The position numbers and the translations under genes are program-made. From a virus (Duplodnaviria > Caudoviricetes), in the IMG/VR virus record IMGVR_UViG_3300036987_000543, positions 1 through 59,830 of that record: a stretch of DNA of 59,830 nt; one strand, 5' to 3'. The notes beneath the pieces are model-generated. The model saw nothing but the letters and a program-made list of their open reading frames with translations, did not search any database and was not told the origin of the DNA. Numbering within the stretch: the stretch's first letter is position 1; every line of letters starts with the position of its first letter. Positions 1 to 59,830 of this stretch are shown in pieces.

Positions 1-972
1 AGCAAGAGCCTCGCCTTCCTTGTAACCAATAGTTTTGCTGATACTTAGTGAGCGTTTGAAATAATTAAATGCTTTGCTGAGATCAAGTTTGTCGCGGTAG
101 ATGTTTCCTATATTGGCCAATACAACTGACATACCGAGCTGGTTGCCAATTAACTCGCGCATGGCAAGGGAACGCTCATAGTATTCCAGTGCTTTGGTTG
201 TATCTTTGAAATCCTGATAATAGATCTTGCCAATATTGTTGTACACCTTGCCGAGTTCAACATACTGCTTTTTCATCTCAAAAACCTGCATCGCTTCCAT
301 CATCATCTCCAATGCGAGATCGCTTTTGTTCCATTGCCAGTAAACAAGTCCCAGGTTCATGGTCAGCACTGCATAGCGCAATGAATCATTCAGTTCCTGA
401 TACAACTGCATTGCCTGCCGGTAGTTTTCTGCAGCTTTGTTATAATCTCCTGTTGAAAAATAAATAGTGGCCCTGTTTGTGACCGAGGATGCCAGTTGGT
501 CTTTAAGGTTCGCTTTTCGTGCAAGTTCCGATGCTTTGTCGTAATAGACTATAGCATTCTGGTAGTCAGCAAGATTCTTATACACCAGGCCAGTATTGAT
601 ATAGGCACGACACAGTTCTGTATAGTTTTCAGTTTGCTCCAGTGCACGTACTGCTTCATTCAAGTATTTCAAAGCCAGAGGGTAATCGCCTGAAAGACTG
701 GCTGTTTTGCCCATTGATACCAAAATAACACCTTTCATATTCTTGAGACCAGCTTTTTCGGCATAGTTAATTGCCAGGGTATCCGTTTCCAGACTTTTGC
801 CGGGAGAAATATCGCGATATAATTCAGAAAGATAAATAAGGGTTTCAATGCGTTCGCGCCCGGTTTGGTTGCTGATAATGCGGTTCAGGCTGTCAATCTT
901 TTTCATGTCAGCTTCGGCATAAAGCTGAAAAACAATAAAAAATGCCGGCAATAACAAAAGTTTTGTGTTCAA
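1..972 (-). CDS. Host TPR-repeat protein with signal peptide, probably the N-terminus of a sensor kinase/regulator; runs off the left edge
   Basis: Manual translation from TTG at 972 is open to position 1 (LNTKLLLLPAFF...KKIDSLNR...AYINTGLVYKNLADYQNAIVYYDKA...VYNNIGKIYY...VLANIGNIY). TPR-type helices repeat. Not in the supplied ORF track because there is no stop codon in the window. Confidence 0.8.
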   Translation of the reverse strand, partial: MNTKLLLLPAFFIVFQLYAEADMKKIDSLNRIISNQTGRERIETLIYLSELYRDISPGKSLETDTLAINYAEKAGLKNMKGVILVSMGKTASLSGDYPLALKYLNEAVRALEQTENYTELCRAYINTGLVYKNLADYQNAIVYYDKASELARKANLKDQLASSVTNRATIYFSTGDYNKAAENYRQAMQLYQELNDSLRYAVLTMNLGLVYWQWNKSDLALEMMMEAMQVFEMKKQYVELGKVYNNIGKIYYQDFKDTTKALEYYERSLAMRELIGNQLGMSVVLANIGNIYRDKLDLSKAFNYFKRSLSISKTIGYKEGEALA

Positions 973-1213
973 TTTGGCGACTTTTTTAATGAAAATAACA
1001 GTTCTTTTTCTCATCCCAAATATAGTATTTTTTGCAGATTACAGACAAATTTTTTACACCGAAAAAGGTAAGGTGAACCTGACGGTATGCAGACCAGCCG
1101 GCTTATATTTGCTGACGTTGCATTCACGAAAAAAAACTTTTGGATTTGTATACCCGATTTTTATCACTTCGCAATGATGAGTACCCGGGTGAAAGGCACC
1201 AAAAAAAAATCAG

Positions 1214-1259
1214 AGCGGGAAACGGGATTCGAACCCGCGACCCTCAGCTTGGGAAGCTG
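1214..1259 (-). repeat. Prophage att site: displaced 3' half of tRNA-Gly(CCC)
   Basis: Minus strand reads CAGC-TTCCCAA-GCTGA-GGGTC-GCGGG-TTCGAAT-CCCGT-TTCCCGC-T (anticodon arm CCC, T arm, 3' acceptor strand). No D arm or 5' acceptor strand upstream; AT-rich phage DNA is there instead. Confidence 0.88.
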
Positions 1260-1354
1260 TTATTGCAACATTTGTAAATAACTATATATAAAACTGTTAT
1301 GGTTGATTCTCAAAAAATATTCTGAAACAATTATGAAACTTCTGCAAGAATTTG

Positions 1355-1954
1355 TCATTTTTTGACCTTTTTCCATGAGAAATTCAGCTTCCAAAGAACA
1401 GTCAAATATACATCTTTATTGAGCATATCCCAATCGAGAACAAACAGTGTTTCTTTTTTTGTCAGCAATGCTCCGGATGGCCCAAACCCGAATTCATCAG
1501 GAGATCTTCCTGTACTGAATCCAGCGAAGTACTTATTCACTGGTGGATTTTCAAACGTGTAAGTTGTATAGTGGTTTATTGCGACAGGTTTCCTGTTCGC
1601 TATCTCAGGTTTAAAGAATACTGGCCGGTTTTTAGTGATCATCCAGTCAAGGATAACAAGAACAGAACTATCATTAGCCAGGGTATCACGTCCGAAAACC
1701 TCTGCATGGTACTGCCTGAGAATTTCACCGGTATCAACTTTTGCAGGAACCTCAACATATACGATCTTGGCCGGTAGTGGCTTTATTTCAGGATATGGGT
1801 TTGGGATTGAGTCTCCCGGTATGGTATCAATTCTAATTTCTACCCGGGGCTCGGTACATGGATTGCAATCCTGGCACCGGTGACATTGACCCATAATGAT
1901 GATAACAATAAGGAGCACTACAGAAAGTGCCCAGGGAATTATTCTTGTATCCAT
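1355..1954 (-). CDS. Putative spanin-like lysis accessory membrane protein
   Basis: N-terminal hydrophobic anchor followed by Cys residues, Pro-rich linker and beta-rich C-terminus; last gene of the lysis cassette, overlapping the endolysin. Confidence 0.45.
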   Translation of the reverse strand: MDTRIIPWALSVVLLIVIIIMGQCHRCQDCNPCTEPRVEIRIDTIPGDSIPNPYPEIKPLPAKIVYVEVPAKVDTGEILRQYHAEVFGRDTLANDSSVLVILDWMITKNRPVFFKPEIANRKPVAINHYTTYTFENPPVNKYFAGFSTGRSPDEFGFGPSGALLTKKETLFVLDWDMLNKDVYLTVLWKLNFSWKKVKK

Positions 1955-2460
1955 CTGCTCACTGATTTGATTTGTTTTTTGCTTCTTCGTTTGCGGTAAA
2001 CTCCATCGCCCTCTCTGGAACCATCTCCGTTCGTGTTGCCTTCGACTGTTATGACGTTGCCAGAATTATTCTTCCAGACTTCATCAATGAATCCTACATG
2101 ACCGATCCGTTTCATGTTGACGTAATAGATCCCAAACACATCTCCCGGAAGACTATTCTCAGGATCGATCAACCTCTGCTTAGGAAACCACGATGGCGAC
2201 CATGCAGGGGCATTCTTAGGTATGGCAAGGCTATTCTCAATATGGCAATAGGTTACAAAGGCTGCGCACCAGGCGTAGCCTTTTCCAAGGCCCGTAGACC
2301 TCAAAAACATCTCCACCTCTTTACCGTCATTGTTCCCGGTAAGTTCGCGGACTCCGATATGCTTTCGGTAGGTTCTGATTAACTCATCCCTGCCACCAGT
2401 ATAGCCCAGGAGATAAGTAAAAAGCCCCAATACAATAATGAAAACAAGCCTCTTTGCCAT
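1939..2460 (-). CDS. CHAP-domain endolysin with N-terminal signal/anchor
   Basis: GYAWCAAFV, GHVGFI and TVEGNT motifs (CHAP Cys/His/Glu); hydrophobic N-terminus. Confidence 0.85.
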   Translation of the reverse strand: MAKRLVFIIVLGLFTYLLGYTGGRDELIRTYRKHIGVRELTGNNDGKEVEMFLRSTGLGKGYAWCAAFVTYCHIENSLAIPKNAPAWSPSWFPKQRLIDPENSLPGDVFGIYYVNMKRIGHVGFIDEVWKNNSGNVITVEGNTNGDGSREGDGVYRKRRSKKQIKSVSRWIQE

Positions 2461-2729
2461 GGCGTTAATAGAGTGTTTTTTGTGAGAAAATCGTCAAGTG
2501 TGCGGTAAACTTCTCCGGCCGACAGTTTCAGGATTAGCCAAATTAGGGCGTGACCGAACAGTATGCCTGCTGTGCCTAACAGAAACGCTTGAAAAATACC
2601 TACATCGTAAACGCCGGCTGTTTCGTCTATCATCCTAAGGATGGCAGAGCTATACCACCAAAGTAGTAAGGCTATCGGAAGAGTTAGCAACTCATTCCAG
2701 TTTCTGAGGAATTGAATCATTGGTTTCAT
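2379..2729 (-). CDS. Putative holin (about 3 TM)
   Basis: Small multi-TM protein directly upstream of the endolysin. Confidence 0.55.
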   Translation of the reverse strand: MKPMIQFLRNWNELLTLPIALLLWWYSSAILRMIDETAGVYDVGIFQAFLLGTAGILFGHALIWLILKLSAGEVYRTLDDFLTKNTLLTPWQRGLFSLLYWGFLLISWAILVAGMS

Positions 2730-3043
2730 CGTCTTTTTAATTGATTGATTTCTATTTCGTGCCTTTCAAGCTGCCTGTCATGTGACCTGATTTCATCTGA
2801 ATGTTTGTTCAACCTTTCGTCAATTACTTCGTGTTTATCTTCATGGACTTCTCTGCGTACTAATTCACCCTCAACAACTAACTGAAGTGTAGTAACGCTT
2901 TTGCCCATGCTCTTTACTTGTGAGGCGAAGTCTTTAAGAAAGTAGGCAATAAGGCCCAGCAGAAGCGCTAAAACAAAGCCTCCAATTGACATAAATGATA
3001 TCAAAGTTCCTTTGTCGAGAAGCTCAAGAGTTTGGTGTTCCAT
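2726..3043 (-). CDS. Holin-like/lysis membrane protein (1 TM plus coiled coil)
   Basis: Single TM followed by a charged heptad tail; first gene of the lysis cassette; 4-nt overlap with the next gene. Confidence 0.45.
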   Translation of the reverse strand: MEHQTLELLDKGTLISFMSIGGFVLALLLGLIAYFLKDFASQVKSMGKSVTTLQLVVEGELVRREVHEDKHEVIDERLNKHSDEIRSHDRQLERHEIEINQLKRR

Positions 3044-3071
3044 AATTGTAATGTGTTTGGGTTATTGATTA

Positions 3072-5414
3072 TTAGTTTACTCTTTCAAGTTTTAAATTGG
3101 AATGAATAGATTTAAGACTGTTACCTGAATTTGCCCACTGTGCATCAACAATAAGCGTGTTGGCCTGAGTTGTATCAATGTCAATTTCAGATGTTGAAGT
3201 TAAAGGGATCATCACAGAATAACCAAGTGATCTGCTTTCCATGAATAAGGCACCTGTCAGCAGACTTTTGCCCGATGCTCCGGTTGTTTTGATCGTTAGG
3301 TTAACATCACCTATCCAGCTCCATGCATTAGCACTTGCAGGCAGATTACCGGTAATGGAGATTAAAACTGTCGTATTAAGCAAAACTCGCACGGTTATAT
3401 TCTGTGTACTGGCAGCTGTATTGTAAACACCAGCAAGCTTTCTAGTCAACACATCACCAGCAACAAAAGTGTTTGCCAGAATTGTACTCGAACCAACAGA
3501 GTCGCCATGGATTACAGTAGGCGCCAAATGCGCTGTTGCATTGATGACGGCCGTTTGTGACGCCCTTAAACCTATATCTTTAAGATAAGCAAGGGTTTGC
3601 CTTGTGGAATTCGTAATGAACAATCTGGTACCATCCCACTCAACTGCACCTGCTTCTGGTGTTGTAAGGTTTGTGCCTTGCGTCAACTTTATGGGTGGTT
3701 TGCCTGCATAGCCTGCACCGATATGAAGTAAAGCCTCAGGAGATGGAGTGTCAATACCTAATCCGGCATCCCTTACATAAGTAGTTACGCCACCTGTGTA
3801 CATTAAAATACCACCTACTCCAATAATATGTATCAGTTCATTTGATTCAATTGCAGAACCCGAGCCGTTATGTGTAAACTGTAAGTATTGTCCAGTGTCA
3901 CTATGCCACAGTCTTAGTACAGGCATAACCCCCGGATAATAATTAGTTATTTCAAAAGCCGCATCTTGCTGAGTTTCGCGAAACAGGCTTGCGAATCTGT
4001 AATATCCATCGTTGCCATCGGATGTGTATAAAATCCTTAGACCCGGTAAAACGTCTTTGTCATTTGGAAATAACTCGGCAAAGGAATATTCCAGTGAGTC
4101 TTTCAACGCACCACGGAATCCTGCGACAACTGTGTTTGGGTAAGGAAACGCTTTAGTATCCCAGTCGAACGTGTGAGCAGTTAAACCCCTATAACCTGTA
4201 AGAGTATCTTTCTGTGAAACAGTTAAATTGTTAAGCTCAACGTAGTCACCGCCCTCTGTTGTGCCAATTAATATTTCAGCATACTGGGATGCTTGATGAA
4301 TGACCTGAAATGCACTATCGCGAACTAATTCAGCAGCGCCCACAGATACATGGGTAATAATATTCTGCCTACTACTGTATAATAAGTCATTACTTGGATT
4401 ATAAACCCACCCGCCTTTATCGTTCAGTGGTATATCGCCTGCTTGAATTGCGGTTTCGTAAACACGTATTTTTCCACCCTTAAATTCATAAGCAATTCTA
4501 TCTAAGACCAGTCTAAATGCTGTTGTGGTATCATTCATATATCCTAACAAAAGATATACTTTGCCATCTGCTGTAGTTGGCAGGGCTTGTGTCATGTAAG
4601 CCTGTGAAGTTGAATTATCTAAAATAAAATATCCATCCCCATCAATTGTTCCTACTAAATAAACTGCTTTATTCGCTACCCAACCGCTTTGTTTGTTAAA
4701 GTTTCTTTGTACAGCATCACCAGTTGTGTATAGTTCTGAATACAGAGTAGTGAATACAGCGTTTTCGGCTAATGCTGTTGTGGTTAGATACCAAAGAATT
4801 GGGCTATTTAGTTTGAATTTGACAGTTGAAATGGATTTGCCATCAACGGTTATATTATCGCCTATTGCTAATGGATAAAATCTACCATCATGTCCTTCCA
4901 TAACCATTTTATACCGAGTGATCCCTGTGCCTGCTATAACACTATTTTGCCACCTCATGCAAAAATCTTCAATTGCATCTGAGGTTCTATGTGAACCAAA
5001 AATATGAAGTGAATTTGTTTCAGAGTTATATCTCATCGGTACAACAACTGGTGATGCTCCGGTTGATAATGTTGTGGTGCTAACATTTGTATCTCCAAGA
5101 CGAATATTCACTCCGTTTAAGGTGGCAGCAGAAACACTCGTGCCGTTAACAAAGTTGACCATATAGACAACGCCATTTTTAAACGTTACGGTTTCTTCTG
5201 TTGTTTTAGCGGCTGTTGTTCTTGCTGTATTTACAGTTAAATTAACGGCCTCTACTCCACCCATGTTAGACAACAATTCCCAACTCAAAACGCCAGTTGT
5301 AGGGTTCTGAGTCAAGAACATGTTGATTTCAGATGGCTTGCTTAAAACAAACTCAGAAAAGGCCGTCCCGGCACCATCAACATTCCTGACAAATACTATA
5401 TCGTATTGAGCCAT
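3072..5414 (-). CDS. Tail fibre / receptor-binding protein 2
   Basis: Thr/Gly/Asn-rich beta protein with a GAVEWDGTRLFIT motif; N-terminus paralogous to the adjacent fibre. Confidence 0.7.
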   Translation of the reverse strand: MAQYDIVFVRNVDGAGTAFSEFVLSKPSEINMFLTQNPTTGVLSWELLSNMGGVEAVNLTVNTARTTAAKTTEETVTFKNGVVYMVNFVNGTSVSAATLNGVNIRLGDTNVSTTTLSTGASPVVVPMRYNSETNSLHIFGSHRTSDAIEDFCMRWQNSVIAGTGITRYKMVMEGHDGRFYPLAIGDNITVDGKSISTVKFKLNSPILWYLTTTALAENAVFTTLYSELYTTGDAVQRNFNKQSGWVANKAVYLVGTIDGDGYFILDNSTSQAYMTQALPTTADGKVYLLLGYMNDTTTAFRLVLDRIAYEFKGGKIRVYETAIQAGDIPLNDKGGWVYNPSNDLLYSSRQNIITHVSVGAAELVRDSAFQVIHQASQYAEILIGTTEGGDYVELNNLTVSQKDTLTGYRGLTAHTFDWDTKAFPYPNTVVAGFRGALKDSLEYSFAELFPNDKDVLPGLRILYTSDGNDGYYRFASLFRETQQDAAFEITNYYPGVMPVLRLWHSDTGQYLQFTHNGSGSAIESNELIHIIGVGGILMYTGGVTTYVRDAGLGIDTPSPEALLHIGAGYAGKPPIKLTQGTNLTTPEAGAVEWDGTRLFITNSTRQTLAYLKDIGLRASQTAVINATAHLAPTVIHGDSVGSSTILANTFVAGDVLTRKLAGVYNTAASTQNITVRVLLNTTVLISITGNLPASANAWSWIGDVNLTIKTTGASGKSLLTGALFMESRSLGYSVMIPLTSTSEIDIDTTQANTLIVDAQWANSGNSLKSIHSNLKLERVN

Positions 5415-5428
5415 ATCTGATCAGGTTA

Positions 5429-6874
5429 TTATGCCCATGAAGCCAATGTGGTCCTTCTCCATGTATTTGTTGCTACACACACATACAGGTAATTTGCATC
5501 CCTGGCAATCTGTCCGGAACTTCCAGTTGAAGTAGCTGCAGCTGGCGCTGAAACCCATGTGTTCATCTTACCGTCAAGAGCTGTCTGAAGACCGGTAATT
5601 TTAGAAATTTCCAGGTCCGGGATCCTCGCTACAGCAAACACTCCTGAAGTAATTTTAGAAGTATCCAGAGATGGGATATCAGAAGCAGCCAATGCAGCAC
5701 CACCGGTTACAAGACCCTTTGCATTAACCGTTACTTTCGGATATGTTCCGGCAGTAACTCCACTGTTTGCAAGGGTAAGTGTTGCAGTTACGTTTGCCGA
5801 TCCGTCAAAGTTTACACTCCAGGAACCGTCACCAGTAGCAGAGATTGATCTTGCTGTTAAGAGCTTGCTGGCCGAAACAGCATTGTCGCCTACTCCAAGT
5901 TTTCCATCGAGTGCAGTTTGCAATCCTGTTACTTCAGATATTGCATGAGTGTGTGCCGAAGGGGTAAAGGTTGATGGCTTGCCAGAAACTTCACTCCATG
6001 TTACAAAGTCCCAACTCAGACTTCCTGCTGTTGCACCTGCTTTGAGAACCTTTGTGTTGTTTGTAGTACCAGTTGCCGGAACATGCAAGTTTCCATCTCC
6101 TGAAGGATGAACATAATTGTTCGCATTGTTGGCAACTCCGTCAAGTTTTGTCTTGTCAGCTGAACTCATGAAACCTGCAACTGAGGTTGTAGCCACTCCG
6201 TGTGCTGCGCCAGTTGCCCCGACGTGGGAAGCTGCTGCATAAAGACCGGCATGGTTGCCCCAACTGTAAGCCGTGTTCCAGTTTGCGGAATTGTCGGTGA
6301 CAATGGTATAGGTTCCTGCACCAGTCCTTTTCATGATGCCAACTCCTGAGAACATGCCATCTATGATAGCGCCATCAAGATTGGTTTGGATGATGTTGAA
6401 GTTTGCTCCAACAGTTGCATGGTTACCCGATGCTGTACCATCGGTATTACAGGTAACGATATCGCCGACCTCAACACTGGGCCCGCTTGCTCCTCCGATT
6501 TTACCTGCAACCGAAACTCGCCATGTCCATCCATTTTCACCGGCCGGATAGTTAGGATTAGCGGAGCAATCCAATACTCCTTTGTTAACCCATGCATCAT
6601 TAGCCGCAATAAGAGCATCTACATAGGCCTTGATAGCTGCTGCATCGGCAAGTTTTCCGGCAGAAGCAGAGGCCATGTCGGTAATAATTGCCGTTCCAGA
6701 AACAGTGCCATTAAATATGGGTGTTTCCAGGGTTTTTGACCAGGACAACACACCAGTTGTATTGTGCATTGTCAAAAAGTACCCAAGTCCGGCAGGTTTT
6801 GCCAATACTGTTTCAGCAAATTCAACTCCGGCCGCTGCGTTGTTTTTTACAAAAATTAAGTCATATTGTGCCAT
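5429..6874 (-). CDS. Tail fibre protein 1
   Basis: Fibre motifs PSAHTHAISEVTGLQTALDGK (TGLQTALDGK occurs twice), GVTAGTYPKVTVNAKGLVT and C-terminal YLYVCVATNTWRR. Confidence 0.85.
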   Translation of the reverse strand: MAQYDLIFVKNNAAAGVEFAETVLAKPAGLGYFLTMHNTTGVLSWSKTLETPIFNGTVSGTAIITDMASASAGKLADAAAIKAYVDALIAANDAWVNKGVLDCSANPNYPAGENGWTWRVSVAGKIGGASGPSVEVGDIVTCNTDGTASGNHATVGANFNIIQTNLDGAIIDGMFSGVGIMKRTGAGTYTIVTDNSANWNTAYSWGNHAGLYAAASHVGATGAAHGVATTSVAGFMSSADKTKLDGVANNANNYVHPSGDGNLHVPATGTTNNTKVLKAGATAGSLSWDFVTWSEVSGKPSTFTPSAHTHAISEVTGLQTALDGKLGVGDNAVSASKLLTARSISATGDGSWSVNFDGSANVTATLTLANSGVTAGTYPKVTVNAKGLVTGGAALAASDIPSLDTSKITSGVFAVARIPDLEISKITGLQTALDGKMNTWVSAPAAATSTGSSGQIARDANYLYVCVATNTWRRTTLASWA

Positions 6875-6887
6875 AATTCAAATGTTT

Positions 6888-7142
6888 TTAGGTTTTCCAT
6901 ACTTCGAATTTCAAGGAAACCGTCTTCTTGTTATTGGTAACCATGAATTTCATGATATCTGCCAGCTTGTCAACTGTCATAAGCAAACCGATTTGCACCT
7001 TGTTTTCTTCACCAATTGCTTCGATCTTCTTTGCTACCTCCTCAAGCTCCTTTTGTTGAAGCTCAATGATTTGCTTTTTCAGATCTTCCAGGCTCCCTGC
7101 CTGAGGGGGCTCAGGTTGTTTGATTTTCCTGCTTTTTGTCAT
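6888..7142 (-). CDS. Small coiled-coil phage protein, possible fibre chaperone
   Basis: Position between the tail tip gene and the fibres; heptad pattern. Confidence 0.45.
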   Translation of the reverse strand: MTKSRKIKQPEPPQAGSLEDLKKQIIELQQKELEEVAKKIEAIGEENKVQIGLLMTVDKLADIMKFMVTNNKKTVSLKFEVWKT

Positions 7143-7155
7143 AGGTTATTAGTTT

Positions 7156-8844
7156 TTAAAATGTTGATATTGAATGTCTCTTCCATAGATTATTGATTCT
7201 GAAGTATACATGGTCATCCCCGAGATAGAAGTTTGCGTTACCAGGTGAAGGATCATCTGTGCTCTCAGTCGGCTCATGATCATTGAGAACAAATAGGGTA
7301 AAATCTTCCGTTAAGAACTCGCTGATTGAGGCTTTAACATTAGTCCATTTTATCCGTGCTCTTTGCCCTTTCTCTGTTTCGATAAGGACGGAAGCATCAC
7401 CAGAGAAAACCATCATTTCTGCCCTGTCGTCACGTCCCTTTTTCAAGTAGGGGAGAGCCTTCCGGCGGGGTTTATATGATACCTCAGTTAATTGAAGGAT
7501 GTACTTGAACTCATTGACTATGTTCCTGCGTACATCTATTGCCCTCATTATTTCCTGCAAGCCAAGGTTCGTGTCGATCACATAAACCCCATCGCCAGGG
7601 CCAAATGATGCATTGTTTGCTTTCACATAACTCTCGTCAATATCAAGCGCATAGTTTAGCAATGGGTTTTTGTGTTTATTCAGGTATGAAAAAGCTGCCT
7701 GGTAAAGCTTTTCTTCAGCTGCCTCGATATATTCTTCAGGCAGGGTTATATTGAGAATTACATACTTGTCTCCAACGGCAAACTGAAAAGCAGATGTTTC
7801 AGGATTAGGTATATCAAGTCCTCTTTCATCAATGACCTTGTTGATATGAAAGGTTTTCGAAGTAGGATTGTAAGATGCAACCTCAAACTCATATCCGGCC
7901 AGATTACCGGTATTAAAATGGATTGTTGCTGTAAGGCCATCCACCAGGTATTGATTAAGGTCAAACATGCCTGAGTCAACAAACTGGTACCATGACGCCC
8001 CGAGAGCTGTTACCTGACCTTCTCTTTCCGGATAGATATCATCAAATATTGCGATCTTCTCAATGATGCCATAGTTTGTTTGTGCGTCAGGATCATTCAG
8101 ATAAGAAGCTTCGTTATTGGGAAGTTTCAGACGAGGGGAGAAGTTTCTGTAATTCGGGCCGAGGTTCTTTGAAGCACCAAAGGCAAACAACCTTGTTACA
8201 ATGTTGTCAGCACTCGCAACATTCCTTGTCAGAGAATAGAGTCCTTTCCCTTTGCCATACTCAAACGGGATGTAGGTAAACCCCCCTGCCTGATTCTTGA
8301 CATACAACACCCTTTCATTGCCAAAAACAGCATACTCATATTCACAGGAAAACTCCTGACAAAGCCTGTAGAGTGCGTTAAGACAGTTTGTATCAGAGAA
8401 TGACAGGGTTTTATAATCAGTTGTCCCCACCATGTTCTGTATAGCCCAATAATCAGTTCCATACACACGTTCAAGGTTGCGCTCCAGTACATGAAGAAAA
8501 TCCATGAGGTTTCCTGTCAGGTAGAAGTCAGAGGACATATGAATGCCTGTGGCGTCAACATCGAGGAAAGCAATTTTGCCAAGCTCATAAATTAGGCTCT
8601 CAAAAACACAATCATATTCGTAGAGGTTCCTGGCAACCTTTTTCACAACGGGAGTTGTGTTCAGAACATACTTTCTTCCAAAGACTGTAATGTAACTGTT
8701 GATGGGGAGTTCTATGTAAGCAGGCCTTTCAAAATAAACCTTAGCAATATCTTCCCCTAACAGCTTTCTACTTACCTCAGAATTTGCTTTGAGGTTAACT
8801 GTTACAGCTGTCAGCGAAGGACGTATGATCTGCAAGGTTTCCAT
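7156..8844 (-). CDS. Tail tip / baseplate hub (Tal-like) protein
   Basis: FEYGKGKGLYSLTR, IVTRLFAFGASKNL and FDDIYPEREG motifs typical of Bacteroidetes siphophage tail proteins; follows the Dit-like gene. Confidence 0.75.
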   Translation of the reverse strand: METLQIIRPSLTAVTVNLKANSEVSRKLLGEDIAKVYFERPAYIELPINSYITVFGRKYVLNTTPVVKKVARNLYEYDCVFESLIYELGKIAFLDVDATGIHMSSDFYLTGNLMDFLHVLERNLERVYGTDYWAIQNMVGTTDYKTLSFSDTNCLNALYRLCQEFSCEYEYAVFGNERVLYVKNQAGGFTYIPFEYGKGKGLYSLTRNVASADNIVTRLFAFGASKNLGPNYRNFSPRLKLPNNEASYLNDPDAQTNYGIIEKIAIFDDIYPEREGQVTALGASWYQFVDSGMFDLNQYLVDGLTATIHFNTGNLAGYEFEVASYNPTSKTFHINKVIDERGLDIPNPETSAFQFAVGDKYVILNITLPEEYIEAAEEKLYQAAFSYLNKHKNPLLNYALDIDESYVKANNASFGPGDGVYVIDTNLGLQEIMRAIDVRRNIVNEFKYILQLTEVSYKPRRKALPYLKKGRDDRAEMMVFSGDASVLIETEKGQRARIKWTNVKASISEFLTEDFTLFVLNDHEPTESTDDPSPGNANFYLGDDHVYFRINNLWKRHSISTF

Positions 8845-9290
8845 CAGGCGATATACTCTTTGAGGTTAAGGTTGAATGTCCAGATGTTCTTAGCGTAGCG
8901 GAATTTCTTCAGGACTTTGATCTCGTCTACACGGTACACGTTGTAAGTCCTCTGTGTTGGTTCGCCATAATAGTTGACCGTCAGGGTGTGAATGCCCGGT
9001 GTGTCAAGAATTGCTACCAGGGATTCGATATAAGAGATAGCTTCAGTAATTGTTTCTCCCTTTACGAAACAATCAAGAGTGAATTCCCGGGCTTCTTTCT
9101 TGACGGTTGACAGGTCAACTACTTCACCATTTTCATCAATCCAGTTATGGCTGTAGGCTATTTTTCGCTTGCCAACATTGAACAGCCCATGACTCTCCTT
9201 TACATAAATATTCAGAGTCGACAAATCAGTGTTGTCGATCAGATATTTGATCCGGAATTGTTGTCTCTGAATAGGTGGAATTGTTGACAT
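8844..9290 (-). CDS. Distal tail (Dit-like) protein
   Basis: Follows the tape measure gene; NWIDENGEVVDL...AREFTLDCF pattern. Confidence 0.6.
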   Translation of the reverse strand: MSTIPPIQRQQFRIKYLIDNTDLSTLNIYVKESHGLFNVGKRKIAYSHNWIDENGEVVDLSTVKKEAREFTLDCFVKGETITEAISYIESLVAILDTPGIHTLTVNYYGEPTQRTYNVYRVDEIKVLKKFRYAKNIWTFNLNLKEYIA

Positions 9291-9295
9291 TGTGA

Positions 9296-12200
9296 TTATC
9301 CTCCTGTAGCCCTGGATTGGTTAATAGGATCGTTTGACTTGAGTTGAAGGAACTCATAAATGTTCCTGATATAAACATTATTACGTGTGTTCCACTCAAT
9401 CTTTGAAAGTTCCAGTAGTTGGTTGTTCATGATGGATAAGGATTGAGCCTGATTCATTCTGATTGCGTTCATCTGGCCAGCAATTATTCCTGCCGTTTCT
9501 TCCGATACACCCCTGATAGCACCGGTAAGAGAAGTAACATTTCCGCCAAGGTCAAATAGTGGCCCGATTATTTCTTCAATTGCATCTACAGCTAAACCCG
9601 CGTTTTCGAAAACCTCTCTTAAGCCTTCCCTCATTTTAACGATAAAATCAGGATTATCAAGGCCATTGTTCTCGAGTCCAAATACAAAACCTTTCAACCA
9701 CCTCTCAAGCTGAGGTTCGAGTATTTTCATTTTCAGACCTTGAAGTATTGCTTTCTTCATGATATCTTCGAACGTATCAGCAAAGTCTTGTGCAGACCTT
9801 TTTCCCGCTTCAAACATGCTTACAATAGTGTCTGCAAGTTCTGAAACAGTGGTACCAGTTATTAACCTGTTTTGCTCCTCTCTCAACTGAATAAGTCTTT
9901 CCTCAGCATCCTCAATGGCCTGAAAGTATTCCATTGCAATATTGTATTGCTCCTGGGATATGATACCGTCCTTAAATGCTTTGCGCAAAGCTTCAAATGT
10001 ATCTGCCATGCCGGTAAGCTTCTTAAGGGCGTCAATGCCCACCGGATCAACGTACTTATCCAAATTATCAGGCAACCCCTGTAGTTCGAACTTCATTTTG
10101 TTAATCTGTGCCCTTAGCTGATCAATCGTGTCTTTAATAAACTCTGCACTCTGATTGTAATTCACCCCCTTGCTCAGAGTATTAAGTTGTTTTTCGAGTT
10201 CAGAAGTGATGTCTTCAAGTGTGACAAGAAGCATCTGATTATACCTTACCCTTTCTTCTTCTACTTTTTTAATCCTTGCCTGAAAGCCAAACATTTTATC
10301 CAGTGCATCAGCAGTAGAAAAGATCATACCGGTTATTGATCCGGCCGCGCCAAATGAGTCAGCAAATCCACCCGTTGCCGGATCAATTTTCAATCCCCTT
10401 AAAGCATTGCTTAGATATCCAACCGCATCGGCCAGTGACCTGACCGAATGATCAATATTTTCATTGACAGAGGAAAACATACCAGCAATTCTTTGCATTT
10501 GGTCAGCAGCAAAATTGAGCCCATCGGCCATGTTCTCAATTCTCGTTGTGGCTAAACCTGCTTCAACATCCTCAATCAGCTTGAGTATCTTCTCATATTC
10601 CTCCGGTTGTAATTCGAGTACGGCAAGTTGTTTCCGGAGTATTTCCAGAAATCGTTGAGCTTCATTTCGAGTAAGTCTGGAAAGGTTGTTCGTGAGTTGG
10701 TCGTATGCTTCAGATGAGGCAATTTCCAGAGCATTTATGCCTTGTAACTGCTCATCCCTGAGTTTCTGCGCCGCTACAAGGGCCTTCTCATAATCCTCAG
10801 TGGATAGTGAATTCTTGTCAAGTTTGCGGACATTGTCTTGGTATTCCTTTTCGATAGCAAGCCTTTTAGCGGCAAAATCGGCTGTTCTTCTCAGAAGATC
10901 TTCATAGACCTCCATAGATTGTTTTGTAAATTCCTTCTCTGATTTTGAAAGTTCCTCTGTTAACAGTTTGATCTTTGAAAAACTGAGTTCAGTGCCATCA
11001 AATTCACCTACTTCTACCAGTTTTGACTTTATAAAAGAGATGTAATCAATGAGGTCTTTATAACCATCCCGAGCGTTCTGAATTTCTTCATTAAAGAGTT
11101 CAATCCTCGAAAGTGTCCCTATCAGATCATCTTTTGAAGCAAGAAGGTTGCTCAGGTTATCCCTTTCTGAAATACTTATATTCTGTTTGTTCTCAAGCTT
11201 TGCAATCTCCCTGTTCAGATACTCAAGATAGGATTGGCCTCCGGTGATAAGGTTTGAGAATTGCTTGTCTGCTGCCTCCTTGCCATATCTTTCTGTCCAC
11301 CGGTAATAGTTCTCATAGAGCTGCTGAATTTCCTTTAGTTTTTGAGCAAAGGTTTTCTTGTCTTCTTCAAGACCACTTTTAAGACTACCTGGAGATTTGC
11401 CAGAAATGTTTGACCTCAATCCTTTAACAATCTTCTGGTAGAGATCGTCGATTGATGTTTTCTCCCTTTGTATAGCCTCATAATTAGCTAAAAGACTATC
11501 TATTTCATTTCCATATGAAACCAACACTCTCCGACCTGATTCATTAAAGGTAGGATTTGCTCTTTCCTCCATTATCTGGTTGAAATCATATCCCGCTTCA
11601 ATTATCTGCTTGATAATTTCCAACTCTTTTTTATACCAAATTTCCTTTTCCCTGTCTGCTTCCTGCAGGGCAAGTCGTTGGATGATTTGATCATTGACAG
11701 CCTTTTGAGCTTTCTCAATATCCTCAAGTGCGGCAACTTCAAGGTTGAGGTTGCTGATATAGTCACCATGTTCAGATTCAAGTTTGCGTATCAATTCAAG
11801 CCTTTCTGCAGTTCCGGCAGTTGTCTTCTTTAATCGGTCAAATAGTATGTTTGACTGAGCAACAGCTGAATTTGATTTTTCGTTGAATTCTTTTGTTTTA
11901 TCAGCACTATCATCCATTGCTCTGTTATATGCCCAAAGGCCGGCAACAACAGCTGTTATACCAGAAAGCACCAATCCCCAGGGAGAAGCTTTCTGAGCAA
12001 CGTTCAAAAGGTTCTGTTTGATAACAGCCAAGCCAAGGACTTTGCTGTAACCATTAATGGCAATAGAATTAAGTATAATTGCAGCCCTGTATGTGCCATA
12101 AGTGGCCACTATTACTTTTAGAATATCAAGGACTCTTTCATAATTTTCTACAACTGATGTCGCTGTAGTAATAGCACCTGAGAAAGTGTCCTGATTGCTT

Positions 12201-12964
12201 TCCCCAATACTATTCAACATTCGATCCCATGCATCCCCAAGGTTGGAAATAAGACCCGTGATGGATTTTGATTGTTTCTCCATCATCCCGCCGAACATTC
12301 CTGTTTCTTCGGTGAGATTGTGAATGACCTGCTGTAAGTGTTCAAAATGAATCTGTCCTTTTGAGGTAAGGTCTAGTATTTCAGATTTTGAAACATTGAG
12401 CGATTTGCTAAGTTCTTCTATGACAGGGATCCCTCTGTTGGCAAACTGCATCAGGTCTTTTGTCATTACCCTTCCCTGTACCGCACTTGTACCATACAAG
12501 TAAACCAAATCGTTAAATGGTATTGAAAGTCCAGCCGCAACGTCTCCAAGTCTGCGCATTGTATCAATGATATCTTCTGCCTGAGTACCATATGCAAGTA
12601 GCTGTTTGGCACCGGAAGCCACACCCTTCAAATCGAATGGAGTTTTTGCGGCAAAGTCCACAACCTCTGCCATGAGTTGGTCTGACAGAGCTTTGTTTTT
12701 CAGCATGGTTTCAAACGCGATCTCAAGCTGTTGAAACTCTCCCCTTACTTGCGCAATTTCCCTTGTAAACTGACCGGCAAACCTCAAAGAAAAGTATGAA
12801 CCAATTGCCACTGATGCGTTCCTGAAAGCATCGTCAATCCGTGATCCTTCATGAATAGCCCTGTCACCAACACCCCTTAATCTCCGCTCCATTTCATCAA
12901 GAATGGAGTTGAAGGTTTTGGCATCAATAGTGGCTTCAAAATCTAATGGGCCTTGTCCGTTCAT
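9296..12964 (-). CDS. Tail tape measure protein (1222 aa)
   Basis: DFAAKTPFDL...AKQLLAYG...LGDVAAG tape-measure N-terminal domain; long helical body. Confidence 0.93.
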   Translation of the reverse strand: MNGQGPLDFEATIDAKTFNSILDEMERRLRGVGDRAIHEGSRIDDAFRNASVAIGSYFSLRFAGQFTREIAQVRGEFQQLEIAFETMLKNKALSDQLMAEVVDFAAKTPFDLKGVASGAKQLLAYGTQAEDIIDTMRRLGDVAAGLSIPFNDLVYLYGTSAVQGRVMTKDLMQFANRGIPVIEELSKSLNVSKSEILDLTSKGQIHFEHLQQVIHNLTEETGMFGGMMEKQSKSITGLISNLGDAWDRMLNSIGESNQDTFSGAITTATSVVENYERVLDILKVIVATYGTYRAAIILNSIAINGYSKVLGLAVIKQNLLNVAQKASPWGLVLSGITAVVAGLWAYNRAMDDSADKTKEFNEKSNSAVAQSNILFDRLKKTTAGTAERLELIRKLESEHGDYISNLNLEVAALEDIEKAQKAVNDQIIQRLALQEADREKEIWYKKELEIIKQIIEAGYDFNQIMEERANPTFNESGRRVLVSYGNEIDSLLANYEAIQREKTSIDDLYQKIVKGLRSNISGKSPGSLKSGLEEDKKTFAQKLKEIQQLYENYYRWTERYGKEAADKQFSNLITGGQSYLEYLNREIAKLENKQNISISERDNLSNLLASKDDLIGTLSRIELFNEEIQNARDGYKDLIDYISFIKSKLVEVGEFDGTELSFSKIKLLTEELSKSEKEFTKQSMEVYEDLLRRTADFAAKRLAIEKEYQDNVRKLDKNSLSTEDYEKALVAAQKLRDEQLQGINALEIASSEAYDQLTNNLSRLTRNEAQRFLEILRKQLAVLELQPEEYEKILKLIEDVEAGLATTRIENMADGLNFAADQMQRIAGMFSSVNENIDHSVRSLADAVGYLSNALRGLKIDPATGGFADSFGAAGSITGMIFSTADALDKMFGFQARIKKVEEERVRYNQMLLVTLEDITSELEKQLNTLSKGVNYNQSAEFIKDTIDQLRAQINKMKFELQGLPDNLDKYVDPVGIDALKKLTGMADTFEALRKAFKDGIISQEQYNIAMEYFQAIEDAEERLIQLREEQNRLITGTTVSELADTIVSMFEAGKRSAQDFADTFEDIMKKAILQGLKMKILEPQLERWLKGFVFGLENNGLDNPDFIVKMREGLREVFENAGLAVDAIEEIIGPLFDLGGNVTSLTGAIRGVSEETAGIIAGQMNAIRMNQAQSLSIMNNQLLELSKIEWNTRNNVYIRNIYEFLQLKSNDPINQSRATGG

Positions 12965-13155
12965 AGATTTAGTATCCTTTCAATTTCTGAAACATCTTCC
13001 GGTTCTTCAATGGTATTGTCTTTCGAGGAATCATACCGGGGGGCATCAACGATCATCATCTGGAGGTTAACCCAAGATATCTTCCACAGCAAGTATTCAT
13101 ACGTCCAGCCAGTTGCAGTACACACGCTCCACAGGCTGCCCCACAAGGACTTCAA
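12961..13155 (-). CDS. Tail assembly chaperone C-terminal part (gpT-like)
   Basis: Lies between the chaperone and the tape measure gene; TTG start; in the -1 frame relative to the upstream gene. Confidence 0.55.
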   Translation of the reverse strand: MKSLWGSLWSVCTATGWTYEYLLWKISWVNLQMMIVDAPRYDSSKDNTIEEPEDVSEIERILNL

Positions 13156-13166
13156 GCCCTTGTGCC

Positions 13167-13616
13167 TTACTCTATCAGATCTTCCTTCGGTTTGGTCACC
13201 CTCAGGGTGTGTATCAATCTGATAGAATTCGTAAAAGACGCCGTGTTACTCATTACCATGACCATCCCCATAATGGAAAATAGCTTTGAAGGTGTTACTT
13301 TCCATAATAGGTAATGGGCAAGGAAAGGGGTAAACAGTTTGATCTTCCACTTGCTGTTGAGTATGATAATAGCGACAAGCCGTGAAACCCTTTTAGCATT
13401 CTCAGGAACCAGCATAAAGCTCCCGGCATAGGCGGAGTCTTTCAGTTTTTCTTCATCGAGTGCAATTTCCATGAAGATCTTGCTCATATGAAGAAGTGTT
13501 CCCAGGTATGGTTGACGCACCCGGAACCTTAGAAACCCGGCCTTAAATACCATGCCATTATCAAGCAGGGTATCAACGGTTTGTCGCTCAACATTGATCT
13601 TGTCCCTTTCGGTCAT
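13167..13616 (-). CDS. Tail assembly chaperone (gpG-like)
   Basis: Synteny between major tail and tape measure genes. Confidence 0.65.
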   Translation of the reverse strand: MTERDKINVERQTVDTLLDNGMVFKAGFLRFRVRQPYLGTLLHMSKIFMEIALDEEKLKDSAYAGSFMLVPENAKRVSRLVAIIILNSKWKIKLFTPFLAHYLLWKVTPSKLFSIMGMVMVMSNTASFTNSIRLIHTLRVTKPKEDLIE

Positions 13617-13628
13617 ATACCTTAGGGA

Positions 13629-14138
13629 TTAGGTAGTTACTTTGCTGACAACGATAGGGGCGACCCCTGCTTTTGTTGGGGTAAGAACCTTTGCTTTCAC
13701 CCTGACCAGCGCAACATTTTTCTTACTCAAGTTGACATCAAGCCTTGCTTCGATTTTAACTCGTGCAAATTCATACTTGATGTTTTTCTTGGAGATAATT
13801 TCGAGGCTCTGTTCAATCGAAGGCACATCAGCAGGGGCATTCCATTTTGCTGCATCACCAGTACCGGTAACTTCTCCGCCAAGCACTTTTACAAGTGTGG
13901 CAGGGGTCATATCGGCAATTGACCATTCAATATTAGTTCCCCCTTTTTTTGTGAGTGACTCGATCGGGTCGTCGGATTCCTCAATGAAAAACTCGGTCGT
14001 TTCACCTTCCTCCTGGATGATGGTGGCCGTATCTTCAAAGGTTCCTGCAAGAGCAGTTAGGGAGGTTCCCATACCGCCATCGACAGCGATGTTTCCTATT
14101 TTAAGGCTTTTGAGTCCTATAGATATTCTTTCTGACAT
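13629..14138 (-). CDS. Major tail tube protein
   Basis: Synteny, size and beta-rich siphophage tube pattern. Confidence 0.75.
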   Translation of the reverse strand: MSERISIGLKSLKIGNIAVDGGMGTSLTALAGTFEDTATIIQEEGETTEFFIEESDDPIESLTKKGGTNIEWSIADMTPATLVKVLGGEVTGTGDAAKWNAPADVPSIEQSLEIISKKNIKYEFARVKIEARLDVNLSKKNVALVRVKAKVLTPTKAGVAPIVVSKVTT

Positions 14139-14158
14139 TTTTTTTACGGTTTTAAAGG

Positions 14159-14569
14159 TTATTCTTCGCCAGTAAACATAAACCTGAGTCTGACATTTGC
14201 AAAGTGCTCATTCACTTCTTCATTCTTAATGATGGCATGGTTTTCCACATAATGCCAAAAGTTTGACCCTGATTTCTTGTCCAACAGGCTAATTACTGTT
14301 TCCGAAATTTGTTTAAGCCGGGCGTAGTCCGGCATACTGGAATCCTGCTTGCCTTTTATCTTCAGCAACAGGTTTGGCACGTAAGCGTTAACGTTGATCA
14401 CACATTCCTGGACTGTTTCCCCGGTTATTGGCAGGGCATTCACAACAACGTCTTCAAGTGACGATCCAAAGGGACGAGCCAGTTTGTAAACACCACCAGA
14501 GACAATTGCTGAAAGCGCGGTATTTACCTGCTTCCATACAACATCAATGGCATCATTTACAGTTTTCAT
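14159..14569 (-). CDS. Tail terminator/completion protein
   Basis: Synteny directly upstream of the major tail gene. Confidence 0.55.
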   Translation of the reverse strand: MKTVNDAIDVVWKQVNTALSAIVSGGVYKLARPFGSSLEDVVVNALPITGETVQECVINVNAYVPNLLLKIKGKQDSSMPDYARLKQISETVISLLDKKSGSNFWHYVENHAIIKNEEVNEHFANVRLRFMFTGEE

Positions 14570-15042
14570 AACTTCATCCTTTTGATTTGTTGCTTAAGCT
14601 TTTCAAGTTCCTTGGGGAGTTTTTCGTTTGCCTGATACTCGGTAGTTGTCAGAACATCCCTGCCACGACTTTCGACAGCATAGGCATATTCCATCCCGGC
14701 AACGAAAATCAGGGCATATCCGGAAGAATGATTTTTTGACAAGTTCAAAGCGTGGTTTTCTCCTATTGTCTTACCATCAACTGGTTTAGGTTTATGGCCT
14801 GAAACAGACGTAAAATCCTTGTTTATAACTTTGCCGTTATATACAATGATATACCCAATGGAACTTCTGAGATTTCCTGTTTGATCACTGAAACCAGTTT
14901 CCGGGGGGATACTCCGGGCATAGTTAACAAGATCTTCCCCAACTTTCGACAGTCGCAGAATAATGGCCTCATCAAGCCTTTTTCTAAGGTCCCTGAATCT
15001 GGTTTTAACGTTCCCTTTGGCCCTTATACCCATATCCTGCAA
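14566..15042 (-). CDS. HK97 gp10-like neck protein
   Basis: DQTGNLRSSIGY and AGMEYAYAVESRG motifs. Confidence 0.8.
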   Translation of the reverse strand: MQDMGIRAKGNVKTRFRDLRKRLDEAIILRLSKVGEDLVNYARSIPPETGFSDQTGNLRSSIGYIIVYNGKVINKDFTSVSGHKPKPVDGKTIGENHALNLSKNHSSGYALIFVAGMEYAYAVESRGRDVLTTTEYQANEKLPKELEKLKQQIKRMKL

Positions 15043-15347
15043 TTTTTCTGTTCACGTGAAAAACGCAGGATATTACCCTTGATCCTTGGCCGTCCTTTTA
15101 CATCATTGATGATAACAACAGTACCAGGGTCAAGGTCGGGACATTCAACCGGAGCGTGGATAATGGAGCTATACAAAACACTTTCCCCATCAGGGTTGCT
15201 GATCTTTCTTCCGGAACCATTAGGTTCTTCCCTGCAGAAACAGACAAAGGTTGAAAGAGGCTCACTTACAATGAAGTTGCCATTTTCATCTTGCTGACTT
15301 TCAGTATTTAGGTTCTGAAGAAATAAGCTGTGTTTGTACCTCATCAC
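15024..15347 (-). CDS. Head closure / head-tail adaptor
   Basis: QDENGNF N-terminal motif; synteny. Confidence 0.55.
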   Translation of the reverse strand: MMRYKHSLFLQNLNTESQQDENGNFIVSEPLSTFVCFCREEPNGSGRKISNPDGESVLYSSIIHAPVECPDLDPGTVVIINDVKGRPRIKGNILRFSREQKNCRIWV

Positions 15348-15661
15348 TACCAGAGTTTTGATCCGTCACTTATCGCGCTTTGAGAGACGTACCTGGAAGC
15401 ATCAATACCAGCTGTTTGACATAATGCTCTGATCCTTGTTTTCAAGCCCTCAGTATCATAGTTCTGTGAGAATCCGCCCTCTGACTCTGAATTCAGAGAA
15501 AGAAAACGTGAAATGATATAGACAGCTGCCTTCGCAATAGCTTTTTCAGAGGAATATTCTTCCTCAGGCTGTAATTCCAGATCGAGCAGTACCTTTTCTG
15601 TCTGTTTTGTTGAGACAGTGTAAGGTTCACATTCGGCCAGTAATGCTTCCAGGTTTGTCAT
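15347..15661 (-). CDS. Head-tail connector protein
   Basis: SESEGGFSQNYD motif; follows the capsid gene. Confidence 0.6.
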   Translation of the reverse strand: MTNLEALLAECEPYTVSTKQTEKVLLDLELQPEEEYSSEKAIAKAAVYIISRFLSLNSESEGGFSQNYDTEGLKTRIRALCQTAGIDASRYVSQSAISDGSKLW

Positions 15662-15671
15662 CAGTAAGACA

Positions 15672-16787
15672 TTATGAAGTTGCTGTTACATCAAGTGAAA
15701 CAATACCATCAATGGTAGTGAACACCGGTAAAGCCCGGGATGATGCCTGAGTCATTTCGGCTGCCAATTCGTTCTTACTTTCGCCAGTGCGCCATTGTGC
15801 AACAACGATGTTGCCACGGTCATAGGTCGAATAAGAAACGTTTTCTTCCGGCATGATCTGACTGTCTTCAAAGGCAGTCTTTACAATACCGATCTTGCCG
15901 GTCGGGATAAACACAACCTTATCTGTGTTCCATGGGTTTACAGCCGTCCTCTTGCCATCAACAAGCACATCATTGCGTTTGCTTACTACCATGATCGGGG
16001 GTAAACCAAACCTTGACAGCTGCTGATTCATATAATCAAGAGCCAGAGGCGTATTGAGCTTGTCTGTACCATAGATCGCTTGTTTGATTGTTTTGAACCG
16101 GGCCAGCCTGAGTGCAGTTGAGTTATCCATGAGCATCGCTCCAAACTCAACCTTGCCTTTGAACTCATTTACGATCTCGATGAGGTCTGCAAATGGATCC
16201 GCAGTTGTCAGGTTAGCATCGTTCCAGATTGCATTAACAAACTTCTTGTTAGCTTCCGGTAACTGGTAGTTAAGCTGCCAGCGACGTCCATCAGGGTTGT
16301 TTGACTCATCGAAAGTTACAACACCATCATTAGAAAGGGCTGTAAGGGTAATGAAGTCAAGCCTGTCTTTTACTCCTTTTACAGCATCGGCCACGTTTGC
16401 AAACATGGTTTCCTGAAGCTTTGCAATTTTGGCAGAGTCAGAGATGCGCTTTGTTTCGAGCATCTGAAGCAACTCCCTGAGTTTACCGGCCTGCATGGGA
16501 AACTTATGACCAATCCTCGGGATGCTTCCCTGGAATGTACCAAGTCCATCATGCGAGCGCAAAGGGGTGGCTGCATTGTCTCCAATAACGGAAGCAAGTA
16601 CTGTCAGTTTGAATGTGCCGACGATTTCTTCGAAGGTCAATCCATACTGAGGAGTATCCCAATCCATCAGCTGATCGGTATAAGCCTGGCTGAAAAGCTG
16701 TTTTTGCTTCTCGCTGGCCTGGTCAAAGGTGATCTGTACCAACCTGGTCAAATCTCCAAAAAGTTCAGAATTAAAAAATGATTTCAT
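15672..16787 (-). CDS. Major capsid protein (HK97 fold, lambda gpE-like)
   Basis: Size, synteny after scaffold and decoration genes, NPWNTDKVVFIP...G and C-terminal ALPV motifs. Confidence 0.85.
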   Translation of the reverse strand: MKSFFNSELFGDLTRLVQITFDQASEKQKQLFSQAYTDQLMDWDTPQYGLTFEEIVGTFKLTVLASVIGDNAATPLRSHDGLGTFQGSIPRIGHKFPMQAGKLRELLQMLETKRISDSAKIAKLQETMFANVADAVKGVKDRLDFITLTALSNDGVVTFDESNNPDGRRWQLNYQLPEANKKFVNAIWNDANLTTADPFADLIEIVNEFKGKVEFGAMLMDNSTALRLARFKTIKQAIYGTDKLNTPLALDYMNQQLSRFGLPPIMVVSKRNDVLVDGKRTAVNPWNTDKVVFIPTGKIGIVKTAFEDSQIMPEENVSYSTYDRGNIVVAQWRTGESKNELAAEMTQASSRALPVFTTIDGIVSLDVTATS

Positions 16788-16809
16788 GTTATAGGTCCTC
16801 CTTTACTTT

Positions 16810-17421
16810 TTAGAGTGAATTAGAATAGCGGATGTGGGGATTGGCCTCAAGCATGTCATGCTCTTTGAGAGACAATGGCACCGGAAGCACCCTACGGGCG
16901 TACAATTCGGCATCCTTTGAAACATCAATACCATTGATGCCTTCAACTACCTTGACCTGAGCGATAACCACACAGTTGAAAGTTGCAATGAATGCAGCTG
17001 CATCATCAACTTTCTTAATCTGCGTAATAACATCACCTACTTCGAGGTCAGGGATTTCTGCAGAGAGGGTAATAGTTCCCCCGTTTACGGCTGTTACGGT
17101 GACCTCCACGAGTGGATCGGGATCAACAGCAGGGATAATATGTACCAAATCGCCAACGGCGAACAGGTTCGATAGGAATTCATCATGCTCCACGGTCACG
17201 ATCTTAGAATCAGCAGTGCTGATCGCTATGACCCGGGCTGATTTGAGCAGTTTTACCTTGCGCGTGGACTCATCGCACACGGCGAGAGTTCCGGCAGGTA
17301 TAACAGTTCCAACGGGCAGGGACTGTCCTGTGGTGTCAAGTTCAAACCCGCCCAACACAAGGTGAGGGGGGGTAATAAAAACAGGACGTCCGCCTCCATA
17401 AGATTGTTTCTTGAAATTCAT
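16810..17421 (-). CDS. Head decoration protein
   Basis: GGFELD...GTVIPAGT pattern; between scaffold and capsid genes. Confidence 0.6.
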   Translation of the reverse strand: MNFKKQSYGGGRPVFITPPHLVLGGFELDTTGQSLPVGTVIPAGTLAVCDESTRKVKLLKSARVIAISTADSKIVTVEHDEFLSNLFAVGDLVHIIPAVDPDPLVEVTVTAVNGGTITLSAEIPDLEVGDVITQIKKVDDAAAFIATFNCVVIAQVKVVEGINGIDVSKDAELYARRVLPVPLSLKEHDMLEANPHIRYSNSL

Positions 17422-17445
17422 CAGATTTCGGTTTTAAAGGGTTAA

Positions 17446-18072
17446 TTACTCTTTTTTGACCGTTGTATCAGGAACAGCATACTTATCGACAAGTCCGGAT
17501 GCAATCTGCTTGAGAGCATCCTCTCCTTGTGCGAGTGTCCCTGCTTCGGTCTTTCCACCAAGCCCTGCGGTAATCAATTCCTGTTTAATTTCTGTGAGAA
17601 AAGTTGTGACGCCAGCCTCATCGAGGTTCTCTGGGACAATCACCCCTTTCATTCTCCACTCAGGGATTCCGAGTTCTTTAACTTTTGCTGCTACCTGTGT
17701 TGCCCGGTTTTCCTTTGCCTTTTCTGCCTTGAAGTTTTGATTCTCTTTTTCGAGGGCTTCAAGTTTCTTAGTCTGTTCCTCTTTCCATGTTTTAAACCAT
17801 GCAGGTTCATCCGGAGGGTCAGTCTTTGGAGGTTCGGGTTTCTTTTTCAGGTCTTCCAGTTCTTTGGTTTTCTGACTCAGTTCCGTGCGGACTTTGTCAA
17901 TGTCGCCCTGAAAGGCTTTTAGCAGCGGTTCGACCCCGGCTGTTGCGGTTTCGATCTGTGATTCTTCTGTGACGGTTTTTGACAAATAGTCGGCCACCCC
18001 GTCAAATGCTTTTTCACCAAACCCCAGATTTGCGTATCTGGTTTTCAGCGCCTGAAGGATTTTAATTTTCAT
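17446..18072 (-). CDS. Capsid scaffolding protein
   Basis: MKIKILQALKTRYANLGFGEKAFDGVA N-terminus, coiled coil and EPAWFK motif; first gene of the head/tail operon. Confidence 0.7.
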   Translation of the reverse strand: MKIKILQALKTRYANLGFGEKAFDGVADYLSKTVTEESQIETATAGVEPLLKAFQGDIDKVRTELSQKTKELEDLKKKPEPPKTDPPDEPAWFKTWKEEQTKKLEALEKENQNFKAEKAKENRATQVAAKVKELGIPEWRMKGVIVPENLDEAGVTTFLTEIKQELITAGLGGKTEAGTLAQGEDALKQIASGLVDKYAVPDTTVKKE

Positions 18073-18105
18073 GCTGTTAGGTTATTGATTGAAGTCAATT
18101 AAGAT

Positions 18106-18146
18106 TGTAAAAATAGTGTATCAAATATATGTACCTGATATAGACA
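18106..18146 (-). promoter_or_regulatory. Putative phage late promoter, copy A (upstream of the scaffold/capsid operon)
   Basis: Minus strand TGTCTATATCAGGTACATATA-N10-TATTTTTACA; near-identical copy with the same spacing at 35416-35456. Confidence 0.65.
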
Positions 18147-18213
18147 TTAAAATATAACATATTCTTCTGAAAACCATTGAAAATAAAAATTTACAAAAAA
18201 ATTTATATAATTT

Positions 18214-18244
18214 ATTGTATTTAATAAAATATTTCGTAAATTCG
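18214..18244 (+). promoter_or_regulatory. Bacteroidetes sigmaA-type promoter for the small-gene cassette
   Basis: ATTG-N19-TAAATTCG compared with the consensus TTTG-N19/21-TAnnTTTG; 30 nt before the ATG at 18275. Confidence 0.45.
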
Positions 18245-18274
18245 TAAGGAATTAACACTAAAACATTAAAGACC

Positions 18275-18499
18275 ATGAGAGTAAGAGAATTAATCGAAGA
18301 GCTTGAAGGAATGAATCCGGAAGCTGAAGTTAGGTTTGCCAGTCAACCAAGCTGGCCTTTTGAGTACAACATACAAGGTGTTGTAGAATGCAATCCAGAG
18401 GACGAGTCCGATAATGAACCAGCTGAGGTAGTTTACCTCGTTGAAGGAAACCAGATCGGATACCTTCCCGGAGAAGTTAAGGATGAAATAGGTTGGTAA
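18275..18499 (+). CDS. Small very acidic hypothetical protein
   Basis: 74 aa with 18 D/E versus 4 K/R; A-rich initiation region. Confidence 0.75.
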   Translation: MRVRELIEELEGMNPEAEVRFASQPSWPFEYNIQGVVECNPEDESDNEPAEVVYLVEGNQIGYLPGEVKDEIGW

Positions 18500-18509
18500 T
18501 TATTAACCC

Positions 18510-18531
18510 GGCCGGGGGGAGACCTCCGGCC
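18510..18531 (+). other. GC-rich 9-bp hairpin with GAGA (GNRA) tetraloop between cassette genes
   Basis: GGCCGGGGG-GAGA-CCTCCGGCC; no U-tract follows. Confidence 0.55.
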
Positions 18532-18547
18532 ATAACATTTATACACA

Positions 18548-18819
18548 TGAACGCTACACAAGAATCAAATGCAACAATGATCAGGAATGTTTTTGCTTTC
18601 ATCCATAACATTCCGGTTAACATCATCGACCAGACCTGGCCAGTGGAAGATTACGGTTCGCTAAATGGCCATCTGAAATCAAAGTATAACAGTTTCTGTG
18701 AAGCTGAAGGCTATGCTTCAGCCAACGCAATCCTGAGATTCTTTTCGAGCCTTTCATCTGACAATGCAAGGTTATTCAGTGAAAAAATTCATCAATTAAT
18801 CCAAACCTCAAACTTTTAA
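18548..18819 (+). CDS. Hypothetical phage protein (likely start MNATQES; start coordinate approximate)
   Basis: ORF 18493..18819; the ATG after the hairpin is the more plausible start. Confidence 0.6.
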
Positions 18820-18822
18820 ACA

Positions 18823-19155
18823 ATGAACACAGTAAGCTTTCAATCAATGATCATGCAGCAGAACCCAATCGCTCCGGTGGTAGGGATGCCATGCTGCGAA
18901 ATCCTCTACACAGACCGTTACCCATACACGGTAACCGAAGTGATTTCAGCAACAGAGATTAAGGTTAAGCCTAATCATTACACAGTGCTCGACCATTATG
19001 GTGAAAAGTACCAGATCAACGGTGTGATCGAAGAACACCCTGGAGAGACCTACACCAAAAGAAAGAACGGAAGATGGGTCCGAAAGGGAGAATCAATGAA
19101 TGGTACAGCCATCGCCCTAAATACCCATGCTATGAGAATTGACCCTTGTTTTTAA
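18823..19155 (+). CDS. Hypothetical phage protein
   Basis: Tightly packed ORF; PVVGMPC..ILYTDRYPYTVTEV pattern. Confidence 0.7.
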   Translation: MNTVSFQSMIMQQNPIAPVVGMPCCEILYTDRYPYTVTEVISATEIKVKPNHYTVLDHYGEKYQINGVIEEHPGETYTKRKNGRWVRKGESMNGTAIALNTHAMRIDPCF

Positions 19156-19172
19156 TCAAACAATTGAAAAAA

Positions 19173-19328
19173 ATGAAAAAGCAGAAAACCATCGTTTCAC
19201 CAGAGGAATTCAAAACAATGACAAGTTCCTCTATCGTTCAATTAATGAGTAAAGACAGAAGATTGGCCATTATCGACAATGAGGATGGCGAACGCTACAT
19301 TATCAGAAGAAATGGCAAAGACTCGTGA
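19173..19328 (+). CDS. Small hypothetical protein (51 aa)
   Basis: ATG at 19173 after an A-rich leader; overlaps the next gene. Confidence 0.5.
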   Translation: MKKQKTIVSPEEFKTMTSSSIVQLMSKDRRLAIIDNEDGERYIIRRNGKDS

Positions 19329-20139
19329 TTTTCCGCCAGCCCTGAGGCACTTTGTCAAAGTGCTGAACTCATTCCGGGGCTACTACTACGACTATGACGT
19401 CTTTCGGGACTTCATAGACTATACCACTGCATGCTTCATGTGGGAAGGGGATAAACAACTGGCCGATCAATTGAAGGACCGGTACAAGGAAGATTACCCC
19501 CGGTTTAACGAAATGTTCACAGCACTGGTTCAGACAATGGCCGACAACATGTCGGAAGATCTTGCCTGGTATGATGCTCTGGGAACCCTGTATGAAGAAA
19601 TTGCATCCTACAGCAAAGCATCCTTTCTGGGTCAGTTCTTTACCCCACCAACAGTGTGTGACTTCATGGCACAGATTCAAGAACCCCTAAGCGAATGTGG
19701 CGAAAAAAGAACCGGGCTAACAGTAAATGATCCTGCAAGCGGATCCGGCAGAATGTTACTTGCATTCAACAAGGTTGCCCCGGGAAACTATCTCGTTGGT
19801 CAGGATGTAGATGTTATCTGCACCAAAATGACAGCTATTAACCTTGCTCTGCATGGCTGCAAAGGTCAGGCACTAAATGGCAATAGTCTGATGCCTGATC
19901 ATTTCGTCTTTGGTTATGAGATTAACCCCCGAATATTCACCCTTGGGGGCTTGCCTCATATCGTGCCAATCAAGAAAGAACAGTCCGTTGCCTGGCAGGT
20001 ATGGCACTCGAATGATGGAGAGCCAATCGAAGCAAAGCCACAGAGAGAGCCAGTCAAACCGACAATAATTCTTCCGGAATACAAACCAGGTCAACAGCTA
20101 TCAATATTCGAGGTCTTAGAACCAGTAGAAAGTTATTAA
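19312..20139 (+). CDS. N6-DNA-methylase-like (HsdM-like) protein lacking an obvious catalytic motif IV
   Basis: LGQFFTP and DPASGSGRMLL (SAM-binding motif I) are present; no NPPY/NPPF after GNSL. Likely start MAKTRD at 19312. Confidence 0.7.
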   Translation: MAKTRDFPPALRHFVKVLNSFRGYYYDYDVFRDFIDYTTACFMWEGDKQLADQLKDRYKEDYPRFNEMFTALVQTMADNMSEDLAWYDALGTLYEEIASYSKASFLGQFFTPPTVCDFMAQIQEPLSECGEKRTGLTVNDPASGSGRMLLAFNKVAPGNYLVGQDVDVICTKMTAINLALHGCKGQALNGNSLMPDHFVFGYEINPRIFTLGGLPHIVPIKKEQSVAWQVWHSNDGEPIEAKPQREPVKPTIILPEYKPGQQLSIFEVLEPVESY

Positions 20140-20154
20140 CCCAATCCTTAAACA

Positions 20155-20346
20155 ATGTACATCAGAGAGATTAAAGTAAGAGAGTTCACGGAATCTCCAC
20201 GCAAAACCCGCAAGTCATTTTACCACTCCCCAAAACCAAAGCCTCAGCTTGTCCTTACCGGACACTGGCTCAAAGAAGCCGGGATTGATTCAGGTGACAG
20301 GGTAAAGATCGAGGTTCACTCAGACCGGTTAGTGATCAGCATTTAG
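20155..20346 (+). CDS. symE: SymE-family type I toxin (AbrB-like fold)
   Basis: PQLVLTGHWLKEAGIDSGDRVKIEVHSDRLVIS matches the SymE signature. Confidence 0.75.
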   Translation: MYIREIKVREFTESPRKTRKSFYHSPKPKPQLVLTGHWLKEAGIDSGDRVKIEVHSDRLVISI

Positions 20347-20361
20347 CTTTTCTCAATATCC

Positions 20362-20402
20362 GGACTCCAGGCAGACAAGAAAATTGTCTGCTACTTTAGT
20401 CC
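20362..20402 (+). terminator. Stem-loop after symE, probable terminator
   Basis: GCAGACAA-GAAAA-TTGTCTGC core with outer GGACT/AGTCC pairing; the U-tract is weak. Confidence 0.4.
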
Positions 20403-20447
20403 TTCGTTCCATTCAATTTCATAGTTTTACAAAAGCATTCTAAAACA

Positions 20448-20687
20448 ATGGGCAAGCAACAGCGAAAAATCTATCACGTTGAGTTTAAAGGCACCGGCAG
20501 GCATTACTACTTCGGTAGTGTTGCTGCAATATATGACCGGTTTTCAGAGCAGGAAATAGGAATCTTACTTACGAACCTTTACTATGATCATGACTTTGAC
20601 CTGGGCCCTTATCAGAACGATAGGGTTATAATTCGGTTCGGATACTTGATAACCAAGGAAGGGGAGAGGGGGAGGAAGATTAAGTAA
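20448..20687 (+). CDS. Hypothetical phage protein
   Basis: KIYHVEF...HYYFGSVAAIYD pattern resembling small Bacteroides phage proteins. Confidence 0.65.
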   Translation: MGKQQRKIYHVEFKGTGRHYYFGSVAAIYDRFSEQEIGILLTNLYYDHDFDLGPYQNDRVIIRFGYLITKEGERGRKIK

Positions 20688-21912
20688 TCCTCTTAATATA
20701 TCTAAGGACTTCAGTTATGTCAGTAATCACTAAAAAAGAACCGAAAAGCACTCTGCATTTTTCGTTATCCAATCTTTTGATCAAATTACAGTAAATCTCA
20801 TTGTCATCCTTATAAACTTTGATTGTCCACTCAAAATCTACCGGTTGGACTAACATTTTCTGCTCTGAGGAGTAGTGCCAACTATAAACCGGAATTTCAT
20901 AATTCGCATTTATTGAAATGGTATCGTAGATCTTAACTGAAACCTGAACTTGCTTTTTCTTATTTACCTCAGTCTGATATTCACTTTTCGTTAAAGAGAG
21001 AAAATGAGTAAACCCCGGGCCTCTGATTTTTAATTCAACAATATTCTTGAATCCTGTCTTTTCCCAAAAGGTATCCGAGGCCTTATCAATAGACTTTATT
21101 GCTATGGCATTACAACCATCCTTTTTAAAGTTTAATTTTAGCTTGCGAACAAAGGATGTGCCATAACCCATTTGCCTTTTATCAGGTTTAATCTCCAATA
21201 ATTCTATCGTTGCAATATTTTCAAAAACTGTATAAGTAGCAAAACCCACAATTTCACCATCAACGAGTGCAAGGTATGCTTTTTGGGCATAAAAACGATG
21301 CCTAATAAGTTCAATTTGAGAATAAAATCCTGTGTTACTTTCTTTGTTTTCTTCAATTAGCCAAGGTTCAATTTCTTTTAAACTATCATGTGGGTTATAG
21401 ACTTTTAGTAAACTTACTAATTGTATGCTGTTCTCTATCTCTAATAAAACATTGCAGCCAACATTATGAATTTCAATGAATTTTTTGTTGAATGAGTCAA
21501 GCTTTTCAAGCGAAAACTCTGTCACTTCCATAGACACATTACCTTTACTTTTTCGATAATTGTAAAATCTAAACTCATCTGGGTTATCTATTGAAAATAA
21601 GACTAAGGAATGGGTAATTGTATTCCTTTCTCTTACATATGATATAAACTCACTAACCCATTGTTCAAGATCGGTCTTTACTTTGGGAGATAACATGAAT
21701 TCAGTATACCTTGATGGGAGTTTTTCAAACTTACTTGTAGCATTCGGGTCAGAAAAAAAAGCACCACTTTCTGCTTCAAGTCCCATCTTGTGTAAGTGAT
21801 CAGAAACAATAAAATTTATACGAGATAATGTTAAGTTGATTTGACCAATAATTTTGTAAACCTCCTCAATTTTAATCATATTGATTTGCTTTTCAGGTAT
21901 AAAGAAGTTCAT
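20680..21912 (-). CDS. GNAT acetyltransferase domain fused to an unknown N-terminal domain
   Basis: DGEIVGFATY, IELLEIKPDKRQMGYGT (acetyl-CoA binding motif A) and FWEKTGF; AT-rich; abuts the R-M specificity gene. Confidence 0.75.
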   Translation of the reverse strand: MNFFIPEKQINMIKIEEVYKIIGQINLTLSRINFIVSDHLHKMGLEAESGAFFSDPNATSKFEKLPSRYTEFMLSPKVKTDLEQWVSEFISYVRERNTITHSLVLFSIDNPDEFRFYNYRKSKGNVSMEVTEFSLEKLDSFNKKFIEIHNVGCNVLLEIENSIQLVSLLKVYNPHDSLKEIEPWLIEENKESNTGFYSQIELIRHRFYAQKAYLALVDGEIVGFATYTVFENIATIELLEIKPDKRQMGYGTSFVRKLKLNFKKDGCNAIAIKSIDKASDTFWEKTGFKNIVELKIRGPGFTHFLSLTKSEYQTEVNKKKQVQVSVKIYDTISINANYEIPVYSWHYSSEQKMLVQPVDFEWTIKVYKDDNEIYCNLIKRLDNEKCRVLFGSFLVITDITEVLRYIKRIT

Positions 21913-23380
21913 TTGTGTTTTCTACAAGGAAGTTTCTCGCTGTTTCTTCATCCTTTTCAATGGCCATCTCAACACATCTCTTTGCTTGTTCTAAAAGTCG
22001 TTCCGACTGTTTCTTGAGGCGGTAACTTTCTTCAACTAATGCTGCAATCTTTTGTTGCTTTGGGTAATCAATGATTGGAACAACTACATTTTCAATTTCA
22101 CCAACTCTCCAATGCAGAATAATGGAACCGCCTGCATCTCGCTCAGCTTGTAACTGAACCAGTTTTGAATTTAAAGCTAAAGTTAAATACTCTGGAATTA
22201 CTTGCTCTTTGTGTCTAACCTTTAAATGCAAGATTGCTCCCGATGTTATAAAATCAGCATCGCTTCTGAGCATATATGCTGTGCCTACACTTCCGTCTTT
22301 TGAAAAAAGGATTGTTTCCTTTTTAGGTTTCAGTTTTTCTATTAATTCTTCGTTTTCGACACAAAACCTATTATTAAGCTTCTTTTCGGGTTCATTTACC
22401 CCAAATTTATTATAATCCGAAACTCTTAAGAATGACAAACCTTCATCTGTATAAACATCAGAGCCAGGCTCAATTGATTTTTTTATAGAAACAATATTTG
22501 AAAGCCTGTCATATTTTTGTTCTGTAATATGGTTTACAACCTCCTCGTATTTCTTTTGGTAATACTCAGCATCCAACCTGCCGGTAGATAAAAACGATTC
22601 TTTAAAACCTTTTACGTTTATTGGGTCGGTGCTGGGTTGAAAATCTTTTAAACCAAGAGCTTCAAGTAAGATGGTTTCGGCTTGTTTGTATAAATCTTCT
22701 GAAAGAAACAAAGTATCGTCTGATTGTAAAATCAATTGCTCAATACTTTCATAAAATGCTGGTTTTAATATTGGAATCTCAAATAGTTCCATCTGAGAAA
22801 GAAAGACATGTTGTTGAACGCTACCTCTCGCTTCTCTTTTTAAGTAATTTTGACCGAATTTTGATAGTAAAAATGCAAATAAAAAATACGGATTAATTTT
22901 ACCTTTTGTATCAATTTTTGCTATATCTTGATTGGAATTAATGGGGTACTTCCACTTTTTTGAAGCCAATGCGACATCTCCAATTGTGCCTGACATAGAC
23001 AGCAAAACCATTTCAGGTTTAACTTCTGATTTCCATAATAGAGAATTTGCTGTTTCATCAATATAAATCATATCATTGAAAACAATTCTTCCTTTTTTCA
23101 TATTCACTCCACGGATAAAAGGAATGCCAGAATTCATATAGGCTACATCATTATTTAAAGAGTATGCTCCGAATGATTTAAGCTCAACTTCAAGATTTTT
23201 TAATGTTTTGAATGCTTTACTTCTAATTATTGATTCTTCAGCGATAAATTGCTTTTGAAAAAAGTTGCTATCAAATCTAAAAACATCATTGCTCTTTTTT
23301 ACATAACTATAGCTAATTTCGGTTGCTTCAAGCCCTTCCAACAACGCTTTATACTTTGCCTCGTTGAAAGGGCTACTCAA
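21893..23380 (-). CDS. R-M specificity subunit (two TRDs; HsdS/BcgI beta-like)
   Basis: Two repeated TRD units (RFDSNFF/RLDAEYY, GIPFIRG/GLSFLRV, SGTIG/DGSVG) and IIDYPKQQKIA. Confidence 0.88.
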   Translation of the reverse strand: MSSPFNEAKYKALLEGLEATEISYSYVKKSNDVFRFDSNFFQKQFIAEESIIRSKAFKTLKNLEVELKSFGAYSLNNDVAYMNSGIPFIRGVNMKKGRIVFNDMIYIDETANSLLWKSEVKPEMVLLSMSGTIGDVALASKKWKYPINSNQDIAKIDTKGKINPYFLFAFLLSKFGQNYLKREARGSVQQHVFLSQMELFEIPILKPAFYESIEQLILQSDDTLFLSEDLYKQAETILLEALGLKDFQPSTDPINVKGFKESFLSTGRLDAEYYQKKYEEVVNHITEQKYDRLSNIVSIKKSIEPGSDVYTDEGLSFLRVSDYNKFGVNEPEKKLNNRFCVENEELIEKLKPKKETILFSKDGSVGTAYMLRSDADFITSGAILHLKVRHKEQVIPEYLTLALNSKLVQLQAERDAGGSIILHWRVGEIENVVVPIIDYPKQQKIAALVEESYRLKKQSERLLEQAKRCVEMAIEKDEETARNFLVENTNELLYT

Positions 23381-25359
23381 AAAAAACTTAGTTTCTCCTT
23401 TTTGGCAAATTCAGCAAAGGCCTCAGCAATTCCATCTTTAGTAAGTCCATCGTGGTTGAAAAGATCGTGCTTCACGATTAGGTGATCGTGGCTATCCAAA
23501 AATGGCGTGCCATCACCATTAAGTAGGTATATTTTATCTCCACTGTTATCTTTGCTTGGTTCTTGCATAGTCGCAAAGAAAATTGGATAGTCATCAACCT
23601 TAGGGCAGAGTTTTTCATCCCATTTTTGAACAAATAATACGCTTGTTTTGGTTCCAGTGTGAGGTTTAAAAACGTTTCCGTGCAACCCAACAACCGCCAA
23701 GATTCGACAACGTTCAGCAATGAATTCTCTTATTTGCTTATCACTACTATTGTTAAACCTGCCTTGTGGCAAAACAATTGCCATTCTCCCACCTGGTTTT
23801 AAAAAATCGAGATTGCGCTCAATGAAGAGTATGTCCCTTCCAACTTTAGCTTGATACTTGCCATTAGAGTTTTTGCCAAGTTCATACTTAGCAAGAATTC
23901 TACTTTCTTTTATGTCACCAGCGAATGGTGGATTGGCCATTAAGATATCAAAGCTAAAATCCCTATTACTCTTTTTGTCTAACCTGAGTTTCTTAAGTTT
24001 TTTCCATCCCTCACTATAAATATCTAACCAATCTTCATCGTCTTTAGTTTTTTCATCCCAACGTTCCCAATCCAAGGTGTTTAAATGAAGAACGTTTGTC
24101 TGCCCATCGCCAGCAATCAAGTTTAATGTGCGTCCGACCCTTACAGCTTTTTCATCGAAATCAATTGCAAACACCTTGTCCTGTACATAGTCAATACAGC
24201 GGGGAGGCTTATTCTCTAAGGTAAATAGGTGGCTCTTATCCAATCCCTCATCTTTCAAAATCTGCTCCCAAACATGAAAGATGGCATGAACAGGGAAGCC
24301 GCAACTACCAGATGCGGTATCAATCAATGTTTCGCTTTCCTTTGGATTCAGCATTTTCACTGCCATATCTATTACATGCCGAGGAGTGAAATACTGTCCC
24401 TTTTCACCTTTACTGCTTTGATTTATAAGATATTCAAAAGCCTCATCAACTACATCAAGATTGGAATTAAATAGTTTAACATCTTGCAATGAGGAAACAC
24501 AAACTGACAAATGAGAAGGTGTTAACATTATTTTTGAGTCAGACGAGAAAACACCTTCCCATTTGTTTTTAGCTTGATCAAAAAGTCGTTGCAGTTTGGC
24601 TTTTAATTCAGTTTCAGTATCACCATAGTTTCTGAATTCAAGGTGACGGGTATGGTTTCTTCCGCCCTCCATTTCATCATACAACTTTGTGAAAATTAGC
24701 TTAAACAGTTCTTCAAAAACATCTACCCCTGCGTTAGCAAGTACCTCGTCTTCCATTTCAAGGATAAGGTCTTTTAATGATTTTTTCTCTGTTACCAATT
24801 TGTCTTTTTGCACTAAGTCAATGATTGTCCACCTTTCACCCAGGATATCAGACAACTTCTGATCGGCTCGTGGTACATTGGGGATATCTTCAAAGTAATT
24901 TGGATCTTTCCTATGATAAAATGAGATCGATTCGCCATTGCTCCAGATACCTATTGGGGCTCCTGTAGCATTACAATAAGATTTTAGTTGCTCTTTGCCG
25001 TCTTTCAGCTTTGGCTTCTTCAATTCAACCATTATGTAGGGCGAAGTGATTTTGTCTTTATCAAATACAACTATATCAGCTCGCTTTTTTTCTCTACCGA
25101 ATGAAACATTATATTCAAACTCAATTCTTTGTTTCGGATAGTTTAAATCAAAGATGAGGACCATAGCGTATAGTTGCCTGACAATTTCTTCTGGAGTTAG
25201 CTTAATTTCCTTATTCCGAACAATACACTTCACATAAGGGATGCTCTTCTTGTCTTTTGTGTCTCTAATAAAGACTGCGTCCTGTAATAGTTGAATCTTA
25301 TCTAAACTGAACTGGCCAAGCTTATAGCTAGAGTCCTTAAGGATTTCTGAAAGTTTCAT
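23377..25359 (-). CDS. Fused endonuclease-methyltransferase subunit (HsdR_N-type PD-(D/E)xK plus N6-MTase; type IIB/IIG, BcgI alpha-like)
   Basis: PEEIVRQ...RADIVVFD...VELKKP nuclease; GQYFTPR, DTASGSCGF (motif I) and ANPPF (motif IV). Confidence 0.88.
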   Translation of the reverse strand: MKLSEILKDSSYKLGQFSLDKIQLLQDAVFIRDTKDKKSIPYVKCIVRNKEIKLTPEEIVRQLYAMVLIFDLNYPKQRIEFEYNVSFGREKKRADIVVFDKDKITSPYIMVELKKPKLKDGKEQLKSYCNATGAPIGIWSNGESISFYHRKDPNYFEDIPNVPRADQKLSDILGERWTIIDLVQKDKLVTEKKSLKDLILEMEDEVLANAGVDVFEELFKLIFTKLYDEMEGGRNHTRHLEFRNYGDTETELKAKLQRLFDQAKNKWEGVFSSDSKIMLTPSHLSVCVSSLQDVKLFNSNLDVVDEAFEYLINQSSKGEKGQYFTPRHVIDMAVKMLNPKESETLIDTASGSCGFPVHAIFHVWEQILKDEGLDKSHLFTLENKPPRCIDYVQDKVFAIDFDEKAVRVGRTLNLIAGDGQTNVLHLNTLDWERWDEKTKDDEDWLDIYSEGWKKLKKLRLDKKSNRDFSFDILMANPPFAGDIKESRILAKYELGKNSNGKYQAKVGRDILFIERNLDFLKPGGRMAIVLPQGRFNNSSDKQIREFIAERCRILAVVGLHGNVFKPHTGTKTSVLFVQKWDEKLCPKVDDYPIFFATMQEPSKDNSGDKIYLLNGDGTPFLDSHDHLIVKHDLFNHDGLTKDGIAEAFAEFAKKEKLSFF

Positions 25360-25432
25360 GTGTGGAATAATTAGCTATGCAGTATTAAAATCAATATTTT
25401 GACTGCAAATAATTTGCAATAAAATTCTTCAA

Positions 25433-25450
25433 CGAAAATAATTATTTTCG
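25433..25450. promoter_or_regulatory. Perfect 18-bp palindrome upstream of the R-M operon
   Basis: CGAAAATAATTATTTTCG; contains a TATTTTCG -7-like box on both strands. Confidence 0.45.
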
Positions 25451-25461
25451 CTGAGGTTCAG

Positions 25462-25493
25462 AAAAAAAATCAGCTACCCTTTCGGATAGCTGA
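25462..25493 (-). terminator. Rho-independent terminator ending the packaging/portal operon
   Basis: TCAGCTATCC-GAAA-GGGTAGCTGA followed by T8 on the minus strand. Confidence 0.85.
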
Positions 25494-25518
25494 CCCCAAC
25501 CAGTAAACTAACAACACA

Positions 25519-26568
25519 TTACACACGGGCAAAGATAGGGTTATCCTTTATGAAGTATGGTAAAGTGCCCTTACCCTTCGCTGAATTGTAGCGTTGTTTG
25601 TTGTCTTTCAGCCACTTTTTGAACCCGTCCGGAACGCTAATAACCTTCCTCTGGCTCTCAATTTCTCCCTCTCCATCAAGTAACCTCTGCTGCATATTCT
25701 CAAACTCATCATCAGTCGGAAGTATGGCCACAACATGACACCGGCACTGTGGATGCCAGCCATTAAAGACAAACTCCTTCGGGTACCTACCTTTCAGATC
25801 ATCACAGATATCCACCACCGGATGATTGTTACTTAGTCTTACCTCAAATCCAACAATGAACGGGAGCTGTTGCCAGCGTTTGTGATCTGCTGTCCTGTAG
25901 GCCATATTGGTTTCAGTCCGGGTTAACCGCATAGCGTTCTTGTAGCTTGACCTGTAAACACCTTGCCCGGGATGATAAGCTTTCGCATTCTTTGAGAGCT
26001 GAAGTACGCCCCTGTGGTCCCGTACTCTCCGGTAAAGCCTTTCCGGTTCGTTGAGGTACTTACGGATATCACGCGACAATCCTGCAGCAGATCTTCCATC
26101 TGCAATACCGATATCTATAGCCATCTCCATCTCCTGGCGAAACTGCCCGACATAGTTCCAAACCCTCTTACTGATATTCAGCCCATCCATGCCGGTCTTT
26201 CTGGCAATAAATGCATCCCTGGCAGCCAGGTTTCGCTGAAGGTAAGCCTGTGGCACTTTGCCGATCTTCTTCAGTTTGAAAACACGTTCAGCACGGTTGT
26301 CATTGGTAAGGTTGGCTTCAGCCCATTCTTTCTCGATACCTTTTATGACAGTTCCTGAGACATCACCATAGAGCTTCTCGAAGATCTTTTTTGCCTCTTT
26401 ATTGAGCTTCGGATAGTCCGAGAACCTAAAGGGCACATCAGGATCGATATCCGCTTCGCTGACAAGGGCAATCAATCTCCTGATGGCTGCCATATAAGCA
26501 AGTCGTGTCTTGTTTGCGTGTGCCTCAGTCCGGTGGAACAGGGCGCTGTTCTTATCAAGATCGTACAT
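25519..26568 (-). CDS. Minor head protein (MuF / SPP1 gp7-like)
   Basis: NAMRLTRTETNMAY, ICDDLKG and HPQCRC motifs; follows the portal gene. Confidence 0.88.
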   Translation of the reverse strand: MYDLDKNSALFHRTEAHANKTRLAYMAAIRRLIALVSEADIDPDVPFRFSDYPKLNKEAKKIFEKLYGDVSGTVIKGIEKEWAEANLTNDNRAERVFKLKKIGKVPQAYLQRNLAARDAFIARKTGMDGLNISKRVWNYVGQFRQEMEMAIDIGIADGRSAAGLSRDIRKYLNEPERLYRRVRDHRGVLQLSKNAKAYHPGQGVYRSSYKNAMRLTRTETNMAYRTADHKRWQQLPFIVGFEVRLSNNHPVVDICDDLKGRYPKEFVFNGWHPQCRCHVVAILPTDDEFENMQQRLLDGEGEIESQRKVISVPDGFKKWLKDNKQRYNSAKGKGTLPYFIKDNPIFARV

Positions 26569-26570
26569 GA

Positions 26571-27983
26571 TCAGAAGCCTTGTTCAAACACATCACCACT
26601 TGTTTCTCTCTTACGCTGTCTCTCTGCCTCAATCCGGGAAGTTTCCGAAGTGCTGTCGCTGATAAGTGGATTGAGTTCCCGGCCGGTTTCCTCGCTCATC
26701 ATCCCTGCATCAATAGAGCTGACAAGGTTGGTGATCATTTCGGCAATATCTTCATTGAAAGGACTCTGGAACTGAGCATCAATAATCAGTTTGGAGCATT
26801 GATCTTTGAGCCTGATGTCAATTACGTTTGCTATGGCAGCGATCAACAAACTGATAAACCGGTCAACAAGTTCGTCATGGGACTCTTTATGCTTGTTCGC
26901 TTTGATCTCCGCCAAAATCATCATTTGTTTGAGCGCCTTTCCGGAAACATTGCTCAGGGCTTTCATGTTCTCAAAGTCAATGTTAGGGGTAAAGGTCTTG
27001 CTCAGAATGTGCTTCTGCAGGTAATCAATCTCCTGTTTCTTCAGCTCTGGCGCGGAGTCAATAGTCAGGTAGCTTACATCACTGTCTTTGCCATCCATGA
27101 TGAATATCTTGCCTGGTTCTTCTTTCTCCGGAATGTTCTTGATTACATCCGCTGTTGCCTTAACTGCCGGGGAAGCGAAATAGTCATTTACATCCGCCGT
27201 AAGGCTTGCAATCCATTCTTCCCTTTTGATCAAAGGCTCTACACCCTCATGCTCTTTCTCCTGCCGGAAGTATATCACAGGAATTTTACCGATCAGGTTT
27301 TCTTCTTCCACTACGCTCCATCCCATATCTTCTTTCTTGCACCGGTATATCTTCTGTTTCATATAAACATCAAAGTAGTATGTAGTATATCCACCTTCAT
27401 TGATGTAATATCCATGTCCAAAGGCTACCATCCGATTCCAACGATCAAACATTGGTTTGATTTCGTCCCCTAAGCTTTTACCAAGCACTTTGATCAAAGC
27501 ATCAGGCTTGTTGCCTTCTTCGTCCTTGAAAACATGCAGCAGTAAGGCGCTTTCTGTTTCGGCCCCTGCAATACGTTTGCATTGACGTATCCGGCTGTCA
27601 AACCTTGTGGATTTAATAAGGTCCTTGAATTTTGAGAAGGCCTCTTCTGTACCTTCGGAGACCATCGAAAATTTCACAGGCTGGCCATAAAGAAACACCA
27701 GGGCAATCTCATTGATAAATCGTTGGTATGGAATAGGAAGTTTCCACTGTTTCTGTAAACGGATCGTCCTCCCTTCCTTATCCTTGATGATCTTGTCCGG
27801 CCGAGACATAATCTCATGGGATATTACGTCATACTCTTTGATGGCTTTGTCGACATCTGCAGATCGATCCTGCATCTTTCGGATGACATTGTCGATATCC
27901 TTGTTTTTGAGAAGCTCCTCAAATCCCTGTTGCATATTCAGGGCATGGTTCATTTTGTTTAACAGTACTCTTATCAGGTTCAT
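26571..27983 (-). CDS. Portal protein (SPP1 gp6-like)
   Basis: FLYGQPVK, NLIGKIPVIYF and NVSGKALK motifs; follows the terminase gene. Confidence 0.9.
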   Translation of the reverse strand: MNLIRVLLNKMNHALNMQQGFEELLKNKDIDNVIRKMQDRSADVDKAIKEYDVISHEIMSRPDKIIKDKEGRTIRLQKQWKLPIPYQRFINEIALVFLYGQPVKFSMVSEGTEEAFSKFKDLIKSTRFDSRIRQCKRIAGAETESALLLHVFKDEEGNKPDALIKVLGKSLGDEIKPMFDRWNRMVAFGHGYYINEGGYTTYYFDVYMKQKIYRCKKEDMGWSVVEEENLIGKIPVIYFRQEKEHEGVEPLIKREEWIASLTADVNDYFASPAVKATADVIKNIPEKEEPGKIFIMDGKDSDVSYLTIDSAPELKKQEIDYLQKHILSKTFTPNIDFENMKALSNVSGKALKQMMILAEIKANKHKESHDELVDRFISLLIAAIANVIDIRLKDQCSKLIIDAQFQSPFNEDIAEMITNLVSSIDAGMMSEETGRELNPLISDSTSETSRIEAERQRKRETSGDVFEQGF

Positions 27984-27995
27984 GGTATTTGGGTT

Positions 27996-29468
27996 TTAAA
28001 GAAATCCGAGTGAAGTTTTATCAAGATTTTTGGGCAAGTCTATCTTGCCGCTTATGTAATAATCAATTGCATAGCATAATAAGTCTACATACTCATCATG
28101 TGTTTTCAATGGGAAGCCGCATACCTCATCAATGAATGATTCGTTCCAGTCGCCTTCTACAAGATACACCCGGCCACATTCAACCGAAGGGGAAGCAGCG
28201 TTTAGCCTGGTCTCTTTGCTGTCCGATGGGGAAGGGGTTTCAGTAACATTTAGCTTGGTTTCACGCTTGAGCTGTTGTATGACACTTTTTCCATTGGCTT
28301 TTGGTTCAATCCTAAGGGTTGATCGTGAATCGTAATTGTTTCCGCTTAGGTAACCCGGCAGGAACTTGATCAGGTCTGGAAACTCCTTGTATAGCTTTCT
28401 GGCGTCAAATATGAATAGGGCATTGTTGACGTATGTAGTGGCAATAATGCCTGAGGGGTCATTGTCTGACTTTTTCTTCTTTTCGTCATATGCTGTGTCG
28501 AGGAAGAAATGTACCGGTGCCCGGCCACGAATGGCCATGAACTGAGCCAGTGATATCTTTCTAAACCATTCCTCTTTGATGATGTTTCCACCCTCTACAG
28601 TCGGGGACTGGTCATATTGCCCGGCATATCCTTTACTGCCAAGGTCCACCTTTGCTTCATCAAGCACTTTTCGAGACAACCTTACCGGATCGAGCAGACC
28701 ATCTATGTATCTCTCCTTCAATTCCGGAGGCTTGACGTTCTCTGAAGCTTCGGCCGGCAGACAGATATGCCGGATATTTTCTGTTTTCTTTTTGAGTAGA
28801 TATCCGGTTGGATCGTCCTCATGCAGTCGCTGCATGATGGTAACCACAGGGGTATTTTCCTTGTTTACCTTACGTGATGACAGGGTTTTGGTATGATTGT
28901 TGGCTGCTAGCCTGAGACTGTCAGAGGTAGCTTGTTTTGGGTTCAGTGGGTCGTCATTAATGATAACATGTCCGTGCTTGCCGGTAATTGTACCACCTGT
29001 TGAGGTTGAGTATCTGGCCCCTGTCTTAGTGTTTTCATAGCTCCCTTTCGCTGATTTGTCAATTCTGATTTTTACCTCTGGGAACAGCAGCTTATACCTG
29101 TCACTGGTAATGATGTCCTTTGATTTGGAAGCGTGATCAATAGAAAGGTCTGCCGAATATGAATTTGTGATGATTCTCAGGGCCGGGTCTTGTGTCCATA
29201 GCCAGGCTGGCCACATCACCGTGACGATGGTTGACTTGGTGGTACCCGGGGGAATGTTTATGATGATGTCATATGGTTTGGGCTTACGTGCTACAATGGA
29301 TTTTGAAAGCTCCTGTAGTTCCTGGCATAGGTACTCAATATGCCAGTTATAGACCGGTTCTTCTTTGATGATGACTTCCCAGAAAGTCCTTACAAAGTAG
29401 AAGAAGTCTTTTCTGCATTCACTTGCCTGTACACTTAGCGCCATTCTGATAACATTATCCGTTAACAT
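27996..29468 (-). CDS. terL: Terminase large subunit
   Basis: INIPPGTTKS Walker A variant, INDDP, IMQRLHEDD, and nuclease motifs FLDTA...IEPKANG...HDEYVD. Confidence 0.93.
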   Translation of the reverse strand: MLTDNVIRMALSVQASECRKDFFYFVRTFWEVIIKEEPVYNWHIEYLCQELQELSKSIVARKPKPYDIIINIPPGTTKSTIVTVMWPAWLWTQDPALRIITNSYSADLSIDHASKSKDIITSDRYKLLFPEVKIRIDKSAKGSYENTKTGARYSTSTGGTITGKHGHVIINDDPLNPKQATSDSLRLAANNHTKTLSSRKVNKENTPVVTIMQRLHEDDPTGYLLKKKTENIRHICLPAEASENVKPPELKERYIDGLLDPVRLSRKVLDEAKVDLGSKGYAGQYDQSPTVEGGNIIKEEWFRKISLAQFMAIRGRAPVHFFLDTAYDEKKKKSDNDPSGIIATTYVNNALFIFDARKLYKEFPDLIKFLPGYLSGNNYDSRSTLRIEPKANGKSVIQQLKRETKLNVTETPSPSDSKETRLNAASPSVECGRVYLVEGDWNESFIDEVCGFPLKTHDEYVDLLCYAIDYYISGKIDLPKNLDKTSLGFL

Positions 29469-29868
29469 TGAGACTTTCTGCTATTTTGAGCAATAGTTTC
29501 CTTTCTTCTTCTCCCAGCGTACTTGTGTCTACATCCATTGCAATTGGGGATCCATTAATGCCGCCTATCTCATGCCGTTCACTGTACCCTCGGTTCTTTC
29601 CTTTCGTTTTGAGGTAGAAGATTATAGCTGTTGTGTCCTCATTCTTGATTTTCTTCAGTAGTGCGGCCTCGGCCACATCAATCTGAAGTTCCTGTATATC
29701 CTCGGCCTTGCGTTTAAATTCCGGATCCTCTTTGCACCAATTGTAATAAGTGACCCTGCTGATGCCGGCCTTCTCACAGGCGTATGCGACAATTCCGGAA
29801 GTCTCCCGGAGACAGTCAAGCAGCTTTGCCTTTTTCTTCTTTTTCGATAGCCTTTCACCTTGCCTCAT
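29455..29868 (-). CDS. terS: Terminase small subunit (HTH)
   Basis: ACEKAGISRVTYYNW HTH and TAIIFYLKTKGKNRGY; overlaps terL. Confidence 0.85.
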   Translation of the reverse strand: MRQGERLSKKKKKAKLLDCLRETSGIVAYACEKAGISRVTYYNWCKEDPEFKRKAEDIQELQIDVAEAALLKKIKNEDTTAIIFYLKTKGKNRGYSERHEIGGINGSPIAMDVDTSTLGEEERKLLLKIAESLNVNG

Positions 29869-30937
29869 CGGGATAGTCTTTAGAATCCTCTAAAAGCTTC
29901 CCGGTTACAACCCTCACAGTCCTGTTCTTTGGGTCTCCAGCTATTAATATTTGATAAATCCTCCGGCATGTGTCTGATGTTGTTTTTGGGCTTACACGGG
30001 CGAATAACTTCTTCACCTGTTTGTACCCGGGGTATTGGTCTGGGTGTTGGGATGCCTTCTTTAATTCCTCCCTTAAGATTACACGATAGTCTTTGTCAAT
30101 ACTGAAATTATCATCCTGTCGAGAAGACCGGAACATATCCGTGTCCCAATAGAGCATTACAAGGTCTGCATTGGGCTCTCTCTTTACAATCTTCTCAAAT
30201 AGGTTTGGGTAAAACTCGAGTACCTTTGGAAGGGTCTTAATGGTGTCAATGCTGAAAAATTGACTGATGCGCAGTTTGTTAACCGGCACGCCTGTTTTGT
30301 AGAGGTACAGGTAAGTCTCCGGAAACTTCAGGTTGTTTCTCTCAATATAAAGCCATACGTCATTGTCTCTCCAGTCATAGATAGGGTAGAGGAACTTTGA
30401 CTTATGTTGACCGGCAATTGATTGCCTTCTTTGGACAGACTCATAGACTCTAAGGCCAACCATCTGGTAAATATTCTGAAACAGGTACTTTGAAAAAGCC
30501 TGGTAAGTCATACCAAGTGAGAAGTCCTTGTGATGTCTGATAGCGAATTTGGGCATAGGACGAATCCACAGATCTTCCTTGCCAGGTTCCCAACAAATGA
30601 AGCTCTCGTCATTCTCCAGACGGTTGCAGCAATTGTAATGCTTGATCGGCAGACAGAACCAGTAGAACTTTGCTCCCAGAGATAGAAACAGGGACCGCCA
30701 CTCTATAACGATCTGTTCAAAATCCGGGTAAATACCTTCTTCATCATAGAAAACAACAATTAACCTGCTGAAGTCAATGTTATACTTCTGCATGGTTTTG
30801 ATAACAATATCAGCCATGCAAATAGAGTCCTTTCCACCGGAGAAGGACATGCTTATGTACTTGTGCTTATTGAAGGATTCCAGAACCCTTCTCTCAGCTG
30901 CAGTTACAACATCAACATCGAGCGTTTTCGTTTTCAT
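29855..30937 (-). CDS. PAPS-reductase-family PP-loop adenylating enzyme (IbrA/DndC-like)
   Basis: SFSGGKDS PP-loop, FYWFCLP, VGLRVYESVQRR and YPIYDWRDNDVW; overlaps terS by 14 nt. Confidence 0.88.
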   Translation of the reverse strand: MKTKTLDVDVVTAAERRVLESFNKHKYISMSFSGGKDSICMADIVIKTMQKYNIDFSRLIVVFYDEEGIYPDFEQIVIEWRSLFLSLGAKFYWFCLPIKHYNCCNRLENDESFICWEPGKEDLWIRPMPKFAIRHHKDFSLGMTYQAFSKYLFQNIYQMVGLRVYESVQRRQSIAGQHKSKFLYPIYDWRDNDVWLYIERNNLKFPETYLYLYKTGVPVNKLRISQFFSIDTIKTLPKVLEFYPNLFEKIVKREPNADLVMLYWDTDMFRSSRQDDNFSIDKDYRVILREELKKASQHPDQYPGYKQVKKLFARVSPKTTSDTCRRIYQILIAGDPKNRTVRVVTGKLLEDSKDYPDEAR

Positions 30938-31455
30938 TGATACCTCCTCAGAACCTCTGCCTTATTGAATGTTTGGCGTTTGATAACTGTTTTCAGGAAT
31001 GTCTCCCTGTCAATCTTTGACAGCCGGAAGATCTCCTCACGGCTCATTCCGATCTCTTTTGAAATTTCATCCACCGTCTTGCCTTTGTCGAGCAATGACT
31101 TGACTATGTTCTCCATGGGTTCAAGAAGATGTGTTCCCCGGGCCCGGTTAAAGGTGACCGTACCGTACATGTTCTTACTTTCGTCCTCATGGGCCACAAT
31201 GACAACAGGTATTTTGCCACCTAGTATTGTTTTCAGAGGCTCTCTTCCGGAGACAAGCCAGCGATGGAACCCGTCAATGATTGTGTAATCAGGACGAATT
31301 ACGATAGGGAAACAGAAGCCGTTGGTAAGTATGGATTGCATCAAAAGCTTGAGGTTTTTCTCAAGAACTTTGTTAGGGTTGTAGTCATTAGGACGAATCA
31401 ATTCCCTGTTAATGAATTGCATCTCCCTGAGTGGCTTAAATAGGTCTTTTTCCAT
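30934..31455 (-). CDS. ParB/Srx-domain protein (IbrB-like)
   Basis: PNDYNPN, IIDGFHRW and TVTFNRARGTH, plus a C-terminal HTH; likely start MEKDLF at 31455. Confidence 0.88.
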   Translation of the reverse strand: MEKDLFKPLREMQFINRELIRPNDYNPNKVLEKNLKLLMQSILTNGFCFPIVIRPDYTIIDGFHRWLVSGREPLKTILGGKIPVVIVAHEDESKNMYGTVTFNRARGTHLLEPMENIVKSLLDKGKTVDEISKEIGMSREEIFRLSKIDRETFLKTVIKRQTFNKAEVLRRYQ

Positions 31456-31457
31456 GA

Positions 31458-32036
31458 TCAGAAATTGATTAGTTGTCCGCAGTGTGGGCATGTCATTGTC
31501 CTTACTCCGCTCATTCCGGCTTCGATGTTTTCAAACTGTGCATCAACAGCGGCTTCATGTTCCGGAGTGAAGTTGTCGCCTCTTTGCGGTGGCTTTGTGA
31601 AGTCAACCCCCATATTGTCTGGCGATATCTCATTGATGATCGTGTCGAGGTACTCAGGGGAAAAGCCGATGATATCCAGTTCCCCGATCTGCTTGATGAT
31701 CTTCTCAACCTCCGTGAAGTTCACATAACTCATTGACTGAATCTTGTTGTCTTCAATGAGAAGCTTCATCTTTTGCTTTTCAGTGAGGCCTCGTATGATG
31801 GTTACCTTGGCTGTTTTCTCTCCCTTTTTCTCAAGGGCCAGACGTTTACCATGGCCACAGAGTATCTGATAATCTTCATCACAGATGATCGGATAATACT
31901 GACCGTATCTTTCCATGCTCTGTACCAGAGCATCAATTTGGGCGTGTGTATGTGTGTTGGGATTTCCAGGGAAGTCCTTGAGAAGAGACAGGTTAAGGGT
32001 TGTTTCTTCATGTTTTACTTTAGCTTGCTTTGCCAT
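31458..32036 (-). CDS. ParB/Srx N-terminal-domain protein with C-terminal CPHCG zinc-ribbon half
   Basis: NPNTH, YPIICDEDYQILCGHGKRLAL and IEDNK; likely start MAKQAK at 32036. Confidence 0.82.
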   Translation of the reverse strand: MAKQAKVKHEETTLNLSLLKDFPGNPNTHTHAQIDALVQSMERYGQYYPIICDEDYQILCGHGKRLALEKKGEKTAKVTIIRGLTEKQKMKLLIEDNKIQSMSYVNFTEVEKIIKQIGELDIIGFSPEYLDTIINEISPDNMGVDFTKPPQRGDNFTPEHEAAVDAQFENIEAGMSGVRTMTCPHCGQLINF

Positions 32037-32829
32037 GATTTTGGAGTATTGATTTTGCTTCGTTGAAATAATCTGCTGCAATGTGTAATGTCTCCGGACT
32101 GATTTGGTAAAGCAGTTCCCAGGAATGTTCGCGGCCAAGGCTTGAAGTCTGAACCGGCCAGACCCCGGTGCCGTTTATCCATCCTTGAGGATCATCATAG
32201 ATTGGTGGAAGATTCCTGTTCTTGTAATAGTGGCATACTGCCAACACATGTTCATGCTTCCAGTGTGCGATAGGTGAAAAGCGGGTTACACCAGACTTAT
32301 CGGTGTATATGTTCTGGCCACCGGAACCGGTATAATTGCCGTCCTGATGTCTGCGGCCAAGACAAATAATGTCAAGACTGGCATTTTTGTAGAAATCCTT
32401 TTGTGCTGCATGCTGAATGAGAGAGTACCAGGTTGCAAGATGCTTTGAATCCTCAGGAAATACCATATGGGGGTTTTGAAGCAGCCATTGATATCCAATG
32501 TTGGCATCCCATGTGACAAGTCCCGCGGGTTTGTTCAGGTGAATCCAACTCAGGTAGTGAGGATATTCCAGAGCCTGAGACAAGCCAATAACACAACTTC
32601 TGATTCCGGAGAGCTCACAGACGACCTGTAGGGCGATGCTGTCTTTTCCACCAGACCAGGCATAACCTGCTTTCTTGTTAGCGGTTTTTGATCTGATTGT
32701 TAAAACAGCATCAGCAACGAGGCTTTCAATATGGTCACGGGAAACAACCTTTTCGATGTTATCCCAAAGCCTTTGAAAAGCCTCATTGCTGGCAGTTTGT
32801 TTTCTGCCTGGTGTCAGGACTTTTTGCAT
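32020..32829 (-). CDS. Second PAPS-reductase-family PP-loop enzyme
   Basis: AWSGGKDS, LGRRHQDGN and FSPIAHWKHEHVLA; the ATG at 32829 overlaps the upstream stop (TGATG). Confidence 0.82.
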   Translation of the reverse strand: MQKVLTPGRKQTASNEAFQRLWDNIEKVVSRDHIESLVADAVLTIRSKTANKKAGYAWSGGKDSIALQVVCELSGIRSCVIGLSQALEYPHYLSWIHLNKPAGLVTWDANIGYQWLLQNPHMVFPEDSKHLATWYSLIQHAAQKDFYKNASLDIICLGRRHQDGNYTGSGGQNIYTDKSGVTRFSPIAHWKHEHVLAVCHYYKNRNLPPIYDDPQGWINGTGVWPVQTSSLGREHSWELLYQISPETLHIAADYFNEAKSILQNHGKAS

Positions 32830-33428
32830 CAGATATGTATCGCTGTTGAAAGAGTGAATGAATCTGTGCCGGAATCGTACCTGAATTGTAACCATGACAG
32901 GTTAGTTAGTTTCACACGGGCATTGGTTACAAATCCTGGTCGGTCCCTGATCGAGTAACCGGCATTAACGATGAGATGTTTCCATGCATAACCCGCGAGG
33001 ATCTGTAATCGGTCATTGATTAAAAACCCGTCACTGCGGTATAGGTTATCCCATGTGAAGTCAACCATATAGCTTTTGAGTTTGACTGTTCCGGAAACCG
33101 TCTCGCTGAATGATTCTGTCTTGAGGTCATAAATTGACCTGAAGAGCAGGTAATACTTCTGCTGATAGTTCACGTTTAGCCAAAGCTGAGGGATAGCCGC
33201 TTCTCGGTTGAAGTTGTACTGGAGTACCGGTGTAAATGATATCCATTCGGCAGGTTGCACCTTGTAACCCACAAATGGGGAAGCGGAAAGCGATCCCGGG
33301 GCATTTACAGAGGTTGTCAATGGCAGCCAGTATCTGAACCTTGTCGGTTGCGTGATACCATCATAAACCTGCCCGGATAGGCTGACTGTCGCAAGCAGGA
33401 TCATCAGAATTGAAAAGAACCTTTTCAT
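32829..33428 (-). CDS. Secreted, probably outer-membrane beta-barrel protein
   Basis: Sec signal peptide with G|Q cleavage (Bacteroidetes N-terminal Gln rule); alternating aromatic/hydrophobic strands throughout. Confidence 0.55.
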   Translation of the reverse strand: MKRFFSILMILLATVSLSGQVYDGITQPTRFRYWLPLTTSVNAPGSLSASPFVGYKVQPAEWISFTPVLQYNFNREAAIPQLWLNVNYQQKYYLLFRSIYDLKTESFSETVSGTVKLKSYMVDFTWDNLYRSDGFLINDRLQILAGYAWKHLIVNAGYSIRDRPGFVTNARVKLTNLSWLQFRYDSGTDSFTLSTAIHI

Positions 33429-33736
33429 GTTTGAATAGAATTTAGGTGATTGAAACTTTTAATGATCTTGCGTAATGCGTTCCTGGCGTTGAGTGCCGTG
33501 ACGTAGATCGTGTCAGGTTCCTGGAAAGCTCTTTTGGTTTCTTTCTTTTGCCCTTTGACGTCAATCATCACCTGTGATTGAACTTCAACCTTTTTCAGGT
33601 GTGTTGTCTTAGTGTTAAAGGCAAAGAGACTGTGGCCGGGTTTGAGCCTTATCCGCCCCAGATGCTTGAATTCTTTTTGGGTCTCTGCAACAAGCTGTGT
33701 ATCGGGTTTGACCCTGGTTGGTTCAAAGTCGTACAT
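33425..33736 (-). CDS. Hypothetical phage protein
   Basis: ORF abutting or overlapping both neighbours. Confidence 0.65.
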   Translation of the reverse strand: MYDFEPTRVKPDTQLVAETQKEFKHLGRIRLKPGHSLFAFNTKTTHLKKVEVQSQVMIDVKGQKKETKRAFQEPDTIYVTALNARNALRKIIKSFNHLNSIQT

Positions 33737-33737
33737 A

Positions 33738-34007
33738 TCAGTTTTGGTGGATTGGTAAATTAGGTTTTTCGAAAAAGACCGTTTCTTCAGCTGACATCCA
33801 TACTGGTGGTTGTGTCTGACCGGACACTACAGAAAGCCATATACGGCCTGTTCGCTTAACCTTTTCGATTTCTTCTGGAGATAGCTCCCAGCATGAAATA
33901 CATTGTTTGCCATCGGTAAAGACAGGCAGGGGAGAGCATTCATCCTCTGACATGCCTGGCGGTGGCCCAAGCTGTTGGTTCTGCTCTTTAAACTTTACTG
34001 GTTTCAT
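33738..34007 (-). CDS. Hypothetical phage protein
   Basis: CSPLPV...ISCWELSPEE...GRIWLSV...QPPV pattern; overlaps the symporter stop. Confidence 0.7.
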   Translation of the reverse strand: MKPVKFKEQNQQLGPPPGMSEDECSPLPVFTDGKQCISCWELSPEEIEKVKRTGRIWLSVVSGQTQPPVWMSAEETVFFEKPNLPIHQN

Positions 34008-35394
34008 CTTTCACAGTGATTGAGATGATTCCAGAGGCAAGGATGGTGAAGAGTGAGCCGGTGACGATAAGGACTGTGTTGGCGGAGAAGTTTCCAATGG
34101 CGAAAATTGGTAGGCCAATGACCATGCTTGTAAGTAAGCCATAGAACAGACCTCTTTCGCTCATTCGGATGCCTTTGATGGCAAAGGCTGTCGGTAGCAT
34201 TACCGAGGCTCTCAGTGTGCCATAGATAAGAAAAAGGTGGAGGATCTTCAGTCCGGGAATGTTTGCGATCAGTATGGCCAGTACAGTTACATATACCATT
34301 GACCATTTAGCAAACTCCACTTCTGAGATTAGATCGAGTTTTCTGATTCTGTTGTATAGGTCATGACCAGTGACAGACGAAACAGCACATATGATGCTGT
34401 CCACTGTTGAGATAAGCCCCGAAAGGATCATCACCATGAACAAGTACAAGAACCAGTTAGGGGCAAAGGCAATCACAGCCCCTACATTTACAAGTTGTGT
34501 GTCCTGAATATCCAAACCTTTACCAGCTGCAAAGAACCCAAAGACGGCTAAGGAAATGGGTACGCAGGCAAATATTACAGCTGCCCAAAGGAATGCTTTT
34601 TTAACCTGTCCCTGCTTGATAGCAAATACACGTTGCCAGAACATCTGGTCACCGAAAGTGCCGGACAGTAGGCCTATTGTAGTGGGGATGCCAAATGCAA
34701 GGGTGACGGCCAGACCTTTGCCGGAGAACATGCCTTGGATATCACCGGCCTTTCCGGATAATCCCTCAATAAGTGTCTCCATGCCACCACCATTTATAAA
34801 CATGAAAGGCAAACCGAGTAACAACACTATCAATATCCATAGCATCTGCCAGTAGTCGGTAATGATACTTGCCCGGAGACCTTTTGCAAAAGTGTAAATC
34901 AGAGGAATGATCGCAAGTAGTATTGTAGTCAGCATAAAAGGTAGTCCGGTAATCTTCCACATGATGGTTGCCCCGGCAAGTAGCTGTACTGCCAGGCTAA
35001 GTGTCTGCAGCCCGAAACTCTCAATCAGGTATAGGTTATGGGTACGGTTACTGTACTTGCTCCGGATATAGTCAGAGAATGTCCATCCATCCGGATATTT
35101 TTTCCTCATCCATGTTGCAAAGTAGGCAAAGATCACAAGGGTAAGCACGTTAGGGACCACAAACCAAAATACGCCTACCCATCCTGATGTGAAGGCTTTC
35201 TCTGAGGCAACAAACATTGAAGGAGCCCATACCCATGTGGCAGCAAGTGAAAAGGCAGCCATCCATCCGGGGATAGACCTGTTTGCAAGTAGGTAATCAA
35301 GCTTCGTTGAACTCTTTCTTCCGATCATCCGAGTGATAAAAAAAACGGCCACGAAATAGGCGAGGATGAGCAGAAATCCTGTCGATTGTTCCAT
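33988..35394 (-). CDS. Sodium:solute symporter (SSS/SLC5; DUR3/PutP-like)
   Basis: About 13 TM segments; DYLLANRS, SLAATWVWA, TFSDYIRSKY, GLRASIITD, DQMFWQRVFA and ISTVDSII motifs. Confidence 0.88.
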   Translation of the reverse strand: MEQSTGFLLILAYFVAVFFITRMIGRKSSTKLDYLLANRSIPGWMAAFSLAATWVWAPSMFVASEKAFTSGWVGVFWFVVPNVLTLVIFAYFATWMRKKYPDGWTFSDYIRSKYSNRTHNLYLIESFGLQTLSLAVQLLAGATIMWKITGLPFMLTTILLAIIPLIYTFAKGLRASIITDYWQMLWILIVLLLGLPFMFINGGGMETLIEGLSGKAGDIQGMFSGKGLAVTLAFGIPTTIGLLSGTFGDQMFWQRVFAIKQGQVKKAFLWAAVIFACVPISLAVFGFFAAGKGLDIQDTQLVNVGAVIAFAPNWFLYLFMVMILSGLISTVDSIICAVSSVTGHDLYNRIRKLDLISEVEFAKWSMVYVTVLAILIANIPGLKILHLFLIYGTLRASVMLPTAFAIKGIRMSERGLFYGLLTSMVIGLPIFAIGNFSANTVLIVTGSLFTILASGIISITVKDETSKV

Positions 35395-35415
35395 GTCTTT
35401 TTATAGTGTTAAAGG

Positions 35416-35456
35416 TGTAAAAATCAAGGTAAAATTATATGTCCCTGTGATAGACA
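35416..35456 (-). promoter_or_regulatory. Putative phage late promoter, copy B (upstream of the symporter-to-portal operon)
   Basis: Minus strand TGTCTATCACAGGGACATATA-N10-GATTTTTACA; 18/21 identical to copy A, plus the shared ATTTTTACA at the same spacing. Confidence 0.65.
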
Positions 35457-35519
35457 CCTAATTTGAGCAGAAAATGTATTGTTTCCTGCTGATACACACA
35501 AAAAGAGGCTTTGGATAAG

Positions 35520-35554
35520 AAAAAAAACCGAACTACAGTATTGCAGTTTCAGTT
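35520..35554 (-). terminator. Rho-independent terminator just upstream of late promoter B
   Basis: AACTGAAACTGCA-ATAC-TGTAGTTCGGTT stem (one bulge, G-U pairs) followed by a T-run. Confidence 0.6.
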
Positions 35555-35749
35555 AATTAACACGGAAAAACTGTGATAAGGGTGAGATAAAAGGGGAGAT
35601 TAGCGGGTAAGTTTACACGGGTTTTAGGATCGTTTCAGATAGGTATCGGATAAGGTTGAAAAAATGATGCTGATGTTTAACCTGGATTGATAAAATTTAT
35701 ATTTTCGGTGAAATATTTTGTTTCGTCAAATGAAATAATTACATTCAGT

Positions 35750-36766
35750 ATGTCACAGTTCTTAGTCTCTATTAATGACGAACCGTCAATTCTTGACAAA
35801 AAAGATTCTAAAAAATGGATCAGTAGTGTTGAGTTCTACAGCACTATACTTGTCTTAGGTGGTTTAGGTATTTTGCTCTACACATATAGTCTTAGTTATA
35901 ATTGTAAGCTTGAGGGTGAAGATCGAGGTCAGTTCGGTGATTTTGTCGGTGGTGTTGTGGGATCAATGTGGGCCTTAGCAGGAGTGATTCTTTTTTATGC
36001 TGCTCTAAAACAACAAAGAATTGACAATAAGGATAATAACAGAGCAATACAAGAGCAGAATAGAAGTTCCAGACAACAAATAAACGCACTCAGAGCACAA
36101 ATCAGTGTAATGAGTAGGTCAAATGATTTGATAGCAAAGCAATTATCGACACAAAATAAACAACAATTTGAAGCGACGTTCTTCAGTTCTTTGAGATTTC
36201 ATGAAGCTAATGTGATAAACATTAATTATCAGAGGAAAATTAGCAACCCTTTTGAATATGAAATTTCAAAAAGTACTGTTCCATGGGCTCGTCGAGATTT
36301 TGAACCATATCTTGGTCGAGAGTCATTTCAACCTTTGTACTCTGAGTATAAGTACAAATTCCAGTCAACTAGGGACAACAAAAACAATGAAAAATCAGCT
36401 TCAGGAGATGACAAAAATACCTCTAATAATATTCAAACTAATTTATTAGCAGTAGTAAACGAAAGTTATCTTGATTTTTTTAGAGAACATCAGGCATCAT
36501 TAGGTCATTACTTCAGAACTATCTACCAAATAGTAAAACTGGTTGATAACTATGGGGGTGAAGACGCAAAATACTATACTAACTTTTTAAGGGCGCAATT
36601 TTCAACCTATGAACACATTCTGCTTTTTTACAATTGCCTAAGCGATATGGGGAGAGAAAGATTCCATCCATTAATTATTAAGTATCAGCTACTTAATAAT
36701 CTAAACAAAAAAGAACTAATTCACGAATCTCACATAGAGCTCTACCCTAAAAAAGCATACGAGTAG
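35750..36766 (+). CDS. Putative abortive-infection protein (putAbiC-like) with two N-terminal TMs
   Basis: GQFGDFVGG TM region; LGHYFRTIYQIVK...YTNFLRAQFSTYEHILLFYNCL signature; AT-rich. Likely ATG at 35750 (the ORF extends to 35687). Confidence 0.78.
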   Translation: MSQFLVSINDEPSILDKKDSKKWISSVEFYSTILVLGGLGILLYTYSLSYNCKLEGEDRGQFGDFVGGVVGSMWALAGVILFYAALKQQRIDNKDNNRAIQEQNRSSRQQINALRAQISVMSRSNDLIAKQLSTQNKQQFEATFFSSLRFHEANVININYQRKISNPFEYEISKSTVPWARRDFEPYLGRESFQPLYSEYKYKFQSTRDNKNNEKSASGDDKNTSNNIQTNLLAVVNESYLDFFREHQASLGHYFRTIYQIVKLVDNYGGEDAKYYTNFLRAQFSTYEHILLFYNCLSDMGRERFHPLIIKYQLLNNLNKKELIHESHIELYPKKAYE

Positions 36767-36774
36767 AAACTTCA

Positions 36775-37023
36775 TTAAAGGTCATCAATCTTAATCCCAG
36801 CTAAATATTCATCCACTATCTCCGGGTTTACAAACGTCCTGATGGTTACGAGTTCATGTGACTCGAAGTCAACAGTTATCGCAACATAGAAAGTATGCAT
36901 GCTATAAAGACGTACGATAGTGTTTTCAGTTATGGTTTCGTGAAGCAGAATGCCATGATTGAGCAAGGCATGTACCTGTTCTTGCTTTTCAAGTATCCGG
37001 AATTCATAGTGCCCGATGGACAT
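36775..37023 (-). CDS. Small Bacteroidetes hypothetical protein
   Basis: Starts 3 nt after the nuclease stop; resembles common Bacteroidetes ~80-aa proteins. Confidence 0.6.
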   Translation of the reverse strand: MSIGHYEFRILEKQEQVHALLNHGILLHETITENTIVRLYSMHTFYVAITVDFESHELVTIRTFVNPEIVDEYLAGIKIDDL

Positions 37024-37026
37024 GGC

Positions 37027-40000
37027 TTAGTGAACGATTAGTTTTTGGGATTGTACTGTAGAGCCACTGATAAGCGAAACAATGTAAACGCCCGGTGAAA
37101 GGTATGTTTGAAAAGAGTGTGTGTTCATTCCTTTCGGCAAAGAGAATCTGTTTATGAGCTGTCCGGATGGAGTAAAGATAGATAAGAGGCCGGAATTAAC
37201 TGGATCGGACTGGCTAATGACGAGACTGCCGTTTAGGTAGTAACACGAATAACTTGTTGGAGAATCAGGCTCGGAAATACCTATGCTGCCGCCAAAGACA
37301 ATTAAGAAACGGTCTTGTTCGTCGGAAATATCTGCGGAGAAGATGAATGGAGCAGAAAGCAGAAGGTTGTGGGAAAGGTTGGTTTTAGTATCGACAAGTG
37401 TTGCTGTGGTCAGAGGATCGAAACCGAAAATAAAAGGAGCAGAAATAGAGTGTTGGCCGGAAATGCCTGGCTGAAGTGAAAGAGGAATGGATTTGGCAGA
37501 GGGAAGGCCGGGGAAATGGATTGAGTGCTTTTCCTGACTATGCTGAATCCAAAGATTGGGTGCAGTCGGATCTATGCTTTGCATCTTTCCGGTACCTGAG
37601 ATAATACCTGAGTCGTTGAACTGAATGAGGACTTCATCAGAGAAGTTATTTGGAGAAGATACATGAAGCTTCAGGGTTGGGAATGTGACGCTGTCGGATT
37701 TGAGAAAAACAGGGTTTTGTTGGACTCGGATATTATTGTTCATCGAGAGGCTGCCTGATGAGGCAGCGCGGACAAAAAAACCTTGTCCTGCTGGGATGTA
37801 ACGTGAGGTGCTGTTTGTGCCATCGTTGCTGACAAGACTTGAATTGTAGGTACCATAATTGCCTGCGGCTTCGTTGTAGACCCAAAAATCGTATCCACCT
37901 GAGTTCTGCTGCAGAGAAGTGCGGCCCCAGCCGGATGAAGCTTTCCAGTCAATAGCCGAAACGTAAGGGTTGCCGATGAGGTTGAAGCCCTGATAAGTGG
38001 GGTTGGAAGCGTCGGCGGTGATATCAACGGAGATAGGGCCATTGTTGAGCAGGCCGGTGAAATCTTTGGTGGGAGTGGCTTGGTTGTAAGCAACCATGTA
38101 GCCGCGACCGGGGACAAAATCGGGGCCGTTGACCTCCATGAAGGTGGGGCTTGAGGTGATGTTTTTGTAGTTGACCCAGGTGACAGAGGGTTCATCGTAA
38201 CAATAAAGATCGTAGCCGGCAACAGGGATAAAATCGGAGTCGGATATGGATTGAGAAACGGGGGATGAAAGCAGGTGATAATCCCAGACATTGCCGGGGA
38301 TGTAGCGTTGAACTGTGGCAGGGACGTTGTCGGTGTTGTGAGAAAACATGCCTGAACCATTGGCATCAGAAGCAATTGTGAAGCTTGACACGCCAGCCTG
38401 ATTGGAAACAGAGCCTTGAACAGTTAAGCTGATACCAGGGTTGATGGTGAGGCTTTCGCCGGAATTGATGCCCAGATTTAGCAGTGTGCCTGACTGATTT
38501 ATGATTGAGGAGCTTGACAAGGTGAATGAATAATTTGGAAGAGTTTGGATGCTGTTACTGGTGGCCCAGTTAGCAGGGTTGGCAATAAGGCTTTTGAGCA
38601 CAGAGGGAGTGCCAGAGGTGATGTTGTTATAATATCCATTATCTTGACTTACTGAAAGGGCATTGACATTGTCAGTTAGGGTTGAGGGAAGATATGAAGT
38701 GTTTGCGGAGGCAGAGCCCGAGGTGAGCCATGCAGAGTTATCTAAGTTTAGAGCAAAAATGACGGTTTGGTCAGAGTTCCATGTGCCTTGGTAGGCTATG
38801 AGTTGATCGCCTGAGGCAGAGAGGAGAAAGTTAGAAGGACTATTTGAATTGAAACCAGTGCCGGTGATGTCCATTGAGTTGGTCCATGTGATAACAGTTC
38901 CGGCAGGAATAACAGATGGTGCAGTGTAGGTTAGAAAGCCCTCACCGGTTCGCGGTGTGGTAGCTGATGAAAAGCCATTATCCGTGAAATTTATGACTGT
39001 GCCGCTAGCCAGCTGTGAAAAGTTGATAAAGGTGAACTTGTCAGGATCATCGGTCTGATATTGAATAATAGCTATGTCGCCGGGTTGAAGAACGGTGGAA
39101 CCTTCGGTGGTAGCTATTGTAGACTGAGGGATGGAGCCATCGGTTTTGTAATCAATGAGGGATCCGGAATTGGTGTAGGGGAATATTTTGAAATAATGAG
39201 TGGTGCTTGAGGCAAGGCCGGTGAAGGTGTAGGACTGAGCGCCGTAGGAGACGTTTTTGGCAAGAGGGCCATCGCTAACAGGTGTGCCATCAATGGGGGC
39301 AAAAATGGCATCGTAGCTTACTGTGCTGCCCAGGATGAGGTAGCCTGCCGGAAGGGTGGGGCCGGAGGCGTCTGACCATGTTAGGTTTATAGAGGCATAA
39401 ACCGGAGAGCCAGCTGAAGATGCAAAGGCTGTGGCGTGGTTGGAAGGCTCGGCGACGGCGCCTGATGGGAACCAGACCTGATCAACATAATCCGGATTGT
39501 CAATAAATGGATTGCGGTTGCTCTGAATGGCATAAATGGCATTGTTCCGATCAATTTCCTTTTGAGAGACTGGATCGGCGGAGTGCCAGGCATAGAGAAG
39601 ATTGAGAAACCAGGTTTCGAAAGATGGGTAGTCAGTTTCATTAAGTATCGCATCGGCATAGGTGCTGTTGGGTGACCAGGAATCTATTACGTTGCGGTAG
39701 CGGGTGGACATGTAGAAATAGGCACGGGCTATGTCTCCCTTGTACTCATCAATAGGTTCGAAGGCTGTGCCGGAGTATCCCGGATAACTGGATGGACCGC
39801 GCTTAGAACCATTTTGGGAGGTGTAGGCAGGGGAAGCAACAGTTGAAAAAGGATAGTTGCTGTGGCCGGTGCCGTTGACATACTGATCAACAGGGAAGAT
39901 GTGGTGAATATCGGTGTACATAGGTGAGGCGCCTGCAAAGTAACTTGATGGGAAACTATGCTCGCGGGAATAACAATCTCCTTCCTGGGTGGAGATGCCG

Positions 40001-40302
40001 CACTGATTTGTGCCAACTATATACTCATAAGGCGGAGTGCCAGAGGGGACGTCGGAATAGATGTCCCAGATTTTGTCACCGCTGCGCACATCAGTTGTGT
40101 AAAATGCATTCCACACGCCGGGGGTGTAGGAAACCTTGTTGTGATCCTTGATGATGTTGTATAAGGCGGAGTGCAGATCATTGCCGGAGAGCCCGATTGC
40201 AGCATCGTAGTAGCCGTTAGGGGCCTGGGCATGAAGGATACCTGCATAGAGCAGGAAAACAAAGAATGTTGATCGAATGAGAGCTATATAGATATTCAAC
40301 AT
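37027..40302 (-). CDS. Secreted endonuclease I family nuclease with FN3-like/beta domains and a T9SS type A C-terminal sorting domain
   Basis: Signal peptide (AQ); REHSFPSSYF, TDIHHIFP, FEPIDEYKGDIARAYFYMSTRY and QSNRNPFID; C-terminal IFTPSGQ...LSPGVYIV...QKLIVH. Confidence 0.9.
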   Translation of the reverse strand: MLNIYIALIRSTFFVFLLYAGILHAQAPNGYYDAAIGLSGNDLHSALYNIIKDHNKVSYTPGVWNAFYTTDVRSGDKIWDIYSDVPSGTPPYEYIVGTNQCGISTQEGDCYSREHSFPSSYFAGASPMYTDIHHIFPVDQYVNGTGHSNYPFSTVASPAYTSQNGSKRGPSSYPGYSGTAFEPIDEYKGDIARAYFYMSTRYRNVIDSWSPNSTYADAILNETDYPSFETWFLNLLYAWHSADPVSQKEIDRNNAIYAIQSNRNPFIDNPDYVDQVWFPSGAVAEPSNHATAFASSAGSPVYASINLTWSDASGPTLPAGYLILGSTVSYDAIFAPIDGTPVSDGPLAKNVSYGAQSYTFTGLASSTTHYFKIFPYTNSGSLIDYKTDGSIPQSTIATTEGSTVLQPGDIAIIQYQTDDPDKFTFINFSQLASGTVINFTDNGFSSATTPRTGEGFLTYTAPSVIPAGTVITWTNSMDITGTGFNSNSPSNFLLSASGDQLIAYQGTWNSDQTVIFALNLDNSAWLTSGSASANTSYLPSTLTDNVNALSVSQDNGYYNNITSGTPSVLKSLIANPANWATSNSIQTLPNYSFTLSSSSIINQSGTLLNLGINSGESLTINPGISLTVQGSVSNQAGVSSFTIASDANGSGMFSHNTDNVPATVQRYIPGNVWDYHLLSSPVSQSISDSDFIPVAGYDLYCYDEPSVTWVNYKNITSSPTFMEVNGPDFVPGRGYMVAYNQATPTKDFTGLLNNGPISVDITADASNPTYQGFNLIGNPYVSAIDWKASSGWGRTSLQQNSGGYDFWVYNEAAGNYGTYNSSLVSNDGTNSTSRYIPAGQGFFVRAASSGSLSMNNNIRVQQNPVFLKSDSVTFPTLKLHVSSPNNFSDEVLIQFNDSGIISGTGKMQSIDPTAPNLWIQHSQEKHSIHFPGLPSAKSIPLSLQPGISGQHSISAPFIFGFDPLTTATLVDTKTNLSHNLLLSAPFIFSADISDEQDRFLIVFGGSIGISEPDSPTSYSCYYLNGSLVISQSDPVNSGLLSIFTPSGQLINRFSLPKGMNTHSFQTYLSPGVYIVSLISGSTVQSQKLIVH

Positions 40303-40446
40303 ATGTAACTTACTTAGTTATATTTTCGTAAAATTACATTATTTTTGAGTGATCAAAATACGTTTTTACTCTGTGAAAAAGTTCCAAATTAAATAAGCAT
40401 CAGATTATCACATTACAACATATGTAATTCTTAAAATAATTAAATT

Positions 40447-41130
40447 ATGTCAAATCATTCACTAAAGAACTTTTTTAGGCAGAAGCCAAATGTATGTCCA
40501 TACTGCCATGTAGCTAATCACCCTCGATGTTTAAATATGGAAGGGTCTAAAGATTCTGAAAATAATACAATACATGTGGTGATGTGGAGATGCGGAAATG
40601 AAGATTGTAACAGAATTATTCTAACTCAACATATTGAAGATATTAGTGGGTTAAAACTATCTCGTTTTCTCGATGGGACACCAAAAGGTCCTGAATGGCC
40701 TAAACTTATAGAGGAAATGAAAAGTGGACATCCGAATGATATAGACATAATGAAAGGATCAAGATTTATTAAAACATATTTACAAAGTTTAGTTGCTGAA
40801 AATATGGGACTTGATGAACTGGCTGGAATGGGATATAGAAAGTCTATCGAATATTTGGTTAAAGACTGGGCGATAAATCTATATCCTGAAAAAAGAAATG
40901 AAATTTTCAATAATTGGCTTGATTATGTAATTAAGAACTTCTTTCAAGGTGAATTAAAGGAAATTTTACTAAGGGCCACCTGGTTGGGCAACGATCAATC
41001 TCATTACAATCAATTATTTCAAGATTACAATATTGGTGATCTTAAGGAATTGATCGACCTTATCGTAGTTGATCTAGATCGAGAACATAAAAAAAAGCAA
41101 TACATAGCTAATATCCAAAAGAGGAAATAG
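40447..41130 (+). CDS. Zn-ribbon plus HEPN (DUF4145-like) protein
   Basis: CPYC...CGNEDC; GYRKSIEYLVKD; RATWLGNDQSH HEPN-type motif. Confidence 0.72.
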   Translation: MSNHSLKNFFRQKPNVCPYCHVANHPRCLNMEGSKDSENNTIHVVMWRCGNEDCNRIILTQHIEDISGLKLSRFLDGTPKGPEWPKLIEEMKSGHPNDIDIMKGSRFIKTYLQSLVAENMGLDELAGMGYRKSIEYLVKDWAINLYPEKRNEIFNNWLDYVIKNFFQGELKEILLRATWLGNDQSHYNQLFQDYNIGDLKELIDLIVVDLDREHKKKQYIANIQKRK

Positions 41131-41171
41131 AAAATAATTATTAATCATTAAAATTTTAAGGAGAAAAAATT

Positions 41172-41486
41172 ATGAGTACTCTTAAGTTTAGACTAAAAGC
41201 TGGTACAAGTACAGCAATTCTTTCACTTGATTGGTCCAACAACAGTTGGATTTGTAATGACAACTTCTTTTTAGCAAAAAGGGGCCGTTGTGGATTTAGT
41301 CAGCAAGCAGTTTTCCTTTACGGACCAGAACAACCCGGCAATCAACATCATGGTTCTTTAATCTTTACTAAAGACTATGTTAAGCTTACAAAAGGCGACA
41401 CGGGAAAATGTCACATTGTTAAGACATCTATGGTCAACACACAAATTCCTAAAGAAGGCACATGGGAGTTTTTAGATGAGTCTTAG
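41172..41486 (+). CDS. Hypothetical protein
   Basis: Clean ORF with an AAGGAG/A-rich leader; co-oriented with the HEPN gene. Confidence 0.6.
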   Translation: MSTLKFRLKAGTSTAILSLDWSNNSWICNDNFFLAKRGRCGFSQQAVFLYGPEQPGNQHHGSLIFTKDYVKLTKGDTGKCHIVKTSMVNTQIPKEGTWEFLDES

Positions 41487-41511
41487 TGTTTTTTGCAGTA
41501 CTTCAGAATGG

Positions 41512-41949
41512 TTATGTAGATTTCTTCCGAAACTCTGTCACCGTCATATCTGAAAGCAAAAATTCCTTGATCTTATTCCGGGAAATTAATCTGACAGTAA
41601 GCTGATCAAGCACAGTGTTCAGTTTTCTTCTTGTCCCTGGATCGGTCTGGTAAAGCCGTTGCATGTTTTTAAGTCCGTGTACCGCTGTAGTATGATCCCG
41701 GTTGAATAGGGCGGCTGCGTTTGTTAGAGATACATCATGCAGAAAAATCATCAGGAGCATAGCCATATACCTGGCATCAACACGCTCCCGCTTTCGTTTC
41801 TTCTCCGGAAGATCTGTGACCTTATAGATCATACTGCATGTGTCAATGATTCTTTTGATCATCTGGGCTTTTGTTTTTGCCGGTTTTACCTCCGGTATTC
41901 CGGGAAGGAGGTAAGGACTTGGGATATAAGCAGTAGTTTGTGTGTTCAT
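41512..41949 (-). CDS. Stand-alone DnaA domain IV (Bac_DnaA_C)-like HTH protein
   Basis: KRKRERVDARYMAMLL...SLTNAAALFNRDHTTAVHG matches the DnaA C-terminal signature. Confidence 0.78.
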   Translation of the reverse strand: MNTQTTAYIPSPYLLPGIPEVKPAKTKAQMIKRIIDTCSMIYKVTDLPEKKRKRERVDARYMAMLLMIFLHDVSLTNAAALFNRDHTTAVHGLKNMQRLYQTDPGTRRKLNTVLDQLTVRLISRNKIKEFLLSDMTVTEFRKKST

Positions 41950-41973
41950 GAGTTGCGTATATTTATTCGTTGG

Positions 41974-42765
41974 TTATGCACTCTGAACCTTTTCAGCACA
42001 TTTCTTAAATCCGTTGCCAACCATATATTGTATGAATGCACGGCCTCTTTCTGTCCAGTAGGTTGTAACAGCAGTTTTTTGAGTACCGTCATGGTCAGTA
42101 TAAGTGTGTGTTTTTGAACGTGTATAACCTTTGTTCTGATACTCATGATAGAGCACCCATGTTTTACCAGATCTGTAAATAATCCTCTGACTATGGAGAA
42201 TTCTGTTTAATGACACAGCACTCATTCCCATATCCTTTGCAATAACATTTGTAGGGATGAGGCTTTCACTCTGCAGAACATTGTTATAATAATGCACCTT
42301 TGGAGCTGCCTTAATCAGTTCTTTTTCTTGCAGCATTGCTGTCTGAGCAAAACGTTCCTTTTCTTCCCGCTCTCGCTTTAACTCTGTAGCAAGGTTAATG
42401 ATGAAGTCCGGGTTAAGAAGATCTTCCGGGTTAATTGCTGTAGCCTTAAACTTCAGAAGTTCTTTGATGCGGTCATTGCACCATATGGCAAAACTGGGGA
42501 ACAACCATCTGGCAAACTCCATGGCCACATCTTCATGCATCCATGTGCCGACTCCGTTGATTGTCTGAATCAGTTTTAACCTATCCGTTTTTCGGATAGC
42601 TTCCAGTTCTGTCAGGAACTGCTCGGTTGATGGCAGCTCTAACCATTTCCCGGGCCGCTTCCTGAAGGCAGAAGCCATTTGCGTTGCGTTAACCATTACT
42701 TCAGAATCTTTTGATTTGAAGCCTACCGGAAACCCATTGTAATTGAACAAGTTTAGATTTTCCAT
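41974..42765 (-). CDS. Phage antirepressor (KilA-N plus KilAC/ANT)
   Basis: VNATQMA, GTWMHEDVAMEFARWL, APKVHYY and TYWTERGRAFI. Confidence 0.9.
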   Translation of the reverse strand: MENLNLFNYNGFPVGFKSKDSEVMVNATQMASAFRKRPGKWLELPSTEQFLTELEAIRKTDRLKLIQTINGVGTWMHEDVAMEFARWLFPSFAIWCNDRIKELLKFKATAINPEDLLNPDFIINLATELKREREEKERFAQTAMLQEKELIKAAPKVHYYNNVLQSESLIPTNVIAKDMGMSAVSLNRILHSQRIIYRSGKTWVLYHEYQNKGYTRSKTHTYTDHDGTQKTAVTTYWTERGRAFIQYMVGNGFKKCAEKVQSA

Positions 42766-42773
42766 ATGAAGTA

Positions 42774-43121
42774 TTATTTCAAGTATTCTTTGATTACTTT
42801 CTCAAACTCATCGAAAGTCCATACGACAGCTGTAGCATATCCCTGACTCTTGACCTCATTCAGGAACTCTTCCTGATCATCACTCAAATCATTCTTGCCA
42901 TATTTGAACTCGATGTAAAGTCCATGATATCCGTTTCGGGGAACAGCCAGGCAGGTATCAGACACCCCGGGTACCACCCCCTGAAGCTTGAGGTTCTTAG
43001 CCTCGATCTTATTCCGGCTTCCACCGTTCGGGATGGCATAGAATAACTTCTTGTATTTCGGATATGCTAACCGAAACCATTTAAAGCATTCTGCCTGTAG
43101 TTTTCCTTCCTGTGATTTCAT
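42774..43121 (-). CDS. VRR-NUC nuclease (Holliday junction resolvase-like)
   Basis: EGKLQ, AIPNGG, GVVPGVSD, LYIEFK and QEEF. Confidence 0.88.
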   Translation of the reverse strand: MKSQEGKLQAECFKWFRLAYPKYKKLFYAIPNGGSRNKIEAKNLKLQGVVPGVSDTCLAVPRNGYHGLYIEFKYGKNDLSDDQEEFLNEVKSQGYATAVVWTFDEFEKVIKEYLK

Positions 43122-43315
43122 GGCTTAAGTTTTTTCTTGCATATCCGGCACCGGACCTCTTTGCCAGTTGTGTTGACCAGACATTTGGAACCACATCGGC
43201 AGTACTTGTACCTGTCAAGTAACTGACTGATCTCATTGAAATCACTATCGAGCAAGGTCACACCATGCTCCTGTGCGAAATATTCAAAGAGTGATTGTCT
43301 TAGCTGTTTGTCCAT
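43118..43315 (-). CDS. Small hypothetical protein with Cys pairs
   Basis: Overlaps both neighbours; CRC and CRIC motifs. Confidence 0.5.
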   Translation of the reverse strand: MDKQLRQSLFEYFAQEHGVTLLDSDFNEISQLLDRYKYCRCGSKCLVNTTGKEVRCRICKKKLKP

Positions 43316-43764
43316 AGCATTTGTGCAATTAATTCCTTAGTCTTAAGGTCAACTGTACGCCATCCTTGGGAGCCTCTCCAAGCGAAAGGATAGGGTAGAG
43401 GCTTAACATCGCTGTAAACATGACAGTAAAGGCCCGGAAAGTAATTGACATAACAATCGTTCTCATCTTCCTTGGTCATAGGCCGGGAATCAATCAGCCG
43501 GCCGATGCCAATTGCATGGCCCTCTTTTTGGGTGAACCTGTTATGAGTTTCCATGGCCTCAAAAATCCGGAGCAAGTGATTAGTACCAGATATGTTTACA
43601 ACCTGGTCAAGCAAATAGGATTTCTTGCTTGAGCAGATCAATACCCATCCCCGGTAATTCGTAGGCCATGTCCGGGTCTCAATCTTTCCCATCAGCATCA
43701 TATCAGCATAGGGTTGCCGCCATGAGAGAGCGCGTAGTGTCATGTCTGGCGTGAACTTTTCCAT
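43300..43764 (-). CDS. ASCH-domain protein
   Basis: RALSWRQPYA...GKIETRTWPTNYRG. Confidence 0.85.
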   Translation of the reverse strand: MEKFTPDMTLRALSWRQPYADMMLMGKIETRTWPTNYRGWVLICSSKKSYLLDQVVNISGTNHLLRIFEAMETHNRFTQKEGHAIGIGRLIDSRPMTKEDENDCYVNYFPGLYCHVYSDVKPLPYPFAWRGSQGWRTVDLKTKELIAQMLWTNS

Positions 43765-43765
43765 A

Positions 43766-44650
43766 TTACTTTCTCCTATCCGGGGCTATAGTGTCAAATG
43801 CGACCTGATTAAACATCTCCCTGAAGCGACTGCGGAGCCTTGATCCATAAAACTGCTCAATGGCATTAGGATTCAGATTTGTTGTGATATGTGTCAAGTG
43901 ATGAGGGACAGAATCGTAACGGTTAAGCAATATCTCTCCCATAGCATTTACCTTGTCTCCGAACCGTCTGCGCTCTTCATCGGTACCCAGATCATCAAAG
44001 CAATAACCGGTCAGGCTTTGACCATAGGCATTTGTGGCAATTGGTTCCGGAACACTGAAGTTTTTAATAACCTGGAACCCTGACTCAACAAAGTCATACG
44101 TTATAAACCTTACACTCGATAGCCTGTATGATTGCTGTGGGTTACTGGCAAAAGCTTTCATAATGACTGTTTTTCCTGTGCCTCGGTCGCCCATCAGCAG
44201 CAACCCTTTCTTCAGGGACAACCCATGCTTTTCTGCATCCAGAGAACCGGAAAAGTAGAGTGAAAGTTTGTCAATGATTTCCCTGTTGTGATCATCAATC
44301 ACATAAGTCCTGCCGATTATCCTTGAAGCCCGATCCAGAAAAACCTGTTTCATCTGCTCAGGTGTGTAACGGATAATTTCACGGGGCTGGTCTACTTTCT
44401 CCCAGTATGCCATTTCAAGGCTTCGGGAGTATTTTGTTTCCCGGGCCTTATGAACTAATCGGTCATAGGTTTCCTTTGTGATGGTAATATGCCCGGGTGA
44501 AGTTTTTAATAATTGAGCCCTACGCTGCTTTTCAGCAGAAATTACAGCCCGGATTTCTTCCTGAGTAAGTTCAGGCAACTCATAACGGGACGTTGTATCC
44601 TTCGACTGCAGAGCGCCTGGGATCACTTGCTTTAAGGGTTGAGGTTCCAT
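43766..44650 (-). CDS. DnaC/IstB-like AAA+ helicase loader
   Basis: GDRGTGKT Walker A, CFDDLG Walker B, ITTNL and YGSRLRSR; likely start MEPQPL at 44650. Confidence 0.82.
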   Translation of the reverse strand: MEPQPLKQVIPGALQSKDTTSRYELPELTQEEIRAVISAEKQRRAQLLKTSPGHITITKETYDRLVHKARETKYSRSLEMAYWEKVDQPREIIRYTPEQMKQVFLDRASRIIGRTYVIDDHNREIIDKLSLYFSGSLDAEKHGLSLKKGLLLMGDRGTGKTVIMKAFASNPQQSYRLSSVRFITYDFVESGFQVIKNFSVPEPIATNAYGQSLTGYCFDDLGTDEERRRFGDKVNAMGEILLNRYDSVPHHLTHITTNLNPNAIEQFYGSRLRSRFREMFNQVAFDTIAPDRRK

Positions 44651-45473
44651 TGGTTTTGTTATTGTATTTACCTTCAAGGACTTTTACGAAATTGTTTGGC
44701 CTCATTAGCCAGTCAAAGTCTGCCATCCAGTCACCGGTTTGCCCGGCCAGAAAATCTGAAAGATTCGCTTTTTGAAACATTTCAAAGATTCTTTCACGAC
44801 CATGTTCTTTCAGCCGGGCATTGATGAATCCGCGACGCTTTTCAGTTATCATCTGAACTTTTGGTAACCTGGTGCAGATCTTATTGAATCCCTCAATGAA
44901 TTCAGTATAACTTATTCGAGGGTCGGAAGGTGGTTCGTCACCGTCAAGGTGACAAGAAGATTTATCTTCAGAAGTAATTTCTTTTTCTTTAATTTCTTTT
45001 CTTTTCTTTTGTGAATTATTGTTCTCACTTTCTGAATTAATGTCAGCATTATTAGAATTAATGTTAACATTTCCGATTTTATCAACCTCTACAAGCAGAA
45101 AATCACGTTCAACCTCGACAGATTTGAACCTTTTTGTTGCCTCAAAATATCGCTTCTGGATTCCTCTGGATGTTAATATTCCAAACCTGTTAAGTAGGGT
45201 TTCATCAAAGAAACCGCGCTTAACCAATTCTTTGACCACTTCGCTCACTAACGAAGGGGAGACACCATCTCCCGCGCGTTTCGCAAGCAGGGCACTTTCA
45301 TCATCATTCCATGGAGTATAATAGCCGTTGCGATAAATCTTGCAAAGTAACCGGATGGCAATTACTTCACCTTTTACACCGAATCTGGCTGAGGTGAATT
45401 CAATCTTTTCGTCATTAAAGAAATCAACATCAAAGCTGAAGTACTTGATTCCGATTTGGTTCGTTCGTGCCAT
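44580..45473 (-). CDS. Phage replication initiator (DUF4373-like N-terminus)
   Basis: YFSFDVDFF, LLCKIY, ILTSRGIQKRY and C-terminal ADFDWLMRPNNFVKVLEGKY. Confidence 0.85.
   Translation of the reverse strand: MARTNQIGIKYFSFDVDFFNDEKIEFTSARFGVKGEVIAIRLLCKIYRNGYYTPWNDDESALLAKRAGDGVSPSLVSEVVKELVKRGFFDETLLNRFGILTSRGIQKRYFEATKRFKSVEVERDFLLVEVDKIGNVNINSNNADINSESENNNSQKKRKEIKEKEITSEDKSSCHLDGDEPPSDPRISYTEFIEGFNKICTRLPKVQMITEKRRGFINARLKEHGRERIFEMFQKANLSDFLAGQTGDWMADFDWLMRPNNFVKVLEGKYNNKTNGTSTLKASDPRRSAVEGYNVPL
44976..45072. repeat. Putative phage replication origin: three iterons at 21-bp period plus a strand-asymmetric A/T tract
   Basis: GAATTATTGTTCTCACT (45013), GAATTAATGTCAGCATT (45034), GAATTAATGTTAACATT (45055), next to a (CTTTT)n tract, all inside the initiator gene. 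Confidence 0.6.
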
Positions 45474-45481
45474 ATTACTTT

Positions 45482-45655
45482 TTACTTGTATGTTACATCT
45501 ACATTCACTTCAAGTCCTCTTGCCCGGTACTCTTCCATTACTTTCTTCTTGTATTGTTCCACTGTCATATCTGTTAAGATTATAAGCTTTCTATCATCAA
45601 CCAGTTGATCATTTTTTTTGAGCAGTATTTTTGCTCTGTAAATCACCGTTTTCAT
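45482..45655 (-). CDS. Small hypothetical protein (57 aa, below the ORF-track cutoff)
   Basis: Manual translation MKTVIYRAKILLKKNDQLVDDRKLIILTDMTVEQYKKKVMEEYRARGLEVNVDVTYK fills the gap in the operon. Confidence 0.55.
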   Translation of the reverse strand: MKTVIYRAKILLKKNDQLVDDRKLIILTDMTVEQYKKKVMEEYRARGLEVNVDVTYK

Positions 45656-45935
45656 CTTCAATCAGATAGTTTAATGGGAATATACATTTCTCTCCATAGG
45701 CTCCAAACAGCCCATCTTCGCCAATAACCCTGATGCTTCCATAGTGCCGGCCGGCAACCTGCGCCTTAAATATGCGGTGGCCGTTGTCAACCATGACGGT
45801 CATTCCCCTTTCAACACTTTTTCTCCATGCACGGAGTTTAAGTTCTTCGTTGATTAGAGCAAAGCCATAAAGCATGAACGGAATCAATGTTATTGCGGCG
45901 GCAAGCAAAATCAGGATGAATAGCCATGTTTTCAT
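45609..45935 (-). CDS. Hypothetical membrane-anchored protein
   Basis: N-terminal TM; 4-nt overlap with the helicase gene. Confidence 0.6.
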   Translation of the reverse strand: MKTWLFILILLAAAITLIPFMLYGFALINEELKLRAWRKSVERGMTVMVDNGHRIFKAQVAGRHYGSIRVIGEDGLFGAYGEKCIFPLNYLIEDENGDLQSKNTAQKK

Positions 45936-47587
45936 TGTTGTTCAGTTTTTTGGTTAAATAAGTCAGCTACCATGTTCACGATATCCTCCTCAACCTGTTC
46001 GGTAGCACCGGTAACCGTGGCAGCTATTTCACGTTTCGTTTGAATGATCCGGTAAATCTTCTCGTCAATAGTATCTTCCCCAAGGAAGTAGGTACATGTT
46101 ACACTGTCTTTCTGGCCAATACGGTGACACCTATCTTCACATTGATCACAGTCAGCAGCTGTCCATGGGAGCTCTACAAATGCAACCCTGGAACTGGCCG
46201 TTAAAGTCAAACCAACGCCAGCCGCTTTGATAGAGCAAATGATCAGTTTCGTCTCCGGGTCGTTCTGAAAGCTATCCACCGCCTGTTGGCGCTGTATGGT
46301 GTTGTCGTCTCCTGTAATCGTTACCGCAGCAGGATAGTGCTTGTGAATAGCCTGGATGACCTCTTTAAGGTGAGCGAACAAGACAAGCTTTTCACCAGAC
46401 TCCATGATATCATTCACAAACTCGAACACATCAGCAAGTTTTCCACGTGCAGAAATGTTCTTAAGAATTCCGATCAATACCATGACTTCACCACGCAGTG
46501 CCCGGGCAATCTTTTCATCATCGGCCTCTTTATACTTGATCAGGTATTTAATCAGGTTTGCTTCAGCTTCATTATACTCTCTCCGGGTACTTATCTGGCA
46601 AAGGACAACCTGCCGCATCTTTGCCGGAAGATCTTTAAGTACATCTTGCTTATCTCGTCTGTAGAAGCAGTTCAGGTTAAGCATATAGTTCAGTTCCCGG
46701 AGGTTTGAGGCTTCCTGTGGGCCGCTGCAATAGCGTTGTGTGAACCTCTGATATCCTCCGAACCTCGGCATCTGCTCAATGATACCTAACTGTGATATCA
46801 GGTCCTTTGGCTTATTGATAACCGGGGTACCAGTCAATGCAAGGATATATTCCTTTCCGGATGCTATGCCCTTGGTGAACTTTGTTTGCTGTGTGGCTGT
46901 AGACTTTACCCGGTGGCTTTCATCAATAATTACACTCTTGAAAATATTTGTCAGGTGCTCTTTAAACTTGACATGATTAAGCCTGAGTTTTGCTCCCTTT
47001 GGGACATTTATACTTTGAACGAAATACTTCTTAAGGCTTTCGTAGTTTACAATGAAAACCTGTGTAAGCCCGGCCTGGAAGTAAAGATGGAAGTTCTGTT
47101 TGATGTTATCATCAAGAATCATTGCCCTTTTGTGCGACCACATATGCCATTCCCTCTGCCAGTTTATCTTCAGAGATGAAGGTGCAATTACAAGGCTTGG
47201 GAATGCATCTGCGGCCACAACAGTTGCGATGGCCTGTGCAGTTTTACCTAACCCGGGCTGGTCTGCTATTATCAGTCTTTTCTTTTCAAGGGCATAAGCA
47301 ACACCTTGCGCCTGGTAGGGGAAAAGTCTAAGCTTTAGAGGTATCTCGATACTCAGACTTGGCAGAGGCGGTATATCGGCATACTTTTCTTCCTCAAGGC
47401 TGGTGGCTGTCTGAAACTTATACCGCCGGGCAAATGCCATAACCTCATCCTTTTCAGAAAGTGGCACCAGCCAGCATTTATTGACCGGGTCAAACCTTCT
47501 TTCCGGAAGGGCTTTGACAGCCTCTACCAGGTGCGGCATGTACCGGAACTGTATCCGGAAGTATTTACCTTGCTCAGTTATGGTCAT
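45932..47587 (-). CDS. SNF2-family helicase with N-terminal HARP-like domain (SMARCAL1-like)
   Basis: ADQPGLGKT, IIDESH, LTGTP, AGVGLTLT and QCEDRCHRIGQ; N-terminal F.Y...VKALP.RRFDP..KCW. Confidence 0.9.
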   Translation of the reverse strand: MTITEQGKYFRIQFRYMPHLVEAVKALPERRFDPVNKCWLVPLSEKDEVMAFARRYKFQTATSLEEEKYADIPPLPSLSIEIPLKLRLFPYQAQGVAYALEKKRLIIADQPGLGKTAQAIATVVAADAFPSLVIAPSSLKINWQREWHMWSHKRAMILDDNIKQNFHLYFQAGLTQVFIVNYESLKKYFVQSINVPKGAKLRLNHVKFKEHLTNIFKSVIIDESHRVKSTATQQTKFTKGIASGKEYILALTGTPVINKPKDLISQLGIIEQMPRFGGYQRFTQRYCSGPQEASNLRELNYMLNLNCFYRRDKQDVLKDLPAKMRQVVLCQISTRREYNEAEANLIKYLIKYKEADDEKIARALRGEVMVLIGILKNISARGKLADVFEFVNDIMESGEKLVLFAHLKEVIQAIHKHYPAAVTITGDDNTIQRQQAVDSFQNDPETKLIICSIKAAGVGLTLTASSRVAFVELPWTAADCDQCEDRCHRIGQKDSVTCTYFLGEDTIDEKIYRIIQTKREIAATVTGATEQVEEDIVNMVADLFNQKTEQQ

Positions 47588-47589
47588 GA

Positions 47590-47919
47590 TTAATTTTCTT
47601 CAAGGAATTCGTCAAATTCTCCTTTTGGCTGTGCAAGGGCTTTCTTGTTCTTTTCAATATAATCCCGAATATCCCAAGCCTGGATCGGTTTCACGTTGAC
47701 CTGTCCGGCGATGCTCTTTACCATTTCCTCAGTCATAGGGTTGATGGCGTAGATAGCGTTAACGTTTACTATTCGGGTGAAAGCCGGACTTTTTTCAGTC
47801 TCCGGAACATCAATACGCACCATTGCACCACCGGCAATAGTTTGTTCAGATACTTCACCGGCTATTCGGGTATGGCCAAATAGTTCGACCATTGCCCACG
47901 TTTTAAATTGTTCTGTCAT
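47590..47919 (-). CDS. Conserved phage hypothetical protein
   Basis: WAMVELFGH..IAG.VSEQ...RIDVP pattern. Confidence 0.7.
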   Translation of the reverse strand: MTEQFKTWAMVELFGHTRIAGEVSEQTIAGGAMVRIDVPETEKSPAFTRIVNVNAIYAINPMTEEMVKSIAGQVNVKPIQAWDIRDYIEKNKKALAQPKGEFDEFLEEN

Positions 47920-48119
47920 TTGAATTGAATCTTTAGTTGTTTATCCTGTTTAATTTCAAACTGATACTCTTTAATCAGGTTGATGGCTTCCGGGACAGTA
48001 ACAAGCTTCGCTATTTCATCAAATGCAAGCATTATCCTGTGCCGGTAGCCGTCCACCTGTATGCCCTTCTTCCGGGCCCGATAGGTTAAGTTATAGCGAC
48101 GTTTAGTTTTCGAGTCCAT
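47916..48119 (-). CDS. Hypothetical protein
   Basis: ORF packed within the early operon. Confidence 0.6.
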   Translation of the reverse strand: MDSKTKRRYNLTYRARKKGIQVDGYRHRIMLAFDEIAKLVTVPEAINLIKEYQFEIKQDKQLKIQFK

Positions 48120-48120
48120 T

Positions 48121-48375
48121 TTACTTAGTTAAGAACTTCGTTTTGGACGCTTCCATCATTACTCCACTCGATCCAGCTTCATCCTTTAAAAGTTTTAGGA
48201 ACTCGACCTCAACTTTTGCGCTGTCAATAATTGTTTTGGCAGTAGCCGTAATTGCTTTGGCTGTGTTGATGTCTATTTTTTCGCATGGGTCGGCATCTTT
48301 ATCAGTATTAGATTTCAAGCGTTCGATCACTTCAAACAGGTGATCACGTAATGCGGGTAAATCATTCTTTGCCAT
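48121..48375 (-). CDS. Conserved phage protein usually paired with an HNH gene
   Basis: LRDHLFEVIERL...AKAI...IIDSAKVEV pattern. Confidence 0.65.
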   Translation of the reverse strand: MAKNDLPALRDHLFEVIERLKSNTDKDADPCEKIDINTAKAITATAKTIIDSAKVEVEFLKLLKDEAGSSGVMMEASKTKFLTK

Positions 48376-49003
48376 AGTCTTTAATTGCTTTTTTGAGTTT
48401 ATTCATCGCCATAATGGCTTCCTGCAAGTCTTTTGGGTAATTGTGTCTGGTATTGCGAAGCATGTTCTCCTCGCGTGTTATGAGTTCAAGGTTCTCGATT
48501 CGGAAATTTGAGGTGTCTCCGTTTTTGAATGCAACAATTTTACCTTCCGGAACCGGGCCGTAATGCTGTTGCCAAATGTGCCTGTGAAGCAGGTCAAATT
48601 TTCCCTGAGCAATCCTGACGTGTGCGTATGGGCGGCCATGGGAATCAACCCTGACTGATATGTAACCATCGCACTTGGCGTTGTGCGGCAAATGACCTTT
48701 CTTGAACCAAGTAGCCTTTGATTTCTCTTTTATGTGCTCTGGCAACTTTTTGCCTTTATTTGCCGGGACATGGCCTTTGGGGAAACGATAAGGTTTGCCG
48801 ATATCAGCAAGCCTCTTGTTTAGCCGGCCAGATCTCTCACTCTGAAGAAAATCCTCAGACTTTTTCAAACCGAGCAAATAAGCCTGATTGTATACTGAAT
48901 GTATGGATACACCAAGAAACTCAGCTATTACAGCAGAGCTGATATGCGGATATCTGCTCTTGAGATACCTTAGATCTTCACCGGTCCAGGAGTGCCTTTT
49001 CAT
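48362..49003 (-). CDS. HNH endonuclease
   Basis: Two F.KGH.P.N repeats; LHRHIWQQHYGPVP...FKNGD...NFRIENLEL. Confidence 0.85.
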   Translation of the reverse strand: MKRHSWTGEDLRYLKSRYPHISSAVIAEFLGVSIHSVYNQAYLLGLKKSEDFLQSERSGRLNKRLADIGKPYRFPKGHVPANKGKKLPEHIKEKSKATWFKKGHLPHNAKCDGYISVRVDSHGRPYAHVRIAQGKFDLLHRHIWQQHYGPVPEGKIVAFKNGDTSNFRIENLELITREENMLRNTRHNYPKDLQEAIMAMNKLKKAIKDYGKE

Positions 49004-50697
49004 TGTTTGAGTTCAGCAATTTTCTGATCAATCTTCTCTTTGCGCTTGAGGTAAACTCCCTGATGCTTGAGCTCGATTTCTTTAACCCTCTCAGGGTATT
49101 TCTCAGTAGCGATGCTTATAAGTGATTTTGCTTCGCTCAGGTGGTAAACAGGAGAGCCTGTTTCGAGCCTGTTCTGCAGAAACGCGCGGAATAATCGGTT
49201 TATCTGATTGATATCAAGTTTGGATGCTATTTCTATCTTTTGCTTGTTATCAATGTAGCTTCCATTAGGATTGATTTCTTCTCTTAAGGGCACATATCCA
49301 ATATTTTCAAGAAGGAGGACATAAACTGCCTGCCATTCGGATTGTGAAAGGTTTTCCTCGATGTTGCTGTAGATGTTTTCTTCAAGCAGAGCTTTAGCAT
49401 CCAGATAAGTCTTTTCAAAAGCTAATTCGCCATTGCGTTTGTCTTTCTCCTGAAGCTCTTTTATCTGATCCTTAACAGCGATTTCAGAGCCGGTGGCATC
49501 GGCATGGTCTTGCTTCTCCTTTCTTATTTCGTAAAGCAGTATTTTGCCTTTCTCGTTACCAGTAGTCATAAAGACTTTGCGGAAGTTCCCGGAAGAGATT
49601 GAACTTTCAAATTCTGTGAGGTCTTTTTCATACTCTTCAACCTCTGAGTCGTAGTCGTAAAGAGCGATATTATAATCTTCATCATCTTCGTAGTCTTCTC
49701 TCAGAGGCTTTTGAGGAAGTTTAGGTTCATAGAGCCTTTGAAAACCATTTGACCAAGAAATATCGACTACTGGAACACCTGCGGATTTGAGAGCCTTTAC
49801 ATCTTTTTCCTCTTCGCCATAAACACCCGCATGTACACCAAGGATCACATCCGGTTCCTCGTCCTGTATGCGCCTCAGTTCCCTTTCAAAATGGATATCG
49901 CTTTTGTGTTTGAAGCAGGATCGGTCAAGGCACAGGCCGGTTTCGGGGGAATCTGGAAACAGCAATAGGTTGGAGGCCGTGTTTTTCGGGCAAGTTGTGC
50001 AAAGCCCGGCTTTCTTATCAAGGGTCAGATCATCAAGGGAAAAAGGAGCATCTGAAAGCTTCAGGGTGAACTCCCTTTCAATATCTCGTATAAGACCCCT
50101 TACAGACGGACATGTCCAATAGCTTGACCTTTCTTTAAAGTATTCTTCAAAGAATTCTTCCTGGTACTTTGATTCAAGCTTACTGATCTCAAGGGCATGT
50201 GTCAACCCAATGATTTCCTTTTCAAGTAAATCCCTGAATTCCGGAATCAGGTCATTGAGTTTAAGCCTGTGCCTGATATAGGAAGAAGATTTACCGAAAC
50301 GCAGACTCAGGCTTTCAATGTCGTATGTTCCCTTGTCAATCAAACTCTTGAATGCGAAAGCCTCTTCAAGGGGTTTCACGTCTTTTCTCTGAAGGTTCTC
50401 GGTGATCATCAGGTCGAAGGCTTCTTCATCTGTAAGCTCTCTGACAATGACCGGGACCTCTTGCAAATCTGCTATGACTGCTGCAGAAAGCCTACGTGAA
50501 CCGCAAATCACTTCATAGATTGGAATGGTTTTCTTTTTGACCTGTGTGTTCAGCCTGGCAATGATAGGCTGAAGAATGCCCATTTGTTTAATGCTCTCGG
50601 CAAGTTCATCAATCCCATGCTGGTCAAAGGTCTTGCGTGGGTTCATGGAGCTGTCATGCAGCTGGTTAAGTTTAATGTACTGGATTTGTTGTTGCAT
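49000..50697 (-). CDS. ParB/RepB/Spo0J family protein
   Basis: NPRKTFD...ELAESIK..GILQPI, ICGSRR, ENLQRKDV.PLEEA and an HTH. Confidence 0.9.
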   Translation of the reverse strand: MQQQIQYIKLNQLHDSSMNPRKTFDQHGIDELAESIKQMGILQPIIARLNTQVKKKTIPIYEVICGSRRLSAAVIADLQEVPVIVRELTDEEAFDLMITENLQRKDVKPLEEAFAFKSLIDKGTYDIESLSLRFGKSSSYIRHRLKLNDLIPEFRDLLEKEIIGLTHALEISKLESKYQEEFFEEYFKERSSYWTCPSVRGLIRDIEREFTLKLSDAPFSLDDLTLDKKAGLCTTCPKNTASNLLLFPDSPETGLCLDRSCFKHKSDIHFERELRRIQDEEPDVILGVHAGVYGEEEKDVKALKSAGVPVVDISWSNGFQRLYEPKLPQKPLREDYEDDEDYNIALYDYDSEVEEYEKDLTEFESSISSGNFRKVFMTTGNEKGKILLYEIRKEKQDHADATGSEIAVKDQIKELQEKDKRNGELAFEKTYLDAKALLEENIYSNIEENLSQSEWQAVYVLLLENIGYVPLREEINPNGSYIDNKQKIEIASKLDINQINRLFRAFLQNRLETGSPVYHLSEAKSLISIATEKYPERVKEIELKHQGVYLKRKEKIDQKIAELKQ

Positions 50698-50724
50698 TGT
50701 TTATAGATTTATTGGTTAAAAAGG

Positions 50725-50800
50725 TGGGGGACAAGGCAGGAATCGAACCTGCAACCATGCCTTTGTGGGGCACCGCTCTACCATTGAGCATTACCTGTCC
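50725..50800 (-). tRNA. Non-canonical phage tRNA / tRNA-like RNA, anticodon ACA, encoded CCA
   Basis: Folds as GGACAGG-TAAT-GCTC-AATGGTA-GAGC-G-GTGCC-CCACAAA-GGCAT-GGTT-GCAGG-TTCGATT-CCTGC-CTTGTCC-C-CCA; intergenic between two minus-strand genes. Confidence 0.8.
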
Positions 50801-50811
50801 TGTGATCATTG

Positions 50812-51342
50812 TCATGCTGCTTCAACTTCTTCTGCCTTTTCCTCGTCAAATGGAAGCTCCAGCTGCTTTATCAGGTACTTGCCCTCGAGATAGAGTTCAA
50901 CTTCGTAAATGCAGGCCTGGACATCATTGTACAGGTCGCTTTCAAATTCGTAAGGTGCGTGTTCATCGGTGAATTTTGTGAAGGGGGAAACGAGGTTTAA
51001 AACCTTACCGGATTCAAACTTCCGGGCACCAATAATCACCACTCCTTCATGTTCTTCCTCTCCACCGATAGAGATACCTTTTACCTCGTAATCATCAAGG
51101 ATGCTCAGATCGTAGTTCTCGATGCTCCCATCAGTAATAGTATCAGCTTTCCGGAGATCACAGATCTTAACCAGATGAACCTTCATTCTGTCAAACCTGG
51201 CGAGAAGGTCGTCATGCACAAGACCTGTGCATTTCAGAACAACTTCGTTTGTGACTGGTCCGTTGTCGGTGTGGATGGTTTCGGTAAGCTCGACTTCGAG
51301 GCTTCTTCCTTTGATTTTAGCTTTTTTGATTCGCTTTTCCAT
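50812..51342 (-). CDS. Conserved Bacteroidetes phage hypothetical protein
   Basis: Acidic ORF with VHDDL...GKVLNLVSPF...EVELYLEGK pattern. Confidence 0.7.
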   Translation of the reverse strand: MEKRIKKAKIKGRSLEVELTETIHTDNGPVTNEVVLKCTGLVHDDLLARFDRMKVHLVKICDLRKADTITDGSIENYDLSILDDYEVKGISIGGEEEHEGVVIIGARKFESGKVLNLVSPFTKFTDEHAPYEFESDLYNDVQACIYEVELYLEGKYLIKQLELPFDEEKAEEVEAA

Positions 51343-51506
51343 ATTTCAACTTTTTTTCCTGTGACTAATTCGTATTCATTGAGTGAATGCTGTGCTGCAT
51401 GAGTAACCGCTGAGTATGTGGGACCCCGTGCCCGGAGCAGGTTGACCTCAAGGAACTTTTCCTCGTCCATGATCACCACACATTGATTTAGCCTGATCAT
51501 GATCAT
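51234..51506 (-). CDS. Hypothetical protein
   Basis: 4-nt overlap with the upstream stop and fills the gap, but overlaps the downstream gene by 109 nt. Confidence 0.45.
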   Translation of the reverse strand: MIMIRLNQCVVIMDEEKFLEVNLLRARGPTYSAVTHAAQHSLNEYELVTGKKVEIWKSESKKLKSKEEASKSSLPKPSTPTTDQSQTKLF

Positions 51507-51970
51507 GGTAGTTTGATGGTAAGGAATTCAGAGGTTGAAGTATGAGGCGGGTTGATGACTTCCCCGGTTTCTGTGTCCGCAATACCCATCCCTGGCTTGA
51601 TGTTTTTGAGGAAGTTTTCACGCTCCTTCAACTGTTCCGCTACGGACTGTTTTTGAGTGTTAAGTTTTTCCCAAACAGAGTCGCTGCATTGGGTGAAGTC
51701 GTAGGATGTGCGCTGAGTCTTTGTGACTGAGCAGCCAAACACCTTGAATGTTTTCTCTGTGTACTTTTCAGCCTCGGCCTGAATTGCTTCCTTTACATCA
51801 GGATGCTTGCGGATGGCGTTAACGGTTTCTTCCAGGTTCTTGAGCATGATCTCAAGTTGCAAGGGGTTACGCTCTCCTGACGTGATTTCGTCAACACACA
51901 TCTGGACGAATGTCTCCCTTTCGGCTTTTGTGGCCGGTAGATAAGTGAATTGTGCTATTGCTGTTTCCAT
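51503..51970 (-). CDS. Hypothetical phage protein
   Basis: Clean ORF with a DTETGEVINPP motif. Confidence 0.7.
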   Translation of the reverse strand: METAIAQFTYLPATKAERETFVQMCVDEITSGERNPLQLEIMLKNLEETVNAIRKHPDVKEAIQAEAEKYTEKTFKVFGCSVTKTQRTSYDFTQCSDSVWEKLNTQKQSVAEQLKERENFLKNIKPGMGIADTETGEVINPPHTSTSEFLTIKLP

Positions 51971-51974
51971 GGTT

Positions 51975-52541
51975 TTAAGATTTTACGATTTGATAAATGT
52001 TTCGGGTTAACTCGATGTCATAAGAGGCATCATGGAGCTTAGTCTGGTCAATATGGCCAAGCAGGTAAGTAGCTACTGTCATTAGCTTGAAGTTGATCAT
52101 GTCCGGCCTTTGCTCAATGAGATACTGAGTTGCCAGTACCATTACATCAATTGAGTTCGACCAGAACCATGAACCAAAGAACTTGTCATTGTTGCGAATG
52201 AAGAATGCTCTCAGGAAGTCGTTATCAAAATGAGCATTGTTCCATCCGGCAAGAAAGGCTTTGTCAAGGTTATTGAACTTCTCGATGTGCTTTGAAAGCA
52301 TGAAGATGAAAGCCCTATAGACCTCAGCTTCTGAAGGGTATTGCCTGATCTGTTCAATTGACTTGCCTGATATTTTCAGTGCATCAGGGTCAATGACAAG
52401 GTGAGGGGCGGGGTTGATGTTGAAGTCGAAGGTTTCTTTTACTTCACCATCAATTTCAATGAGTCCGGACAGCTGATGAATTCCATGAATTTTGCTGTCA
52501 AGTCCGGTCGTTTCAACGTCGAAGAATAGGATTTTTGTCAT
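51975..52541 (-). CDS. DEDDh 3'-5' exonuclease (DnaQ-like)
   Basis: FFDVETTG, AGWNNAHFD and HDASYDI. Confidence 0.9.
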   Translation of the reverse strand: MTKILFFDVETTGLDSKIHGIHQLSGLIEIDGEVKETFDFNINPAPHLVIDPDALKISGKSIEQIRQYPSEAEVYRAFIFMLSKHIEKFNNLDKAFLAGWNNAHFDNDFLRAFFIRNNDKFFGSWFWSNSIDVMVLATQYLIEQRPDMINFKLMTVATYLLGHIDQTKLHDASYDIELTRNIYQIVKS

Positions 52542-52552
52542 GTCTATAGTTC

Positions 52553-52864
52553 TTATAGTGATTCAAATTCCTTTTCCAGTTTCTTGATTTCCTTTTCGAA
52601 AATCCTCTTGATTCTCATTGCGCAATCAACGAGTTCTTCGACTACTTTTTCTCTGAGTTCAACTGGGATGTTGGTGTTCCCTGTTCCATAAGAATCGTTA
52701 TAGTAATCAGACTTACCATCCTTTGGTTTTGCCTGTAACTCCATTTTAATAGAGCCGAGAGTGTATCTTTCATCATCAATCGCCTCTGCTGCATTAATTC
52801 TTGATCGGTAATCGTTAATGGTTCTGTCGAGTTCACGACCTTTTTCTAACTGTTCTTTTTTCAT
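52553..52864 (-). CDS. Hypothetical protein
   Basis: ORF overlapping the upstream gene by 4 nt. Confidence 0.6.
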   Translation of the reverse strand: MKKEQLEKGRELDRTINDYRSRINAAEAIDDERYTLGSIKMELQAKPKDGKSDYYNDSYGTGNTNIPVELREKVVEELVDCAMRIKRIFEKEIKKLEKEFESL

Positions 52865-53511
52865 GATACTTTAGTTAATAGGTGTGTGTAATTCTTGATT
52901 GTCATAAACTTAGCAAACTCCTCAGCGATGTTCTGAACATCATCAGGGAGCTTGTCATAGCGTAGGCATGGGAAAGGTTCGTGAGGAATGATCTGCCCTT
53001 CAAAGCGGCCGGAAGGGTCTGTGCCTTTATATCCACGAACTTCAAACACATCGTACCAGAAAGACTGGGCGCCAAACATATCCAGGTAGAATTTCCACTG
53101 GCATGAAGAGTAATACTCTCCCCATCCCGGGTAGCTGAACTTAGTTTTGGCATCCCTTATCTGAATGCCTTCGATACCATCTGCCCGGCCAGTAACCAAC
53201 AATTCTAAATGTCTTGTCTGGTAAACTTTCTTTGTCGGTACTTCATGAATCATCTGTGGGTGTGCATTGCGATAGTCTATCGCTGGTTGCGCCTGCTCAG
53301 GTGTAAAGGTTATTCCCTCAACGGTAAGTGAACCATTGAGTTCGTAAGGTAATTCGATGATCTTGTGAAAGGCTTGCCCTAACCGGGTTTTGTCGTTGCC
53401 GACAAATTTCCCGGTTATGCTTTCAATGAGGGCAGCCTCAGTATCATAATCACTGACATTGTCCACCATCCGGCGGAACTTCTCCAGTATGGAAACTGAT
53501 ACCCGGTACAT
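52861..53511 (-). CDS. PD-(D/E)xK exonuclease, recombination partner
   Basis: LGQAFH, TGRADG...IRDAKT and QWKFY; follows the Sak4-like ATPase. Confidence 0.7.
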   Translation of the reverse strand: MYRVSVSILEKFRRMVDNVSDYDTEAALIESITGKFVGNDKTRLGQAFHKIIELPYELNGSLTVEGITFTPEQAQPAIDYRNAHPQMIHEVPTKKVYQTRHLELLVTGRADGIEGIQIRDAKTKFSYPGWGEYYSSCQWKFYLDMFGAQSFWYDVFEVRGYKGTDPSGRFEGQIIPHEPFPCLRYDKLPDDVQNIAEEFAKFMTIKNYTHLLTKVS

Positions 53512-53513
53512 AG

Positions 53514-54458
53514 CTACACAATTGAGGTTTGACCAGATTGTGTTTGAACAGCAGGAGCAGGGGCCAATGGCTTTTCAAAAGCCTTTGAGGTTTTGTTGAC
53601 CACAAACCCAAGTTCTTTGGCTCTGTCGGAAACAAGTTTTCTTAAGGCCTGACTGTAGGAAACAGGCAGTTCATTGATCACAGCAAGAAGTCCGGTCAAA
53701 TCATCCGGCTCAGTCACCTTTGAAATCTTCTCCTGATAGGTGGCAACTTTTTCAAGTGCTTCCCTCTGTGCTTCGCTCATTTGACTTATAGCCTCCTTCA
53801 CATTCTCAATTATGTGGGCCATAAATGTCCTGAAAGCAGGGTCAGTTTCGTTCGGAATCTCCGTTACCGGAAGCCTGGCTACATTCTTTCCGATTGTGCT
53901 GTCAGTTGGCTCCCACTGGATGGAGCGTTTGTTGTTGATCGTGCGCATGTAACCTACCTGGTCAGCAATTCTGAGCAAGACATTGTAAGATTGACCGGTG
54001 ACATCCGGAATCTTTTTGATGGTATCACCTTCCTTTTCATCTTTCGCGTGTGCGATGATAACAAGGTCTGCATTCTCGCTCCGGCGGTTGGAAACAAACA
54101 GCTTGAACTCGTCACCAATAGCACCGTAGGCTTTCAGTTTGTTCTTTGCTGCAGAATAATCCTGCTTCACAACATACGACATCAGGAAGTCATCCAGAGC
54201 TGCCTTTGCCGTGTCGATTCCAACTGTGTTGTATAGGCTGAATGTACCGGCACTTTCTTCCGACTGAACATCTTCCCATCTGTGGACAATCAAGGTGTCC
54301 TGGCGGTTGATTGATCTGTCAACCCCGCGGTCAAAATCAATCAACAGGGGTTGATCACTTGTGTTAAACAGGCTCGTTTTACCGATGCCCGGCTCACCAT
54401 ACACGACGATAACTACCGGTCGTTTTGGGAGGCTTTCTTCTTTTTTAAGAATTGGCAT
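53514..54458 (-). CDS. AAA_24 / Sak4-like recombination ATPase
   Basis: YGEPGIGKTS, LLIDFDRG, GIDT and IIAH. Confidence 0.82.
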   Translation of the reverse strand: MPILKKEESLPKRPVVIVVYGEPGIGKTSLFNTSDQPLLIDFDRGVDRSINRQDTLIVHRWEDVQSEESAGTFSLYNTVGIDTAKAALDDFLMSYVVKQDYSAAKNKLKAYGAIGDEFKLFVSNRRSENADLVIIAHAKDEKEGDTIKKIPDVTGQSYNVLLRIADQVGYMRTINNKRSIQWEPTDSTIGKNVARLPVTEIPNETDPAFRTFMAHIIENVKEAISQMSEAQREALEKVATYQEKISKVTEPDDLTGLLAVINELPVSYSQALRKLVSDRAKELGFVVNKTSKAFEKPLAPAPAVQTQSGQTSIV

Positions 54459-54505
54459 TGTTTGAATTATTAGGGTGTGAATAACTTTTGATTGACAAAT
54501 GCTTT

Positions 54506-54778
54506 TTAGGCATGTACCTTTGCCCCGGCATTGTTTAGGATTAGCTCACCCTCCGGGGTGGGCTTTTCTGTTTTAGGGTCATAATGAAGGTGCTTGATTA
54601 CAAGCTGACGTGTCGTCTCACGTGGTTCGTGCACGTAGTTACCGTCATTCATTGAGCACCTGTAGGCCAAATAATTGTAAAGGGCTCTGAGCTCTCGGTC
54701 AGAATCGATCTGATCTGTGGTGAATGTGTCACAGAATTCCTTGTAAAGGATCCTGCATGTTTTTGGGCATTGTTTCAT
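54506..54778 (-). CDS. Hypothetical protein
   Basis: ORF in the early operon. Confidence 0.55.
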   Translation of the reverse strand: MKQCPKTCRILYKEFCDTFTTDQIDSDRELRALYNYLAYRCSMNDGNYVHEPRETTRQLVIKHLHYDPKTEKPTPEGELILNNAGAKVHA

Positions 54779-54783
54779 GGGTT

Positions 54784-55086
54784 TTAGGATTTATTGGGTT
54801 GGGTTTTTACTTTGTTCTTGAAAAGGGCACTCGCGCGGAAAACAGGGATGCTGTGGGCCGGGATGTGAACAGATTCGCCACGGTTTAGGTCCCGACCTGT
54901 CTTACTGCGCCTCCAGACGGTTTCAAAAGTTCCGAAACCATTGATCTTAACAATATGGCCTTTAGTGACCTGTCGCATGATAACTTCACACGTTGCGCTG
55001 ATAACTGATTCAGAATCCCTCTTTGGAATCCTGGTTATGCAGCTTACAATTCCTGCTAATTGTTTTCTGCTGATTGCTTTTTTCAT
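54784..55086 (-). CDS. HU/IHF-like DNA-binding protein
   Basis: VKINGFGTFE...GRDLNRGESVHIPA..PVFRAS. Confidence 0.88.
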   Translation of the reverse strand: MKKAISRKQLAGIVSCITRIPKRDSESVISATCEVIMRQVTKGHIVKINGFGTFETVWRRSKTGRDLNRGESVHIPAHSIPVFRASALFKNKVKTQPNKS

Positions 55087-55349
55087 TTGGTAAGTTTTTC
55101 TGCTGAATAAATTGATTCGAGTTCTGCTAGGGAGTAGGTTGCCTTATGATTGCTTAAGCCAACCTTTATTCTTTTTATCCTGCCCAGATGCTTCCATTTC
55201 TTCACGTTCGCTTCACCAAAACGCCTGTAGGCTTCACGCTGGCTTATTTCATCCTTTCCGGACAAGCCAACTTTTTTCAAGGCATTGAGTGCTCCAAGTT
55301 CTGCAGCGGCCTGAAGCATCTGATGAAGTTTATGTGCTTCAATTTCCAT
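55083..55349 (-). CDS. Small DNA-binding protein, possible excisionase
   Basis: ISQREAYRRFGEANVKKW winged-helix-like motif; early position. Confidence 0.5.
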   Translation of the reverse strand: MEIEAHKLHQMLQAAAELGALNALKKVGLSGKDEISQREAYRRFGEANVKKWKHLGRIKRIKVGLSNHKATYSLAELESIYSAEKLTK

Positions 55350-55893
55350 GGCTGAACAGATTATGCTTATTAGAATAGGTGATGAACTCTGCCATAGTGT
55401 GGCTGCCAGTTTTCCGGAAAGCTGCTTTCTTGTGGTTGAGAACAGTATTGATACTGATGTAAAGCTTGTCGGCTATTTGGTTCTCATTCAGGCCGGCATG
55501 AAAAAGCTTCATAACCTGAAGCTCTCTCTCGGAAAGGTTGCTGTTGAACTTTGGGTTGCATATGACTTGGTCATACTTGCATTCGCCTCTCATTGGGCAT
55601 GGGACGAATTCAAACCGGAATGTACCGGCATCAAAGTCCAGTACATTATCAAAATTTCCGAAGTTGCATTTGAGAAACCGACGCACGATCAGGAACTCAT
55701 AATAGAATAAGGAGTCGGATGATGCTTTGTAGGCTTCACTCATTGCTTTGTAAGCATCAGGATAGCTTTCTCTAATCCTGGCGATCATACCAGTAATGAA
55801 TTCCCTGTGTCGTGGTTCAAGCTTGTAATGTGCTTGCCCGGCCGGAGCAATCATTACTTCTCCCTCTGGGGTGCTGTAGGTTTCGAATATCAT
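55339..55893 (-). CDS. LuxR-type C-terminal HTH regulator with Cys cluster
   Basis: LSERELQVMKL...IADKLYISINTVLNH; CPMRGEC...C. Confidence 0.85.
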   Translation of the reverse strand: MIFETYSTPEGEVMIAPAGQAHYKLEPRHREFITGMIARIRESYPDAYKAMSEAYKASSDSLFYYEFLIVRRFLKCNFGNFDNVLDFDAGTFRFEFVPCPMRGECKYDQVICNPKFNSNLSERELQVMKLFHAGLNENQIADKLYISINTVLNHKKAAFRKTGSHTMAEFITYSNKHNLFSHGN

Positions 55894-56159
55894 GGGAAGA
55901 GTAATTCAGGTGAAACACCAAGTTTTTCAGCTATCAGGCTTTTTTTGAGGGCATCCGGTTTATATTCTCCGGCAATCCAGCATCGCACTGTTGTTTCGGA
56001 AACAAGACAGAGAGCGGCTATTTCCTTGATAAATCTGGCCCGTGGGGTATCTTCAGACCTGTCGGGCAAGGTGAAGTACTGACCCCTGAAAGTTAATTTT
56101 TCAGATTCTGGCACAACATAGTTGCTTTTGCGCCCTCTCTTTTTGTATATTCGCTCCAT
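55890..56159 (-). CDS. Cro-like XRE HTH protein
   Basis: IAALCLVSETTVRCW...IAEKLGVSPELLFP; divergent from the repressor. Confidence 0.8.
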   Translation of the reverse strand: MERIYKKRGRKSNYVVPESEKLTFRGQYFTLPDRSEDTPRARFIKEIAALCLVSETTVRCWIAGEYKPDALKKSLIAEKLGVSPELLFP

Positions 56160-56178
56160 ATAATTATAAATTTCGGTA

Positions 56179-56221
56179 CAAATATAAACACATTTGATGA
56201 AAAGTCAACACATTTGATGAA
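56179..56221. promoter_or_regulatory. Lysis/lysogeny switch: leftward -7 box plus two 15-bp operator repeats
   Basis: TATATTTG on the minus strand at 56179-56186 (perfect TAnnTTTG); AACACATTTGATGAA at 56187 and 56207. Confidence 0.7.
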
Positions 56222-56627
56222 TATTTTTAATAAAAATGATGAAAATTTTGGGGCAAGACTTTTAAGACTTATTTCTCAACACTTTAAGAGTCAGTCTGAT
56301 TTTGCCGAAAAGCTTGGTAAACCTGTTCAGTCTATCAACAGAATCATCAAAACTGATAAGGCAAGCCTTGATTTTTTAAACGAAATCGTTGAAATCATTC
56401 CTGATGTTAACCTTAACTGGTTATTAAAAGGAGAGGGGTCAATGATGAATGCTGATGCAGGTGCCGATAAAGAACATACGGGTTCATATTCTGAATCAGT
56501 TTCAGTTCCCAAACTGGTTCTTGATGTCCTGTCCAGCCAACAGAGGACGATAGAAAACCTCAGCGAGACGCTTAAAAAAACGGCTGCCCGGAAGGAAGGT
56601 CATGCCGGATGTGCCGCTGCGGGGTAG
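56217..56627 (+). CDS. CI-like XRE repressor with no evident S24 peptidase domain
   Basis: SQSDFAEKLG...VNLNWLLKGEGSM; divergent from cro. Confidence 0.8.
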   Translation: MNIFNKNDENFGARLLRLISQHFKSQSDFAEKLGKPVQSINRIIKTDKASLDFLNEIVEIIPDVNLNWLLKGEGSMMNADAGADKEHTGSYSESVSVPKLVLDVLSSQQRTIENLSETLKKTAARKEGHAGCAAAG

Positions 56628-56662
56628 TGTTAGGTATTCGGAAAATGAAGTTTTGATTATAA

Positions 56663-57193
56663 TTGTTTGTCGATATGGATCCTTTCCTAGTATTAGTCAT
56701 TATTGTTGTGATAGGATTTGTTATAGCTGTCGTAAAAGGCAACCAGAGATTCAAGGATAATCTTGATTCTATGGAATCAAAGGGTTATAGAACTGACAGC
56801 ATGATAGATGTTGGTAAATATTTGACCGGCCATCCAGATTTAGACAATGCCGTAAACGTGGTTTGTGTCTTCCCAAAGGATGATAATTTAGATCTATTCG
56901 ACTCATCGACACTTAAAATGGTAAATGTGGCAACCATAAAAAAGGAATCGGTTAAGAATGTGCTCGTAGAAGATCAAACAACGATTGAAAAGAGGGTTAC
57001 AGTTGCCAGATTATTACTTACCGGAATTTTCGCTTTTGCTCTTAAGAAGAAGCAAGTTAATGAGCTTGCCTACTTAATCCTTGAATGGGGCGACGGAAGG
57101 TTTAACCATGAGACCATTTTTGAATTTGAAGGAAGAAATGCTATAACAAGAGCTAATACAGCAAGAAACCAACTTATTAAAGTTTTAAGATAA
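56663..57193 (+). CDS. Membrane-anchored hypothetical protein in the immunity region
   Basis: N-terminal TM; KRVTVARLLLTGIFAFALKKK motif. Confidence 0.65.
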   Translation: MFVDMDPFLVLVIIVVIGFVIAVVKGNQRFKDNLDSMESKGYRTDSMIDVGKYLTGHPDLDNAVNVVCVFPKDDNLDLFDSSTLKMVNVATIKKESVKNVLVEDQTTIEKRVTVARLLLTGIFAFALKKKQVNELAYLILEWGDGRFNHETIFEFEGRNAITRANTARNQLIKVLR

Positions 57194-57198
57194 AGCAG

Positions 57199-57459
57199 AT
57201 GCAACCAGAGGAAAGCAAACAGATAATCGAAAGATTCTTCAGGGCATTAGATTCATTGATTGAGTCCAAAAGGATAAGAGGGATATCGACCTTTTGTCGA
57301 TATCATGGAATTAACAGGGGCAATTTACTTAAACAGAGAGATGACCTGGACAGGGCTTTATTTAAGGTATCATGGCTCACGCCCCTTGTACGGTACTATG
57401 GTATCAATCCCCGGTGGCTGCTTACCGGTTTCGGGCCGATGGTAAAGAAAAGGAAGTAA
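57199..57459 (+). CDS. Small HTH-like phage protein
   Basis: TFCRYHGINRGN...YGINPRWLLTGFG. Confidence 0.7.
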   Translation: MQPEESKQIIERFFRALDSLIESKRIRGISTFCRYHGINRGNLLKQRDDLDRALFKVSWLTPLVRYYGINPRWLLTGFGPMVKKRK

Positions 57460-57507
57460 GTTGCAAGATGCTGTAAACAGGGTGGTTTTATAAACACTAT
57501 ACAGATT

Positions 57508-58284
57508 ATGAAAGCAAGTTTTTTCGCGTTGTTCGGGCTAATAGTTCTTCTAACTAGCTGTAAAAAAAATGATGCCAATCTTAAATTAGAAACCCGTTAC
57601 CTATTGCTTAATATTTCAGATACTGCTCAAGTCAAAGCTTCAGGACCACAGAAGATTGAGTATTATTCATCGAATGATTATGTTGCCAGTGTATCTGAAA
57701 CTGGACTGGTTACTGCAAGAAAAGTTGGTGAATGTAGAATTGTTGTAACCTCCGGTGATGAAATATTAGGTTTCAATTGTATTGTCCAATCAAGCAATTT
57801 TTATATTTATTATAGTCAGCCGAAACTATTTTTTGGATCATCAAGAGAAGAAGTCAAGAACCAAATAGGTCATGTTATGTTCGAAACGTCAAATGCAATT
57901 GTCTTTTATGAATGTGCAGATTTTGTGTACCTTTTTGATAGTGAAGATAGGATGGAGGGTGTATATTTTACAGAATGGGTGTCTGATTCTGTTGAACTTC
58001 TTCAATTCCTTAACGAAAGATATGTTGAAATAGAACCTCTTCCTGGATTTGATAAGACATTTATCAATGCTTTCGATAAAAGTGATGCAACAATCGCCAT
58101 CAGCCTTCACACTCCATTTTATTTTTACGAGTGGGCAGTTCTTTACACTCCCTATAAGTCAACAATGAATTATTCGACGGATCAAATTCAATCGCTTAAC
58201 CGGATATCAGAAACATTAAAAAAATCAATGTTGCTTCCGACAGATGAAAGAATTCGAAGTTTGATCAAGAAAAGGAAAGAGTAG
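57508..58284 (+). CDS. Lipoprotein with Ig-like (Big_2) domain
   Basis: Lipobox LTSC-KKND; YSSNDYVASVSETGLVTARKVGECRIVVT. Confidence 0.8.
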   Translation: MKASFFALFGLIVLLTSCKKNDANLKLETRYLLLNISDTAQVKASGPQKIEYYSSNDYVASVSETGLVTARKVGECRIVVTSGDEILGFNCIVQSSNFYIYYSQPKLFFGSSREEVKNQIGHVMFETSNAIVFYECADFVYLFDSEDRMEGVYFTEWVSDSVELLQFLNERYVEIEPLPGFDKTFINAFDKSDATIAISLHTPFYFYEWAVLYTPYKSTMNYSTDQIQSLNRISETLKKSMLLPTDERIRSLIKKRKE

Positions 58285-58333
58285 GGTGAGAAGGATATAG
58301 AAAACCAGTATACTAATCTCAAAACAAAAGCAA

Positions 58334-59308
58334 ATGGCACACGAAATTAAACTTGAAGTTTATACTTTAAGATTGAGACGGAAATCAAAGGATAACAAAG
58401 ACAATGACGAGTACCTCAAAATTGACAACTTCTTCAATAATGTTGATTTTCTTGATTTCTTCGAGAAGTTTATTAATAACTTCGGTAACGAAATGATTAT
58501 CAATGAAGATTATAAGAAATCCTTTCAGTTTCAACAAGAGTTTACAAGAATCGACAGAAAAAATCGAAAAATAAGCGGGATTATTGAAAGTGGTGATTAT
58601 GGACTTGATGGCAAAATCGTTAACACAAAATCTGGTAGACTTAATTACCATAAGTCTACAGAGGATACTGATATAAAGCCTTTCTATTTTTTGGTAATTT
58701 TTCCTGAAAATTCAAACAAAGGTTTTGTTGTTTTGCAACGTACGGGAATATATGGCATTAATAGTGTATTCAAATCGCATCTCGAATTGTTTTTCAAAAA
58801 GGAATTTACGAACCTGATGATAGAGATATCTCAGTTCGTGTCGAAGAATCTTGCAAACAAATTCCTGAATAATGGTGGGGTTCGTGAATTAACCTTAAGA
58901 AGGTACAACCTGCCTTCAGATGTTATTGAAAAATTAGGAATGACAGATCAATCAGAGGACATATTGTCAGTGGAATTCAAAATTGTATCAAAAAGAAAGA
59001 AGTCTTTCGTCGGTTTCAATAAGAGAATAACCAAGTTCATTAAAGCTACTAATGGTTCATTTTTCGATTTGCCTGAACTTAGCAAATTGGGATTCGATGA
59101 TAAGGCTCAATACTCAGTGAAGATAAAGTTGGGCAATAGTACACGAACAATTGATTTGTCTGAACATGGTCAAATTAGACCTTATTTTGATGTAGAAGAT
59201 CATGTAGATAAGGATCCGAAAACTGGACACCCAATTTTCGAAAGTATTGATAAATTTGCTATTGAATTGGTAAATGATTTGCTGCTTGAAATTGTCCCAT
59301 CAAAGTAA
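58334..59308 (+). CDS. Putative RexA-like / DUF4747-like cytoplasmic defence protein
   Basis: AT-rich soluble 324-aa ORF (SGIIESGDYG, PFYFL, LQRTGIYG) paired with a 4-TM gene downstream of the repressor. Confidence 0.5.
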   Translation: MAHEIKLEVYTLRLRRKSKDNKDNDEYLKIDNFFNNVDFLDFFEKFINNFGNEMIINEDYKKSFQFQQEFTRIDRKNRKISGIIESGDYGLDGKIVNTKSGRLNYHKSTEDTDIKPFYFLVIFPENSNKGFVVLQRTGIYGINSVFKSHLELFFKKEFTNLMIEISQFVSKNLANKFLNNGGVRELTLRRYNLPSDVIEKLGMTDQSEDILSVEFKIVSKRKKSFVGFNKRITKFIKATNGSFFDLPELSKLGFDDKAQYSVKIKLGNSTRTIDLSEHGQIRPYFDVEDHVDKDPKTGHPIFESIDKFAIELVNDLLLEIVPSK

Positions 59309-59314
59309 ATGTAA

Positions 59315-59830
59315 TTGATTATGAAAATTTTAAACAAGATCAATGTCTCAAGAATTTTTCTTGAACATATCAAAACTTTAAGGAACGATAATTCGAATAA
59401 ACCAGGTGCAGACGACATTCTAACATTCCTCCTGGTTCCGTTTTTCTTTTCAGCATGCCTAATGTATTTCAACATTAGACTTAATGGTAGTGCGACAGAG
59501 ATCTTAATCACAACACTTTCAATACTTGTTGGGTTATTGTTTAATGTAATTGTTATTATTTTCGACATTATCAAAAGGGACAATTCTAAGAAACTTAAAA
59601 ACAGAATATTAGAACAGCTTCTCGCAAACATTTCTTATACGATACTGATTTCTATCGTGATAATTATAATAACACTCTCAACATTTATAAGATCTGATAT
59701 TGTTTGCCTGATTACACACTTTCTTCTGTATTTTCTTCTTTCTCACTATTTTCTTACTGTTCTGATGATTCTGAAAAGAATGTATGCGCTTTTCATCAAT
59801 GAACTCAAGGAAATTGAAGATGATAAGTGA
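59315..59830 (+). CDS. Four-TM membrane protein, putative RexB-like effector
   Basis: Four hydrophobic segments ending FLTVLMILKRMYALF; 6 nt after the partner gene. Confidence 0.55.
   Translation: MIMKILNKINVSRIFLEHIKTLRNDNSNKPGADDILTFLLVPFFFSACLMYFNIRLNGSATEILITTLSILVGLLFNVIVIIFDIIKRDNSKKLKNRILEQLLANISYTILISIVIIIITLSTFIRSDIVCLITHFLLYFLLSHYFLTVLMILKRMYALFINELKEIEDDK

Follow-up and report, generated by a model that had tools for sequence, protein, structure and literature searches.

The region between 35394 and 29855 of the window (the whole 59,830-nt stretch of viral DNA analyzed here) is best explained as a conserved, co-transcribed phage cassette that heads the packaging operon. Eight minus-strand genes abut or overlap one another across it and continue into those for terS, terL, portal, and MuF, such that the coordinates bear out the unbroken run from symporter to MuF described in an earlier note; neighboring genes overlap by 1-34 nt or are separated by gaps of at most 12 nt. 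At a rough probability of 45%, we propose that the cassette as a whole would serve in import of a metabolite, its activation by ATP, and ParB-guided covalent modification of phage DNA at or before packaging, acting as an anti-restriction measure.

All genes and control elements of the operon lie on the minus strand. Its first gene encodes a 468-aa sodium:solute symporter family transporter of a phage-specific subfamily (SSS, 33988-35394), followed by two small ORFs, o89 (33738-34007) and o103 (33425-33736), each present only in the closest relatives (4/80 loci), and by a secreted outer-membrane beta-barrel of 199 aa with a KdgM-porin-like fold (32829-33428). Thereafter come PP1, a PP-loop (SGGKDS) ATP-pyrophosphatase with a PAPS-reductase-like fold (269 aa, 32020-32829); ParB1, a ParB/Srx-like protein with a conserved C-terminal CPxCG knuckle (191 aa counted from the ATG at 32033, 31458-32033); ParB2, an IbrB/YbdM-like protein comprising a ParB N-terminal domain and a C-terminal part that is HTH-like (30934-31491; 185 aa, or 173 aa if translation starts at the second ATG); and PP2, an IbrA/YbdN-like PAPS_reduct-domain PP-loop enzyme with a conserved C95/H100/C103/C115 cluster (360 aa, 29855-30937). 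Family assignments were confirmed for terS, the small terminase subunit (29455-29868), for terL, the large subunit (27996-29468; phrog_38), and for the SPP1 Gp6-like portal protein (26571-27983). The operon's last gene (25519-26568) had no Pfam match and is termed MuF-like solely after the earlier note.

Of the two flanking terminators proposed previously, the downstream one is a strong intrinsic terminator at the operon end (25466-25497; 14-bp stem, -21.8 kcal/mol, z -5.3), while the upstream one held only in part, being a weaker hairpin followed by U8 (35520-35554; hairpin 35554-35526, -11.9 kcal/mol, z -3.1) that the consensus terminator scan missed. This terminator-like element may insulate the operon against transcription from upstream. 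A promoter- or operator-like motif, GTCTATCACAGGGACATATA, stands 42 nt upstream of the start codon of SSS (35436-35455), and the sharing of this motif with the capsid operon, also claimed previously, was recovered: GTCTATNNCAGGNACATATA is found both there and at 18126-18145, 54 nt upstream of the start codon of the capsid operon. A third copy, with two mismatches, precedes the gene starting at 9290 (9357-9376). The motif thus has three sites in the window, as against 0 matches in 100 shuffles, and the copy before SSS was kept in just 1/77 relatives.

The suggested relationship to IbrA/IbrB was corroborated by homology for PP2 and ParB2. PP2 matched PAPS_reduct (E 2e-9) and phrog_2302 (E 4e-73) and was 27% identical to E. 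coli YbdN (E 6e-27; hhalign probability 99.9% over 294 columns), and ParB2 matched ParB_N (E 1.5e-7) and was 36% identical to E. coli YbdM (E 5e-27). As in IbrA/IbrB and YbdN/YbdM, in which a PAPS_reduct plus DUF3440 protein has a ParB-like partner, the PP2 and ParB2 genes are adjacent, and they overlap. Modeling of the complex, which placed the C-terminal tail of ParB2 against PP2, supports the two proteins binding each other: the pair scored 0.73, versus 0.01 for the best control (the mark for this score being attained by 58/80 solved complexes and 2/110 mismatched pairs), and model runs had at least 51% of contacts in common, with a partner pLDDT of at least 61. The viral pair nevertheless differs from that of E. 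coli. Pfam DUF3440, the IbrA/YbdN domain, was found in 0/46 PP2 relatives, YbdN ends in ~90 residues that have no match in PP2, and YbdN lacks cysteine at two of the three positions of the conserved PP2 residues Cys95, Cys103, and Cys115. Moreover, PP2 and ParB2 sit in a phage late operon together with a second ParB, PP1, the symporter, and the porin, unlike E. coli ybdNM, a chromosomal operon repressed by CitR, for which CitR regulation alone is reported and no role connected to DNA is known (PMC9068703), a point against the DNA-modification reading.

The DNA-modification reading draws on a functional analogy to the Dnd phosphorothioation and Dpd 7-deazaguanine systems, in which, according to parts of one account, a PP-loop enzyme of the PAPS-reductase family or a base-exchange enzyme acting on DNA is paired with a ParB-superfamily protein, namely DndC with DndB and DpdA with the ParB-like ATPase DpdB (PMC12839542). 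A direct relation to DndC, as the earlier note had invoked, was not recovered, since the DndC model had no match to PP1 or PP2 at E <= 0.01. Additionally, DndA/D/E, TGT, and DpdC were all missing from the cassette, and Dnd/Dpd are host defenses with a restriction arm, whereas the phage cassette is a late-operon module with an importer. We infer that the target of the cassette's chemistry is DNA. In the mechanism envisaged, the pore and symporter would import a small external metabolite late in infection, the PP-loop enzymes would use ATP to adenylate a carboxylate- or oxyanion-type group, and the ParB proteins would carry this chemistry to the phage DNA, which would be covalently modified before or during packaging and might thereby be protected from host restriction.

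Some ParB/Srx-fold proteins are kinases or NTPases, and a rather unlikely alternative is that the cassette instead forms a small-molecule pathway, turning an imported precursor into a nucleotide-linked metabolite that acts as an anti-defense decoy, a signal, or a cofactor in packaging or assembly. The ParB/Srx fold includes small-molecule kinases, and ParB2 matched the serine kinase SerK model weakly (E 0.003, far under the cut-off). CysD and FMN adenylyltransferase, PAPS-reductase-fold enzymes that both act on small molecules, were among the fold neighbors of PP1, a dedicated importer suits metabolism, and the cassette contains no recognizable methylase, glycosylase, TGT, or other DNA-modifying domain. 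However, ParB2 retains its HTH-like C-terminal part and an arginine-rich ParB motif. ParB1, which had no Pfam match and belonged with phrog_620 (E 1e-35), is similar to the domain found N-terminally in ParB-DNA-methyltransferase fusions of other phages (phrog_498, E 8e-27; PDLC03229, E 1e-9). Furthermore, the cassette keeps its position before terS with two unrelated terminases, which suggests a role connected to DNA or packaging.

Linkage of the symporter and barrel to the PP-loop and ParB genes, which the earlier note had asked about, proved consistent in a neighborhood survey in which Bacteroidota and Clostridia loci agreed, apart from the barrel being a Bacteroidota feature only. In the 74 IMG/VR loci that extend at least 6 kb beyond SSS, the barrel was present in 73, PP1 in 63, ParB1 in 65, ParB2 in 66, PP2 in 73 (remnants counted), and terS and terL in 71 each, with all four enzyme/ParB genes in 61. 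SSS was followed by all four in 23/23 Clostridia-type viral loci, and 68 Clostridia genome loci had PP1 in 62, ParB1 in 68, ParB2 in 67, and PP2 in 67. The order SSS-PP1-ParB1-PP2-ParB2 is found ahead of an unrelated terminase in prophages of Clostridia, and in Anaerotruncus colihominis the set is directly before terS/terL of other families (phrog_57 and phrog_15, versus phrog_38 in the window). Hosts of such prophages include A. colihominis DSM 17241, Acetatifactor muris DSM 23669, Mediterranea massiliensis, and Bacteroides strains with a cassette of 66% identity.

The old core of the cassette is the trio of ParB1, ParB2, and PP2, and SSS and PP1 are each optional and separately added, since the core also occurs without an importer in many phages (e.g., Riemerella phage PJN03); in the 'phages' collection, PP2 relatives were in 223 records and SSS in only two. 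SSS also occurred without PP1 (6/68 Clostridia genome loci, plus L060-L064), and PP1 without SSS (19/74 loci). Given these three combinations, the core cannot depend on the imported compound as a substrate. All 83 SSS-bearing rows formed a single clade in the PP2 tree (SH-aLRT 99), split by host phylum. One core lineage may be pictured as having gained the phage-specific Na+/solute symporter, plus a KdgM-like pore in phages of diderm Bacteroidota, with PP1 as a second, usually present addition. Four viral-contig deletion variants (L045, L046, L051, L056) have lost everything from half of the barrel through PP2 and yet persist, so that persistence, at least, does not require the module.

The symporter matched PF00474 over its full length (E 2e-31), as do the characterized transporters DUR3 (urea/polyamine), CHT1 (choline), PanF, and PutP, from which it is separated as a phage-borne clade (phrog_20720, E 1e-117). 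The DUR3/PutP likeness noted before stood insofar as these are its nearest solved or curated relatives (nearest solved chains, DUR3, E 2e-20, and CHT1, E 8e-14), but its scores are far under the NCBIfam equivalog cut-offs (PanF, 66.6 against 328; PutP, 48.5 against 515) and the likeness names no substrate. We considered whether SSS was a captured host gene, which was ruled out by the clade in the PP2 tree and by the genomes searched: in two host genomes SSS was present solely as the prophage copy, and 151 Bacteroidales genomes held one close homolog, the next best being at most 27% identical, with no close cellular homolog otherwise in these two sets.

The barrel had no sequence-family match in Pfam, NCBIfam, or PHROGs. 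Its AlphaFold2 model (pLDDT 85.9), with a signal peptide and ~12 strands, had outer-membrane barrels as best PDB matches in Foldseek, the top one being the KdgM porin 4fqe (E 7e-5, TM 0.57/0.64), and Phage_OMP, BcsS, and KdgM-like clusters were among its ESM-Atlas structural neighbors. While the fold is thus common to small monomeric KdgM-family porins and Phage_OMP barrels, identity to KdgM is 6%, the mature N-terminus, an invariant QVYDGITQPT, is a trait of the phage family alone, and the phage barrel always adjoins the symporter. It was present in 78/80 Bacteroidota-type SSS loci, one exception being a deletion variant and the other a locus that stops immediately past SSS, and in 9/9 SSS-carrying Bacteroidota genome loci, but in 0/40 and 0/80 loci of two Clostridia-type sets, and was missing from both SSS-less Bacteroidota cassettes (PJN03 and L281). 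The barrel hence tracks both membrane type, i.e., diderm Bacteroidota hosts, and symporter presence, which fits a two-membrane import route. A formal exception, the 5.5-kb contig L127, carries a barrel-less Clostridia-type cassette under a Bacteroidales label that may result from mis-binning.

These patterns bear on the improbable explanation that unrelated genes simply lie side by side, the ParB and PP-loop proteins being packaging or partition accessories (e.g., in DNA recognition or nicking by the terminase) and the symporter and barrel lysogenic-conversion cargo that benefits the host. Cargo genes are often found at the ends of phage operons, SSS and the barrel occupy the 5′ edge of this one, the trio occurs without them, and DNA nicking is possible for ParB-family proteins, according to parts of PMC12839542. 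Yet cargo turns over fast, while SSS stays with the cassette in two phyla and two terminase families, co-diverges with PP2, lacks close cellular relatives in the genomes searched, and lies downstream of the capsid-operon motif rather than behind a lysogenic promoter of its own. Its dN/dS also equals that of terL: relative to L001, values were 0.038 for SSS, 0.075 for the barrel, 0.050 for PP1, 0.034 for ParB1, 0.010 for ParB2, 0.026 for PP2, and 0.033 for terL, so that purifying selection on every cassette gene is as strong as on terL. The transporter is very probably a functional part of the cassette.

That both PP-loop enzymes are of the PAPS-reductase type, as the earlier note had read them, was upheld by phrog_2302 for PP2 and phrog_424 for PP1 (E 1e-11), by SGGKDS motifs, intact in PP1 too, and by folds, with PAPS reductases as top fold matches of PP1 although its PAPS_reduct score was below threshold (18.9 bits versus a 22.5 cut-off). 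The usual annotation of PAPS-reductase genes in phages, among them a DUF3440 clade and many found in human-associated viruses, is as cysH/cysD AMGs (bioRxiv 10.1101/2021.01.05.425418; PMC12323421), and PP1 and PP2 share with these AMGs the Pfam domain PF01507 and the PAPS reductase name given in PHROGs (phrog_2302 and phrog_424) and virome papers. Still, it is highly doubtful that they are viral CysH/CysD boosting sulfate reduction, with symporter and pore supplying a sulfur compound, because the catalytic cysteine motif of CysH is absent from both: in E. coli, CysH has ...RECGLHEG at its C-terminus and a degenerate P-loop, whereas in PP1 and PP2 the SGGKDS PP-loop is complete and no cysteine is conserved at the C-terminus, hhalign to CysH and CysD is weak (probability 27-46%, alignments stopping before the CysH C-terminal motif), NCBIfam CysH/CysD scores are far under cut-off (e.g., 33.9 versus 195 bits), CysN, CysC, and sulfite reductase are all missing from the cassette, and sulfate reduction would leave two obligatory ParB partners without a role.

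A literature search found no paper on the importer-coupled cassette. Three cultured phages without symporter, barrel, and PP1, annotated by domain name only, carry related genes. A ParB-ParB-PAPS-reductase trio precedes the terminase in Microcystis phage Mwe-JY13, and gp1, gp4, and gp5 of Mycobacterium phage Gadjet encode a ParB, a PAPS reductase, and a ParB directly before terL. Finally, Riemerella phage vB_RanS_PJN03 has ParB1 (56%), ParB2 (74%), PP2 (61%), terS, terL (61%), portal, and MuF in the same order as the window.

The window, a 59,830-base provirus entry in IMG/VR, contained 12 consecutive minus-strand genes running from 35394 to 25519, with every junction formed by an overlap of 1-34 nt or a gap of at most 12 nt. 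Counting from 35394, the first eight (the cassette) encoded a sodium:solute symporter (SSS, 33988-35394), two small ORFs (o89 and o103), a candidate outer-membrane beta-barrel (32829-33428), a PP-loop enzyme (PP1, 32020-32829), two ParB/Srx-like proteins (ParB1, 31458-32033; ParB2, 30934-31491) and a second PP-loop enzyme (PP2, 29855-30937). These were followed on the same strand by terS, terL (phrog_38), an SPP1-type portal gene and a fourth gene, such that the eight-gene unit abutting and overlapping into terS/terL, as described in the earlier note, was recovered. The terminators said to flank it were both present and unequal, a strong one ending the operon at 25497-25466 and, ahead of SSS, a hairpin that is weaker and followed by U8. 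A 20-nt motif, first spotted by eye and then tested, began 61 nt ahead of the SSS start codon; the copy that it had been said to share with the capsid operon was located at 18126-18145, and a third, with two mismatches, at 9357-9376, while 100 shuffles contained none. The motif (GTCTAT..CAGG.ACATATA) preceded SSS in only one of 77 relatives with sufficient upstream sequence and is therefore uninformative on regulation in other phages, and a k-mer search for shared upstream stretches (11 nt or longer) gave nothing useful. Sequencing runs matching window positions 29455-35456 were DNA, with no RNA listed among them. Near-identical DNA was present in runs labelled as coal and groundwater metagenomes, so that the cassette is not limited to gut phages, although most relatives came from gut Bacteroides and Clostridia.

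Consistent linkage of the symporter and barrel to the PP-loop and ParB genes, without which the earlier note would have abandoned its proposal, was found in the IMG/VR, viral, and genome surveys. Among 80 IMG/VR relatives located via SSS, the barrel was present in 78, PP1 in 65, ParB1 in 68, ParB2 in 69, PP2 in 73, and terS and terL in 74 each; the barrel was lacking in a contig ending right after SSS (L041) and in a deletion (L069). All four enzyme and ParB genes were present in 61 of the 74 loci that extended 6 kb or more beyond SSS. Because these relatives have the terminase of the window, they count as one phage lineage. An unrelated phage background came from a gut-phage record (MT836198.1), the SSS of which was 41% identical and in which overlapping genes followed the order SSS-PP1-ParB1-PP2-ParB2, with no barrel. 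The same order was kept in 40 viral contigs of this type, 35 of which had SSS; four of the other five begin in PP1 or past it, and in the fifth (L113) there was room upstream and no SSS match. Neither the barrel nor terS/terL like those of the window were found in these 40 contigs. The cassette was also present in 80 genome contigs (GC 0.34-0.62) from Oscillospiraceae, Lachnospiraceae, Anaerotruncus, and other Clostridia, and in Anaerotruncus colihominis DSM 17241 it was located directly before a terS/terL of other families than in the window (phrog_57 and phrog_15). For the 68 Clostridia genome loci with at least 4.5 kb after SSS, PP1 was present in 62, ParB1 in 68, and ParB2 and PP2 in 67 each.

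The barrel followed host envelope type. It was absent from all 80 Clostridia-type genome contigs, and in a survey anchored on PP1 it was present in 9/9 SSS-bearing Bacteroidota genome loci versus 0/46 SSS-bearing Bacillota loci. Across the surveyed loci, it was seen only alongside SSS and only in Bacteroidota, and it was absent from two SSS-less Bacteroidota cassettes, those of Riemerella phage vB_RanS_PJN03 (PJN03) and L281. As the surveyed loci are related, they represent few independent events, and this distribution is consistent with an outer-membrane need without proving it. Two loci have unusual taxonomic placements: the Clostridia-type cassette of L127 (5.5 kb, binned as Bacteroidales, perhaps wrongly) has no barrel and is 96% identical to copies in Dysosmobacter and Agathobaculum, while that of L281, binned as Bacteroidota and likewise of Clostridia type, consists of PP1-ParB1-PP2-ParB2 without SSS and grouped within the Bacillota part of the PP2 tree. 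Both cases could be explained by mis-binning or by transfer between phyla.

In the phylogenetic reconstruction of PP2 (108 rows, built by a quick search method, with some long-branched rows and a few "no SSS" rows that are truncated loci), all 83 SSS-bearing cassettes were placed in one clade of 95 (SH-aLRT 99). This clade had two halves, one of Bacteroidota, in which PJN03 was nested, and one of Bacillota. At least 6-8 changes of SSS state were needed on this tree, versus about 23 with shuffled labels. Furthermore, dN/dS against the 95%-identical relative L001 was 0.010-0.139 across the eight cassette genes, a range that included terL (0.033) and the portal (0.040). The cassette is thus real, conserved, and under selection, and the transporter is very probably a functional part of it.

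Simpler versions of the cassette exist. In the cultured phage PJN03, ParB1-ParB2-PP2 (the trio) were present at 56-74% identity, likewise before terS/terL, and without SSS, barrel, or PP1. Comparable ParB, PAPS-reductase, and ParB sets were located ahead of terL in Mycobacterium phage Gadjet and beside recombination genes in a Microcystis phage, and PP2 relatives were found in 223 records of the phage collection, and SSS in 2. PP1 together with the trio, and without SSS, was present in 19 of 74 loci (Deinococcus, Actinomycetota, Chloroflexota, Chlorobiota, and some Clostridia), while SSS without PP1 was seen in L060-L064 of the relatives and in 6/68 Clostridia loci. Since each combination occurs on its own, SSS (with the barrel) and PP1 are optional elements that joined an older core separately. 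We also noted natural deletion variants (L045, L046, L051, and L056; also L068, L080, L055, and L024). In L046, SSS is intact, and the first half of the barrel is fused to the last ~30 residues of PP2, the deletion having taken out PP1, ParB1, ParB2, and most of PP2. The first four of these variants had been candidates for an independent import pair of SSS and barrel; this was rejected upon alignment, which exposed one deletion that starts mid-barrel and ends in the PP2 tail.

SSS belongs to the sodium:solute symporter family (PF00474, E 2e-31, 109.6 bits against a cut-off of 22.8, with residues 34-422 covering profile positions 1-405; phrog_20720, E 1e-117), and scored 131 bits against TIGR00813, under the cut-off of 184. 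The closest solved transporters were DUR3 (E 2e-20) and CHT1 (E 8e-14). Of the DUR3/PutP-type assignment made earlier, the family and the proximity to DUR3 stand, whereas none of the NCBIfam equivalogs tested was reached (PanF, 66.6 versus 328; PutP, 48.5 versus 515; ActP, 21.1 versus 1099), margins too wide for these matches to name a substrate. In two host genomes, there were no SSS copies besides that of the prophage; a close homologue was present in 1 of 151 Bacteroidales genomes, the next-best chromosomal SSS proteins being at most 27% identical. One Bacteroides version is recorded on at least 1000 contigs. Bacteroides-type SSS proteins (loci L005-L031, proteins P0013-P0120) are 556-581 aa long and have a charged C-terminal extension of ~100 aa, which the SSS of the window lacks, o89 and o103 occupying that place. 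In two loci (L077, 9992-12298; L215, 4675-6987), one of them a Prevotella MAG, SSS, a charged linker of ~90 aa, and a barrel with signal peptide lie in one open frame of ~770 aa, from which the barrel would either be translated at an internal in-frame start or be freed from a fusion by signal peptidase. A holin- or spanin-like lysis role for SSS and barrel was set aside, because SSS is a full member of a transporter family, is under strong purifying selection, and occurs barrel-free in monoderm hosts.

The barrel is a secreted protein of 199 aa with no family match. An alignment of 20 relatives displayed a signal peptide and alternating strand patterns, and the mature N-terminus, QVYDGITQPT (residues 20-29), was invariant or nearly so. 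This segment was modelled at low confidence and could be a plug or docking peptide. The AlphaFold2 model (pLDDT 85.9) had ~12 long strands, and in Foldseek searches of the PDB its best matches were all outer-membrane barrels, led by the 12-stranded porin KdgM (E 7e-5; 4fqe and 4pr7, TM 0.57-0.65). It differs from KdgM in lacking a match to the corresponding Pfam family (PF06178) at E <= 0.01 and in having 6-7% identity in the structural alignment. Neighbours in the ESM Atlas were Phage_OMP, BcsS, and KdgM-like clusters, and viral barrel matches in BFVD were weak. The earlier assignment as an outer-membrane barrel is therefore well supported at the level of predicted fold, with no sequence family to which the protein can be attached.

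We found the IbrA/IbrB-like pair that the earlier note had named to be PP2 and ParB2, based on their likeness to the Escherichia coli K-12 paralogues YbdN and YbdM. PP2 matched YbdN by BLASTP (E 6e-27 over 257 aa) and by hhalign (probability 99.9%, E 1e-33, 294 columns, YbdN residues 1-316), and ParB2 matched YbdM (E 5e-27); PP1 and ParB1 were not homologues of either. YbdN comprises PAPS_reduct and DUF3440 domains and its last ~90 residues did not align with PP2; 46/46 PP2 relatives had PAPS_reduct, whereas 0/46 had DUF3440 at E <= 0.1. ParB2 has a ParB_N domain (E 1.5e-7; PF02195, 31.8 bits versus a cut-off of 26.3; phrog_2159, E 9e-59), and residues D73, G74, H76, and R77, as well as N115, A117, R118, and G119, were invariant in 41 sequences. 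We take this DGxHR-type motif and arginine patch to be the active site of the fold. ParB1 matched phrog_620 (E 1e-35) and no Pfam family; its domain is of the type seen N-terminally in fusions of ParB and DNA methyltransferase, and PADLOC matched it to the ParB part of a methyltransferase model and to nothing else.

The ParB2 and PP2 genes overlap by 4 nt, and the pair was retained in 66/74 IMG/VR relatives, 23/23 Clostridia-type viral loci, and 67/68 Clostridia genome loci. A modelled PP2-ParB2 complex scored 0.73 versus 0.01 for the best control, a mark attained by 58/80 solved complexes and 2/110 mismatched pairs; this calibration applies only roughly, as the complex was modelled with alignments of our own. 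Model runs had at least 51% of contacts in common, with partner pLDDT of at least 61. The confident contacts joined ParB2 152-181 to PP2 2-13 and 187-222, with single contacts at ParB2 127 and PP2 164, and were mostly outside the ParB/Srx domain. The model supports binding of ParB2 to PP2.

PP2 also has four near-invariant residues (C95, H100, C103, and C115), partly present in other IbrA-like proteins and YbdN, that, judging from the sequences, could form a metal or Fe-S cluster site. A C-terminal CPxCG knuckle in ParB1 was kept in 99% of 82 sequences; both may bind a metal or an Fe-S cluster, and the two proteins might share such a site. Cys95/103/115 as a marker of importer-coupled PP2 was dropped, since these residues are also in the SSS-less PJN03 and partly in other phages, and hence are not specific.

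Together, the PP2-ParB2 model, the methyltransferase-fusion domain of ParB1, the position before the terminase, the motif shared with the capsid operon, and the analogy to Dnd and Dpd, two studied systems in which a ParB-superfamily protein accompanies a nucleic-acid enzyme and the target is DNA (PMC12839542), point to DNA modification. The cassette would be expressed late, as a DNA-modification module, with the donor or its precursor scavenged through SSS and, in diderm hosts, additionally taken up via the barrel pore. We give this chain as a whole a probability of about 0.45. A more specific form, in which a private uptake route (two-membrane in diderms, symporter-only in monoderms) feeds an IbrA/IbrB-type machine that builds a metabolite scavenged from the environment into a hitherto undescribed covalent modification of phage DNA, is tentative, with the odds clearly against it. 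Of the importer-fed modification first suggested, the linkage of importer and enzymes stands, and the reading is plausible, its chemistry and target being putative. The leading alternative is a small-molecule pathway served by the same genes, which we consider unlikely alongside the points favouring DNA. That SSS/barrel and the ParB/PP-loop genes are unrelated neighbours is, set against the linkage in all three surveys, very unlikely. A role as sulfur AMGs, as virome papers interpret such PAPS-reductase genes (bioRxiv 10.1101/2021.01.05.425418; PMC12323421), is least credible given the features of the two PP-loop enzymes.

PP1 has an SGGKDS motif, a sub-threshold PAPS_reduct match, and similarity to phrog_424 (E 1e-11), and PP2 matched PAPS_reduct (E 2e-9) and phrog_2302 (E 4e-73). 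Sequence profiles of PP1 reached E 0.01-0.8 at best against the PDB, necessitating a fold search; the predicted structure (pLDDT 95.7) had neighbours at TM ~0.4-0.6 among PAPS reductases, TtuA, the ATP-PPase domain of GMP synthase, FMN adenylyltransferase, and CysD. E. coli CysH has a degenerate P-loop and, at its extreme C-terminus (RECGLHEG), the cysteine of the ECGLH motif, which is catalytic. In contrast, the SGGKDS loop is perfect in both PP1 and PP2, and neither keeps a conserved cysteine at its C-terminus; their hhalign alignments to CysH ended at residues 221 and 209 of 244. Probabilities against CysH and CysD were 27-46% (PP1 versus CysD, 27%). For these reasons, PP1 or PP2 is unlikely to function as a PAPS reductase. 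Regarding CysD, PP2 scored 33.9 bits versus the NCBIfam cut-off of 195, PP1 had no match, and the cassette had no GTPase gene of the kind that partners CysD (CysN). The DndC family was not found for PP1 or PP2 in NCBIfam at E <= 0.01, nor did any of the eight cassette genes match a Dnd partner. PADLOC returned a 24-bit BrxP match on the PP-loop of PP2 and nothing else for this protein, and no defence model matched SSS, barrel, PP1, ParB2, o89, or o103. Two long PP1 forms from a fusion ("Rosetta stone") search were judged to be assembly or frame artefacts: P0243 (SSF plus PAPS_reduct) reads as a frameshifted SSS running into PP1, and P0244 reads as PP1 joined to a portal.

Of the "metabolic" genes reported from gut viromes, those resembling PAPS reductases rank with the most frequent, and they are routinely labelled sulfur AMGs; the cassette argues for another job, done with ParB partners. 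The ParB/PAPS-reductase pair already has names (IbrA/IbrB, YbdN/YbdM) and is annotated in many phages, yet the literature searched assigned it no biochemical role. In E. coli, only repression of ybdNM by CitR is reported (PMC9068703), and one preprint counts a PAPS reductase and ParBc proteins as possible effectors of defence. No paper joining a transporter or porin to phage ParB/PAPS-reductase genes was found in the open literature; supplementary AMG tables, such as those of bioRxiv 10.1101/2021.01.05.425418, may list the genes. The importer-coupled form is common, its Clostridia form occurring in Oscillospiraceae, Lachnospiraceae, and other families, and a virus that equips its host, late in infection, with a viral pore in the outer membrane and a viral symporter in the inner membrane would be unusual. 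If the more specific form of our reading is true, it would be the first DNA hypermodification with a donor imported by the virus itself, and the first function for the widespread IbrA/IbrB (YbdN/YbdM) family. Restriction of the barrel to diderm hosts renders the idea of pore and symporter directly testable; the cassette is present in several lysogens in culture, and PJN03 offers a cultured phage with the core alone. Carriers named in the genome record titles include Anaerotruncus colihominis DSM 17241, Acetatifactor muris DSM 23669, Mediterranea massiliensis, Dysosmobacter segnis BX15, and Agathobaculum strains, and an SSS of 66% identity is found in strains of Bacteroides ovatus, B. xylanisolvens, and B. 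caccae.

Finally, we noted several neighbouring genes in the window. Just upstream of the cassette, a minus-strand ORF of 1091 aa (37027-40302) has an N-terminal Endonuclease I domain (E 3e-78) and lies where GC content is high (0.495) and GC skew strong (0.32). Between it and the cassette, a plus-strand gene (35687-36766) with a putAbiC domain (E 8e-22) and a PADLOC match to AbiP (E 5e-8) is probably prophage defence cargo. The sole tRNA gene (50725-50800, minus strand) was called by ARAGORN as tRNA-Cys with anticodon ACA, which is unusual, the bacterial tRNA-Cys anticodon normally being GCA. The packaging and capsid operons are separated by a block (20680-25359, minus strand, and 19279-20139, plus strand) that encodes a 660-aa N6-methylase/HSDR_N protein, a 495-aa Methylase_S protein, a 410-aa GNAT protein, and a further N6_Mtase ORF, and looks like an inserted R-M-like island.
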